The notes beneath the pieces are model-generated. The model did no database searches, had not been told where the DNA came from, and worked only from the letters and a program-made list of their open reading frames with translations. A DNA stretch of 56,347 nucleotides, counting the filler, from Stramenopiles sp. TOSAG23-3 (taxonomy: Eukaryota): NCBI GenBank assembly GCA_900128585.1. It is 4 parts of 4 records of this genome, joined end to end, with 100 filler letters (N's around TTAATTAATTAA, not from the genome) between each part and the next. Parts side by side here need not be neighbours in the genome. Positions count along the whole stretch, not along the records: positions 1 to 25,993 come from LT642280.1; 3 more parts are not named here. One strand, given 5' to 3'. This document shows, piece by piece, positions 1 through 56,347 of this stretch (the stretch's first letter is position 1; each line of letters opens with the position of its first letter). The translations under genes were made by a program, and so were the position numbers.

Positions 1-520
1 TATAATATTAATTACAGTAATAAAATTGAAGATCACATTTTTTCCAAAAAAATAAAAAATAACTTAAATTTTTTTATTCACAAAAAAAATGGTCGTCAAT
101 CAATATTATTAAGGTTTAATAAATGAATATTCATATTGATATATTATATAATATAATTTATATATATGATTGTATTAATTGTACCTTAATCTATTTATTA
201 TTGATCCAATGCTATGTCCTACCGCCGTGATTATTTCAAAATCTCTTTTCTGTGGTGGGGAAGAGAGAAAAAAGAAAGAAAGAAAAACAATTATTATTAT
301 TATTATTGTATGATATGAGAAGAAATAATTTAATATGGAAAAAAAGAGATAGAGAATATACATACATTTGATTTTTAAAAAAGAGAATGGAACTATAATT
401 AAACGTTAAATATTAAGGCAAGAAGAAATTATTGTTTACGGCAAGAGGGGTCATTTTTTCCTTTGTTCTAGGGAAACGTTCCAACTATACTATCTACAAT
501 ACTCACTGGGCAAAGAAGGG

Positions 521-3160
521 ATGAAGCCCGAGGCCCAGCTTGGTCGGGGTCGGGCGTGCATAGACTTTAGAACAGTCATGGATTTGCCCTCTAAAAGCAC
601 TGGGTTGAGATATCTCCTTCTTTCGCCAATAATATTGTGTACGTGGTTCATCTTTCGGTGTTCTTTACTGTTCGAGCCGTCTCGACAGGAGCTCTCTCTG
701 TTTTGTGGGATTTTGGTGGGCACTCTGTTCCTAAAAACCTTGGGCCACGTTTCCGTCCGCAAGAGCACTACGTCCAGCAATGGGAAATCAGTTCCGTACC
801 CACCGAGCCGCAAACGCGAGAAAACATTTAAGCAAAAAATTGGGGCCATAGTTCCATGCCACAAATCTGAGGCTGAGATTAAGAAAGGACTTCAAAGTCT
901 TTTGATAAAAGGGATTTTGCCGGAACATATTTACGTGATGGATAATGCCGACTCACCGGTACCGCCAGACGATACTAAAAGGGTCGTGCGCTGCATACAC
1001 CCGGGAATTAAGTACATATTTATACCCAAGGGCCTGAAGACTTTTGCGCTGTGGAAGGCCACAAACGATTTTCCTAGCACCGTAAAGTACATTCTTCATT
1101 TGGACGACGACACTGTGCTTGCAGACAGCATCCGCTTCAACGAGGCAACATTCGATGACCCGACCGTAAGCTCGATTTCTTACAATATTCGAGTGAGGGA
1201 CCTGAGCGGGCGTTCTTCCGCGGACAGTGCGGCAAGCTGGTTGCATCGGTGCATTGATTTTGAGTTCTCCCTGAAAAACTCATGGCGGGTGTTTCAGACT
1301 AAGTATGAGGGGACTGGATGGTGGGCGCATGGAATATGTGGACTGTGGCGCCGCGAAGCATTCTACGAAACCTTGCGCAGCCACCCCTTTCGCCCGTTCG
1401 GGGAAGACACTTGGTTGGGTGCAATAAACTCTTTTCGAGGATACCGCATGGTGCACGAGTGCCATGGAAACGTATTTACGCACGCGCCGTCTACGCTATG
1501 TTCGTTCAGTAGCCGTATACAGGGGTACGGAGCGACATCGCTATGGAAACAAAGAGCCAAGCGGTGGTATGTCACAAATTTTTCCCTGTTGCATATACGC
1601 CTGCTGCAGTTTTTTACAAGGTTGCCAAAGCACAGTCCCGTTTCTCGTCTCCAGGAGATTGTATACCGCTCGGAGTTGCTCCTTCAACCCCTGTGGCATT
1701 TTATGCATTTGCTGTGGGTTCCGTCGATAACATTCAGGTGCTTCATGTATTTTTCGCTGCCGGAACAAATTATTGCAGCCTTGGCCTTGTACGCGCTTCT
1801 TCTGTTTCACTTTTATGTGGTCAGTGCGTTGGGATTCCCGAAAGAGCAACGGAAGGGGGACATCTTGTTTTCCTACCCACTGTTTTACCTGTTTTTGTCG
1901 TTGACCGAAGTGTATGCGTCTTGGTATGCATTGCTTGTGTACATTCCCATGTTTCCATCGAAAATCGGTCGATACACTTCAAGGACAGAGCTTTTGAAAA
2001 CGTTGCAGAAAACTGCAGTAGAGGCTTCCACTAAGTCGGTAGACGAAACCAAACAGACTCTGCGCAAGTTTTTAAAAATGAAACCTGGGGATGCCGACAA
2101 CAACCAGTTGGTGTACCACTACATTGCCGGGCGCCTGGTGAATGCGATCGAGAAATATCCTGGCGTTTTGGGCGCGCCCCTTTCCAAAATTGGCTTTGCA
2201 CGCACAAGCGGTGAAGTTCGGGAACAGTGCAACTATCGATGCGCAGACTTTTTTATTTTAGGAGCTTCAAAATGTGGGACTACGTCCCTATCAAGGCATT
2301 TATTAGCCCATCGAAAAATATCGTTCTTGTCCAGACTAGGCGGAGAGTCCTGTTCGCGGACGTTTCTGGAACAAGACGTGTCTCGGCTGACTTGTGACAA
2401 CATGGATGCTTTAGAGTGCCACATTTACGACAAGCGGCACGCCTCTGTATCATTCATGCACGCTTTGAACCGATTGTACACCCCACAAGATGACGGGGGC
2501 GGAAGCAAGCTTGGGCATTACACCCCACATTACCTGTACCACCCGTCAGTTCCGTTCAATATCCGTGATACATACACTGCTGAGTCTTTGAAAGCTTTGA
2601 AATTCATCGTGATGCTGCGAGAGCCCGTTTCTCGGGCGGTGTCGAGCTGGAAGTACAAAGTGCAGTGTGGGAAAGAGCACAGATCTCTTGAAAAGGCGAT
2701 AAAGGAGGGCATGTTTCAAGTGACATCATCGGAACGAATGTTGTCCCTGAAAGATTTTCAAATCGGATCTGAAACCTTTAGGAATCATTGGGAGTCTGCT
2801 ATTTTGGATGCCCCGGGTAGAACATGCTCACCGTTTAAGGACCATGTCGGTAAAGGCGTTTATAGCCTGCAATTAGAGCTGTGGTTTTCTATATTTTCAA
2901 ACCGAGAGCACTACAAATTTATCCCCCTTGAAAGTTTGAGGGATCGGCCAAAAAAGACCGTTAGAGACGTCCTTGAGTTTGTTGGATTAGAAAGCACGGA
3001 AGAGTGCAACCAATCTACGCAAATTCGGTACAACGGATCGAAGCCTTCTGGGGTCAAATTAAGTGCCGAAGACCTTAGGGCTATTGAACGGCTGAAAGAG
3101 TTTTACCGCCCGTATAATGAGAAATTGTATGCAATGATTGGTCGGAAATTGGGTTGGTAG
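521..3160 (+). CDS. Processive GT2 glycosyltransferase (chitin/hyaluronan-synthase-like) fused to a C-terminal PAPS-dependent sulfotransferase
   Basis: 879-aa ORF (alternative ATG 578). Two N-terminal TM segments; GT2 motifs IVPCH, VMDN, HLDDD, GEDT and QRAKRW (QxxRW-like), followed by several TMs. C-terminal 5'-PSB loop GASKCGTTSL, 3'-PB motif LREPVSRAVSSW, and a KGVYSLQLELW...LKEFYRPYNEKLY tail typical of HS3ST/NDST-type sulfotransferases. Confidence 0.85.
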   Translation: MKPEAQLGRGRACIDFRTVMDLPSKSTGLRYLLLSPIILCTWFIFRCSLLFEPSRQELSLFCGILVGTLFLKTLGHVSVRKSTTSSNGKSVPYPPSRKREKTFKQKIGAIVPCHKSEAEIKKGLQSLLIKGILPEHIYVMDNADSPVPPDDTKRVVRCIHPGIKYIFIPKGLKTFALWKATNDFPSTVKYILHLDDDTVLADSIRFNEATFDDPTVSSISYNIRVRDLSGRSSADSAASWLHRCIDFEFSLKNSWRVFQTKYEGTGWWAHGICGLWRREAFYETLRSHPFRPFGEDTWLGAINSFRGYRMVHECHGNVFTHAPSTLCSFSSRIQGYGATSLWKQRAKRWYVTNFSLLHIRLLQFFTRLPKHSPVSRLQEIVYRSELLLQPLWHFMHLLWVPSITFRCFMYFSLPEQIIAALALYALLLFHFYVVSALGFPKEQRKGDILFSYPLFYLFLSLTEVYASWYALLVYIPMFPSKIGRYTSRTELLKTLQKTAVEASTKSVDETKQTLRKFLKMKPGDADNNQLVYHYIAGRLVNAIEKYPGVLGAPLSKIGFARTSGEVREQCNYRCADFFILGASKCGTTSLSRHLLAHRKISFLSRLGGESCSRTFLEQDVSRLTCDNMDALECHIYDKRHASVSFMHALNRLYTPQDDGGGSKLGHYTPHYLYHPSVPFNIRDTYTAESLKALKFIVMLREPVSRAVSSWKYKVQCGKEHRSLEKAIKEGMFQVTSSERMLSLKDFQIGSETFRNHWESAILDAPGRTCSPFKDHVGKGVYSLQLELWFSIFSNREHYKFIPLESLRDRPKKTVRDVLEFVGLESTEECNQSTQIRYNGSKPSGVKLSAEDLRAIERLKEFYRPYNEKLYAMIGRKLGW

Positions 3161-3686
3161 AATCATAAAAAGATTTTTTTATACTTTCGAATTTATTTTT
3201 TTCACTATATTGATGAATTTACATCGTACCGAATGCCCTGTGGGCCTGTGGGGTGGTATTTTATTTCGATGTTCATCATAGTGCGCTCTTGTTGTTTTTT
3301 GCGAGAACCTCGTCGTTCGGTAGTGTTAGAATAGTACAACAGCACCGTACTTCATTTCACCAGGTAAGTAAATACAAGGACACAGTATTACCAAACCACA
3401 ATTCTTCGCAAACAACCTTTCTTCTTCTTCTATTTTTATTATTATTATTATTTCGTCGTAGTAGTAGTACGGTACTTGGTATTGTCGTCTATAATAATAA
3501 TATACAATAATAACAGAAGAATTATTATTATGATGAGTACTATTTGACTGGCGACGCTGAATCATCACACAAAGCATTTGTTCGTTGCGTTGGAAACGAA
3601 AATGTACGGAGCTTTTCTTTTGTTCACCAAAAAGTAGACGACGAACTAAGTAAATTGAATTTGTTTCTCTAATCAAATAAGAGAAA

Positions 3687-4400
3687 ATGAATTTAGACGA
3701 TTTGAACTATTTGGGAAAGAAAGCGAGGCGTAGGTTTGGGGCACGTGCCAATGAGGCAGTGTCGACTGAAACTTCGAACACCGCGAAAAAAATGATGGAA
3801 AAGATGGGGTGGACAGAGGGGCAGGGGTTGGGGAAGAACAGTGACGGAAGATCGACTCATATTGCTACCAAGAAGAGGGAAGATAAAAAAGGCTTGGGTC
3901 ATGGAAAATTAGAAGTTTCGCAAGGAAAAACTATCGACTGGTCGACAGAGGCAAAAGACGGTCGAACTCACGAATTATGGTGGAACGACGTGTACTCCAA
4001 GAACAGCGATAAGAAGAAGAAGAAGAAGAAAAAGAAGAAGAGCAAGAAAAAACGCAAGCGTTCAGACAGTGACGATAGCTCTGATGATGACGACTTGGAT
4101 GCCAAATTGTTTAAAGCCTGCGGCGGGACACGCCTTGGCATGCGAGCGCGCGGGGAACAGGACGGGAAATTTAAAAGAACCGAGGAAGCGGATTCTATTT
4201 TTCTGGCAAAGTACGGCGGCGGGGATTATGCTGATAAGAAGAAGAAGAGCAGTAGTAGCGATAAGTCGCCTGGAGTGAAAGACTCCCCGGGTAGAGAAAA
4301 GAAATCGAAGAAGGAAAAGAAGGAAAAGAAGGAAAAGAAGGAAAAAAAGGAAAAAAAGGAAAAGAAGTCAAAAAAAGAGAAAAAAAAGAAAAAGGAATAA
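3687..4400 (+). CDS. GPATCH4: G-patch domain protein (GPATCH4/PINX1-like, probably nucleolar)
   Basis: G-patch AKKMMEKMGWTEGQGLGKNSDG; WWNDVY and LFKACGG blocks resemble GPATCH4; KKE-repeat tail. Confidence 0.75.
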   Translation: MNLDDLNYLGKKARRRFGARANEAVSTETSNTAKKMMEKMGWTEGQGLGKNSDGRSTHIATKKREDKKGLGHGKLEVSQGKTIDWSTEAKDGRTHELWWNDVYSKNSDKKKKKKKKKKSKKKRKRSDSDDSSDDDDLDAKLFKACGGTRLGMRARGEQDGKFKRTEEADSIFLAKYGGGDYADKKKKSSSSDKSPGVKDSPGREKKSKKEKKEKKEKKEKKEKKEKKSKKEKKKKKE

Positions 4401-5041
4401 GTTGATACAAAGATCAGTTCTGTAATCATTCCAACTAAACCAAACAAATTTAACCAACCGACGACGACTAGCCGTGTATACTATTAATACTAAAAAAATG
4501 TAAAAAAAATGATGATGATGGATGCGCCACACTATAATACATAGACGCAGCAGAGGAATGAGGGAGGAAGAAGTGAAGAAGGAATAAAAAAAAGAAGAAG
4601 AAAAGAAGAAGAAGAAGAAAGAAAAGAAAAGACAAAAAGAAGAAGAAGAGAAAAAAAGAAAAGAAAAGAAAAGAAAAAAAGAAGAGAAGAAGAAAAGAGA
4701 ATACATATTTAATATACTTTTATAATTGATTTACCTATATATATATACAGAAAGAAGATCTTTTCTACTCCTCTTCTTCTACAGTAAAAAGAAAAGAAGA
4801 AAAAAAAAAAGAAGAAGAAGAAGAAAAAAAAAGAGAAGTAGTAGAAAATCTCGAATATTATATAATAAACAATACTTCAAATAAATTTATCATGTCATCA
4901 ATGACTCAATATAAAAGACGAAGTGAACAGCAATCCCTTTACTTTGATTTAAAGAAGATAAGGTGTATTAAATGTATATAGGAAAGTACTAGATTCTGCA
5001 TTTCCACCATAAGAAAGAAAAGTAATCGAGAAAAGGGTAGG

Positions 5042-6232
5042 ATGGAAACGCGGCCCCTCCGTCGTCGCAATACTGACAATAAAGAAACTGGGTTGCATGG
5101 GAGCCCAAGACTGCGAGCGGCGGGGTCCTATACTCGTAGAGCCGGAGAAAATGTGCTAGAGCGTCTTTTGCTTGGGTTGCATGAATTCCAGCCCCAAGGT
5201 GGTATATACGTGTTTGTGTTTACGTTTTTTGTTAGCTGGTCCTTTGCCCGTATTTTTGAAACGCTTTCAGGAAAGGGTGAGGCACCCGACCACTCTTTGC
5301 GTTGGCCCTTGGGAGTGTTTCTTGGCACGACCCTTGCAAGCCTTTGGATCGGTGAGGATGAAGAGGACGCGTCGAGTCGCGGCAGCGTTTTAGTGCTGCT
5401 CCGCTCTCGGATTTTGCACATTGCAAAGCTATTTGGGGCCGCAGTGTCGATATCGTTCTTTGAACGGTTTCTCGTGTTTCCCTACGCGGCAACATCTTTG
5501 TTTCTTCCCGCAGCTCTATCTATGGTCGCTCAAGACAGGTATATAGCTTTACGGATTTCTTCGAAGGGCCAACGTCGAATGGAAAGATCCAATAGTTTCT
5601 ATGAAACCGATTCAAAGACTGTGTACTCCTACGTTTGCTGCTGCGCTGCTAGGAATCGCGGCGGTGCAGCGCGCCCAAGCAAACAAAAGAGTGCGTACCA
5701 ACGCGCCGTCATTTTGAACCTCCTCTTTATCCTGTTCGCTATGGTAGTAGTGCTTTTCCACCTCAGATACCCGGCGAAACTAAACGGTTCTGTTCTAAAG
5801 CGACTTCCGCCGACCCCTTACTTTGGGATAACGTTGTTCCCATTTTCGAAGCCCGCTGTTGGCGAAGGTGGCAAACAGAAGAACACAAAGAAAACCTTTG
5901 CCGATGGTTACTTCAATTACAAGGGCAGGAGGGAAAAGAACGCCAGGGGGAACGACGACGAGGAGGAACCCCTTGAGTTCGGGCAAAAGGGAAAGGAGAA
6001 GAAGACGGAATATATGGTAGAGTTAGGAATGTCTCCAGGGGCTGACTTTTCCCTGAAGGATTTAAAAAATCATTATCGCACCCTTGCCATGAAGTACCAC
6101 CCAGACAAGTGCGGGCATGGCGGGTATGACCTGGACGAAGACCTATGCCAAGAACGTTTCATTAGAATTAGAAAAGCAAGCGAATACTTGGAAAGGTGGA
6201 AAAAGCGTGAAACTGATAGGCGGCGTCGTTGA
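5042..6232 (+). CDS. Membrane protein with C-terminal DnaJ (J) domain
   Basis: Several hydrophobic segments; C-terminal LKNHYRTLAMKYHPDK...ERFIRIRKASEYL J-domain with HPD motif. Confidence 0.8.
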   Translation: METRPLRRRNTDNKETGLHGSPRLRAAGSYTRRAGENVLERLLLGLHEFQPQGGIYVFVFTFFVSWSFARIFETLSGKGEAPDHSLRWPLGVFLGTTLASLWIGEDEEDASSRGSVLVLLRSRILHIAKLFGAAVSISFFERFLVFPYAATSLFLPAALSMVAQDRYIALRISSKGQRRMERSNSFYETDSKTVYSYVCCCAARNRGGAARPSKQKSAYQRAVILNLLFILFAMVVVLFHLRYPAKLNGSVLKRLPPTPYFGITLFPFSKPAVGEGGKQKNTKKTFADGYFNYKGRREKNARGNDDEEEPLEFGQKGKEKKTEYMVELGMSPGADFSLKDLKNHYRTLAMKYHPDKCGHGGYDLDEDLCQERFIRIRKASEYLERWKKRETDRRRR

Positions 6233-6377
6233 GTGTTTGTTAAGAGTGTCTTTTCCAGAAGTGTTTTACCAAAGCATTAAATAACCCAAGTTCATAAATC
6301 AAATACTCTGTAAACGTACCTGCCTGCCGGCCTCGATGTACCTAAAGTAAACAAAATGTATTTTTCGCCGTGGTGCT

Positions 6378-7754
6378 TCAAATTTTCCATCTACCGGGAT
6401 GGAGTCTAGCGTTGCGAGCGTGGGCCGTCACCGGTCGCCTTTTTTTTTTCAAAAATTTTGCAGGAGCATTCCCAACATTTTTGCGCTGCGAAACGAACGC
6501 GGACTGTGGTCTTTGTTTTGCGGGTGTTGTTCTAGATTGGGGTAAAGATGAAAGTTCATTTCGATCTGCGGCCGTTGCCACTGCCAATAGATTCAGGCCA
6601 TTTTCCTGCCCACGGATAACCGCAGTGCTGGGGCGGATGGTCTTTGAAACCATTCTGCTGTTATCAACCATTCTAGTCGACGAGGACTGATAGACCCTAC
6701 TTGGGACCGCTGATTGTGGTCTCAATTTCCTCGTAAGCATTTGTGGCTGCAGGTGACCACTGCGCTTCAGCACAGAAAGCGACGCCTGTCCCTTTTGCCG
6801 CATTGCCTGGACGTTCTTTGCGCTTTTTTTGGGAGTATCATTTCCTCGAAAGTACTCCATTTTCTGTGCGGGTGCAGATCCGTACAAATCGACACGGTCG
6901 TTGGCTGCTCGGACCCGTAGGTTGTGTGCCGAGTACTCTTTTCCAACGAGAGGGAGCTTGAATACTTCGTTCAGGGCCAACGGGAACATTTCGACCGCAT
7001 CGCTATCCTTCGCGTGGTATTTGGATTTCACGTTGTCCGGCAACGGCTTGCTTGCGCAATCCAAGCATTTTTGACCCCACAGGCCAGTTATGTTTCGCAA
7101 AAACCTTGACGGCTTAAGCTGCGGGTGAATTACCATCTCTTTTTTATCCAGCGGGTGAGGTTTCCACAGTGATCTAGAGTGCTGCCCAGCCCTCATCTGC
7201 AATTCCCTTTTGTTGTCGGCCGCCGTCTGAAATGGCCCTCGGAAAAATTTGGTCTGCTCCTTCTGCCTCGCATCGGCCCGGCGCAGTTCCTTCTCATACT
7301 CGTACATGCGCCTGGGGTGCGCAGTGTTGCGTTTTATTGTTTTCTGTTCTATGGATCTATTTTCTTTGTCTTGTTTGGCGTACATCCTGTTTCGGTAGGC
7401 TATGTTAAAGCACCGGTGGAACAACTCTGGCTCGCCCAGCAACGTTTTAAAGTCGTCTGGTACTGGAACGTCCCATTTGGGTTTCGGGTGCGCTGCTTTA
7501 AATGCCTCTTCAAATGTTTTCTGCCGCAGCTTACCATCCATATGATTTTCTGAAATAGCCTTGTCCCTTGCAACAGTAGCGTTGGCTTTCGTCAATGCGT
7601 TGAACCCAAACACGGTGCTTCTAGGGCGTTTTTCAGTAGAAGCATTTTCTGTATAATCGATTCCCATGGAAATATTTAGTACTTCATTGGTAGTCTTGAC
7701 ATGTTTCAGGGATGGGTCATTGCATCCTACCGACGTTTGCTTCAGTAAAGGCAT
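6378..7754 (-). CDS. Hypothetical basic protein
   Basis: Long ORF (about 460 aa) with coding-like GC between AT-rich flanks; first in-frame ATG at 7754; no motif recognised; RPxSA/RPxTA repeats near the C-terminus. Confidence 0.65.
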   Translation of the reverse strand: MPLLKQTSVGCNDPSLKHVKTTNEVLNISMGIDYTENASTEKRPRSTVFGFNALTKANATVARDKAISENHMDGKLRQKTFEEAFKAAHPKPKWDVPVPDDFKTLLGEPELFHRCFNIAYRNRMYAKQDKENRSIEQKTIKRNTAHPRRMYEYEKELRRADARQKEQTKFFRGPFQTAADNKRELQMRAGQHSRSLWKPHPLDKKEMVIHPQLKPSRFLRNITGLWGQKCLDCASKPLPDNVKSKYHAKDSDAVEMFPLALNEVFKLPLVGKEYSAHNLRVRAANDRVDLYGSAPAQKMEYFRGNDTPKKSAKNVQAMRQKGQASLSVLKRSGHLQPQMLTRKLRPQSAVPSRVYQSSSTRMVDNSRMVSKTIRPSTAVIRGQENGLNLLAVATAADRNELSSLPQSRTTPAKQRPQSAFVSQRKNVGNAPAKFLKKKRRPVTAHARNARLHPGRWKI

Positions 7755-9125
7755 CCTTGTTTGCTTTTTCAACAAATGTATCTGTTTCGTTCCAAACCAT
7801 AACCTGGATGGTGGTTTCTAAACATTCTTCGCTGAATAGTGGCAACGTTGTAGGTTGGTGTTCATTTCTTTCATTCCTATATTTTGTGTGTGTGTGCGCG
7901 TACAATATAAATGTACATAACATGCACTTTCAATTCCTTTTGTAACGTTTCATTTTTGTTTGTACTTGTGGTAGTACGGTAGGTAGGAACAGGTAAAAAA
8001 ACCAAGTGTCATGGTGGGTACATATAATATACATACTATAACAGTACACAATAAATTCAAGGAAAAGTCAAAAAACTATTTTTATACTAGTCTATATTAT
8101 TATATACTTATAGTTATTATTAGACTACGTATATAATATAGCAGGAATATAATAATAATAGTACGATACCGTACCATAACGATGTTTCCATATATATTAT
8201 TATACGAAGAAGGTATTCAATTTTGTGTGTTATTCCATCCACATCATGTTGTAATGATACTCACTATATGAAAATTTTTGATAAATGAAATATTTTATAT
8301 TATTTTTACTTCTGTATTAATATTATGAACGGTATATTAATAAGTGAATAAGAAAGAGTGTGTACAACGGTCAATATAATAATAACCAGTGAAAGTTGAG
8401 TTGAGTTGATGCGGGGTATTTTTTTGTCAGAAAGGACAAGTTGAAAACCTCGTCCATTTCCCTATTAAACAAGCATTTATTATACAAAAAACAACTACTA
8501 CACATTTAGCAGTCACAATATTAGCTATACGCGTATATCTTCTATAAATACCGTTATACATTTATATTATTGCATAACTTTATCTAACAGGTACATAATA
8601 CGTAATGTAACAATAACCATCTATTCCTTTTCTCATATTGGATTTTTTCACGAATAAATTTATTCAAGGACATCACAGCATCCCAAAATTATTTTTTTAT
8701 GTAGATGATTGCTATAGTAATAGCATGTATGATAAAATAAATAAAAAATCCGATTGGTTCTCTAATTGATTGATCGGCAATGACATTGTTACACGATATA
8801 AATACACTATGCATTTATGCATGGCCTACGTATGGCTTTATAATGATGACCTACTACTGGTATTTCATCACCGATATATATATAGCTATACGGTTTCCTC
8901 GGCGGCAGGGTGTGTGAACGCGATGAGTATAATATGAGTGATTAATTTTAATCGATCTATAGAAAATCGCGTGTACTGGTTCGTTTCTTCTCAGAGTACA
9001 ATTTGTTTACAGAACGAGATAACCCACCTAGTTGTTTATTCAAATATTCTTCGGTGTGAACGGTTTCTGGTACTTGAAGAGAGACAGCGTGTTGTTGAAG
9101 ACAAACTCCTGAACTGCCAAGCAGA

Positions 9126-11522
9126 ATGAGTGAGGGTCCCGTTGCCCAGGAGAAAAGCGTTCCTCCCGAGCAGGCGCCATCTTCGCCCCAGGGTGATTCT
9201 TCCTCTGCTGACAAATTCCCAAAGAAGCGAAAGTCCATTGTGGCGAGGCTGTTTGATCACGGTCCCAACTTTGCCCGTGCTCGGTCCGGATCGGATGACA
9301 AAACTAGCGGCTGGAAGAAAGCTGTCGGGTACGCGCCAGCAGTAATTCTGACCAGGGAGCAACAAAAGGAATTTCGAGAACAAGAAATGAAAAAGTTTGA
9401 GCTTCAGTTCCAAGAAGATACCAAGGTGACGACCAAACCTTGGAAATTGAAAGTGCTGGCATGGTTGGACTCGACCCCCATCGAGGTAATGATGATGATG
9501 CTGACGGTGTTCGCGCTGTACGGTGCGGACATAGCTAACGCCCACGGCACCAAAGAAGACATTGTGCCAATGAGTATCACGAACCTAGTTGTCATGATTG
9601 TGTTTTTGGTCGAGCTTGGGATCAATTCCGTGTGCAAGCCGGGCTACTTTCTTATGGGAAACTTTTGGCTCGATTTCCTCGCCGCAGCATCGCTCATTGG
9701 GGACATCAACTTCATCGCCGACGAAATCATCCCGTCTGGCTTTGCCGCAGCCCGCGCCGGGCGAGCGGCTAGGGCGGGGACCAAGGCCGGCCGTTTGGTA
9801 AAGCTGGTGCGATTGACGCGGCTGGTGCGTTTGGTTCGCATCGCACGCCTTCGAAAGTACATGAAACGCAAACAAAGGGTTTCGGTAGTGGACATGCGCG
9901 GAACCGAGGAGGAGAGGGAAATCCTTCGAAAAGCACGGGAACGGGACAAAAGAGCCAATGCCAACGAGAATACGGATGAAAGCGCTGACGGGATTGCGAA
10001 TGGTATAGCGGGCCTAACCACGTTCAAAGTTATTGTTCTGATTCTTCTTATGCTTTTGGCCATTCCCATGCTCCAGATAAACCCGCATGAAGTCGACAGC
10101 CGAGGCCACGCGTTGGTATCGCTGCAGTCCATTGCCGAATCATCAGACGACTCTACGCTGATCGCTGCGGGGGTAAGCTCGTTCAAAAACAACCCCGATA
10201 ACAAAGACTTGGTCCTTTGGATGCGTGTGAACGGATCGGACTTCGTTCCGAAAAACAATGACAAGATTGACAGCATGAGATCGGCGGACCTTCAGCCATA
10301 CGGGTATGGCGGCGCGTCATGCGGCACCAACTGCTATTTGTATGATGAAAAATTCCCTGCGCTGTTGGTGTACGATATCGAAGTGTTCAACCGCGCCGAC
10401 GCGACCAACTCTTGCTGGACGACAACCTTTATCATTGTTCTCATCATAGGGGCTATGCAGCTCTTTCGAATGGATGCGAACAAGCTGGCGGACCGTATGA
10501 CTGATCCGTTGGTAGTCCTATCAGAAGATATGGAACTTGTTTCAAACATGTCTTTGGGAACCACCATATCCCACAAGCCTTCAAGCGTGAAAGAAATCCG
10601 AAACATCCAACAAACGTTCTTGAGAATGAAGTATGGTCTTGGATCGTTTGCAAAGTATGTTCCCTACGAAGTTGTCAGGGGAATGATGTCGAGGGGAGAG
10701 GAAGCAGTTTTGGGCGTAGCGCCCAGAGAAATAACAATTTTTTTTAGCGATATAGCCGGGTTTACAACCATTTGTGAAAAGATGAAACCGAACGAACTGT
10801 TGATTCTGTTATCGGATTATTTTGCAGCCATGTCCACGCTGATTAGCCAAAGCGACGGGACGCTGTTAGAATTTATCGGGGATGCTATACTGGCCGTCTG
10901 GAACGCCCCCATGGCAGTTTCCGACCACGCATACCAATGCGTAGAGCAAAGCATAAAAATGCACTCTTACCTCGACAAAATGCAACCAGAATGGGCTGGA
11001 AAGGGCTATCCTCCTATAAAAATAAGGTGTGGGATTCACACTTCAACTGTGTTTGTAGGAAACATCGGGTCGCCCGACCGAATGAAGTATGGGGTTCTTG
11101 GGGATGGGGTTAACTTAGCCTCGCGTCTGGAAGAACTGAACAAGCGGTACTCGACCCGAATGATGATCTCGATCAATACTCGAACAAAGCAAAAGGTTAC
11201 AGACCACTTTTTAATTAGACCACTGGATGTAGTCGCAGTCAAGGGGAAATCAAAAGGGACCGCAATATTTGAAGTTATGGGGCGTTTGAAACACGCTGAT
11301 GATTTTGAAAAAAGTATACAGCAAGCCCATGAGCAAGGTTTTCAGTTTTACCAGAAGCAAGAATGGGACAAAGCAATTGAAAAGTTTGATGAAGTCATAA
11401 AAATTCGTGGTGGTGCGGATGTAGCTGCGCAGTTGATTAAAGACCGCTGCATAAGCATGAAATCAAATCCTCCTCCGGCAGGGTGGGATGGGTGTGAAGT
11501 CCTGAATCAAAAACACTTTTGA
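9126..11522 (+). CDS. Membrane class III nucleotidyl cyclase: voltage-sensor-like 6TM region, HAMP-like linker, cyclase domain, TPR-like tail; predicted guanylyl cyclase
   Basis: S1-S4 with Arg-rich S4 (RAGRAARAGTKAGRLVKLVRLTRLVRLVRIAR); catalytic motifs FFSDIAGFT, LEFIGDAIL, IRCGIH, KYGVLGDGVNLASRLE; FAKYVP linker and PPPAGWDG tail as in bacterial class IIIb enzymes. Confidence 0.88.
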   Translation: MSEGPVAQEKSVPPEQAPSSPQGDSSSADKFPKKRKSIVARLFDHGPNFARARSGSDDKTSGWKKAVGYAPAVILTREQQKEFREQEMKKFELQFQEDTKVTTKPWKLKVLAWLDSTPIEVMMMMLTVFALYGADIANAHGTKEDIVPMSITNLVVMIVFLVELGINSVCKPGYFLMGNFWLDFLAAASLIGDINFIADEIIPSGFAAARAGRAARAGTKAGRLVKLVRLTRLVRLVRIARLRKYMKRKQRVSVVDMRGTEEEREILRKARERDKRANANENTDESADGIANGIAGLTTFKVIVLILLMLLAIPMLQINPHEVDSRGHALVSLQSIAESSDDSTLIAAGVSSFKNNPDNKDLVLWMRVNGSDFVPKNNDKIDSMRSADLQPYGYGGASCGTNCYLYDEKFPALLVYDIEVFNRADATNSCWTTTFIIVLIIGAMQLFRMDANKLADRMTDPLVVLSEDMELVSNMSLGTTISHKPSSVKEIRNIQQTFLRMKYGLGSFAKYVPYEVVRGMMSRGEEAVLGVAPREITIFFSDIAGFTTICEKMKPNELLILLSDYFAAMSTLISQSDGTLLEFIGDAILAVWNAPMAVSDHAYQCVEQSIKMHSYLDKMQPEWAGKGYPPIKIRCGIHTSTVFVGNIGSPDRMKYGVLGDGVNLASRLEELNKRYSTRMMISINTRTKQKVTDHFLIRPLDVVAVKGKSKGTAIFEVMGRLKHADDFEKSIQQAHEQGFQFYQKQEWDKAIEKFDEVIKIRGGADVAAQLIKDRCISMKSNPPPAGWDGCEVLNQKHF

Positions 11523-11646
11523 AGGGGGAGTCAGAGAGAGTAAAAAAGATAAGATATATCAATATTGGTAAAGCGTAAGTTTATTTTTAAAACAAAACGT
11601 TTATAAAAATTAAAAAAATAACCTTGAATTAATTCAGAACTCCTAA

Positions 11647-11829
11647 TATGACGTTATATCCAGACGTGAAGGATTCATTTTCAAAGGCAAAAGTGGTGTT
11701 CTTAGCTCTTCTGGGGCGTCCGAGCGCATTGCGAAGGTAATGATGACGGTTGTGCTAGCAGCTAGCGCGCACCAAATGCGTCATAGCTTTGCAACATAAG
11801 CTTTGCAGGCTGGACATCAAATTGAAACG
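11647..11829 (+). pseudogene. Tyrosine recombinase/integrase fragment (box II region) with an in-frame stop
   Basis: Manual translation from 11647: YDVISRREGFIFKGKSGVLSSSGASERIAKVMMTVVLAASAHQMRHSFAT*ALQAGHQIET, matching the HxLRHSFATxxLxxG signature. GC-rich island in an AT-rich spacer; absent from the ORF track. Confidence 0.7.
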
Positions 11830-11924
11830 AAAACAAGAAAATTGGCTGTTATTTAAGTAACATATCATATGTAATTAAATTTAGCTTCCTCTTCCCGATA
11901 ATTTAACCAATTTTTTGTTTTTAA
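11830..11924. repeat. Dispersed gene-3'-end repeat family copy, with degenerate inverted partner
   Basis: AAAACAAGAAAATTGGCTGTTATTTAAGTA at 11830; inverted CCAATTTTTTGTTTTTA at about 11907-11923. Confidence 0.7.
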
Positions 11925-11972
11925 TTTAGATATATGATATACTAAATTCAGGTTTTTTTTTAAGTTTTATAT

Positions 11973-14864
11973 TTACCTATCGGTAGTGAAAATTCTACCA
12001 CGAAAGAGTTTTCCAGTTAAAATCTTTTTCTTCTTCCGCTGCGGCGGCTGTGGAATTAAAGATCGTGGTTTCGTAATGCGCCGGGACGGTGGTGGAATAG
12101 GAGGAATTTCTGTTGCACCCACTGCCATATGACGGTTCGGTGCTGGAGCGTTTGTGTTCGGTTGGTATTCTTGTGCTAAACTCTTGCGCCACATAAATTC
12201 CTCAGCATCGGAGCATGAAGGTTCATTTTCGGGAAGTGTTTCACTGTTCTCAGCTTTGCTGGTACATTTTCCTTTTATCTGAGGGGGTTCCACGGGTTGA
12301 GACCGTATGTACATGTCTTGGGCACGTTTTAAGGCGTTGAGGGTTGTTGTTTGATAGGGTATGTGCCGGTGGTCTTTCATGCATTCCATCGGTTTCGGCG
12401 GCTTCCTAAGGAACACATCAGCTCGCTGTACGTGGGCTGTGGCTTTCCCATGGGAGGTGTGCGGTGGTTCTTGACAGCTTGGGGATAAGAAGTTTCGAAA
12501 ATTTTGTTTGCGCTGAAGTAAAACTTTTATACTGTTCAATGTTTCCACCGGGAAACTTATGCCTGCCTGCTCGCGTGTTATTGAATACGCGATGACGGGG
12601 CCGATCGTGCGAATGGTGTTTGGCTCGACGGATAGTTTCACGAGCCTTTGAAAGCTTGAATATTGATACTTGCGGAAAAGCGCTGAGTATCCGACAAGTG
12701 CCGTATCGCCCAATTTGCTCACAACTGCCCCGGTAGTGCCGTCAAGGACGGCCAGCTCGCCCCTGGCAATAAAAAATAGTTTTGATGAGCACTCTCCTCT
12801 TTTTACCAAATCAACATTTTTTTCTACGTGCTGCAAATGCATGTACGGTAAGAAACGATAGTGTTTGTTCAGTGACCAAAGTCTTAGCTCAGGGATGCGT
12901 TTTATCAACCTATATTTGTCTCTGTTTGTATTGCTGTAGCGGCCAGAGGTGTGTGTGGCCGTTCCTTGAAGCTCTGCCTTCTGCCAATAATGTTTTGAGA
13001 TTTTTATCAAAATGCATTTGGTTGTAGCAATAGCAGTAGTCGGTCGCATGCCTATTTCTAAAACGGCCAAGTCGCCAAATGTGTCTCCGCTGGAAAGCGT
13101 TGCTATATTGTGGAGGGTTTTCGTGCCTTCGTACACCAGGTTGACTTGTCCAGCAAGGACAACAAAGCACGCCGCGCCGTGCTCGCTTTGACTGTACACG
13201 CGCTCCTGTGCCGGTGTATGGGCGTATGACAGCCCATCTGTCAACGTTACCATTTGGCTCTTGCTCCAATCCCCGCACCTTTCCTTCACCATATTGCACG
13301 TATAGAGCAGTGAAATCAAAAAGTTTTTCTCGAGCTTCGACCGGTCGTTGTTAATCAACGATTTCATGCAAAACCGGTGTAGTAATGAGAGATTTTTTGT
13401 GTCGCTTGCAGCCTTGACTTCGTTTGCGTCCAATTGTAAACTTGAAAGCAGTGCTTCCGAGTTTTTCGAATTTAAATTCTCCAAAAGTCGCTCGTAAAGG
13501 ACGCACCGCGTTGGTAATTTGTCTGAACGCACCATGTTTCTGGAAGCCCTAATTATCCGTGCCCGGAATGACGACCCATTACGTTGCTCTAAGCTGAGGG
13601 ATAGTTTTTCTACCAGCGCACTCGTTGCTTCTGACGTTTTCTTCGTGGTCAATGCATCACTTTGCACCATGTCGGTAACAGCCTGGTCTCTTGTAAAGTC
13701 TTTGAATAACAGGCCATCTTTGTCTTGCAAAATGTTCGTATCCGCGAGTCCATGCCGAATTTCATGCTGGTACGAAAGCATTTCCTTCACTTCGAAGAGG
13801 TGCTCATGGCATTCTTCTTCTTTTATGACAATGCACAAAATGTCGGTTGCGGCCGTCGCCGTTTCCGTTCTATTTTTTCCCTGGCCACTAATAAGGAACG
13901 CTTCTCCAAAGTAGTCGTGGGCCTCTCGAACACGAATTTCATGCGTCCACTTTCTGTGTATATTTGCTGGAACGGAAAGGGATATTTTCCCATCTATTAA
14001 CATGTACAAGTGCTCGGCAACAGAGCCAAATTCGTAAACGATGGAGCCTTTTGGGTAGACCTTTGTTTTCGATACCAAACATAAATTTTTCAACGCCCGT
14101 AACGATAAACTGCGAAATGCAACGATGTTCTGGATCGCCCTCATTCGAAATTGCACTTGTTTCTCTGTGTGTAGTTGCTCGTTCTCGCCAAGGACAGAGA
14201 GGAACCGCTGCTTAGATAGCTCCATACAAACACAATCTTCCCTCGCCACAATCGTGGCCGTGCGAATGCAATGTTCCGATAGCAATGCCTCTTCGCCGAA
14301 CCACTCGTGCGCATGCTTGTACCCTACAATGTGCTCCTCTTCTGTGGGGTTATTTGTGTCTTTCTTGTGCAGGACAACAACAGACCCTGCTTTTATGATG
14401 TAGAACTTTGCGCCAGGTTCGCCTTGCTTTACAATCGTCTCGCCCTTCTGAAACTCACTCTCAGCCATATGCTTTGCAACTTGTTCGAGCTTCGTCTTTC
14501 CGATCTGTATTGCCAGGCCTTTTATCTTTGATAACATTTCGGCTCTATTTCGTAGTTCCAGAGTGGCCCCTAGGTCTCTCTCGTTTTTCAACAGCATCTT
14601 GCCATGCAACTGTTTCATACGCATTTCCCGCAGAAAAGGATCCACCAATCTCCCTTGGCGTTCATATTTTCTAAGGTAGGAGGTTGATTTCCTTCCTTTG
14701 CATCTATGGTTATTCTTCATGGCAAATATGATTGGTGGAAAGCATAGGAATCTCCTTTGCCATGACTTAATTTGAGAGGTAAAATTGTACATTTGTGATG
14801 TGACTTTGCTTTGTGGTTTGGCGGTATATAAAAATGGACCATTGTTGAACATGAATGTGATCAT
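11973..14864 (-). CDS. Multi cyclic-nucleotide-binding domain protein (about 4 CNB domains, no kinase domain)
   Basis: 963-aa ORF (true start may be ATG 14720). CNB motifs GETIVKQGEPGAKFYIIKAG...WFGEEALL..RTAT, YFGEAFL..RTET, TFGDLAVL..RPTT, plus a degenerate fourth copy; disordered C-tail. Confidence 0.85.
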   Translation of the reverse strand: MITFMFNNGPFLYTAKPQSKVTSQMYNFTSQIKSWQRRFLCFPPIIFAMKNNHRCKGRKSTSYLRKYERQGRLVDPFLREMRMKQLHGKMLLKNERDLGATLELRNRAEMLSKIKGLAIQIGKTKLEQVAKHMAESEFQKGETIVKQGEPGAKFYIIKAGSVVVLHKKDTNNPTEEEHIVGYKHAHEWFGEEALLSEHCIRTATIVAREDCVCMELSKQRFLSVLGENEQLHTEKQVQFRMRAIQNIVAFRSLSLRALKNLCLVSKTKVYPKGSIVYEFGSVAEHLYMLIDGKISLSVPANIHRKWTHEIRVREAHDYFGEAFLISGQGKNRTETATAATDILCIVIKEEECHEHLFEVKEMLSYQHEIRHGLADTNILQDKDGLLFKDFTRDQAVTDMVQSDALTTKKTSEATSALVEKLSLSLEQRNGSSFRARIIRASRNMVRSDKLPTRCVLYERLLENLNSKNSEALLSSLQLDANEVKAASDTKNLSLLHRFCMKSLINNDRSKLEKNFLISLLYTCNMVKERCGDWSKSQMVTLTDGLSYAHTPAQERVYSQSEHGAACFVVLAGQVNLVYEGTKTLHNIATLSSGDTFGDLAVLEIGMRPTTAIATTKCILIKISKHYWQKAELQGTATHTSGRYSNTNRDKYRLIKRIPELRLWSLNKHYRFLPYMHLQHVEKNVDLVKRGECSSKLFFIARGELAVLDGTTGAVVSKLGDTALVGYSALFRKYQYSSFQRLVKLSVEPNTIRTIGPVIAYSITREQAGISFPVETLNSIKVLLQRKQNFRNFLSPSCQEPPHTSHGKATAHVQRADVFLRKPPKPMECMKDHRHIPYQTTTLNALKRAQDMYIRSQPVEPPQIKGKCTSKAENSETLPENEPSCSDAEEFMWRKSLAQEYQPNTNAPAPNRHMAVGATEIPPIPPPSRRITKPRSLIPQPPQRKKKKILTGKLFRGRIFTTDR

Positions 14865-14998
14865 CAGTGTAACGAATATTAAATGTGGTGGTAAGGAAAA
14901 AATAGCTATAATATATATAATAAAAATAATAATAATAATAATATAATAGTCGACGACTATTATATAAATTATATCTGCTGCTTTTTGGTCTGTTTATT

Positions 14999-15053
14999 TA
15001 AAAACAAGAAAATTGGCTGTTGTTGTTATTGAAGTAATTAAAATTAATGTACT
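14999..15053. repeat. Dispersed gene-3'-end repeat family copy
   Basis: TAAAAACAAGAAAATTGGCTGTTGTTGTTATTGAAGTAATTAAAATTAATGTACT matches the copies at 11830, 21406, 41110 and 54748. Confidence 0.7.
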
Positions 15054-15216
15054 TATCTAGACTCTAATATACTTCAAGTGTAAAATTTATCTTCTTCATA
15101 TCATTAGGTTCCATTATATTCCTTTTTAAAATAATAGTTTATTTTAGTGTCTATTTATCAACCACAGCAGAGACGACGTCCCAAGTCTTTTCGAGCTGTG
15201 ATCTTGAAATCGTCAT

Positions 15217-16797
15217 TCAAACCTTCATGTATATCACTACGTCTTGACCGCGCGACAGATGCTCAAAGATGACGCGGGTTGCGTAGCTTGCTTTTTGGAC
15301 GAAAAACTTTGAGTTTACATAGACGGTACCACAGGCCATTGGCGTGTCCCAGTCCCTTGTGGGCCACTCCCCTTGCTTCAAATCCGAGTAACTCTCCAAC
15401 ACGACGACATCGTGGCCGTCGTACACGATAGAATTAGTACACTTTCTCCAGGGACGGCTTTGGCACAACAACGCAGGGTCGTTGCCGTCATCGCCGCCGG
15501 CTTGCTCCAATATGCTTTCGCTTACATTTTTGAATTCTACGAGGGGCAACTTGGCGGCCCCGGAGGCTATGCTTACTATACGTTTGTAGACCACCTCGGG
15601 CGATTCGGTTGCCACTTTGTTCGACACTATCAAAAAATTCTTTTCAAACGCGCACGTCTGCAGTACTAGCTCAAAATAAATCCCATTCAAGATATCCAAA
15701 TCTACCAAAGGGACAACGCTCCTGTCTGTGGCTGTGGTTTTTTGAGCGTATTCTACTAGATTGCGATGTGCAACAGACGGCTCCGAAGCGACGAACACAT
15801 TCAACACTTTGCATGTAGGCGACCCGCCTTTCGGCCGCGCTCTAATCGCCAGGCCAGACTTCGCCACCATGTTGTTGAAAAACGTGCGGTAGCAGTTCAT
15901 CTGGTAATCTGTTAAGCGGCCCTTTCTGAAATCGAGAAGGGCCTTCCCAAAAAGCCCCACGGGGCTGGCATCGGAAAATGCCATTCGCGTTGCCGGCGTT
16001 CCGCCCCCTAACTTCACCGTGTTGAAGCAGTGATCCAGGGTGCCCATCCCAGTCGACAAACAATGAATGTGCCACGCTAAGGAAATCTCTGCCGGGTTCT
16101 CCGCCTTTGCCGAGAGCAACGTATGCTCTTTTTCGTGGCCGAACACATGCAATCGAGCGGTCTCGTTGGACGAACGCCCTTGAAAAAAAGAAAACGTCCC
16201 CGCAGCTGCAGATCCCGGTAGACCCATTATCGTCACTACCAATGGCTCGTGCTTGTCACTGCGGTCGTTTGCGCTTGCTTGCGGCGCCGACAACCCCGCC
16301 CGCGGTGCGTCGGAGCTTGCTGCAGAGGGTGCGCTCCCTGAGCACGTTGCCTCCGACTCAGTATTGGCACTTTCAGCATCAAGCGCGTCGCTTCGTCCCG
16401 CGCTGCTTTGTTCCACTACTTCGTTCACCAACTGCTGCAATTCATCGTCCTCCCCGATAATCTCTTCAATGTGCTTTGGGTCGATTCTTGGCTTCTTTTT
16501 CTTCCTCCCAGCATTCGCATCTGGGACAGTCCTCACTTCGTCCAGGCTTCGTTTCCCGGCCGCGTTCAGAACCTGCGCGGTGACATGTTCCAACACAGCA
16601 GCAAGAAATACAGGAACGTTTGGTGCAACTTTTGGCTTGGCTCCCAATAGATCCGCCTGTGATGATTCCAGCGCTTGAAGCACGTGAGAGCTTGAAAACA
16701 GCGGCTCTTCGGAGAATATCGAACTTATACTAGATGCCGCCCCAGACGACGCTCCCGAGGTGCTTTTCTTCTCGGTACCTTTACCGGCCTCCGACAT
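15217..16797 (-). CDS. Histone H2A-fold domain fused to a degenerate deoxynucleoside-kinase-like P-loop domain
   Basis: First ATG 16797. KVAPNVPVFLAAVLEHVTAQVLNAAG...KKPRIDPKHIEEIIGEDDELQQLV aligns with H2A ([25 protein letters not shown]...[24 protein letters not shown]). Then an Ala/Ser linker, VVTIMGLPGS (eroded P-loop), LTDYQMNCYRTFF, VFVASEPSVAHRNL and LDILNGIY in dNK-like order. Confidence 0.75.
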   Translation of the reverse strand: MSEAGKGTEKKSTSGASSGAASSISSIFSEEPLFSSSHVLQALESSQADLLGAKPKVAPNVPVFLAAVLEHVTAQVLNAAGKRSLDEVRTVPDANAGRKKKKPRIDPKHIEEIIGEDDELQQLVNEVVEQSSAGRSDALDAESANTESEATCSGSAPSAASSDAPRAGLSAPQASANDRSDKHEPLVVTIMGLPGSAAAGTFSFFQGRSSNETARLHVFGHEKEHTLLSAKAENPAEISLAWHIHCLSTGMGTLDHCFNTVKLGGGTPATRMAFSDASPVGLFGKALLDFRKGRLTDYQMNCYRTFFNNMVAKSGLAIRARPKGGSPTCKVLNVFVASEPSVAHRNLVEYAQKTTATDRSVVPLVDLDILNGIYFELVLQTCAFEKNFLIVSNKVATESPEVVYKRIVSIASGAAKLPLVEFKNVSESILEQAGGDDGNDPALLCQSRPWRKCTNSIVYDGHDVVVLESYSDLKQGEWPTRDWDTPMACGTVYVNSKFFVQKASYATRVIFEHLSRGQDVVIYMKV

Positions 16798-17542
16798 TAT
16801 ACACTGGCAACAAAAAACACCCCCCACGCGCGTATAAAACGTCAGTCAAAAGCTAATCTTTACTCGTTGATTGTGCACGCGCTGATAAAAATCAAATCGC
16901 AATAAAGTGGATAAAATCGTGTTTCTGCGCATTCATATACTTCTTATTCATAAATCATTCTTATTTCTATCAAAAGGTACTATTCTTGAATTATTACAGC
17001 ATCATCATTCTTCTACTACCGTACCCTTGGATGGTGGTATATTCAAAATAACACAAACGCACACGTTGGAAGGAAGAGGAGAAGGAGAAGGAGAAGGAGA
17101 AGGAAGGAAGGAAGGAAGGAAGGAAGGAAGGAAGGGTCGATGAGGCGGGCTGCTACGAGGCGATAGGTGCGCTTCTCTTTCCTTCTTCGCTGGCGGCGAC
17201 TGTGTGCTGAGTGTCTGTGCGTGCTGGCTGCTGGCATGCTGGGTGCTGGCCTTTTTTCTTTTTTTGGATTGCTGCATGAAGCGGATGATTGATCGGTAAA
17301 AAGTTAAAAAATATATTAAAGAAATATTATAGATTTAAAATTCTTATGCAACTCTATGCTTAATAAACAGCCATACGCCGTGCGTTGTTTACATCTACAA
17401 AAGTATAAAAAAAACAAAAGCAAAGTTAAACGGGTATTCTTCCACAAAGTTTGTGCCATAAATTCTACTAAGCGCCCCCAGCCCATACGTGCCTCTTCGT
17501 TTGCATTTAGAGGGTGCGGGTCAATCAAACACACAGACCGCT

Positions 17543-18014
17543 ATGAACGTGGGAAACAGCGGAGGGGTCCAGGCTCATAGGATGGGGGGGGGCATGGGCG
17601 TGGTGCACGGCCAAGGCAGTGGGGGGGGGATGGGGATGTCTTTGCATTTTTCACGAGGCGTCAGTTTGTTGTTTCCAGGTATGGTGACAACGTCGACTGG
17701 GGAATACGCTCTTGCTTTAGGTTTTATGATAATCCTAGGATTTCTACGGGAAAAGTTGTCATCAGTTAGGGTCAACTTAATATTTCGGCCGACGAGTTCG
17801 AACCCAAACTCTAGGCAGGAACGTGTTCTCACAGCCTTGTTTGCGGGGGGGGGGTTATGTTTACGATTTGATGCTTATGCTGTTTGCGATGTCAATGAAC
17901 GTAGGAGTTATTTTTTCCATTGGCATGGGCATCTCGCTCGGCCATTTCTACTTTGCAGACGACACCTTGAACGAAATGCGCAAGACTGTGCTCGCCTCTG
18001 GGTGCTGCGCGTAA
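17543..18014 (+). CDS. CTR: Ctr-family copper transporter, split by a +1 frameshift in a G10 run
   Basis: Met/His/Gly-rich N-terminus, MSLHFS..LLFPG and TM1 in one frame; MLMLFAMSMN (MxxxM), GMGISLG (GxxxG) and GCCA end in the next frame. G10 at 17845-17854; G9 restores a single ORF. Confidence 0.8.
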
Positions 18015-18241
18015 CGGCATGTGCATAGTGAATCGTTCTGGGAAGGGGGAGGGGGGGCGGCAGAGAATGGTCAGTTTAACAATCTTACATGCGCGAGCTT
18101 TGCATCGTCGGGTTTACTATCTCTACTAAAATGTGAGTATGTACAGTTTATTTTAATCACAACCATGTTTTATGTGATTGTCTCCGAGATAGGGGCCCAC
18201 CAGCCGGTCGCGTAAAGAATTTTCTTATTTTTTCCCTCCAA

Positions 18242-19582
18242 TCAGTCAATCAGGCGTTTGTTGTGCTCTTTCTTCTTCCTCCTCCTCCGCTTGCTCTTCC
18301 GCGTTCTTCTCTCCGCATCGATGCTCGGCCCTGTAGATTTCAAAAAACCAGAACGGTGCTGAGAGTTCTGTGTCCCCGAGATGCTCCGAAAGCTGTTCCC
18401 TCCGTTCCCCTCCTGCATCAAGCGCCTCCTTTCTTCCAACAGCTTTGACGAATCGTTTTTCGCGGTCCACACGTCGATTAAGGTTTTCACCAAGACCCGG
18501 CGAGGCATTTCAGCCACCATCGCCTTGAATGCAGACATGCTAATGCTGGGGGAGAGCTCCAATGCCATTTGGCTAATAGCAATGTTCAACTCCGCCGCAC
18601 TCATGCCCTCGTAGTTTGGCCGCCTCTTCGGTATCAAGTCCGCCGCGCTCATGGGCGGCTGCCCCTCCCCAGGGAGGCCCATGCTCCCCCCAGCCCCCTT
18701 CATCATCTGTATCATTTGAAGCTGCTCCTGCACTGCCTTCGCCCCGTCCATTTCTTCGCTGTGGTTGTTGTTGTTTCTTACCGATGGTAAGTGCAGCCCG
18801 CTGGCGCTCCTGCTCTGCTCTAACGAGGGTTGTTCTTTTCTCGACTGTTTTGCGTTCCATAGCGTTGCCAAAAAGTCCGAATCGTTTGATATTTCAATGC
18901 CAGACTCGGGCAGGCTACCCTTGTTGTGCTTCCCGACGTTCAATGCCGGGAGCGACCTGTACCCCCCCCGGTTGCTAGGCTTTTTCCTCCTTCCCATCTT
19001 GGACATGAACTTTTTGCGTTTCTCGTGCTTTTTGAAGTCTTTCTTCCAGTCGCTTTTATTGAACGCACCACGAGCGTTGTTTATTCTCCGAAGCATGACT
19101 TTGTTCTCCCTATTCAGTCTGTCCAACTCGAACTGCTTCGATGCCCGCACGGCCCGTTTTCGCGCCCGTTTTCGCATGAGATCTTTCTGCCGTTCCACGC
19201 CTTTGGAGTTCGTCCGTGTGATCTCTGTCTCTGCCATTTCAATTTTCAGCAACCGTCGAAGCATTCTCTTGTTCTCTTTTACGATCTCTTGTTCCTTAAA
19301 ACGCTGCGCCTTCGCCTTGGCCTCTGACGTATCGAAAAGTTTTCGTTGAATTTTCATCTTTTCTTCGAACCTCTTTCGCTCCCTCCCAATGATCGACTTT
19401 GCGTTAACGATCAGCTTGTAGTGTATCTCTCGGTCCGCAACAACCTTTTGCTGCGAACTCCAATGGCGCTTGGGGCCCAGCGCCAAGTCGTGCTCAGTGT
19501 TGGCAATCAGCCTGGACAAAGGGTGCGGCCCAGGCGATGTGTTCTTGTGCACGCGTTTGTGATCACCGACTCCAGGTAACAT
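18242..19582 (-). CDS. CFAP97/KIAA1430-like (Hemingway-like) cilia-associated protein
   Basis: Two ENxx(M)LRR(L/I) repeats (EIVKENKRMLRRLLKI, LNRENKVMLRRI) followed by WKKDFKKH; ATG 19582. Confidence 0.6.
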   Translation of the reverse strand: MLPGVGDHKRVHKNTSPGPHPLSRLIANTEHDLALGPKRHWSSQQKVVADREIHYKLIVNAKSIIGRERKRFEEKMKIQRKLFDTSEAKAKAQRFKEQEIVKENKRMLRRLLKIEMAETEITRTNSKGVERQKDLMRKRARKRAVRASKQFELDRLNRENKVMLRRINNARGAFNKSDWKKDFKKHEKRKKFMSKMGRRKKPSNRGGYRSLPALNVGKHNKGSLPESGIEISNDSDFLATLWNAKQSRKEQPSLEQSRSASGLHLPSVRNNNNHSEEMDGAKAVQEQLQMIQMMKGAGGSMGLPGEGQPPMSAADLIPKRRPNYEGMSAAELNIAISQMALELSPSISMSAFKAMVAEMPRRVLVKTLIDVWTAKNDSSKLLEERRRLMQEGNGGNSFRSISGTQNSQHRSGFLKSTGPSIDAERRTRKSKRRRRKKKEHNKRLID

Positions 19583-20703
19583 GGTCAACTGCTGTTGTGC
19601 CGGTGCGTAATCCCTTGTTGTTGTTTTCTTGTGTGTGGTGTAAGCCAACAATCTTCTAAATTGTTAAGTGTGAACAGAACTAAAATACTACAGGGCAAAC
19701 ATCTAAAGAGTATTGTTCTTTTATCTATCTAAAATGCAGTATACCAAGTGTTTGCGCAGAACTACTACAACAATTTAATTATTATACCAAATGAATGTAG
19801 GAGGTTATAATAACAACAGATGAAAGACGACTAGCTTAGAGAAGAAAGAAAAAGAAAAGAAGAAAAAAATACAAAAAATAATAGTTCCGTTCAATACTAT
19901 ATATAGACACAACATGTATACATATCAATATAATATATTTTATTCACTCATAATTTGTCAGTACGAATATATGGTACGGTACGGTACAGGTACCAGAGGT
20001 ACCTGGTGTACGATGTATTTAATAATACCTGATATTTTAATACATTTTTATTTTGCTTCTTTCTTCTATCTTCTTCTTTCTTCATCTTCTTTCTCTTTTT
20101 TATATTCAATTGTTTTTTTATATATTTTTATTATTAGTTATTATTATTTTTTATTTAACGAGCAAAAAATAAAAAGGAAAAAATAAAAAATAATAGTATT
20201 AATAATATTTTGAGAGAAGAAGAAAAAGAAAATAGAAGGGAAAAAAAAAAGAAGAAAAAAAAGAAGAAAAAAAAATAGAAGAAATTATTTTTCTATTTTA
20301 TATTAAATATTATTATAAAATTCTCTCTCTCTCCTCTATTATTAATATATTAAATAATAAATACAGGCAATTACCATTCCCTATAATCTACACAGACACT
20401 CATCTTTTATTGTTTTTGGTGGTGGCAGTTACCACGGTACAACAATAATATATAATAGTTACACAAGAGAGACACTTCTTATTTATATCATATATTATTT
20501 ATTGGACTCCAATTTTATATATCGTATTTTTAATGAAACTTCATGGAGGGGAAAGAAAGAAAGTTAAATGCTCGTGTTGTTTGGTGTTGGTATATTTCAA
20601 TTTAAAAAGAACATTTTTTCTTATCTAAACAAAAAGGAGGTGAATCTCTTTAAATGCGTTGCTTCATTTGTTGAGCATTAAAGCTTAAGAATTTAGTAAA
20701 ATT

Positions 20704-21249
20704 ATGTTGAAGGACGAAAAGGAAGCTCCCGGGAACTGCTATGCGCCGGTAGACCGAGACCGGCTAATGAACGACGCCATTAATACCGGGGTCACTTCTG
20801 CATTGATTAGTGGGTTCGCGTTGGGGAATTTGTCGGGCGCGTACGATTTCACATCCAATGACGTCGTTGTATATATGGCGTCGTGTGTTTCCGTTCACAT
20901 GTGCACTTGCGCTTGCCTTTGTAGCGCGCTGATTTACCGAAAGGTGAATATGCTGAAAGATGAACATATTGTTGCTTGGGCGAAGCATCATAACATGTTC
21001 TTGCGCATGCCAATGGCCAAGTTTGCCATGGGTTGCGTTGCCTACTTGGTCAGTGTAATTGTCAAGGCTTCAAGGGATCTTGCAGAGGTGCCACTGTACA
21101 ACTACATCACCTTAGGCATTGGAGTGATGGGGATCATGATGATGGTATTTACGTACTGGTATCTTGTTGTAAGAAAAGAGAAGTGGAAAGTATCCCCTGC
21201 TGCACCAATTCGACCGCCACGACGGAATCCTGGAAAAGCAAGTGACTGA
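20704..21249 (+). CDS. Four-TM protein, Orai-like fold
   Basis: TM1 TSALISGFA vs Orai TSALLSGFA; VSVH in TM2 vs Orai VAVH; four hydrophobic helices with Orai-like spacing. Confidence 0.6.
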   Translation: MLKDEKEAPGNCYAPVDRDRLMNDAINTGVTSALISGFALGNLSGAYDFTSNDVVVYMASCVSVHMCTCACLCSALIYRKVNMLKDEHIVAWAKHHNMFLRMPMAKFAMGCVAYLVSVIVKASRDLAEVPLYNYITLGIGVMGIMMMVFTYWYLVVRKEKWKVSPAAPIRPPRRNPGKASD

Positions 21250-21405
21250 ACTATTGGGGCAAAGGAAACCTCTAAGATTGTATTATTTAACGTCCCGTAT
21301 TAAAAATATATTGTACGCAGTACTTTTTATAATTTTCTTTTGAGTTAATGCGTATTTTTTATTATTCGTGCATTAAAAAACATGTTAATGTTTTTATTTT
21401 ATTTT

Positions 21406-21554
21406 TAAAACAAGAAAATTGGCTGTTATTTTTAAGAGTTTATTTTGACAAAAAGGGTATATTGATTACTAAAAATCAAAAACACCAGCAGGAGAGTTCA
21501 GTTCGCAGTAAATTAATGTTAATACTTAAATAACAGCCAATTTTCTTGTTTTTA
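21406..21554. mobile_element. MITE-like copy of the dispersed repeat family (25-bp inverted repeats)
   Basis: AAAACAAGAAAATTGGCTGTTATTT at 21407-21431 and its exact reverse complement at 21528-21552; internal AGAGTTCAGTTCGCAGTA also occurs at 54748. Confidence 0.65.
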
Positions 21555-21626
21555 TTCGTAGTACTCTAAACGCATTTTGGTTTTATTTTTCAAAATCAGA
21601 GAAGAAAAAATCATGACTGGGGTCCT

Positions 21627-22859
21627 TTAACAGCTGCTTCTGAAGTTGTACTCTCGTTTCATTGTCATTCGGTTCGCGTTGTGAAATGAATTGGATCCTC
21701 TGTACCCCGTGCGCACAGCGTATAGAATATCGCCCTCATCAAAAATCCAATCGACATAATGAAACCCAGTAAACCGTGCCGAATCAATTGGCCCAAACCC
21801 TGTATCGTCTTGGAGCAGAGTTTTGCAAATGTCCCAATGGACCAAGTCTGTGGACCGTGCTAAAACCAAATGGTTTCGTGCATAGATCGTTCCCAACGCC
21901 CGTGCCTCCGGCGTCACGTTATTGCTCAAGGTGTAAAAATGCCCCGACGTTTGGTCGTAGCGGATGACAAATTTCGAGCTTGTAGACGGGAAATCTATCA
22001 TTTGCTGAAACGTTAGAACGTTCGACTCCGAGTCCAATTTGAGCAACGCAGCTTTGTTGTACGTTTGGTTGGTTTGGCCATCAACGCGCAGGATGTCGTA
22101 AACTTCGCCGTTCATTTCCACAGCGTTGCCTTCCTGCCAACCAAATTTTGTTTTATTGCCCCACGTTGATGGGATCATCGCTTCCGAGAGGGTCTCGATG
22201 GAGGAAGACCGCCAAACAGAGGGGTCCATAAGATCGGTATCGTCACTTACTGCGTCTTTCGTCGAGACAATGAGAGCACCAGAATAGTCGTGGTTCACTT
22301 CAAAGGCACGGTAAAGCCTTCCGTCCGTCGAGAGCAGCGTGGGCGTTGGGGCGCAGTGGTAAAATAGCTTTCCCGGAATTGCCGGGAATAAAATCGCAGG
22401 CGTTTCCCACGTCTTCCCGAAATCTTTGCTCCGCGTTATAGAAACGCCCCTTGACATCTTGTCGTCCCCCTGAGAAACTCCCATCATGTATATGTAGTCA
22501 CCGTGGGGGAACAAATTAGCCCAGTACAGTCCACTAACATTCCCTGTGTATTTCCATTCCCCGACGCCCCGGCTCCCTGCCGAGGAAAAAACCTGCACGG
22601 TAACGTTTAAAGTATTGAAGAAGAAGTCATGGCTGCTAATGTACACCTCCGTATTTGGAACCCTTGCAATCGATGGTGAGCCAACGTAGATCTGCTTATT
22701 TTCTGGGCCCACCCATACAACTTCCGTCAAATTCAGCGTCGAGTCCGGGAGCGTTCCGCGACCGACCCTGCATTCCAGCCCGCCCACCCAGCCAGCGCAG
22801 GTATTTTTGGCAGCGCTCGAAACGTAAAAAAGAGATGCGAAGAGTAATAAAGCGAACAT
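21627..22859 (-). CDS. Secreted BNR/Asp-box beta-propeller glycoside hydrolase (sialidase-like)
   Basis: Signal peptide MFALLLFASLFYVSSA; YVGSPSI; Asp boxes SKDFGKTW and STDLVHW; FHYVDWIFDEGDI..VRT. Confidence 0.75.
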   Translation of the reverse strand: MFALLLFASLFYVSSAAKNTCAGWVGGLECRVGRGTLPDSTLNLTEVVWVGPENKQIYVGSPSIARVPNTEVYISSHDFFFNTLNVTVQVFSSAGSRGVGEWKYTGNVSGLYWANLFPHGDYIYMMGVSQGDDKMSRGVSITRSKDFGKTWETPAILFPAIPGKLFYHCAPTPTLLSTDGRLYRAFEVNHDYSGALIVSTKDAVSDDTDLMDPSVWRSSSIETLSEAMIPSTWGNKTKFGWQEGNAVEMNGEVYDILRVDGQTNQTYNKAALLKLDSESNVLTFQQMIDFPSTSSKFVIRYDQTSGHFYTLSNNVTPEARALGTIYARNHLVLARSTDLVHWDICKTLLQDDTGFGPIDSARFTGFHYVDWIFDEGDILYAVRTGYRGSNSFHNANRMTMKREYNFRSSC

Positions 22860-22870
22860 GGTGATGCTGA

Positions 22871-22987
22871 GGATGACTGACTGTGGATGACTGGCTGTGG
22901 ATGACTGGCTGTGGATGACTGACTGTGGATGACTGACTGTGGATGACTGACTGTGGATGACTGACTGTGGATGACTGACTGTGGATG
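22871..22987. repeat. Minisatellite, 14-bp unit GGATGACTG(A/G)CTGT x8 plus a partial copy
   Basis: Eight complete head-to-tail units counted directly; no spacers. Confidence 0.95.
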
Positions 22988-23585
22988 TTCAAAGAAGAAA
23001 TTCAAAGAAGAAGAAATTCAAAGAAGAAGAAGAAGAAGAAGAGAAGAAGAGAAGAAGAAATTCAAAGAAGAAGAAGAAGAAGAAGGGAAGAAGAAGAAGA
23101 AGAAGAAGAAAGAAGAAGAAGAAGAAAGAAAAAAAGAAATAATAATAACATAATAACACAAGTCTTTTTTTTTTTTATTAATCGAAGTCCCTTTCTATTG
23201 TTACCTGTTATATAATAGACTACTAATTTTATTTTTAAATAATAAAATTATCTTCATCATCAACTTTGATATAATAACGTTGCTGTGTAATGCCTGTGCG
23301 TATCAAGAGATGACTACTTGCCTCGGCTCCAACCATTATCACCACAGCAGCGTTAAAACAAATTCTTCAGATCCAAAAATCTATTTTGTTCTTTTGGTAG
23401 TACTTGTGCTTCTATCACACCACAAAGGTTCCTGCACGACACAATGCAAATGAAGAAAAGCAAAAACAAAAAAAAACACTCTATATATTAAACATGTAAA
23501 TATTTATTTGAATTAAGATTTATCTGACATATCTCACCATGCATGATTTACATCTTCGTGATTAATTCTCTTCATCCTCTGGCAA

Positions 23586-25082
23586 TTAGAGCTCATCATG
23601 ACCTTCCCGGACCGTGAACATGTGGCTCGCTTTTTTCTGTAAAAAGGCCAGAATGTCGCCTTCCTCACGCGGCCCGTCGTATGCCACCGCCTTGTCTTTG
23701 TCGAATGCAGGGAACAAGTAGATTTCAGGGAACGCTTTGACGTCAAGGCCGTGCACTTCGTTCGTGTCCCCGTTCATTGCTGCAAATTTAAGGGTCGAAA
23801 CGTAGTTCAGCTTTTTTGCAAGATTCAAAAACTTCGGTTTCAGGGTCTGGCAGTGTGTGCACCAGTCAGCGTAAACCATGACCAAAACGTCCTTTTGTTC
23901 GCTGATGACAGTGTTTAAAAAATTGTCACCGGTAACAGTAGCCATATTTTCTGCATTCTGAAACCAAACCTTTTCCACTGCAACACTGGAATCCTGTGTT
24001 TTGGCCATGCTCCATTTCTTCGCCATGGGTGCAGTGTAGTACGGCTCTTGTGGCAGACCCCCCTTGGACAAAAATGCAGCCGTGTCTGCCTCCAGTGTGT
24101 CGACGTTCATTTTGAACCGTTGCTCCTGGGAAGTATAATCAATTGCCCGTGCAGCCGGCAGTTCATGCCTTGGAATTTTGAAGTATTTCAAAGCGTGCGA
24201 GTCTTCCGAATCGATACCTATGAATAGGCATTTTCGTCGGTGGGTTTCTGCGATTTCGTCAAAGCGTTTTCCCAGCGATACAGAGTTTTCACTCTCTGCT
24301 TTCCATATGAGAAAGACTATACGTGTGTCTCCTTTAATCGATATTTCACGATTTAGTAGCCGTAGCAACGTTCGTGACGGAAAAGAGAGCACAGGTGGCA
24401 AGTCATCGGCGGGACCCTCTGTGACTATCTTGGCGCTGGCCTCAGCCTCCTTTTGAGCAATTGGCGCAGCTTCCTCTTGCGGACGGCTGTCCAGTTTCTT
24501 CTCTTTTTTCGGCAGTTTTGGTAGAGATTTCATCACGGACTGGAATTGTTCTTTCTTTTGAGCCTTGGCTGCCTGCTGCTTGGCCTTCACTGCCGCTTCT
24601 TCTAGTACGTCTTTCATCGTGCGGCCCTGGGCGTACGCAGTTGCGGCAGCATAGGACCATTTGTAGATCTCGACGGCGGTCCTGCCCCCGTTGTAGTCTA
24701 TTGGCGCTTTTCCGTTCTGGAAAAATTTTATTGCTGGAAAAGCATTGATGGAAAAGAAACCTTTCAGCATATCTTCTTCAATAGCGTCTACTTTTGCCAG
24801 AAGGATGTCGACTTTCTCCTCCTTCAACTGCGCTGCGGCTTCTTCAAACTCCGGCAGCAGCTTTTTACAGTGACCGCACCAAGGGGCATAAAACTCCACC
24901 AAGACGTTGTTGTTTGTCTCTAAAGTGGACATAAAATTCGAAAAGCTGAGCGCTGGCACATTGCCGCTGGCATCGCCACTGTTGTTCGGCGAGTCGTCCG
25001 CCCTAGCCAAGTCGATTTGCTGCCCAACGACTGCCAATACGAAGAACAGGACCAACGGCGGCCCGACTTGTGAAACCCTCAT
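23586..25082 (-). CDS. PDI: Protein disulfide isomerase (ER)
   Basis: Signal peptide from ATG 25082; thioredoxin sites WCGHC and WCTHC; C-terminal HDEL. Confidence 0.93.
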   Translation of the reverse strand: MRVSQVGPPLVLFFVLAVVGQQIDLARADDSPNNSGDASGNVPALSFSNFMSTLETNNNVLVEFYAPWCGHCKKLLPEFEEAAAQLKEEKVDILLAKVDAIEEDMLKGFFSINAFPAIKFFQNGKAPIDYNGGRTAVEIYKWSYAAATAYAQGRTMKDVLEEAAVKAKQQAAKAQKKEQFQSVMKSLPKLPKKEKKLDSRPQEEAAPIAQKEAEASAKIVTEGPADDLPPVLSFPSRTLLRLLNREISIKGDTRIVFLIWKAESENSVSLGKRFDEIAETHRRKCLFIGIDSEDSHALKYFKIPRHELPAARAIDYTSQEQRFKMNVDTLEADTAAFLSKGGLPQEPYYTAPMAKKWSMAKTQDSSVAVEKVWFQNAENMATVTGDNFLNTVISEQKDVLVMVYADWCTHCQTLKPKFLNLAKKLNYVSTLKFAAMNGDTNEVHGLDVKAFPEIYLFPAFDKDKAVAYDGPREEGDILAFLQKKASHMFTVREGHDEL

Positions 25083-25914
25083 GTTACAAATGGTAAATAA
25101 AATCACCGAACCAGAACTATGGTATTGCGTGTGTAAATAATGGTGAAGAAATTGTTTAAATTTACCTTTTTGCAAACCCTCGTTAAAATTCAGTCGTAAA
25201 ATTGTATGTATGTATGTATATATTCTGCAAGAACATAAATGATGTCCTCCAAAGAAGGTACAGGTACGGTACCATGTACCGGTACCGGTATAGATATTAT
25301 ATAGAAGAAGAATATTAAGTACAACAAAAATTTTAATTTTATTATTATTTTTTTTTATTTATTTTTTTCGCGAAGAAGAAGAAGATAAAAGAACGAAGAC
25401 GACAATCAACTGCCACACTTTCATCCACCCACCCGAGCCCCCAGCCCCCAGCCCCTCTCTCTCTCTCTCTCTTTTGGACTCCTCGTAGTTTTTCTATAGT
25501 TTCTAAATATTTAAGTATTTAAGATACGGTAGTCGTCTATTATAATTTTAGTATTAATATGTTTAGGTATTTGTTTCTTTAGTATACAAAACTAGCCAAT
25601 TTATAATTTTAATGTTAGCTATTTATTCGCTTCATCGAAGAAAGTGAAAAGAAAGGGTTTTATAAGTTTTACATTCTAAATTAGAATAAGAAATGTACTA
25701 TATATAAATCAAAGGAATGAATGGAAACCCTACATAATATAAAATCATGAATCCTTTTTAATATGAATGTTCTCTATCATGATGTAGTTAATTATTAATA
25801 CTGTTTATAATATAATATCATAATAATATTTTATCCATATTTTTCAAATAGTATTTTAGGTATAACTCTAAAATATGAAATTCAAATAATTCAAATCCGG
25901 AAGTATAACTGTAT

Positions 25915-25945
<31 letters not shown>

Positions 25946-25950
25946 GTCGA

Positions 25951-25993
<43 letters not shown>
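25915..25993. repeat. (AAAG)n microsatellite at contig end
   Basis: Direct reading; runs into the N gap. Confidence 0.9.
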
Positions 25994-26093
25994 NNNNNNN
26001 NNNNNNNNNNNNNNNNNNNNNNNNNNNNNNNNNNNNNTTAATTAATTAANNNNNNNNNNNNNNNNNNNNNNNNNNNNNNNNNNNNNNNNNNNN
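25994..26093. other. Artificial contig linker (N44-TTAATTAATTAA-N44)
   Basis: Identical 100-bp structure occurs three times; TTAATTAATTAA gives stops in all six frames. Confidence 0.97.
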
Positions 26094-26458
26094 AAACTTG
26101 GCAAAAACACGTCGAACTTTTTGCTGTCCGCGAACGCCATCCCTACGCAGCCCGAGACGGTCAACACCGTGGCAACGGACAGCGTCTTTTGAGGCCCAAA
26201 CCTGTCGAGAAAGACGCCAACCGGCAGGGACATGAACGACAAGACAAAGGTGGCAAGGACGAAGCACAGGGAAAACTTGTCCTCCTGCTCTTCGCATGGG
26301 ACATGTCCATCTTTGCACAGCTCTGAGTACACTCCCTCTTTTTCAAGAAGCAGCAGAAGGGGGGCATACCCAAAGATAATCCCTGAGAAGAACAAGCAAG
26401 ACAACAGTACAAAAAACACCAACGGTGCGGCGCTAGGTGGTTTGCCCTCGTCTACCAT
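26094..26458 (-). CDS. MFS transporter, SLC43/LAT3/Fmp42-like; 3' end lost in gap
   Basis: SGIIFGYAPL..LEKEGVYSELC, C..Q..KFSL and LPVGVFLDRFGP motifs; ATG 26458. Confidence 0.8.
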
Positions 26459-27009
26459 CACAGCTTTACACCCGAAAATATAAACAAGAGAATAAATTGA
26501 AGAAGAAGAAAAAGAAACACACAACAACTGGGCAACACAAAAGTATGGCAACGTACGAATTCCCACCCAAACTGGTCAAAATATATTACAACGAAGTTTT
26601 CTTTCCCTTTGTTTTTCTTTCCTTTTGTTTTTCATTCTGGTTGTTTCTGTTTCTTGTTGCTTTCTTCTTCTGATGGTAAATAATATATTAGACGACTACT
26701 AACTATGTTCTTTTCTACGCCGCGCGCGCGAGACGACGAACGAAGATGATGAGCTGATTATTATTATTATTAATAATATATTAAAGAAAGAAGAATTCAT
26801 TTTTAAAAAATTAATTTATATGCTATGTGGTGTATTAACATTATTTTATAATTTGTGGTTTTGATGAAGAAATAATATAAAAAATGAAAGAAGAAATAAA
26901 AGAAGAAGAAGAAGAAGGGAAAACACTAAAAAAAGATATTTTATACCATTCGATATTAATATTAAATATTATATTATTATAATACTGTGTTTATGTATAT
27001 TTAATAAAA

Positions 27010-27350
27010 GAAATAGGAAGGAAGAAGAAGAAAGAAAGAAATAAAAGAAGAAGGAAGTATTAAAAAAATTAAATAAAAGAACAAGAAGAAATAAAAGAAG
27101 AAGAATTTAATAAAAGAAGAAGGAAGGAAGAAGAATTAAAAGAAGAAGAAAAGAAGAATTAAAAGAAGAAGAAAGAAGAATTAAAAGAAGAAGAAGAAGA
27201 AAGAAGAAGAATAATTAAAAGAAGAAGAATAATTAAAAGAAGAAGAAGAAGAAAGAAGAAGAATATTATAATTAAAAGAAGAAGAAATAAAAGAAGAAAT
27301 AAAAGAAGAAGAAGAAAATAATAAGAATTAAAAGAAGAAGAAGAAGAATT
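27010..27350. repeat. GAA-rich low-complexity tract
   Basis: Degenerate (GAA)n and TAAAAGAAGAAG units. Confidence 0.85.
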
Positions 27351-27571
27351 AAAATATTAATAATAATAATAAGAAGAGGAAACTCTTTTGAACTTGTTTG
27401 TTAATTTTTTTAAATCTGAATATATATATTATATGGTTGCAAAGAATGATGTAATATATAGAATGAAGTTTTAAAATTACATTAAAGGAAGAAAACGAAG
27501 GAACATATGAATTTGTTTTGGGGTTTTTGTTGTTGAAACGAACCGAACGCAATTACTATATATACAATACA

Positions 27572-28168
27572 ATGCTTTTACGTTTGGCACGTACAGCTCA
27601 GAAAGTAGGAATGGGGAGCAGCAGGCGTTGGATGTCCTTTTCTTACCCGGCGCCCCGGGCTTTGGCGGAGATAACCAATTTGCCATTGTTAGAACTTGAA
27701 GATGCCAAAAGCGTGAAGGCTATATGGGAAGGACACCATAAAGAACAGAATACGTGCGTTGCCGGAACCTTGTCAGGGGCACAGTACGACCTACTGGAGA
27801 GCAGGGCGGCGAGTAGTCCTTTTTTCGTCTTTCCGGTTCCGCGGGACGGAGGGCACTTCATACTGTTGTCCCAAGCGCAAGGCAAGCACTTTTTGTTCAC
27901 GTTCCTCGAGGACTACAAGAACAACCCCGAGACAGCCACCCCTTACTTTTCATTAACGATGTACGACGATTTTAAAGAGACGAAAGACTTAGTGTTGGCG
28001 AGAGGAGACATTAGCGACATGATGAAAAGGTCAGAGGCGCAACGAATCTTGGAATTCACAACCTCGTTCTACTTGGACAATTACGAAGCCGTGGAAGCGT
28101 TCAACCACACGCCTGAAAAGTTCGACTTCGCTGCTCACGTGGATGAATGCTTGGGAAACAAGAGTTAA
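27572..28168 (+). CDS. ATP11: Mitochondrial F1-ATPase assembly factor ATP11/ATPAF1
   Basis: Arg-rich presequence; IWEGHH, PFFVFPVPRDGG, FTFLEDYK, LVLARGDI and FNHTPEKFD blocks. Confidence 0.88.
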   Translation: MLLRLARTAQKVGMGSSRRWMSFSYPAPRALAEITNLPLLELEDAKSVKAIWEGHHKEQNTCVAGTLSGAQYDLLESRAASSPFFVFPVPRDGGHFILLSQAQGKHFLFTFLEDYKNNPETATPYFSLTMYDDFKETKDLVLARGDISDMMKRSEAQRILEFTTSFYLDNYEAVEAFNHTPEKFDFAAHVDECLGNKS

Positions 28169-28712
28169 ATACGCAGTCATCTCTTAGTACATATCAAATC
28201 ATGGAGGCCTTTTAATTTTTTAAAATGAAAAAAACATTTTTTTAATAAGAATTAGTATAATCCTTCCGCACCTCTCCCTCAAACAAAAACAAACCAATTG
28301 TTTATTTTGAAATGTCAACAAAAATATATAACATGAATTACGAAATTGACAATTGGCAAAATAAAATAATTAATAAACTTCTTAACTTCTTACGACAACA
28401 TTTTGTTTCTTTTTTCTGTTTGTTGTGATCGACGATGATGATGAAATAATATTTACATAATATTTTTACACAAAAAAAAAATCGCCGTCCGTCCGTCTTC
28501 CGCGAGAGAAGAAAAAGAGAGAAAGAAATCAAATAATCTCCTTAAAAATTTTGTTTCCAATTTTCTTCTACTAAAATACAGAATATTGTAGAACATATTC
28601 TTCGTTCCCGGTGCCCGCGCCCGACTTTTGTCTGTCTCACGTCGATCATCCCAATTGTTAATATACACAAGAATAGAATCGTGGAGGGAATTCTTTCATT
28701 GCTCGTCCAACC

Positions 28713-30707
28713 ATGGCAACCCTTTCTTCTTCGGCTGCTACAAAAATCAAAGAATTGTTGACCGTTGTGATCACCACGTCGCCTGCAAAATGTCACCCAG
28801 AGATAGACATGATAAAGGATGTCATCGAATCGTTTAAGCTAATAAATGGGTTAGAAGGGGCTCGGGTCATCGTTGCATGCGACGGCGTTAACGTTGGCGC
28901 GAGGGAGCGCCCGAGCCGAGGTATTGTTTCGGCCGAAACTGCGGAGAGGTACGACGCGTACTTGACACGCTTGGAAAATTCCTCGTTGGGTGTTGAGGTT
29001 GTGCGCGCAGCAGAAAGAATCGGGTTCGGGTTTGGGGTAAAAAACTCGCTCAATTTGGTTCAGACCCCATACGTTATGGTCGTCCACCACGACCAGAAGT
29101 ACACGCGGCCCTGGGACATCGAAAAGGCGATCGAAATGATGATATTGTCCGAAGTAGGAATGGGCGAGGGCGGGGAGGAACCGCGCCCAATTTATTACGT
29201 AGGCTGCTTATCGCCTTCGACTGTAAAGTACGGCGATTCTTGCATTGGCAAGAAGTTTGATGACCCTAGGAAGGATGCGATTGATATTGGGGCCAACTCT
29301 ACACTGGTACCCTTGTACTGCTGGTACGATCGGAACCATATTGCCTCCGTAAGCCATTACCAATCCGTTGTTTTTGCAAGCGGGCTGGTCAAGAAAGGCA
29401 CCTTTATCGAAGACAGCTACGGCCAAGCCCAGCTCAAGAAAATCAAGGCCGAGGGACTCAGCGCCCATCGCCCGTACGGAACTTACTTGCTAGACGATGG
29501 CAGAGGGGCGGCAATTTCCCACATCGATGGAAGGCGGTGGATGACCGACAAGCAGCGGGAAGCTGCAGGATTTCCACCGCTGAAAAAGAAGCAAGCCGCG
29601 GCGGCGCAAGGGAGCAACGCGGACCTTCAAGCCGCGGCGGCAACAAGGTCGCAGCAGCGCAGTTTTCACCACAGTTGGGGCAGCCAGGGCCCCTCCAGGG
29701 CGCAGGCAAACGTGCGGGTGGAAACTCTACCCCAGGCGCAGGAGCTGGCAGTTCTTAGTAAACTTTGCAGTTACACAGATCGGGGCGTTCCATTTTTTTC
29801 TATTCAGTCGGTGGAAGGGTTGAACAATACCAAAGGTCTTCGGGAAGAGATATATTCACAATTTTTTGAGGCTGGGGGGCCAGGGTGCATTGGCCTGAAG
29901 GCCTGCTTTTCGAAAGATGTTATGGATCGGTACAACCAGTTCTGCGAAGCCTATATCCACACCGCAAAGCACCATGCAAATTGCCGCCACCCAAAGCAGC
30001 CAGGAAAGTACGTAATCAACAACCTTATGGAAGCCCTGAGCGAGCAGGACCCGGACCTTTTCATGCAGCTGGTGAACAATCCCGTGTACAATGCAGTGAT
30101 GGATGTTTTGCTAGGCTTCTCTTCGATCGGCGCGTTTACAACGCACTGGATTGAGCCTGAGGCGGACCGGCAGATGTCCCACGTGGACTACCCCGTGCAC
30201 ATTGGGTCGGGAAAATTTTGGGAAGGTCGGGTGGAGAAAGGCAAGGAGTTTTTCACAAGGCACCAAATCAACCATGTCTTGCCGTTTTTCAGCGTTCAGG
30301 CTTTGATGGCAAGCGATAAAATGGACGTCAGCAATGGGAGCACCGAGGTCGTGCCGTACAGCAACGCCATTCAAGACATTGACATGAAAATTCACGATCC
30401 CGAATTCTACAAATCGATGGAAGATAAGTTTATGAACGTTTCATTGGACCAAGGGGACGTCTTCATGTTCAATCGGCGCCTCTGCCATAGGGGAGGGAGG
30501 AACTTGTCCAAGTTTCGCAGAAATTCCGCGATCATGCAGTGCGTTTGGTTGTTCGGCATTGGGCAGCACCAGACCGCGTTTAAAGACATTTTGACCAATT
30601 TGAAAGGGCGGACTAAGCTGTACGACGGTTTGAGCGAAGACGAACGGGATCGGTTTCATTTGCGCCTCAGGCAACCTTACCCCTTAGACACTACGCTGCA
30701 GAATTAA
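28713..30707 (+). CDS. Fusion: N-terminal GT-A-like glycosyltransferase domain plus C-terminal PhyH-type Fe(II)/2-oxoglutarate dioxygenase
   Basis: N-terminal LTVVITTSP..HP, VIVACDG, VQTPYVMVVHHD; Ala/Gln linker; C-terminal HVD, NGSTEVVPYS and GDVFMFNRRLCHRGGRN..RR (HxD...H facial triad plus 2OG-binding Arg). Confidence 0.72.
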   Translation: MATLSSSAATKIKELLTVVITTSPAKCHPEIDMIKDVIESFKLINGLEGARVIVACDGVNVGARERPSRGIVSAETAERYDAYLTRLENSSLGVEVVRAAERIGFGFGVKNSLNLVQTPYVMVVHHDQKYTRPWDIEKAIEMMILSEVGMGEGGEEPRPIYYVGCLSPSTVKYGDSCIGKKFDDPRKDAIDIGANSTLVPLYCWYDRNHIASVSHYQSVVFASGLVKKGTFIEDSYGQAQLKKIKAEGLSAHRPYGTYLLDDGRGAAISHIDGRRWMTDKQREAAGFPPLKKKQAAAAQGSNADLQAAAATRSQQRSFHHSWGSQGPSRAQANVRVETLPQAQELAVLSKLCSYTDRGVPFFSIQSVEGLNNTKGLREEIYSQFFEAGGPGCIGLKACFSKDVMDRYNQFCEAYIHTAKHHANCRHPKQPGKYVINNLMEALSEQDPDLFMQLVNNPVYNAVMDVLLGFSSIGAFTTHWIEPEADRQMSHVDYPVHIGSGKFWEGRVEKGKEFFTRHQINHVLPFFSVQALMASDKMDVSNGSTEVVPYSNAIQDIDMKIHDPEFYKSMEDKFMNVSLDQGDVFMFNRRLCHRGGRNLSKFRRNSAIMQCVWLFGIGQHQTAFKDILTNLKGRTKLYDGLSEDERDRFHLRLRQPYPLDTTLQN

Positions 30708-30916
30708 GGCGCGTTCAAGGAAAACAAAACAAAAATTTGGCCTCATCCGGTGTCTCAATCAGTCGGTCCTTGTGTGGTTTTCCATAGCCAGAGTGAAGGA
30801 ACCATGATATAAAATGTAAAAAAATAACCTAATTCAGTTGTATTGACAATACCCATTTTTGTAGTATTGATATATGAATGATATTTCATTTGTGTGTTTA
30901 CACTTCTTCGCTGGCT

Positions 30917-31939
30917 TTACTGGAGGACACACGCCGCGCTTCTTGGGGTATTCGTTGGGGTGTCCTTTCCCTGATTTTTCTTTGCGTTTACCATAATGTT
31001 TTTCAACGACTGGTACTCTTCGGTAGCAGCAAAGGCCGCAAATTTCGCCTTTTGCATTTCGTTGCAGCTCTTCTCGATGTCGCCAAACATCTTGATGCTG
31101 GGTTTTCCAAGCTGAAAGGCGATTTCTTTTCTATTTTCAATTGTAGTGCTTACCTCGTACTCAGACCCTTCCATGATGAAGGCGACGTAAATTAGCCATG
31201 CAATTTCCTTTGACTTGTTCGACTTTTCATCGAAATGCTTTTTGAACCCTTGAATCGCTTGGTAGCACATGGTGTTTTCCGCAGCATGCAGCTTTCCCAA
31301 ATACTTTGTGAACACTCGGGTCATGTACTTGTCTGAGAGGATTTGATCTAAGGTGACGTTTGGAAAATCGATCTGTTTCAGCTTGAACCCTGGCTGGTTG
31401 AAGAGCGTGTCGGGAAGAATCCCCATGCTGGAGAATTTGGAGAATATATCGTCTGCAGACCGTTTGACGCTCATCAGCTGCCGCAAGAGGACGTAGTCTT
31501 CCGATTGCTTGAACCGAAGGAAAAGGTCGGATTTCAAAGTTTGGTGGGCTTCCTTAATGGCCAGCTCGAACGCGGCTTGGGTCGGTGGACTGCATTCCAA
31601 AGCTTCCATGACGCCTTCGCGCGCCCCACTGCTCAGAGATATTTCCGTCGGGGAGTTCGTCGCTAGAAACTCTTCGTAAATCGCTTTGGCGTCCAAGATG
31701 ATGTCGGCCTCCGATTGAGACTCGTACTTGTTGATCCACCATCCAACCGAATGAAAAAACCTCAAATTTTCATCGCAAAAGCATTTGGCGGCGAAATGTT
31801 CCAGAAAACCAACTAGTGCAGGATTGGCCAGAAAATCGTCCAGCACTTTCTTGTCTAACCCGTCGTCGTCAAAGTCCAGCGTCATCTCGTGCATCAGCGA
31901 CATCCGTCGGTTATTTGGCGTTGTCGCAGGAGTTGCCAT
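30917..31939 (-). CDS. Tandem RGS-domain protein with C-terminal CaaX
   Basis: RGS1 CDENLRFF...AKAIYEEFL..SPTEISLS; RGS2 AAENTMCY...AWLIYVAFIMEGSEYEVS; ends CVLQ. Confidence 0.85.
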   Translation of the reverse strand: MATPATTPNNRRMSLMHEMTLDFDDDGLDKKVLDDFLANPALVGFLEHFAAKCFCDENLRFFHSVGWWINKYESQSEADIILDAKAIYEEFLATNSPTEISLSSGAREGVMEALECSPPTQAAFELAIKEAHQTLKSDLFLRFKQSEDYVLLRQLMSVKRSADDIFSKFSSMGILPDTLFNQPGFKLKQIDFPNVTLDQILSDKYMTRVFTKYLGKLHAAENTMCYQAIQGFKKHFDEKSNKSKEIAWLIYVAFIMEGSEYEVSTTIENRKEIAFQLGKPSIKMFGDIEKSCNEMQKAKFAAFAATEEYQSLKNIMVNAKKNQGKDTPTNTPRSAACVLQ

Positions 31940-32812
31940 GGCACCACCGTTCGACAGAAGGGGTTTAAAAGAATGCAACCGGACGCACGCAGCCGGTCAG
32001 TCAGTGTTCACAGTTCTCCGCTTTAGCAAGGAGAAACGAACAACCAAAATGCACTCGCCAATCGCTTACCTGTATACCGAATCAAACAAACAAAACAACA
32101 AACAACGAAGAAGTGACATGTTCTCAAACCAAATAAACATTCCCTCCTTTCTTTCCAGGTAAGCTCCTCGTATAAATTAATTGTTGAGCAACACCTATAT
32201 ACTGGTATGGTATACCTCCAATATAATTGGCGTCGTTTTCGTTATATTTAGATTGTCAAAAATATAAATAAATCTCTTTAAAAAGTATAGTACATAAAAT
32301 ATACAAAAATTCTATCAGTATTTAATTGTTAGTTTATGTACTTAATGAAAATTAAACAAGAAACGAAAATATTGTAAAACGATGTTTTCATAAAAAAAAA
32401 AGATCGTCGTTGGTCATCAATGCTGTGTATATGTAAATGGACACCTTTTGTTGGAAATCTTTGTTTTTATTTTTTCATCCATGCTGTGTATATGTATTTT
32501 CAAGAAGAAAAGAATGAAGAAGAAGGAAAAAAAAATATTTAAAAAAAAGAAGAAGGGTTGGATGGAAAAGAAACAACGAAACACATTTCATTGCATGTGT
32601 CATCATGGTTTAAAATGCAAAAGGAGAAAATCAGTTGATCATCGATTTACATTTTGTAAGCATTCTTATGGGAAGGTAACAAATAGAAGTTTGTCGATAC
32701 AGCTTTACATAACTATTGTTTACTTGTTGTAGAGTCTTGCGTTCCCACGTGTTGCGTATAGCTTGGGGACCATACAGAGCGCCGTCCCGCCTCCTGTGTG
32801 TGTACGGACATC

Positions 32813-34066
32813 ATGGCGACGACCAATACACTGCAGTCGGTAGTTGGACTCCTTTACCCGTATACGAAAAGCTTGGGTTTTTGTGGGGATTATGTATATA
32901 GTGAGATTGGGACACCTTCAAGCGTTGATGTTGATGGCAGTGTCGTTCGGATACTTGCATCCTGGCCGAAACGCCGGAACCACTTTGTGTCGACGTTCAC
33001 GAGGCTGGACATAATACGGCGGGTGTGTAGTTTTTTGTTGGACCCGGACGACTGCTTGCTGCTATCGTTGTTGAACCACGACATGCACAGCGCCATGTGC
33101 ACGTTTCCATCAGTTACCATAAACGCAAGCAAGTTGTCCCTGTCGAACTCGGCCCTGGAAGAGGGGGAGGTGGTAGCAAAGGGTTGGAAAGAAGTCCTGA
33201 GGTTTTTGTCGCGAAGGAGGCAGTTTGCCATTAAGCTGAGGGTTATTGGGACGTTGCCCGTTCACATGGTTGCGGGCATCATCGACAACAATGGCTCCGC
33301 AGGCGGGGGAGCGTTGCAGAGGCTGACGATGAACGAAGCGGTGTGCGAAGGCATAAAGATGTACGTCCCGCGGGCGATGGCGTTCGAGGACGAACGGCTT
33401 TTAGAACAATCCAAAACGCTGTCGGAAAAGTATGCTTTTTTGACAGACATGGAAACTTTTGACATGGAAAACACCCCCACCGTGCTGAGCGCGTCCAGGG
33501 ACGACTTCCAGGCGTTGAAGAAAGACGCGACCACGCATTTTGCAGCGTGCTCCAGCATTGGTGCCTGCGCGCAGAATTTTGGCAAGGTGATAGCCACGTG
33601 CGACATTGCCGAGCACGAGCTGTCGTTGATCGGCCACACGTTCTCGTACTTTATGACCGTCGAAGACCTGAAGGCGAACTTGGACGTTATCCCGCTGTCG
33701 ATGGAACGGCTCAAGCGCGAGGCCGTGCGGTGGTCCATGCTCAGCGCTAGCATGGGAGATTCGACCCGGTCCGACGGAAAGCATCCTGCTGCAAAGTTCC
33801 CGTGCTACCGCAACATTCAGTACGAAGTGGACATGATGATACTGGACTTTAACTACTTGAACAAGCTGCTGCAAAATGGAGACGATGCCTTGGAGGCCCT
33901 CTCCTACCTTTGCAATGCGAACGCGGAGGGCCCCGTGAACCGTGGCGGCGATCCGTCAACGCCAACCATCGGCAACGCGCTGCGATTTTGGAAGTCACAC
34001 GGGGAGAACTTAGAGAGCATTACCGACCTCGCGAGCGAAATGAAGCGCTGGAGTAGGATGGATTGA
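32813..34066 (+). CDS. Hypothetical protein, possible F-box-like motif
   Basis: About 417-aa ORF with coding-like GC; LDIIRRVCSFLL..DCLLLSLLNHDMH weakly resembles an F-box. Confidence 0.6.
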   Translation: MATTNTLQSVVGLLYPYTKSLGFCGDYVYSEIGTPSSVDVDGSVVRILASWPKRRNHFVSTFTRLDIIRRVCSFLLDPDDCLLLSLLNHDMHSAMCTFPSVTINASKLSLSNSALEEGEVVAKGWKEVLRFLSRRRQFAIKLRVIGTLPVHMVAGIIDNNGSAGGGALQRLTMNEAVCEGIKMYVPRAMAFEDERLLEQSKTLSEKYAFLTDMETFDMENTPTVLSASRDDFQALKKDATTHFAACSSIGACAQNFGKVIATCDIAEHELSLIGHTFSYFMTVEDLKANLDVIPLSMERLKREAVRWSMLSASMGDSTRSDGKHPAAKFPCYRNIQYEVDMMILDFNYLNKLLQNGDDALEALSYLCNANAEGPVNRGGDPSTPTIGNALRFWKSHGENLESITDLASEMKRWSRMD

Positions 34067-34151
34067 TGCCCCCAGTTTTACCGATTGAGAAGAAAAGACC
34101 AGTGCACATTGAATATCGTCCTATACTTTGTAAAGGTGTATAGGGTGCTAA

Positions 34152-34283
34152 TTGACAAGGGTATATATTGACTAGAATGAACAAACGGGGCAGATTCATT
34201 TTCGCGGGGTATTAATACACGAAGAAGATAGACTGGATTTTGATTTTAATTACTTTGTACTTTCGGCCAATTTTTTGTTTTTA
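34152..34283. repeat. Degenerate copy of the dispersed gene-3'-end repeat family
   Basis: TTGACAAGGGTATAT..., TTCATTTTCGCGG and GCCAATTTTTTGTTTTTA resemble the interior and end of 21406-21554. Confidence 0.5.
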
Positions 34284-36005
34284 AAGGTGTAGTATAGTAG
34301 ATATAATACAAATATTTCCAGACAGAGGCGTGGTCAATAGAGAAAAAAAAAGTGTTTTTTTTGTTGTGAAGAAGAAGAGGGCGATATTGAATGTTATAGC
34401 ATAATATATGTACTTATTATACTGGTTACATTACTGGATGTTAATATAAACCTAATTGTATCAATACAATACATCAAAATATTACAATCAAATTCAAGTT
34501 TTTTTAATTATAGAAAAGGAAAAAAAAAAGGGAGGGGTATAAATTAAAGTACAGAGACTGAAAAGAAAAAACTACGAGGTAATTTTAGGTTCAGGAAAGA
34601 ATGTCTTCGAAGACAAAGCTTGCGGTCAAGCAAGAACAGGTAGAAAAATACCTGCTCATGCACCTGGAATTGTCCAAATCTGGGGAAAGCGCCACGAGAA
34701 ATTTCGGATTGAAACAAGCAGCGTTCTTCAGCCCAGTCTCGTAAAACCCACGCACATTGTCGGGGTGCAGGTGATGCTCTGCCCCAAAGCTGGATTGCGC
34801 TACCTGCACATAGTTCAACCGACTGTTCAACAAAGTGTACCCTTTCGAGTTCCGTACAGACGCCTTTGTTGGCCACGAAATTAATCCAGCCAGAGCCGCG
34901 GTGAATTTCCTTTTTGACGTTCTCCTTCGCCTTCTTCGCCGCACGTTTTCCGTCTCCATCTCCTCGCCTCCGCTTGCCTACGTTCTTTGAGTTCTTTGAC
35001 CTGAAGTCTCATACACTTGCTTTTATGCCCCCTAAAAGGAATTTTACCAAAAATGTGTATTTCTCACTTTTCTTCCATAAGTATGAATACTCTTGCTTTC
35101 TACTAAATTTCTGATAAATAAAGCCCACTTCATAACTTCATCAATGAGTGGGGTTTCTTTTTTTTGTTGTTTTTTTGGTGGAGGATTTATACATTTACAC
35201 AGCATCGAAATTAATTATATTTGTATAGGATACCAAGACACAAAAAGCATACAATGATGTTGTACTTATGGAGTCAATAATATAACAGAAGGACAGTATT
35301 GCAACAACATATTTTACACTACTTAGCATCTTAAACAACCACAGCATTGAACATCTTCTGTTCATCTTTTTTTATCTGTAGTATCTGTTATATGTATACA
35401 TAATATCATAGTTCCCCTATCAAGTATATTGAATTGCAACGTTTGATGCTGTCATGATGTATTGTGATTCTTCCATAAAAATAAATAAAAGAAGAAACCT
35501 TCTCACTTTTGGTTAAATACAAACATTATTTTAAATCATTTGAAAGTAAGAGTATTTCTAAATTGGAAAGAAAGGAGGAAAAGAAACATTTTCAGCACAA
35601 TTCCTTTGAGGGGGTATAAAAACAAGTGCAGGAGACTGGAAAACAAGCCCCAGAATGAGAATTTAGATTACAGAAAGTTGAGTATTGGGATCAAAGCAGG
35701 TTAAAGAAGGAGTACACACACACACAGGAGTTGAAGGCAGACGAACGCACGGATGAAGAACAAGACGTAGATAACGACGATTTCAAATATTTATGGGCCA
35801 ATAGATTGTTCAATTTGAAAGAGGTACTAAAGAAGTTGAGGGATGATCCTGAATTCGATGGTGAAGGAGACGAGACGTGTGTGAACTGTCTGGTCAAAGC
35901 TATTTGCACCGGTCTCGATATCGACTACGTGAAGCACCCTGAGCACCGCCAAGCGGCTGTCCTCTACGTTGTGGCTGAAACACGGAGAGATATCCGTTCC
36001 CGTTT

Positions 36006-36452
36006 TTGTCAAACAGCTGGCTGAACAGTTCGGCATGCAATCTCGTCGTGGAGGTGAAGCGTAAGCCTTCAGCCGACCATGTGAACTGCTCTCCCGTAAT
36101 TGATTTGAAGAAGCAGCTGTTCCTTGGAGCAGTCACACATTATTCATTTTTTGGCAATGCACTGGCACAACGTAGTGAGAATTACAAACAATCTATTCTA
36201 AATGCTATTTCTCTTGTCACACAAGCAACACCAGCTGGGGTGTTGGTGTTTCTTCCTAGCAGAACATTTTTAAAACTCTTTGAACAATACATACGTCTGA
36301 AATTGAAAAAAGGCAAAGAAATCTTTGGAAACAAGTCCGTATTTTTTGATAATGAACACAGTAATACATATGCACACTTTGATGCATTAGGAGTTAGTAA
36401 ACATTGGAGTGTTCAAGCAATCATGGAACGATTTCTACTGGTTGTTCTCTGA
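36006..36452 (+). pseudogene. Fragment of XPD-family (FANCJ/RTEL1/DDX11-like) helicase C-terminal domain
   Basis: PVIDLKKQLFLGAV...YKQSILNAISLVTQATPAGVLVFLPS...KSVFFD resembles the HVI..QVWVG...GLLVFFPSY...K.IFVE segment; no other helicase motifs. Confidence 0.6.
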
Positions 36453-36503
36453 TAAGAAAATCATAAAGGGGAATGCAGGCTGTACTGTCGTGGGTATTTC
36501 CCT

Positions 36504-36707
36504 TCAGTTTTGAATGTTGAAGTTCCCTGATCTCTTTACTCGTAACTTACAGCCATCAATAAAACCCCAGATACGTGGGTATTTTTGTTCAGCCCAATCA
36601 TACAAGGGCCTGCCACTAGCAAGTTGATGCTCCTTGATTACCTCCCTAACATTGCCATCACTATTTTCAAATCGGAATAAGCCAAACGTATTGCTTTTGC
36701 AACCCAT
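36504..36707 (-). pseudogene. PIF/Harbinger-type DDE transposase fragment
   Basis: KYPRIWGFIDGCKLRVKRS..N.Q resembles the first catalytic Asp motif (WGFIDGT..I.RP) of Harbinger/IS5-type transposases; followed by a stop. Confidence 0.55.
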
Positions 36708-37410
36708 GCTGAAATCAAAACTGCATTTGAACTCCTTGCCTTGTGCTTTTTGAGTTTGTTCACAGCCTTTGTTTTTTTCCAGTCCCTTTTCATAACTTGA
36801 TACTTTTTTGAATTTGATTGTAATATTTTTATGTATTGTATTGATACAATTAGGTTTATATTACCACAAAGAAAAGAATCGTATATGTGTGTTATTTACA
36901 TGTTTAACAAATATTAGTATAATATTTCGTATAGTTTAATTACGATTATAAATTAAGGTAAATACATTAAAGTTAAAATACTTTTACTCATAAAAATTTT
37001 AATTTTATAATTGAAAACAATGAAATAATTAATTCGAAAGAAGTGATAATATTCGAAATGAAGATATTACTATCCTTACATTTTGAAGCATTGAAGCGAC
37101 TGGTTATAAAACATAATAATAATAATAATAATAAAATTATTGATTTTGAGGAGACCACCGCCATTCTTCCATTTCTGCTTGCTTGTTTGTTTCTTTGTCT
37201 CTTTTAAATGGTTAAGAGTTGAATATAGAAAAGAAGAATTGAATAAAGAGGATGTACCATTTTTAATCTTGTTTCGTTTGATTCTTAAGTAAACATTGGG
37301 TTTGTCAATTAGACCTATACTCGTTGTCCCGAACGATCGTACGAACCAACCACCGTTCCTTTCCTGTTGCCGTCCGTCCGCCCGTCAGCTTACCTGTACA
37401 CGCTCGTGGA

Positions 37411-37701
37411 ATGGCACATACGTTGACGCAGTTGCTGGGGAAGAAAGTCAGCATAATAACTTGTGATGGGAGAAACCTTTGTGGGATTTTGAAAGGGTAC
37501 GATCGTGCGACTAATTTGGCCGTGAGTGAGTGCCAAGAGAAGATTTTTTCTATGGATGAGGGCGTTGAGGTAATAGAACTAGGACTTTTTGTTATTAGGG
37601 GAGACAACGTTTCCATTGTCGGGGAGGTCGACCTGGAGTCTGAGGCTAAGGTAGACTTATCCTCAGTCCGGGGAGAGCAAGTTCAGCCCGTCAAGCACTA
37701 A
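37411..37701 (+). CDS. LSM8: U6 snRNA-associated Sm-like protein LSm8
   Basis: ITCDGRNLCGILKGYDRATNL (Sm1) and GVEVIELGLFVIRGDNV (Sm2); ends PVKH. Confidence 0.92.
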   Translation: MAHTLTQLLGKKVSIITCDGRNLCGILKGYDRATNLAVSECQEKIFSMDEGVEVIELGLFVIRGDNVSIVGEVDLESEAKVDLSSVRGEQVQPVKH

Positions 37702-37830
37702 AGTAAAGCGGCGTGTGGTGCATTTTTTTTGATAATCGACAGAGAATATATATACGCATTACATACTTTGTACTTTGTGTATAGTGTATGTACACACTCC
37801 CCCTCCCCTTATACAGTTTACCCTGTTTGA

Positions 37831-38610
37831 TTATAAAACTGCAACATCATCGCTCATGATGACCTCGTTCGAAGACGATGAAGGGTCACTGGCCACTTCG
37901 ACATCATCCTCTAAAATGGACGTGTACTTGTTTCCACCGTCCTCTTCGGCTCTTTCGGGGTGGAAAAATACCGTCAAGTACAACGCAATCTGAGCGGCAC
38001 CCAGCAACGTGCCCGTTATGTTACATATCATGATCGGTTTATCGTTTACAGTAATCCCGTAACACATCCAAGCGAAGCTGCAGAAGAAGGTCGCCACCGA
38101 GAGGTGCAAAGGCATGTACTGGACGCTTTTGGAATCCCACACTTGCTTCATTATCGTAAGCGGCGACGCGTACATGCCTATGTTCAGGATGGCAGCAACG
38201 ACCCCAATGCCGTCGCTGGCGTCGGAGGGTTTGGCGCAGAATACAAAAGGGAAGAGCAGCATGAACAGCAAAAACAAAACCGAGGGCCCAAACGAACGCT
38301 TGAACCGCCTGGTATTCCGCGCGTTGCAGTACTTGTAGAACGCAAGGCAGTACGCCATTTCCATTAAAAACCCTATGAAGTTCGTGACCAACGGCGTTGT
38401 TCGGTTCGGTGTCACCGACGGGAGCGCGTAAATAACCCACACCCCACAGTTTAAAATGCCCGAAACGTACGGGTCACTGCTGAATTCTTTCGTATCTTTC
38501 TCTTTGTGTATTGTCCGAATCGTTGGAATAGGAGCTAAAAACAACGTAAACGCCAAAAGCATACCAAACACACTTTCCACCTCTTCGACTGTGGACACTT
38601 GGTTAACCAT
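37831..38610 (-). CDS. SWEET: SWEET (MtN3/saliva) sugar transporter
   Basis: Two MtN3 repeats: FLAPIPTI...FSSDPY..LNC..W and MYASPL....KSVQYMP...W.CYG..D..I..CN..G. Confidence 0.92.
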   Translation of the reverse strand: MVNQVSTVEEVESVFGMLLAFTLFLAPIPTIRTIHKEKDTKEFSSDPYVSGILNCGVWVIYALPSVTPNRTTPLVTNFIGFLMEMAYCLAFYKYCNARNTRRFKRSFGPSVLFLLFMLLFPFVFCAKPSDASDGIGVVAAILNIGMYASPLTIMKQVWDSKSVQYMPLHLSVATFFCSFAWMCYGITVNDKPIMICNITGTLLGAAQIALYLTVFFHPERAEEDGGNKYTSILEDDVEVASDPSSSSNEVIMSDDVAVL

Positions 38611-38700
38611 CGTGCCACTCACCCACAAACCTGTCACAAAATGTGCAAACCGAACACTGTATACAACGAGAGAGTGTGATATAAATAGAGACCTGTATTC

Positions 38701-38797
38701 AATCTGAATCTGAATCTGAATCTGAATCTGAATTTGAATCTGAATCTGAATTTGAATCTGAATTTGAATTTGAATCCGAGTTTGAGTTTGAGTTTGA
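38701..38797. repeat. Degenerate hexamer microsatellite (AATCTG/AATTTG/AGTTTG)n upstream of SWEET
   Basis: Direct reading, about 16 units. Confidence 0.9.
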
Positions 38798-39461
38798 AAT
38801 AGAGGATGAAATTAAATTGTCTTTCGTTCTGTTTACATACAGTTTCTTTTATATATATACATAAACTTTATGGTAATAAATATAATTTATATTTTATTAT
38901 CTTCTTTTTTCTTCTTCTTCTTCTCTTCTCAACAAAACAAAACAATAAAATAATAATTTTTTTTTCTTTTTTTCGTCTCATTATTATTAGTTCTCTTTCT
39001 TCTTTCTTTAATCTAATAAAAAAAAAAAAAGGAATTTTAATAATATTAATATCTTTTCCCCATCTTCTTCTTGATGCTGTGTTTATATAATTATTAAATA
39101 ATATTATTTTTTATTAAAAATTATTATCTTTTTTTTTTGCTTTTTTCTTAATGCTGTGTCTATGCTATATTATTATTATTTTTTGCGAGAATTGATTAAA
39201 AATAAAAATATTTTTAAAAAAAAGTTGAGGACCGACCAACACGTTTTGGATTTAGTAATTTGTGTGTGTGTGTGTGTGTGTGTATCTTTGCATTGGACTA
39301 TTTATATTTAGACTATATATATTTATGTAAAAAGTAAGCTGTGCAACCATTTTGGTTTATTTCATAGGATAGAATCGAACGAACAATATTTTACCATAAG
39401 AAAAAGAAGAAGTGTCACTTTCTTATTCACTAATTAGCCCACTCTCACTCAACAGCAAACA

Positions 39462-41027
39462 ATGGTTTCGTACTCTGGTGGCGAAAAGATGCTGACGGAC
39501 GCCCTGTCGCGTTGTTCTCACTTTTACATCGACGGTAAATGGGTGGAACCGTCGAAGAAAGACTTTGAAACATTTGAGAAGAAAATTCCGACTACGGGGG
39601 AAACAGTTGCAAAAGTTGCCCAGGCCTCGAAGGAGGACGTCGATTTGGCCGTTGCCGCGGCGCGAAAGTGCTTGAACAGCGACGGGTGGGGGTACAAGTC
39701 GACGGGGGCGCAGCGTGCGGCGATTCTCAGAAAACTGGGGAAAATCCTGAAAGATCGGTCGAACCAGCTCGCGAAGGTCGACTGCTACGACAACGGCAAG
39801 CCCATGCGGGAGGCGCTGGCCGACATGGGGGACGCGGTGAGCCAGTGCGAGCATTTCGCGGACCTTGCAGAGAAGCAGGACAAGGAGCAGGACGAGTCCA
39901 TAGACGTGGGGGACGCTGACTTCAAAGTCGTCATTCGGCAAGAGCCCATAGGCGTCGTCGGCTGCATCACACCGTGGAACTTTCCATTTCTCATGGCAGC
40001 GTGGAAAGTTATCCCTGCCATTGCTGCCGGCTGCACCATCGTCCTCAAACCGTCCGAACTGGCCCCGTTGAGCTGCTTGCTCCTGGCCGACATGACGCAG
40101 GAAGCCGGGTTGCCCGCCGGGGCGTTCAACGTCGTCAACGGGCTTGGGTACGTCACCGGCGCCGCGATAACAAACCACCCAGGGATAGACAAGGTCTCTT
40201 TCACGGGGTCGCGAGTGACCGCCCAAAAGGTCATGGCGGCCGCAGCGGCCGGGCCGAGAGGGGTCAGCCTCGAGCTCGGCGGGAAGTCGCCCTTGATCGT
40301 GTTTGAAGATTGTGCAGAGCCGAAAATGTTCGACGCCATCGTCGACTGGGTGCTGACGGGAGTCCTGTGGGGCTCTGGCCAGGTTTGCTCCAGCACGAGC
40401 CGTGTGCTGGTGCACGAGTCTCTGAAGGACAAGCTTATCAAGGAGGTCTGCGCGCGGACGAAAAAGGTCCCCATAGGGGACACCCAGAGTGAGGAGTCCT
40501 TCGGCGAGAACCCCTGGATGGGCCCGGTCATCAACGAGACCCAGTACACCAAGATATGGAACTACATCGACGAGGCGAAAGCGAACGGGTATAACGTCGC
40601 CTGTGGCGGGGACCGGGCCCTGGTATCCCACCTGGGAAAGGGCTACTACATCCCTGGGACCGTCATTGTGGACCCCCCGACCGACTCCAGGGTATGGCAG
40701 GAAGAAATATTTGGCCCGGTCCTTTGCATTCGGTCTTTTGCCACGGAGGAAGAGGCCGTCACGCTCGCAAACGACACCATCTACGGCCTTGCGAGCGCAG
40801 TGTTCTCCACGGACCTGGAACGGTGCTCTCGCGTGTCGAAAGCGCTGCGAAGCGGAATCGTCTGGATCAACAACTGCCAGCCCGCGTTCATCCAAGCCCC
40901 GTGGGGCGGGGTGAAGGGAAGCGGCTTTGGCCGCGAGCTTGGGCGTTGGGGGTTGGAGGAGTTTACAGCCGTGAAACAGATCACCTCCGTTACCAACCCA
41001 GGGTACAAGTGGGACCTGTGGGGGTAA
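39462..41027 (+). CDS. BADH: Betaine/aminoaldehyde dehydrogenase (ALDH10 family)
   Basis: ITPWNFP, KPSELAP, FTGS, LELGGKSP, GQVCSSTSR, EEIFGPV and QAPWGGVKGSGFGRELG as in ALDH10 enzymes. Confidence 0.9.
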   Translation: MVSYSGGEKMLTDALSRCSHFYIDGKWVEPSKKDFETFEKKIPTTGETVAKVAQASKEDVDLAVAAARKCLNSDGWGYKSTGAQRAAILRKLGKILKDRSNQLAKVDCYDNGKPMREALADMGDAVSQCEHFADLAEKQDKEQDESIDVGDADFKVVIRQEPIGVVGCITPWNFPFLMAAWKVIPAIAAGCTIVLKPSELAPLSCLLLADMTQEAGLPAGAFNVVNGLGYVTGAAITNHPGIDKVSFTGSRVTAQKVMAAAAAGPRGVSLELGGKSPLIVFEDCAEPKMFDAIVDWVLTGVLWGSGQVCSSTSRVLVHESLKDKLIKEVCARTKKVPIGDTQSEESFGENPWMGPVINETQYTKIWNYIDEAKANGYNVACGGDRALVSHLGKGYYIPGTVIVDPPTDSRVWQEEIFGPVLCIRSFATEEEAVTLANDTIYGLASAVFSTDLERCSRVSKALRSGIVWINNCQPAFIQAPWGGVKGSGFGRELGRWGLEEFTAVKQITSVTNPGYKWDLWG

Positions 41028-41109
41028 CAAGGCACGGCACACACACGCCGTACAATTTAGAAAAAAATCTAAAAATTCGTTTTAAAATTATTATGATCGA
41101 AAAATATCA

Positions 41110-41147
41110 TTATTTAAGTAGTAATATTAAAATGAATGTACTGCGAA
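41110..41147. repeat. Partial copy of the dispersed gene-3'-end repeat family
   Basis: TTATTTAAGTAGTAATATTAAAATGAATGTACTGCGAA matches the inner half of the consensus. Confidence 0.6.
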
Positions 41148-41246
41148 GTGTGATTATCATAGTGATACGATAAATGAAAAAAAAACTCTCTACACACAAC
41201 ACAAAATGAGAGAGTAATTTTTGTCAACGTAAACTTTTTTCTGTGG

Positions 41247-42335
41247 TTACAAACCCTTCCAGAATGCCAGCACCCCGGCCTCTCCTGGCGCAGCACCTTC
41301 CCCGAAAACAAAATAACTGACAAAGATGCAATTGTCTTCTGCTCCTTCGCCGGGGCAAGGCAGCAAATGCCAGCTTGGGTTCCCTATTGCCGTGCTTCCC
41401 CCATGTGTGGTAACATTCAGCATTTCCACGTGGCTTCCTGGCGCCCCTGTCGGCACGTCCCCTTCACTGGGGGCAAAAAAATACAACCATATCCTCCAAT
41501 CCGCCCAAATCGTGGGTGGCATACTCCCAATGTTGGCTTCTTGGGCATTGATATGGACCCCGTGGACAGTGCCCGGTGCGCGCTGACCGATGTTCCCAAT
41601 GGCGCCTTTCGCAATGAAGAGCTCGTCGTAAGCGTCTGCACGGTGTTGCCCAGTCAGCTTGGGGCGGATCGTTGTGGGCCCGAACTGTTCGAGGCGCCCG
41701 ATTGCGACGGTATCTTTTCCCTTCTCGTCATTGAAGTGAAACCCAATGTCCGCGTTCACGACGTAAAGTCCCTGTTTATTAGCGCGCTCCGCCCCATAAA
41801 CCGACGGGGTCCCTTCCAGGCGGGAGTACGAACCCACGCTCAGCGGTGCAACGAACGAGTTGAAGTGGTTGCCCATCAAAAGCTCCGATTCATTGTAGAA
41901 CAATTTGAACCCAAGCCGCGATGGCAGCTGGCTGTTTGGGTTCATCCACTGTTCGTGCGTGAGCAGGAGCCACCCATCTTTGTCTTCCCCATCGACCCGT
42001 TTTAGAAACGGCATGTCTCCATTTTCTACAATTGTTCGGCGAAATGTCCATGTCATGAGATCTTTGGACGATGCAAGGCGGACGTTGAACTGCTTGCCCA
42101 CCATCGTGTGGTACAGCCCAAGGTACTTGTCACCGCCCCACAAGGCAGTGTCGCCCCGAATGGCATCAACATGGATGCAGGACATTTGCAGCCCCGCAGA
42201 GTCTTTGAGGTCATACCGGTAATCTTTGGCCGACAGGACGTTTGAGAAGAGCGGTACAACGGAGTTGGCCGGGTTTGAAGCCGAAGCGATGGTAACGGCC
42301 ACGGCCAACAAGAGCAAAGGAAACCTGCAGGACAT
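41247..42335 (-). CDS. Secreted protein of unknown function, probable beta-propeller
   Basis: Signal peptide; Asp-box-like LASSKDLMTW; EGTPS, THGGSTAIGNP and EGAAPGEAG blocks. Confidence 0.65.
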   Translation of the reverse strand: MSCRFPLLLLAVAVTIASASNPANSVVPLFSNVLSAKDYRYDLKDSAGLQMSCIHVDAIRGDTALWGGDKYLGLYHTMVGKQFNVRLASSKDLMTWTFRRTIVENGDMPFLKRVDGEDKDGWLLLTHEQWMNPNSQLPSRLGFKLFYNESELLMGNHFNSFVAPLSVGSYSRLEGTPSVYGAERANKQGLYVVNADIGFHFNDEKGKDTVAIGRLEQFGPTTIRPKLTGQHRADAYDELFIAKGAIGNIGQRAPGTVHGVHINAQEANIGSMPPTIWADWRIWLYFFAPSEGDVPTGAPGSHVEMLNVTTHGGSTAIGNPSWHLLPCPGEGAEDNCIFVSYFVFGEGAAPGEAGVLAFWKGL

Positions 42336-43188
42336 TGTTCACGTTTGGATGGCAAAATGTAAATTATTTATACACACAACTTGATAGTTATAATCATTGC
42401 CGCTTCCTATGTCTGCTTTTCTTTTCTTTTCCTTTTTCATAATCAATATAAACTCTGATTGAAATTTGTTTTTGAGGAAGAAAAGAAAGAACGAAAAAAA
42501 GAACGAAAATCTTTTTATATAAGAACAAATAATAAGTACAGTATTAATAGGATAATAAAATAAATTAGAATATAAAATGAGCACATCATCATCAAATCAT
42601 ACAGAAAAGGAAAATCCTAAGCAAAGAAAGAAAAAAGGAGAAAAAAATAATTATTTAGGAATATTTAGAATAATATTAAATATTCTGTGTTTTGTAAAAT
42701 TATGAAAAGGATTTTTATTAATAGTAATACTATGTATAATATTATTTTTGTATTTGATCAAGGGATACATTTAGTTATAACTACGAAATAGATAGGAAGA
42801 ATAATATTTAAAAAGAATTCATTTATTATGTATAAATGATCTTATATAGCTATTTATTTACTATGAAGACAATCATTGAAAATAATAAAAAATGTAACCT
42901 TAATATTTTATATAGAAATGAATTCAATATAAAAAAATTATTAAAAAAAAAAAATGTTCTTCGAAGGGAAGAATAGAAGATAAATAATTGAAAACAAACA
43001 AAAAATATATCATCGCCACTCGGCCCTCGGCCCTCGCCCCCCCCCCCCTCTTGGCATATATATTATTTATATGGATGGAAAGAGAAAGCGTACACAGTAG
43101 TGATCGAATCTACGCAAGAGAAAGAAAGTGTCAAAACTCAAGGTATTCATTAGATTACAAACTGAAGAAAGCGTTGCAGTCAACTACG

Positions 43189-44721
43189 ATGCCAGTGACC
43201 AGGAAGCGGAAGCTGAAGGAACAGGACCAGTTCGATGGGCTGTCCGAGTACGAAATAATGCGACTAAAGAACATAGCGGAAAACAAACGGGTGATGGCCA
43301 GCATGGGGCTTGATACGGTAAAAAGTGAAATGAAATCCATCGCCACGCGGGCTAGGGTTGCGAAAGTCCGTACGTTGGGGGTCAAAAAAGTGAAGCGGGA
43401 AAGGAAGAAACGGGCGCCCCGCCCACCTCCGCGGCGGTCCCTGCGCGTTCAGGGCAAAGACGCGGACGGGAAGTCCCTCCCGGACAACTTCAGAGAGCCC
43501 AGCCAAAACGGTGGCCACGGAGGCCAGTTCAGCACGGCAAGCGAGGAGCAGGAGCTGAGCATTCAGGGCAACGTGGAAGTGGACGAAGACGGCCAGGTCT
43601 TCTTGGCGTCCCTAAAGAAGCAGCTCCAGCAGTTGGGCAAAGGGACACCGAAGAAGCGGGTTGGCAATCTTGTCGCGGGCGACGGGCCGGCCCCGATCAA
43701 CCAAGACTTGCTTAAGTACGCCGAACGGCTGGCAAGACTGGAGGTCGACCCGGAAAAAAGCGTGCGAAAGATCACGAAAGATCGAATATATTCCCTCGCG
43801 CTCTCCCCGGACAAGTCCAACGTGGTCGTTGCCGCAGGGGACAAGTTCGGCCGCTTCGGTCTGTGGGCCGTCGATAGTTCGAATGACGTTGGCTCCGACG
43901 GCGTGTTCTCCGCCCGGCCGCACTCCGCCACGCTCTCGGACATCCAATTCAACCGCACGGAGCCCAACAAGGTATTCACGTCCTCTTACGACGGTAGAGT
44001 GATGATGATCGACACCCACACCACGAGCGGCTTTCAGGAAATTTACAACAACGGTGGCGACGCGGGGTACTTCGAAATGGCGTTCATGGACAACGGGAAG
44101 GGAATGTACCTTGCCCGGGACGATGGCGGCCTATCCCAGCTCGACTTGCGCTCTGGGACGGTGGTAAACGACTGGCAGCTGCACGAGAAGAAGATCAACA
44201 CGGTGAACTTGCGACCTGGAAAAGAGCACTACATCTCAACGGCGAGCTTGGACCGAAGCTGCGGTGTCTTTGACAGCCGGAACATGAAGCAAGCGCTGCA
44301 CGTCTTGCCGCACGCCCTTTCCCTGAACCAGAGCACGTGGAGCCCCGACGGCGCCGTCATGACGACGCTGTGCATGGACAACAAAATACGGTGCTACGAC
44401 GCAGATGACCTGTGCAACAACCCAGCCAAACCAGACCATTTCCCACGCAAGCAGACCAACGTTTGCCACCACGACAACCGCACGGGGCGGTGGCTGACGA
44501 AATTCAAGGTTCACTGGGACCCAAAACAGCCGAACGCGTTTGTGATTGGGTCGATGGATCAGCCCCGCTGCATCGAGGTGTTCAACAAATCCTGCACCCG
44601 CGTCATGCGAATGCGGGAGGACGAAGTGGTGAAAAGCGTGCAAAGTTTGAGCAAGTTCCACGACACTCGTGATGTAATAGTAAGCGCAAACGCAAGCGGA
44701 AAGGTGCACGTGTGGAGGTAG
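43189..44721 (+). CDS. WDR76: WD40 protein WDR76/Cmr1 (DDB2-related)
   Basis: LSEYEIMRLKNIAENK N-terminal motif; RIYSLA, AGDKFG, SSYDG, LHEKKINTV, TASLD and HDNRTGRWLTKFK. Confidence 0.88.
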   Translation: MPVTRKRKLKEQDQFDGLSEYEIMRLKNIAENKRVMASMGLDTVKSEMKSIATRARVAKVRTLGVKKVKRERKKRAPRPPPRRSLRVQGKDADGKSLPDNFREPSQNGGHGGQFSTASEEQELSIQGNVEVDEDGQVFLASLKKQLQQLGKGTPKKRVGNLVAGDGPAPINQDLLKYAERLARLEVDPEKSVRKITKDRIYSLALSPDKSNVVVAAGDKFGRFGLWAVDSSNDVGSDGVFSARPHSATLSDIQFNRTEPNKVFTSSYDGRVMMIDTHTTSGFQEIYNNGGDAGYFEMAFMDNGKGMYLARDDGGLSQLDLRSGTVVNDWQLHEKKINTVNLRPGKEHYISTASLDRSCGVFDSRNMKQALHVLPHALSLNQSTWSPDGAVMTTLCMDNKIRCYDADDLCNNPAKPDHFPRKQTNVCHHDNRTGRWLTKFKVHWDPKQPNAFVIGSMDQPRCIEVFNKSCTRVMRMREDEVVKSVQSLSKFHDTRDVIVSANASGKVHVWR

Positions 44722-44913
44722 GCGATCAGAATATTTTGGAGGAGTGAAATGTTAAATTTTACGTAAGTGCTTACTTTAACAATTATCATGTAGAGAGAAG
44801 TAAAAACAATACTTCAATAAATTACAGAGCGCCATAATTTTGTTTTTATCATATGATAAATGATATGATTGATATATGATAGTAAAAACAATATTAATGG
44901 CTGTTATTTTTAT

Positions 44914-46692
44914 TTAAATCACGTCGCAGTTCTGCCTTAACAGTTCTGTGTGGCAGATCTTCCCAAGAGGCACGTACTTGTACCGAACGAATCTCTCCAA
45001 GTTGTCTACGTGCGGATTCGACACTTCGATTTTTCGCCGAGCAGACAGCTTTTTTCCAATCATCTTGAACATTGCAGGAAGTTTGTTCAACGGCTCCGAT
45101 AATTTCGGGGAGGGGGCAATCTTCAACCCCTCGTACACGATGGAGTTCGCGTTGTACGTGTCGTCCCCCTTCAGGTAGTCGTCCCATACAAACCTGTGGT
45201 GAAACCCCTGTATGGACGTACTAATTTTATTAAACATGGTATCTAGACTTGCCTTCAAGCTCATCCTGCCCAGCGCGTCTCCCCCCGTTGATTTGGTTGG
45301 TCCTTTGGCCATAACGGACGGGGTCGGCCCGGTTTTCCCGGTGGTGAAGGCGTAAAGCACTTCGCGGATCGAGGCCTTGACCGCGCGCACGGCCATCGCC
45401 CGATTTTTCCTGTTCTTCTCGTCGAAATACATCGAGTCCCCCAGTGCAAACCATTTGTCCCCAAGCTCATTGACCACGAACATTCCGTTCTTGTTGTCCT
45501 GGTCGTGGCTGCACTTGGACAAGAGCGCGCCCGTGGTCTTGTCGCAGTGGTTGTGCAGGGCGACGCGCGGGGTCCGAAGGTGGCCTGGGGCGAACATGTC
45601 GGTCAGAAAGTGGCACGCCATCCCGTCCAGGGCCAAGGCGTCCATGAACGACACCCTGGCCGCCGCAACCATGCCCTTCAGCTGCATGTCGGTAGTGGTG
45701 TCCAATTCTGTCAGCTTCGGCCTCAACACATGGGACATTTTTTTGATTTCGCTCTTTCTCTTCGACGCGGCAAGGAGCTGCTTCCTGGCCTGGAGCGCGG
45801 CGGCAATGGCCAGCTGGTGGCCGGCTTTGTACGCCAGCCGGGAATGCGGCAAAAAGTGGTCAAAGTTGACCTTCGCCAAGGCCAAGTACCGGGCGTCCTT
45901 GTCGAAGAGGTCGTCCAGCCGCTGAAGGTGCCCCTTGATCGCGCTGTACCCGGCCTTGCTCTTCTCGACGGTGTACGCGTGGAGGTCGGACATCTTCGAT
46001 TTGACCTTCTCCCACATGCTCTTCGCCTTCTCCTGGATCGTCTCGGGAGTCTCTTTCGGCTCCGGGGCCCCCGCCTTTTCCTCGCTCACCCGCTTCATCT
46101 TGTTTTTCATGCCCGTATCGCTCCTTGTGATGTGGGCGAACGCCATTTCGTGGCGCAGGCCCAGCCGCTTCGACCCCCACGCTTTCGAGGGCACCTTCCC
46201 CATCCGCTTGAACTTTTCTATTTGTATTTCCTCTTGCTTGATAAGCTGCAAAATCAACGGGGTTTCCTTGCTCCCAGTTGAGGACCGGGAGAACATCCCG
46301 TACGCCTCCCAGAAGCGCAACAACCGCTCGGGCTCCGCCGGGGACTGGGATATTGGCTTGGACGGTACCCCGAAAAAGTCACCGGCCAACGCGACGACGT
46401 CCCCAAAGGATACCCTGACGCCCCAGTCATAGTTCTTGCCAAGCCTGAGCACTCGTCGCTTCTCCTGCCTGGACGAAAGGCCTTTCCCTGCGTGGAAAAA
46501 GTGGTCCAGGATAAACTCGCTATTGGAGACCTTCCTGAGCGCCTCCCGTATTTCGGGGTAGACGCTGTCCCACGCCTGGTCCCCGGCACTCTGGTGTTCC
46601 ACACCGTTGAATCCTGCGCTCTGCGCTGGCCCGACGGAGTATACCAAGAGTACGGCCAGGGCCGTGCCTATCACTAACGTTTTCCCACCCAT
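44914..46692 (-). CDS. Secreted zinc metallo-phospholipase C, Legionella PlcA/PlcB-like
   Basis: Signal peptide; GDVVALAGDFFG, YLALAKVNFDHF, ACHFLTDMFAPGHLRTPR, HDQDNKNG and GDKWFALGD motifs. Confidence 0.75.
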   Translation of the reverse strand: MGGKTLVIGTALAVLLVYSVGPAQSAGFNGVEHQSAGDQAWDSVYPEIREALRKVSNSEFILDHFFHAGKGLSSRQEKRRVLRLGKNYDWGVRVSFGDVVALAGDFFGVPSKPISQSPAEPERLLRFWEAYGMFSRSSTGSKETPLILQLIKQEEIQIEKFKRMGKVPSKAWGSKRLGLRHEMAFAHITRSDTGMKNKMKRVSEEKAGAPEPKETPETIQEKAKSMWEKVKSKMSDLHAYTVEKSKAGYSAIKGHLQRLDDLFDKDARYLALAKVNFDHFLPHSRLAYKAGHQLAIAAALQARKQLLAASKRKSEIKKMSHVLRPKLTELDTTTDMQLKGMVAAARVSFMDALALDGMACHFLTDMFAPGHLRTPRVALHNHCDKTTGALLSKCSHDQDNKNGMFVVNELGDKWFALGDSMYFDEKNRKNRAMAVRAVKASIREVLYAFTTGKTGPTPSVMAKGPTKSTGGDALGRMSLKASLDTMFNKISTSIQGFHHRFVWDDYLKGDDTYNANSIVYEGLKIAPSPKLSEPLNKLPAMFKMIGKKLSARRKIEVSNPHVDNLERFVRYKYVPLGKICHTELLRQNCDVI

Positions 46693-47555
46693 TCCCCTGC
46701 CTCCACTCCTAGTTTTCCTACCTTGTTTGCAACCGAAGAAACACTTCACAGTGCAGCGACAAACTCAAAAGGGAAGACTGTATTTAGCGTGATCAATTAA
46801 ATAAAATCTTTCTCATTCATTTTATTACTTCCTGCCTACGAAACACCGTTTGATTCTATCTTTCTGCCTTTCTTTCATTCCCTCACCTCAATCAATCCCT
46901 CCTTGAACTTGCTTGGAAGTTATTAATGTGCAATGCAGAAGATAAAATGTATAACTTTGTTTCCCTTCTTTCTTCTTTTTTTAAAAAAGTACTATTATAC
47001 TATTTAATATATTAATATATTATATCTTTGGATTATTATAGTATATAAATGATTATTTAATTCTCTTTCTCCTGCCTTACCCTCCCTCTTTTTTCCAGAA
47101 AAAAAAACAAACCAAATGGCTTCCTTCATTTTAATCATAGGACATTCTATTTGTAAAGAATACGAAATATCAATTAATAAGTACGAATACCAAATGGAAG
47201 AAAGAAAAAGTGAAAAAAAATGAAAATAAATGGAAGAAAGAAAATATGTATGGTATGTCTATATTATGAATACAACAATATAGGTATAGCATTGGATATT
47301 CATAGAAGAAATTATTATTATTATTGTTTTATTGGGTTATCCAAATTGTTGGTTTTGGGTACACCGGTATCTTTTTTTAGTTCCATTATCAATTTATTTC
47401 AAGACGAGGGTATTTTTATTGAGACGGGCATTCTTCACGCTTTTCCTCCCCCCCCCTTTTATTATACGCAACTCAAATGCCCACGGGCACAATGGCATGG
47501 TTCTCTCCCATGGCTACGCGTCGTGTTGTTGGTGTTGTTCTTCCTCCACGACGCC

Positions 47556-49004
47556 CTAGGCCTTTTCCGCAGGCTCCAGCTCCCCACAGTCTTCGATGAT
47601 GACGTCCTCTGCAGGCTTGTCCCCGCTACCTCGCTTGCAGTTCTCCATCTTGTCCACGACGTCGTACCCTTTGACGACCTTTCCGAAGACCACGTGCTTT
47701 CCATCCAAGTGCGGGGTCTCGGTCGTCGTGATAAAAAATTGACTCCCGTTCGTGTTCGGGCCAGAGTTTGCCATGGAGAGCAGCCCCTTCGTGTCGTGCG
47801 TGAGCGTGAAGTTTTCGTCCGCGAACTTTTCCCCGTAAATGCTCTCGCCCCCCGTGCCGTTCCCGTTCGTAAAGTCGCCGCCCTGACACATGAAGTTCGA
47901 GATGATGCGGTGGAAGGTGGACCCCTTGTAGTGGAGCGGTTTGCCCTTCTTTCCCATCCCCGCCTCGCCCGTGCACAGCTGGCGAAAGTTCTCCGCGGTC
48001 TTCGGGACGACGTTCGGGTACAGCTCCATCTCGATCCGCCCAAGGGCCTCTTCGCCCATCTTCACGTCGAAGAAGACGCGGGGCAGCGGGCCCTCGAATT
48101 TGACCGGCTTCTCCACCTCCTTCTTCTCCGCGTACATGCTCCCCATGGCCTTGAACATGTTCCCGAACGTCGCCTTCTCCTTCTTCTTCGCGTCCGCGGC
48201 GGCCTTCTTTATCGCGTCGTACTCCTTGCGCATCGTCTTGTTCTTCGGCTCCGCCTTGATGGCCGCGACGATGTCCGCTTTCGCCGCCTTGAAGTCGCCG
48301 CTCTTCCGGTACGCGACCGCGCGCCAGTACAGGGCCTTCGAGCTCGCGGCGTTCCCTGCGAGCACGTCCGAGGCGTGCTTGACCGCCTTGGCGGACTCCC
48401 CCGCCTTTACGGCCGAGATCGTCGCGTTAAGACGGAGGGACGTCAGCAGCTCTGCGGCGGTGTCGTCGAGGTTCTCGAGGAAGGACAGGGCCTCCGCGTA
48501 GATCGCGAGGGCGTGCGAGAACTTCTTGTCCGTGAAACGCTCCTTGCCCTCGGCCTTCAGCTTGGTCGCCTCGGCGATCTTCTCCTCGTCGCTCATCTCC
48601 CACTTCTCCTTCTTCTTCGGGCCAAAGCCGAGGAGCTCGACGTCGAAGACAAGGGTGGCGCCGCCCGGAATCTTGGGCGGGGAGCCGTGGTCACCGTACC
48701 CGTAGTCGGAATTTATCGTAAGGACGGCGTGCTCGCCCTTCCGCATGGACGCGAACCCCTGGTCCCACCCCTTGATGACCTGGCCCTGTCCGATCGTGAA
48801 CTTGAACGGGTCCCCTCGGTCCCGGGAGCTGTCGAACTTTGTACCGTCCAACAGGGTGCCCGTGTAGTGGGCAACGACCTCGTCCCCCTTGGAGGGAAAA
48901 TCACCCTCACCCTCCGTGATGACACGTTTCATGATACCGCCATCTTTGGCCTCCGTGACGTCCACTTGTTCCGGGACCGTCTGGTTCTCTGCAACTGCTG
49001 ACAT
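47556..49004 (-). CDS. Dual-family immunophilin: FKBP, TPR and cyclophilin domains (FCBP)
   Basis: [23 protein letters not shown]...VIKGWD; TPR region; cyclophilin [49 protein letters not shown]. Confidence 0.93.
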
Positions 49005-49515
49005 GGTGTGTGGTTAAGGTGTAGTTTGCGTAAGTATGCGTTTCTAAAACGTCGTTGTTTTCGTTCAAAACAGATTTCAAAAGTTATACAGATTGTTATT
49101 GTCCATTTTGTCTTTTTTTTCTTGAAGTAAGTACGTATACTTTCTTTCTGAGTGTATTACATCAAATGGAATGTACATACCCTAGATGATTGATCGATTC
49201 AGTTTCAGGTTTTGTTCTTCTCTTCTTCTTCTTGCTTCTTTTTTCTTTTTTTTCTTCTTCTTTTCTTCTCCTTTTCTTCTTTTTTATTGAATTCAGTGGC
49301 TGGCGAAATAAGCAATAATAATTAAGGTTTAAAGTATCATAAAATAAAGTATTTGTTTCTTCAGGGTTTCCGCTATATAGTTTCAGGTAAAATATAATTT
49401 AATCACTTTTCTATTTTAGACTATAAATAATTACAATCCTTAAAGTATGAATTATTTCATCACTCCAGCCCTTTTTTCCCTTCTTTTTCTCTTCTTCGCG
49501 AAACCTTCTTTTTTC

Positions 49516-49825
49516 TTTGTTTGTTTGTTTGTTTGTTTGTTTGTTTGTTTGTTTGTTTGTTTGTTTCTTTCTTTTTCTTCTTCTTCTTCTTCTTTCTTCT
49601 TCTTTCTTCTTCTTCTTCTTTCTTCTTCTTCTTCTTCTTCTTGTTCTTCTTCTTCTTTCTTCTTTCTTTCTTTCTTTCTTTCGACGCTTTCTTTTCTTTC
49701 TTTCTTTCTTTCTTTCTTTTTCTTTCTCTTCTTCTTCTTCTTTCTTCTTCTTCTTTTTCTTTTTCTTTTTCTTTTTCTTCTTCTTCTTCTTCTTCTTCTT
49801 CTTCTTCTTCTTGTTGTTGTTCTTG
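49516..49825. repeat. (TTTG)n then (CTT)n/(TTTC)n microsatellite tract
   Basis: Direct reading; it generates spurious poly-F/L/S ORFs. Confidence 0.9.
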
Positions 49826-50400
49826 TTTAGTCCTTAATATCTATTTGTTAGAATTTACTTATATCCATAATGAAGGTTTATAATGAATTAAATAATAATT
49901 TAGTATTTATGTCAAAAAAGGGAAGATATATATTTTCAGTTCTTTATACTACAGTATGTAATTATATAAGTAATTAAAATAATCCATTTTATATATAATA
50001 CACATATCCTTAAATATTTGATGATGACTTCTTCTTCTTGATGATCAACAACTCAAACACAAAAGTTTTAAAATACATCATCAAATCATCATCATCATCG
50101 ATGATGCAGAGGAGATGAAGAAAGAAGAAGAAGAAGAAGAAAGAAGAAGAAAGAAGAAGAATATAAAAAATAATAAATAAATAATTTTTTTTCTAAAATC
50201 ATCATCTATGTTACTTTTTTAGTAGTAGAAGTATAGTATCTACATAAACATAAGTTTACAAAAGGAAAAAAGAAAGTGTTTTGTTTGAAGGAGATTTGTG
50301 TTCTTGAGGGAGATTGAGAGTGTTTTGTGTAGTGTTGTATCGCATTCTTTCCGTCCGTCTGCCCGTCTGTCTTTCTTTCTTCTGCGATAAATACATATAT

Positions 50401-50763
50401 ATGGCGGATCCAGAAGGTGGTCAGTTAATGGCCGAACCGGACTTGGACAGTGATTTTGACGACGAAGACGAAGACTTTCATGACGTACGGCAACGTTATG
50501 TTGTGCGGGGAAGTAGTCTGAACAGTGGCAAAGCAGGTGTCTTTTATAACGAGTTGAACCCGAGTCATACTCGGAGTGTGTTTTTAGCCATGTGCGGCTT
50601 GTGCATGGTGTTGGTAGTGATATTGTTTTTAATTATTTTTGAGTGGGATTCCATCGTTCATTTTATGAAGATGAAGAATTTGGTGCCACAGCATCACCAC
50701 CGGAATATCTTTAGAAACCAAGTGGCTGGGCGAGCTGCAATTCACCCACGCATTCGTCTGTAA
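50401..50763 (+). CDS. Small single-pass membrane protein
   Basis: ATG 50401; acidic N-terminus; one TM (VFLAMCGLCMVLVVILFLIIF); coding-like GC. Confidence 0.6.
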   Translation: MADPEGGQLMAEPDLDSDFDDEDEDFHDVRQRYVVRGSSLNSGKAGVFYNELNPSHTRSVFLAMCGLCMVLVVILFLIIFEWDSIVHFMKMKNLVPQHHHRNIFRNQVAGRAAIHPRIRL

Positions 50764-51161
50764 CCCTGTCGTGTATAACCAACGTATCCGTACAATCTGT
50801 ATTCTTAAACAACCTGTTTTTGTTGTGTACACTCTACGTAATAATTTTTTCAAGAGTTATCAAACAGCCCCCGCCGGTCATCAGTCAATTGATAAATAGT
50901 AATAAATCTAGTACAGCATTCAACACAATGTACGCGGTAGGGTAGTATGTTAAATTAATTATGACGCATTCCCTCTCTCTCTCTCTTTCAAAGCCTGTGG
51001 GGCGTGCATTTCTAATATTGAAAAGCAAAACGGCGCGATTGCGCCCCCAAAAACCAATAATTCCTCAGCTCCTCAGCTTAATTGCTGACTAGCTACGTAC
51101 ATAGATCGATCGATTCAGCCGACGGCAAGACGCGCCTCGCCAGAGCGCCCCCCCTCGTTCT

Positions 51162-51395
51162 TTACCGGTTCGACAGACTCTTGATAACCGTCTGCAAAAC
51201 TGCTTGGTGCTTGTCATAGCACATGGCCAGACACGTCTCTTCACGTTTACTAAGAGTAGACGATGGGCTAGTGACACATTTGTCGAAACACAGCTTGGAG
51301 GTTTGTTGCAGCATTTGTTGCATAGACTGTTGCGCCAACGTCATCTTTGCCTGTTGAAGGGCTTGCTGTTGTTGTTCTGGGGTAAACTTATCCAT
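51162..51395 (-). CDS. TIM13: Small Tim chaperone (Tim13-like)
   Basis: Twin CX3C: CFDKC...CLAMC; 77 aa. Confidence 0.8.
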   Translation of the reverse strand: MDKFTPEQQQQALQQAKMTLAQQSMQQMLQQTSKLCFDKCVTSPSSTLSKREETCLAMCYDKHQAVLQTVIKSLSNR

Positions 51396-52028
51396 TCTCA
51401 AAACAAAACAAAAGAGAAAAATGTGATGTATAAACACGTAGATATACAATGGACGATAGGAAAACAATAAACGAAGAAAGAACGGAAGGATATTTTGAAA
51501 TGAACAAACATGCACAAACAATAAAAAAAAAGGTTGCCTTTTCTGTTTTTTGTTTGTGTTGTGATATATAAATGAACCTTCGCTGCTTCTTTCTTCTCTT
51601 CTTTCTTCTTCTTCTTTCTTCTTTCTTCTTTCTTCTTTCTTCTTTCTTCTTTTTTTGTTTGTTGAGAAGAATAAAAAGAAGTGTGATGAAAAGTGGATGG
51701 TTTAGAAGAAGAAAAGGGACATATATAATTAAGGTAATATATATAATGATTATAAAATGATGTTTAATGTCTCTCTTTAAACATATAATAAATAAAACCC
51801 TTTCAGACATAAATACTTAATTATGTTTCAATATACCTTAATTATAACGACGGGAGACTTTGAGATGATGATGGGACGAAAGAATGTTTATAATCTAAAA
51901 TATAATTATACCTATATATATATATACTTATAAAGAAGCGACGGAGAAAAAAAGAAAAAGAAGCGATCCTTCTCTTCTTCTTCTTCTTTCTTCTTTCTTC
52001 ATCTTCTTCTTCTTTCTTCTTCTTCTTC

Positions 52029-52128
52029 NNNNNNNNNNNNNNNNNNNNNNNNNNNNNNNNNNNNNNNNNNNNTTAATTAATTAANNNNNNNNNNNNNNNN
52101 NNNNNNNNNNNNNNNNNNNNNNNNNNNN
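52029..52128. other. Artificial contig linker
   Basis: N44-TTAATTAATTAA-N44. Confidence 0.97.
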
Positions 52129-52320
52129 TTTCAAAGCAGCGGCGTAATTGTTTTAGAGGTGCTCGTTGTCTGCCATGTAAATCGGTTAAGGGATTGTCAT
52201 TTGTGAGATAGGGTGTCGGGGGAGGGTCGTTTGTGCCATTTTCGGTCGGCGGTACGGTGTTTTTTATTTTATTGTCTCTCTTTTTTTTAAATTTAGATGA
52301 CTGAATTCAGTTTTATTCTT

Positions 52321-54188
52321 TTACTTTTTAGACGATTGTTTGCGTGCTGTCTGCGATTTCTGCAGTTGTGGCAAAACACCGGTGCCTCCGTTTTTCCGAC
52401 TCTCGCGTATAGCAGTTGTCGTCATGTCGTTCTGTCGTGCTGCGTACGGGTTTATGGTTCGAAGGTACGCACTGTGACTCTTTTCCCAACTGCGCACACT
52501 CTTCGCTAAAGCTTTTTTTGCTTGGGTTTCTTCGTACTCGCGCTCGCCAATTTCTTTTTTGCGGCGCGATAAATCTCGCTTTTCTATCTCGTCGCGATCT
52601 GCCGCGGCGCGCACTAGTTTCTTTTTATTTGACACCCGCTGTTTGTTCTCGCCCGCTATTGTCTTTTCCCAAACCTTCTGCTCAATTTTTTTACTGAATT
52701 GACGTGCTGCCGCCTCTCGCGATTTTCCATTCAACAGTTCTTCAAACTTCTTCTCTTCGACCATAGATGCTGCGGCTCCCAAAAACATTCTTTGCTTGGC
52801 AACCTTTTCTTCCGCTTCTGCCAAATCATTTATTTCTTTGTCCCGGGCCGCACGGGTGGCTTCAATCTTGACAACGACTTCTTTCATGGCTTTGTCGCTT
52901 ATTTCTCGTTCCCTAGCTTTCTTGTCTTTTTCTGCCTGCAAATATTGCTTTCTTTGTATTCTGGCTTCCTTGTGCGCCAGTTTACGAACACGCCGTATAT
53001 TGTCTATCCTTGCTTTCAGCTTTGCCTCCTTCTTTTGCTTCACTAACATTATTTTTTGCCTTTTTTCGACCACTTCCTCTTCTTCTCTGGCATGCCCCAT
53101 TCTCAGCCGCTCTTTTAGCTCCACAAGGGACATTTCTTCCAGCAGGCCAATTCCACTGCTCTCGGTTGGATCAAAATGCTTTGCCCTCAGTTTTGGAACT
53201 CGTTCAATTGCACGAATTTGCCTAATTAAGTCGTTTCTGCGGTCTTGTTCAATTTTGTCTTCTTCTTGTTTCCGTGCAATGCGATCTGCTATGTCTATTT
53301 TTATGGCTACTCGTTTTTTTTGGTTCGCCGCATATACTTTCTTCACTGCTATCTGAGGATTGGCATCCCTGACCTTACGTATTTCCGCGGCCATGCGACG
53401 ATTTCGTAAAACAATTGCCTCCGCCTCCTTCTCGTTCTTTTTCAGTGCTTTGTCCAGTTCCACCTTCATGCGTGCAGCAGTCAGCTTCTTTTTTGCCAAG
53501 TTTTGTGCAATGCATTCCGCTGCGCGAACGTGCGAGGCCTCCACCTCCAGACGTACTTGCTCTACCCTTTTCAACTTTTTTGCTTCGTCGATCTTTTCTC
53601 CTTCGGCTCTCCACCGAAAATAGTCAGTGGAATCCCGAAGTTCAGTTTCATATTTCTGCAGAGCTGCAGCTTCTTTCGCCTGCTTCTTTTTATAAAGGGC
53701 ATCTTCTCTTAAAATGGACGACGCCGTGTACTTAATCTGCGCCGTTGTTTGGAAAACAGGTACAGGTTTTGCTTTAAATTGCACACGGCAGGGAGCCATG
53801 CGTTCTTCTTCGACTTCAAGGCGTAATTGTTGGACTGTACTCTTCGTTTCGTTTAATTTTGGTTCACGTTTTATGTTTTCATACTTCGCGTATGTTTTTC
53901 GGTGGGACTCTGCTTTTCGCTTCCTGTCCTCTTCTTCGATTTGTGCAAGAGAGGTCTTGTTCAACAAGCGGTGTGGTACTGGTTTGGCTTTGATCCCTTG
54001 TTCGATCTTCATCGGCTCGGATACTTTCCGGGGCCTCGGCGTATTTAACTTAAAGGGCGCAAATTTGGTCGGGCCTTTGCCTTTGAACGCATTGACTTTG
54101 TCTTCTTCTTTTTTGGCTTTTGCTGCCGCTATGCCATATGCCTTCATCCTCAAATCATCCATCAAAACAGCTGCCTCTGAGAAGAATT
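52321..54188 (-). CDS. CFAP99: Cilia- and flagella-associated protein 99-like; 5' end lost in gap
   Basis: TASSILREDALYKKKQ..YETELRD, LIRQIRAIE and FDPTESSGIGLLEEMSLVELKERL blocks; coiled coil; the frame stays open to the gap. Confidence 0.78.
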
Positions 54189-54288
54189 NNNNNNNNNNNN
54201 NNNNNNNNNNNNNNNNNNNNNNNNNNNNNNNNTTAATTAATTAANNNNNNNNNNNNNNNNNNNNNNNNNNNNNNNNNNNNNNNNNNNN
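54189..54288. other. Artificial contig linker
   Basis: N44-TTAATTAATTAA-N44. Confidence 0.97.
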
Positions 54289-54290
54289 GA

Positions 54291-54590
54291 CATGGTGAGA
54301 AAATAAGAGAGCTGGAAAATAAACTGAAACAACAGAATGAGGCAGCAAACGTGCGAAAGAAAAGTCTTCAAGATCAAGGCACAAAAATGGACAGCTTAGA
54401 ACGAAAACTTTTTAATTTAGAGCGGGGCTCAATACAGAAGAAACCCCAAGCGTATAAAACTCAAGTTTATGGGTACAAGAAACAAGGTTACAGTTACAAA
54501 AGGAAAACATATGTCTACAAAAAGCAAACATATGTCTACAAAAAGCAAGCGTATGGCTACAAAAAGCAAGCGTATTTCTACCGTATTTGA
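54291..54590 (+). CDS. 3' fragment of a coiled-coil protein ending in YxYKKQ heptad repeats
   Basis: Frame open from the gap: HGEKIRELENKLKQQ...VYGYKKQ GYSYKRK TYVYKKQ TYVYKKQ AYGYKKQ AYFYRI*. Confidence 0.5.
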   Translation, partial: HGEKIRELENKLKQQNEAANVRKKSLQDQGTKMDSLERKLFNLERGSIQKKPQAYKTQVYGYKKQGYSYKRKTYVYKKQTYVYKKQAYGYKKQAYFYRI

Positions 54591-54747
54591 AAAAAAACTA
54601 ATGACGTTTTTGAATATCATATTTCGAGACGAGACGATTCAAGAGCTAGTGTAGCGTGTAACTTGAGCCTTTATATTTTTGTCAAAACAGTCAAAGAGTC
54701 AAGAAGTTAAATTCAGAGTTTAAAGATTTATTAAAGTGCTAACCAGT

Positions 54748-54802
54748 AGAGTTCAGTTCGCAGTACATTTAATTTTAAATTACTTAAATTTTCTTGTTTT
54801 TA
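54748..54802. repeat. Copy of the dispersed gene-3'-end repeat family
   Basis: AGAGTTCAGTTCGCAGTA is identical to 21493-21510; followed by TACTTAAATTTTCTTGTTTTTA. Confidence 0.7.
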
Positions 54803-55002
54803 AAGTGCTTAACTTACAAAGTAGGTCGTAATTTCTAGATTTTTACGATTATTTTCGTATAGAGGCGTTTCCCTGGGTCTTTCTCTCTCTCCAATTATTT
54901 AATGTTACTGCTGCGCGCAGTCTCGCATTCTCTAGGTATATCTCAAGATTTATAAATTCATATTAAAGAGAAAAAACTTTTAAAGCTTTACTTCCTACTT
55001 CT

Positions 55003-56346
55003 TCATAGTTTTGCTTTCTCTAAAATTTCGTTTTGCTTCCGCGAGTTCAGATTTTTCAACAACATAAATGACGTTAGAGAGTGTCTAATTTTTTTGTTAA
55101 CAACCTTGTCCTGAGTGTCTAAGTGTTCAAAATATGACACAAACTCGCCGCAAAAAGTTCCCAGCAAAATAGAGCCAAGCAATGCGATCGTAATATTGTA
55201 TACAGTCTCAACATTGTTCACGGGTCGGATGTCGCCGTAGCCGCAAGTACTCAAAACGACTATTGTGAAGTAAAACCCACGATAATATATTGCCCACCCG
55301 TCGTCATACCCATTGTGCATACCTAGAGACGGACTGTACGAAGACAGACCGTCACGAATTGCCCACGTGTCGGGCAAATTCCATTCCACGTAACGGTGAA
55401 TAAAAATCCAAATGCATGTTAGCATGTGGTTGATTACGAACAAAGCCCCGAGGAGCTTGGGGACCATTTTGGCGCGGACAAGTATTCTTCTCACCCTAAC
55501 ATCGTTTAGGCGAAAACATTTGTTTAGTCTCAAAAGTGAGATCCACAGCGACCAGTTACCAGTGCTTCCAACGAAAAACGCTGCAATAATGTCCAAGGGG
55601 ATGGACGCTAGCACTTTATACAACTCCACCCCTCCCCACTTTTCTTCCAGTCCGTGATTCTTTTTCTCCCGTACGTAAATATATAGGTCTGTGAGCAAAA
55701 AGATGTCACAAACCCAGTCAAAAAAGAAGGTCCAGACTTCGAATGTGATGGCGATTCTTAATGGGATCACGATTAAATTGTACAAGGACACAAATGTCAA
55801 GCAGTGAGACCACCACGTCCTGCCAATTACCGAAACGGACGTATTTTTTCGGAGAAGCCTGTCCGACTTTTTTCTGTTTCGAGCAGCGACAAGCGACACA
55901 ATGCTTCCGATAACAACTGCATTAATGCACAGCCCAAACAAAATTACCAACGCAACGAAAATGGTCTCAAAGACAGTGACTGGGGTTGCATCCCCAATGA
56001 CGACTACCACAAGCGTTGGAATTGCCCAGTTCAACGATCTGACATAATGCGTAAACGTGTCCCCTCCCGACCAAGGAAGCAAACCGTCGACCATTTGAAG
56101 CTCCATCCATGTACCTTTCCATTCGCACGTTGTACCCCCTGTTGTGTTGTATCCCATGCAAATAAAATGACGCTCTCCGTGCTGGTAGCGGGCAATAAAA
56201 TAGAATATACACGCACATATGTGCCCGACGAGAAGAATCAGAGTAAGTAAATTCAGCCCGGTGACCTGCTTTCCAAACCTGTAACGTCGGCACAAGAGCA
56301 CTTTATTGAGGCGGCACAAGGAGAGGCACATGGAGTAATAATATTT
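55003..56346 (-). CDS. KCNH/CNG-like cation channel with tandem 6TM repeats; 5' part outside the window
   Basis: Frame open to the window edge. First repeat S4-S6 with pore WAIPTLVVVVIGDATP; second repeat S1-S6 with FTIVVLSTCGYGDIRP. Confidence 0.8.
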   Translation of the reverse strand, partial: KYYYSMCLSLCRLNKVLLCRRYRFGKQVTGLNLLTLILLVGHICACIFYFIARYQHGERHFICMGYNTTGGTTCEWKGTWMELQMVDGLLPWSGGDTFTHYVRSLNWAIPTLVVVVIGDATPVTVFETIFVALVILFGLCINAVVIGSIVSLVAARNRKKSDRLLRKNTSVSVIGRTWWSHCLTFVSLYNLIVIPLRIAITFEVWTFFFDWVCDIFLLTDLYIYVREKKNHGLEEKWGGVELYKVLASIPLDIIAAFFVGSTGNWSLWISLLRLNKCFRLNDVRVRRILVRAKMVPKLLGALFVINHMLTCIWIFIHRYVEWNLPDTWAIRDGLSSYSPSLGMHNGYDDGWAIYYRGFYFTIVVLSTCGYGDIRPVNNVETVYNITIALLGSILLGTFCGEFVSYFEHLDTQDKVVNKKIRHSLTSFMLLKNLNSRKQNEILEKAKL

Positions 56347-56347
56347 C

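Follow-up and report, generated by a model that had tools for sequence, protein, structure and literature searches.

A GT2 synthase fused to a PAPS sulfotransferase in a stramenopile, a candidate one-protein enzyme for a sulfated glycan

A single gene of the marine protist Stramenopiles sp. TOSAG23-3 encodes a membrane GT2 synthase and a sulfotransferase in one protein, a combination that is rare and undescribed. We give a probability of roughly one half to the reading that this protein is a bifunctional membrane enzyme for a sulfated glycan, with sulfation taking place on the cytosolic face. The gene lies in a 56,347-nucleotide stretch of four joined genomic parts (the window), where it forms a complete open reading frame (ORF) at 521..3160 on the plus strand, as do all features described below, with an ATG start, 879 amino acids plus a stop, and no internal stop. 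The synthase therefore reads uninterrupted into the sulfotransferase, as the first-pass annotation had proposed. An exhaustive HMMER search returned library relatives as strong as E = 1.5e-162, and the GT2 and sulfotransferase Pfam domains both score above their curated cut-offs, which together exclude chance and answer the domain check that had been suggested. Only 2 of the 150 library matches listed span both halves, and we found no description of a GT2 synthase fused to a sulfotransferase in the full-text literature (work on fused genes of the brown-alga sulfated-fucan pathway falls outside this scope), so the fusion does not appear to be a widespread or characterized family.

Sulfated polysaccharides of marine protists and algae form a large carbon pool whose polymerizing enzymes are essentially unidentified. 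For brown algae, the cited part of PMC11468063 describes the genes of sulfated-glycan synthesis as still unknown and reports no validated GT2 mannuronan synthase. Here, polymerization and sulfation would be physically joined in one expressible candidate gene, and a one-protein sulfated-glycan synthase would be useful for producing sulfated polysaccharides. If the cytosolic placement holds, sulfation would precede export in a synthase-dependent pathway, an arrangement for which we found no description in the literature, and the pathway would bypass PAPS use in the Golgi lumen, the route regarded as general for sulfated glycans in eukaryotes.

The fusion is real, not a product of assembly: the same ORF and architecture occur in an independent metagenome assembly (L001), with 9 nucleotide differences in 2640 and with flanks collinear with the window at about 98%. 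Of the 14 members in the 90% cluster of the fusion protein, 9 have the full length of 879 aa; they come from ENA, JGI, and NCBI assemblies. P0019 (872 aa) is 43% identical to the query in an alignment over query residues 100-838, has the same two Pfam domains, keeps the linker segment, and is the sister of the query in a tree of the GT2 core (support 1.0). The gene is also expressed: metatranscriptome contigs from four runs in three studies, one of them polyA-selected, cover 546-3153, with zero cover of 1-545 and 3154-3700, and lie colinearly on the ORF without joints or loose ends. The first-pass annotation had raised the possibility of two separate transcripts. On this point three contigs (1848-2245, 1725-2163, and 1868-2221) pass from the synthase module into the linker, whereas no single contig from the four runs spans nt 2246-2282, and contig cover of this kind cannot prove one transcript. 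That misassembly or loss of a stop codon joined two adjacent genes, or that the gene is decaying, might be argued from P0018, a 78%-identical relative with frame-shifted stretches, one of them across the 5'-PSB. Against this stand the agreement among independent assemblies, the retention of the fusion and its conserved linker in the 43% orthologue, the integrity of every catalytic residue, and the colinear RNA contigs; we regard the idea as already largely refuted and hardly credible. Bacterial contamination was also rejected, since eukaryotic genes lie on both flanks, in the window and in L001.

The synthase half contains a GT-A catalytic domain (aa 100-340; 818..1540; Pfam PF13632, PF13641, and PF00535; pLDDT mostly >90), with Glyco_trans_2_3 at E = 1.5e-8, above its curated cut-off. 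The D, DxD, and (T/G)ED elements that mark membrane-integrated processive GT2 synthases occur as VMD141N, HLD195-D196-D197-T (nt 1103-1111), and FG294-E295-D296-TW (nt 1400-1408). Interface helix 2, modelled as a helix by AlphaFold (aa 341-355; 1541..1585), carries K343-Q344-R345-A-K-R348-W349 (nt 1550-1567), corresponding to the Q(Q/R)xRW of processive synthases. Counted from Q this motif is one residue longer than QxxRW, as had been remarked earlier, and counted from R345 it is a canonical RxxRW in which Q is displaced by one residue. D141, D195-D197, G294-E295-D296, K343-Q344-R345, and R348-W349 are invariant in all 29 sequences of the family alignment. The complete motif set first recognized in the sequence stands at its original positions. 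The flanking transmembrane segments recognized with it are likewise present, as helices 28-50 and 55-79 before the GT domain and 376-410, 413-436, and 446-477 after it.

Because a PDB profile search gave the GT2 half no sequence-level match to solved synthases at E <= 0.01, the substrate cannot be read from homology, and the GAG-like, chitin or glucan polymer, or glycolipid, suggested in the first-pass annotation is a candidate product only. Chitin synthase Pfam families are absent from the 7 matches at E <= 1, the NodC model TIGR04242 gives 17.2 bits where its cut-off is 550, which excludes membership, and an ESM Atlas search with residues 90-490 returned only generic bacterial GT2 clusters, uninformative on function and taxonomy. 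At the level of fold the matches of the module have Z scores of 17-27. In the VIA structural alignments CvHAS ranks highest (Z 27.3, rmsd 3.3, 341 residues aligned), with XlHAS1 at Z 24.4-24.9, Chs1 at 24.6, the non-processive PcManGT at 24.1 (323 aligned), and BcsA at 21.6; Foldseek agrees with these results. The predicted fold is thus nearest to class I hyaluronan synthases (HAS; PDB 7SP6-7SPA and 8SMM-8SNE; Z 24-27, rmsd 3.2-3.7, 341-367 aligned) minus their last two transmembrane helices, and such a best match, at Z of about 24-27, is in keeping with the processive-synthase reading of the first-pass annotation. The query and HAS share two N-terminal transmembrane helices, a cytosolic GT-A domain, RW in interface helix 2, TMH3-4, interface helix 3 (IF3), and, presumptively, a conserved loop at the gating position, at an identity of 11-14%. 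Class I HAS are marked by GDDR, by WGTRG or WGTSGRK/R, and by four C-terminal transmembrane helices, according to the cited part of PMC11750622. The query, by contrast, has GED-T/W in place of GDDR, QRxxRW in place of QxxRW, neither form of the WGT motif, and only two transmembrane helices plus IF3 after the GT domain, and therefore does not match class I HAS; it lacks TMH5 and TMH6 and bears an added sulfotransferase. Its motifs also differ from those of chitin synthase and cellulose synthase.

The second half begins with a helical N-terminal extension (aa 529-570; 2105..2230), conserved between the query and P0019, which leads into a PAPS sulfotransferase domain (aa 571-879; 2231..3157) identified by Pfam, PDB profile, and fold. 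Sulfotransfer_1 (PF00685) is matched at E = 7.9e-9 (35.7 bits against a cut-off of 22), the profile search finds 3rnl at E = 4.1e-28 and HS3ST3A1 at E = 1.5e-24, and VIA aligns 229 residues to the HS3ST3 structure 6xkg (Z 22.8, rmsd 2.3). Both PAPS-binding motifs of the earlier annotation are present: the 5'-PSB (xxKxGT[TS]) as G581-ASKCGTTSL (nt 2261-2290) and the 3'-PB (RxPxxRxxS) as M698-LREPVSRAVSS (nt 2612-2647). Between them, E632-C-H634-I-Y-D637 (nt 2414-2431) aligns with EPHFFD of HS3ST3A1, in the profile column of GAEPHFFD of 1t8t. These Glu-x-His-x-x-Asp residues presumably serve in catalysis, as in 3-OSTs. K584, E632, H634, D637, R700, and S708 are kept in 16 of 16 aligned sulfotransferase relatives, and both the PAPS-binding and the catalytic motifs are intact. 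Among solved enzymes the domain resembles the heparan sulfate (HS) 3-OSTs and NDST (1T8T, 6XKG, 1VKJ, 3BD9, 1NST, and 8CCY) and bacterial 3RNL (Z 21-23, rmsd 2.3-3.1, profile E 4e-28 to 1e-9), and shares with these enzymes the 5'-PSB, E-x-H-x-x-D, the 3'-PB, and a C-terminal EFYRPYNxKL...GW. Relative to them it has insertions at 600-630 and 740-775. NDST is also bifunctional, but it joins a sulfotransferase to a deacetylase, with no polymerase. In the HS 3-OST and NDST group, which acts on heparan sulfate glucosamine, the topology is Golgi-lumenal type II. The query sulfotransferase is instead joined to a membrane synthase and lacks a separate signal anchor, so it is probably cytosolic.

The side of the membrane that this domain faces depends on the helices before it. 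The topology given here comes from the ranges of the structural alignments and from an AlphaFold prediction with a pTM of 0.55 and a pLDDT of 80-94 across the membrane module. TMH1 (aa 28-50) and TMH2 (aa 55-79) form an N-terminal helical hairpin (602..757) by hydropathy; the corresponding AlphaFold helices, 28-50 and 55-70, have low pLDDT, and the model from residue 27 aligns onto CvHAS from residue 38, which places query TMH1-2 on HAS TMH1-2. TMH3 (aa 376-410) and TMH4 (aa 413-436) follow the GT domain (1646..1828; AlphaFold helices, pLDDT about 80-90). The helix at aa 446-477 (1856..1951), with which the VIA alignments end, we read as interface helix 3, lying on the cytosolic membrane surface. 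These alignments stop at CvHAS 451, XlHAS1 486-490, BcsA 503, and CesA8 846, which are the C-terminal ends of IF3 in the solved synthases as described in PMC11750622 and bioRxiv 2023.02.07.527505. The gating-loop motifs come directly after, at CvHAS W454 and XlHAS1 491-497 in the cited part of PMC11750622 and at BcsA F503 and CesA8 F851 in that of bioRxiv 2023.02.07.527505. In the query this position would be occupied by a conserved loop (aa 478-487, FPSKIGRYTS; 1952..1981) whose family pattern, (F/V)P-x-R-x-G-x-(F/Y)T, matches neither FxVTxK nor WGT(R/K)G in sequence; its placement relative to CvHAS W454GTRG and BcsA F503xVTxK is presumptive. The charged linker that follows (aa 488-528; 1982..2104; pLDDT <55), crossed by the RNA contigs, contains no hydrophobic segment, and hydropathy finds none after helix 446-477 in either the query or P0019.

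Because the alignments stop at the end of IF3, before the gating-loop position, and no transmembrane helix follows, the sulfotransferase is most likely cytosolic in this model and should lie beside the GT domain. The first-pass annotation had asked whether both domains are on the same side of the membrane, and the predicted topology places them so. The coupled synthesis and sulfation that it had proposed, if pictured as sulfation during polymer export, is at odds with this topology, in which the membrane module extends only as far as the counterpart of IF3 and the gating loop of HAS and BcsA, with no later transmembrane helix. When the GT2 module and the sulfotransferase domain were docked, the scores were 0.45, 0.02, and 0.01, which allow no reading either way.

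We therefore considered whether helix 446-477 might instead be a true fifth transmembrane helix, in which case a lumenal sulfotransferase in the Golgi or a vesicle would modify the emerging polymer with imported PAPS. The helix is hydrophobic (KD 1.4-1.46 and <H> 0.57 in the query; family means <H> 0.45 and muH 0.17), and hydrophobicity and hydrophobic moment do not separate it from the transmembrane helices; a predictor working from sequence only would probably score it as membrane-spanning, with the sulfotransferase then falling in the lumen or outside. The nearest solved sulfotransferases are the HS 3-OSTs and NDST, which act in the Golgi lumen, and among relatives that match the sulfotransferase half only, the more distant P0003, P0004, and P0154 have N-terminal anchors. 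A lumenal enzyme would also have simple access to free polymer, whereas a cytosolic one lacks obvious access to a chain threaded in the channel. Against the lumenal placement, the confident AlphaFold model puts helix 446-477 at the IF3 position of four solved synthases, and the conserved gating-loop-like motif comes after it. Family-mean K+R is 2.38 in the 434-448 loop before this helix and 2.08 after it, compared with 0.46 in the 408-416 loop between TMH3 and TMH4, so the flank beyond the helix is K/R-rich across the family. Neither a transmembrane segment nor a signal-like start occurs in the two closest sulfotransferase-only relatives, P0049 (Hanusia phi) and P0002. In addition, P0038 and P0043 have one extra transmembrane helix, preceded by K/R-rich sequence, upstream of the C-terminal domain; a transmembrane helix 446-477 would turn these C-terminal domains cytosolic, despite the nucleotide-sugar/PAPS-type transporter domain of P0038. 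On balance we consider a lumenal sulfotransferase rather unlikely.

The mechanism that we propose for a cytosolic sulfotransferase builds on an established ORF, its motifs and fold, the conservation of the fusion, and RNA cover. Residues 1-487 would act as a trimmed HAS-like synthase, comprising TMH1-2, a cytosolic GT-A domain, interface helices, TMH3-4, IF3, and a gating-loop-like motif, and lacking the last two transmembrane helices of HAS and BcsA. The GT2 module would polymerize a nucleotide sugar into a beta-linked glycan that passes through a channel formed by TMH1-4. The residues that the cited part of PMC11750622 names as lining the XlHAS1 channel lie in TMH1-4 and the interface helices; the same text puts QxxRW in interface helix 2 of HAS and states that the XlHAS1 portal at TMH5-6 is unused for translocation. 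With the polypeptide leaving the membrane on its cytosolic side, the sulfotransferase would face the cytosol, hanging on a tether of 40-90 residues beside the entrance of the glycosyltransferase pocket, where it would use cytosolic PAPS to sulfate the donor, a primer, or the chain end. No GT2 synthase using a sulfated donor is known to us. The fuller proposal, that a gating-loop-tethered sulfotransferase acts on donor, primer, or chain end before export through a four-helix HAS-like channel and that the GT2 family is a major class of protist matrix-polysaccharide synthases, we offer only tentatively, as doubtful in its entirety.

The same cytosolic placement would also suit a GT2 module that exports nothing and either attaches a single sugar or a few sugars to a lipid or makes a short, cytosolic, NodC-like oligosaccharide, with the tethered sulfotransferase acting on the head group. 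The product would then be a sulfoglycolipid or a sulfated oligosaccharide signal, following the logic of NodC plus NodH; NodH sulfates Nod factors in the cytoplasm. The four-helix layout without TMH5-6 fits PcManGT as well, both active sites would share a leaflet or compartment so that the product is directly reachable, a weak NodC match exists, and PMC8205485 mentions, in its cited part, some bacterial sulfotransferases whose substrates are rhizobial and mycobacterial lipo-oligosaccharides. Hallmarks of processive synthases are, however, present in R348-W349, invariant within an interface helix, in the interface helices themselves, and in the gating-loop-like motif; HAS outscores PcManGT structurally, the NodC score is far under its cut-off, and relatives carry polymer-acting or lectin domains predicted on the opposite side of the membrane, as described below. 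This makes a non-exporting enzyme unlikely. A sulfate placed on the acceptor hydroxyl at the non-reducing end could alternatively stop elongation and free a capped chain, giving control of length. The tether, which would set the sulfotransferase near the pocket entrance, is compatible with this, yet the non-reducing end is buried at the channel entrance in processive synthases (PMC11750622, cited part) and the query offers no direct evidence of sulfate capping, so we judge such a role very improbable.

Domain fusions elsewhere in the GT2 family bear on the cytosolic, exporting reading that we prefer. GH16 domains occur in three relatives, polysaccharide or alginate lyases in two, and an H-lectin in one, and 4 of 6 proteins examined have three hydrophobic segments between the N-terminal outside-type domain and the GT2 domain. 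The GH16, lyase, and lectin domains are thus predicted to lie outside, opposite the catalytic site, which implies that the polymer is exported; with the transporter and the two kinds of sulfotransferase also found fused to the family, they give a pointer to the nature of its products. P0038 (1298 aa, from a metagenome) combines a TPT/EamA transporter, the same GT2 family, an extra transmembrane helix, and Sulfotransfer_3. It resembles the query in joining this synthase family to a sulfotransferase and differs in its GT2 subclade, in its sulfotransferase Pfam family, in its N-terminal transporter, and in the extra helix before the sulfotransferase. The family gained this different sulfotransferase independently in P0038, which supports a functional link between the product of the family and sulfation; the layout of P0038 fits lumenal sulfation, on the side opposite to that proposed for the query.

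PAPS-dependent sulfation at the cytoplasmic face before export, as proposed for the query, has counterparts in NodC with NodH and in the synechan enzymes XssA/XssE (Wzx/Wzy), which, unlike the query fusion, are separate proteins. According to the cited part of PMC8205485, assembly and modification of the synechan repeat unit take place at the cytoplasmic face, and sulfotransferase genes occur in clusters of the Wzx/Wzy and ABC types; none is named there for a cluster of the synthase type.

Several smaller observations concern the gene and its relatives. The alignments of two sulfotransferase-only matches, P0125 and P0119, begin at query residues 519 and 533. Word-index searches returned few relatives. 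The gene neighbourhood contains G-patch, DnaJ, cyclase, cNMP-binding, RGS, and ALDH genes, with an importin upstream, and is a eukaryotic nuclear context without a functional hint. The GT2 family is also present in a dinoflagellate and a pelagophyte.

The plus-strand ORF at 521-3160 is a single reading frame of 879 codons with an ATG start (G+C about 42-44% around it), confirming the uninterrupted GT2 synthase-sulfotransferase polypeptide proposed in the first-pass annotation. Both domains of the encoded protein, our query, score over the curated Pfam cut-offs (Glyco_trans_2_3 at residues 190-432, E 1.5e-8; Sulfotransfer_1 at residues 576-829, E 7.9e-9), with further, weaker GT2 and sulfotransferase families on the same stretches. 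The GT2 and PAPS-binding motifs reported earlier were found in place: D141, D195-D196-D197 (nt 1103, +), G294-E295-D296 (nt 1400, +), Q344-R345-A-K-R348-W349 (nt 1550, +), the 5'-PSB from nt 2261 (+) and the 3'-PB from nt 2612 (+). The QxxRW-like motif, described as one residue longer than usual, is so when counted from Q344; taking R345 as the start gives a canonical RxxRW. Invariant across the 29-sequence GT2 family alignment are H114, S116, E119, D141, N142, D195-T198, G294-D296, Q334, K343-R345, R348 and W349, and K584, E632, H634, D637, R700 and S708 are kept in 16/16 aligned sulfotransferase relatives. Full-text literature searches listed no paper describing a GT2 synthase joined to a sulfotransferase. 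Each domain is of a known kind; what is new is their combination, together with the trimmed HAS-like core and a sulfotransferase that is probably placed in the cytosol. Passages of a brown-alga CAZyme study describe the genes for sulfated-glycan synthesis as still unknown and no GT2 mannuronan synthase as validated (PMC11468063).

We considered whether the fusion is an artefact. At 90%, the query's cluster comprises 14 proteins from ENA, JGI and NCBI assemblies (nine of full length at 879 aa, two of 814 aa and three fragments), and the stretch carrying the gene is present in marine and seawater metagenomes. On the metagenome contig L001, the ORF recurs with 9 nucleotide changes over 2640 nt, 4 of them synonymous and 5 not, between flanks that run collinear with window 1-6305 (~98% identity). 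With an importin gene upstream of the ORF in L001, and G-patch, DnaJ, cyclase, cNMP-binding, RGS and other genes downstream in the window, the genomic context is eukaryotic and nuclear. Searched exhaustively with HMMER, 1.84 billion representatives yielded 3509 matches at E <= 0.001; among the 150 matches listed, two cover both query halves. One, P0019 (872 aa, 43% identity, aligned over query 100-838), has the same Pfam pair and shares a linker segment with the query (YHYIAGRLVNAIEKY in the query vs YLYVVGRALNAVTKH), so that homologs, together with L001, bear out the proposed fusion. The other, P0018, is a 373-aa fragment, 78% identical and aligned to query 363-721. P0018, which comes from a 69,450-bp ENA contig, has locally frame-shifted stretches, one spanning the 5'-PSB and one similar to a +2-frame ORF at window 1543-2034; either its assembly contains indel errors or a sister species carries a decaying copy.

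Metatranscriptome contigs (four runs from three studies, one polyA-selected) are confined to 546-3153 and show neither joints nor indels nor loose ends. Three of them (1848-2245, 1725-2163 and 1868-2221) pass from the membrane module into the linker; no single contig bridges nt 2246-2282, and the contigs cannot prove one transcript. Cover ending at both ORF ends is compatible with an intron-less mRNA. The same runs gave no contig cover in window 1-545 or 3154-3700 (repeats at 135-165, 258-316 and 3416-3471 skipped), and it appears that the transcript has very short untranslated regions or that the flanks are too repetitive.

An AlphaFold2 model built from a 38-sequence alignment (mean pLDDT 77.7) is confident at the GT2-plus-membrane module (100-480) and the sulfotransferase (570-879), and not at the N-terminus and residues 488-570. 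In Foldseek and VIA-align comparisons, the GT2-plus-membrane module best matches class I hyaluronan synthases (CvHAS, Z 27.3, rmsd 3.3, 341 aligned; XlHAS1, Z 24.4-24.9), followed by yeast Chs1 (Z 24.6), PcManGT (Z 24.1), BcsA (Z 21.6-23.2) and plant CesAs. All 38 PDB profile matches at E <= 0.01 are sulfotransferases, with no GT2 synthase among them, and the NodC membership score is 17.2 bits vs a cut-off of 550; thus, the GT2 half would work as a HAS-type synthase does, but it belongs to no characterised subfamily. The sulfotransferase module best matches HS 3-O-sulfotransferases (Z about 22-23, rmsd 2.3-2.6), NDST1 and the bacterial sulfotransferase 3RNL in structure, and 3RNL (E 4e-28) and HS 3-OSTs (E 1e-24 to 1e-19) in sequence profile. 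Members of its sulfotransferase group are themselves often fused: P0150 has four matched sulfotransferase stretches within 1671 aa, P0154 combines an N-terminal anchor, a GT92-like domain and a sulfotransferase, and P0169 (grouped with P0073; 1887 aa), whose source name is predicted glycosyltransferase, has two sulfotransferase stretches.

Named members of the GT2 family are P0174, from the dinoflagellate Durusdinium trenchii, and P0047, from the pelagophyte Chrysophaeum taylorii. Pfam searches of 38 GT2 relatives revealed repeated joins to glycan-handling modules. N-terminal domains comprise GH16 (3/38; P0026, P0030, P0167), polysaccharide lyase PF14099 (1/38; P0059, grouped with P0170), alginate lyase 2 (1/38; P0075) and H-type lectin (1/38; P0104); a further relative, P0173, has an N-terminal Na+/H+ exchanger domain. 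The presence of lyases hints at polymers of uronic acid, for that subclade rather than for the query's. Sulfotransferase fusions number two of the 38, P0019 and P0038. The latter (1298 aa) consists of a TPT/EamA transporter domain of the nucleotide-sugar/PAPS type, GT2 module, extra TM helix and Sulfotransfer_3, in that order; the whole resembles a three-part machine for lumenal sulfation. When the GT2 core (query columns 100-487) of 29 sequences was analysed with FastTree and midpoint-rooted, P0019 came out as sister to the query (support 1.0), and P0038 fell in another subclade with P0037, P0040, P0043 and P0045. The tree therefore indicates that sulfotransferases joined this family at least twice, the P0038 fusion being independent of the query's.

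Which side of the membrane the sulfotransferase occupies depends on the last hydrophobic helix. Past the RW helix (341-355), the model continues with a short helix (357-366) and then with helices 376-410, 413-436 and 446-477, and all structural alignments end at the last of these (model 27-477 onto CvHAS 38-451, 26-479 onto XlHAS1 51-490, 93-479 onto BcsA 130-503 and 26-479 onto CesA8 195-846). Published accounts of the solved synthases place gating-loop anchors at W454GTRG in CvHAS and WGTSGRK/R (491-497, in a loop of residues 485-503) in XlHAS1 (PMC11750622), and at F503xVTxK in BcsA and F851 in CesA8 (bioRxiv 10.1101/2023.02.07.527505). By these accounts, each alignment stops where interface helix 3 reaches its C-terminal end, adjoining the cytosolic gating loop. 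Because these stopping points directly precede that loop in all four synthases, interface helix 3 is the best reading of helix 446-477, and the conserved (F/V)P-x-R-x-G-x-(F/Y)T after it would occupy the gating-loop position. HAS and BcsA have two more TM helices beyond the gating loop, whereas the query's family lacks them: in 14/24 sequences, the C-terminus of GT2-only members lies 24-93 residues beyond the loop. Since no hydrophobic segment separates the gating-loop-like motif from the sulfotransferase in the query or in P0019, the sulfotransferase and the GT domain should share one side of the membrane.

Several features point to the cytosol as that side: K/R-rich segments before TMH1 and after TMH2, a K+R-poor TMH3-4 loop (family mean 0.46, vs 2.38 and 2.08 for the flanks of helix 446-477), and three hydrophobic segments between the outside-type GH16 or lyase domain and the GT2 domain in 4/6 such relatives. 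In agreement, P0038 and P0043 have one extra TM helix, with K/R-rich sequence ahead of it, before the C-terminal domain, and the two closest sulfotransferase-only relatives, P0049 (cryptophyte Hanusia phi) and P0002, lack an anchor; the more distant P0003, P0004 and P0154 have one. Helix 446-477 is, however, as hydrophobic as a TM helix; were it transmembrane, sulfation would be lumenal and co-translocational. On balance, we put the probability of cytosolic placement at roughly two in three.

The GT2 module would act as a trimmed processive synthase. A four-helix channel is plausible by analogy with XlHAS1, since the channel-lining residues named in passages of that study belong to TMH1-4 and the interface helices, the TMH5-6 portal being unused for translocation (PMC11750622). 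A tether of 40-90 residues, starting where the gating-loop-like segment ends, would hold the sulfotransferase close to the catalytic pocket's mouth, and this domain would draw on cytosolic PAPS. Its preferred candidate acceptor is a primer or short early product, then the nucleotide-sugar donor, then the non-reducing end as a cap. Alternatively, the product may be a glycolipid or oligosaccharide, following the logic of NodC/NodH. Sulfation before export has bacterial precedent in the Wzx/Wzy pathways (synechan); the available text of the synechan study names no synthase-type cluster with a sulfotransferase (PMC8205485).

We also made several observations on other genes in the window. The G-patch protein (3687-4400, +) ends in long lysine/glutamate/serine-rich repeats (KEKKE runs), and the long F/S-rich ORFs opposite them (4195-4706, -) are probably artefacts that mirror this repeat. 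Genes for signalling proteins are found near one another at 9126-16827 and 30917-31978. They encode an adenylate/guanylate cyclase (9126-11522), a protein in which three cNMP-binding domains occur (11973-14864, -) and one with an RGS domain (30917-31978, -). A 539-aa minus-strand ORF mirrors the aldehyde dehydrogenase ORF (39462-41027, +); G+C is 0.56 in this stretch (39423-41042) vs 0.34-0.35 at 20-22 kb and 26-28 kb, and composition probably explains the antisense ORF.
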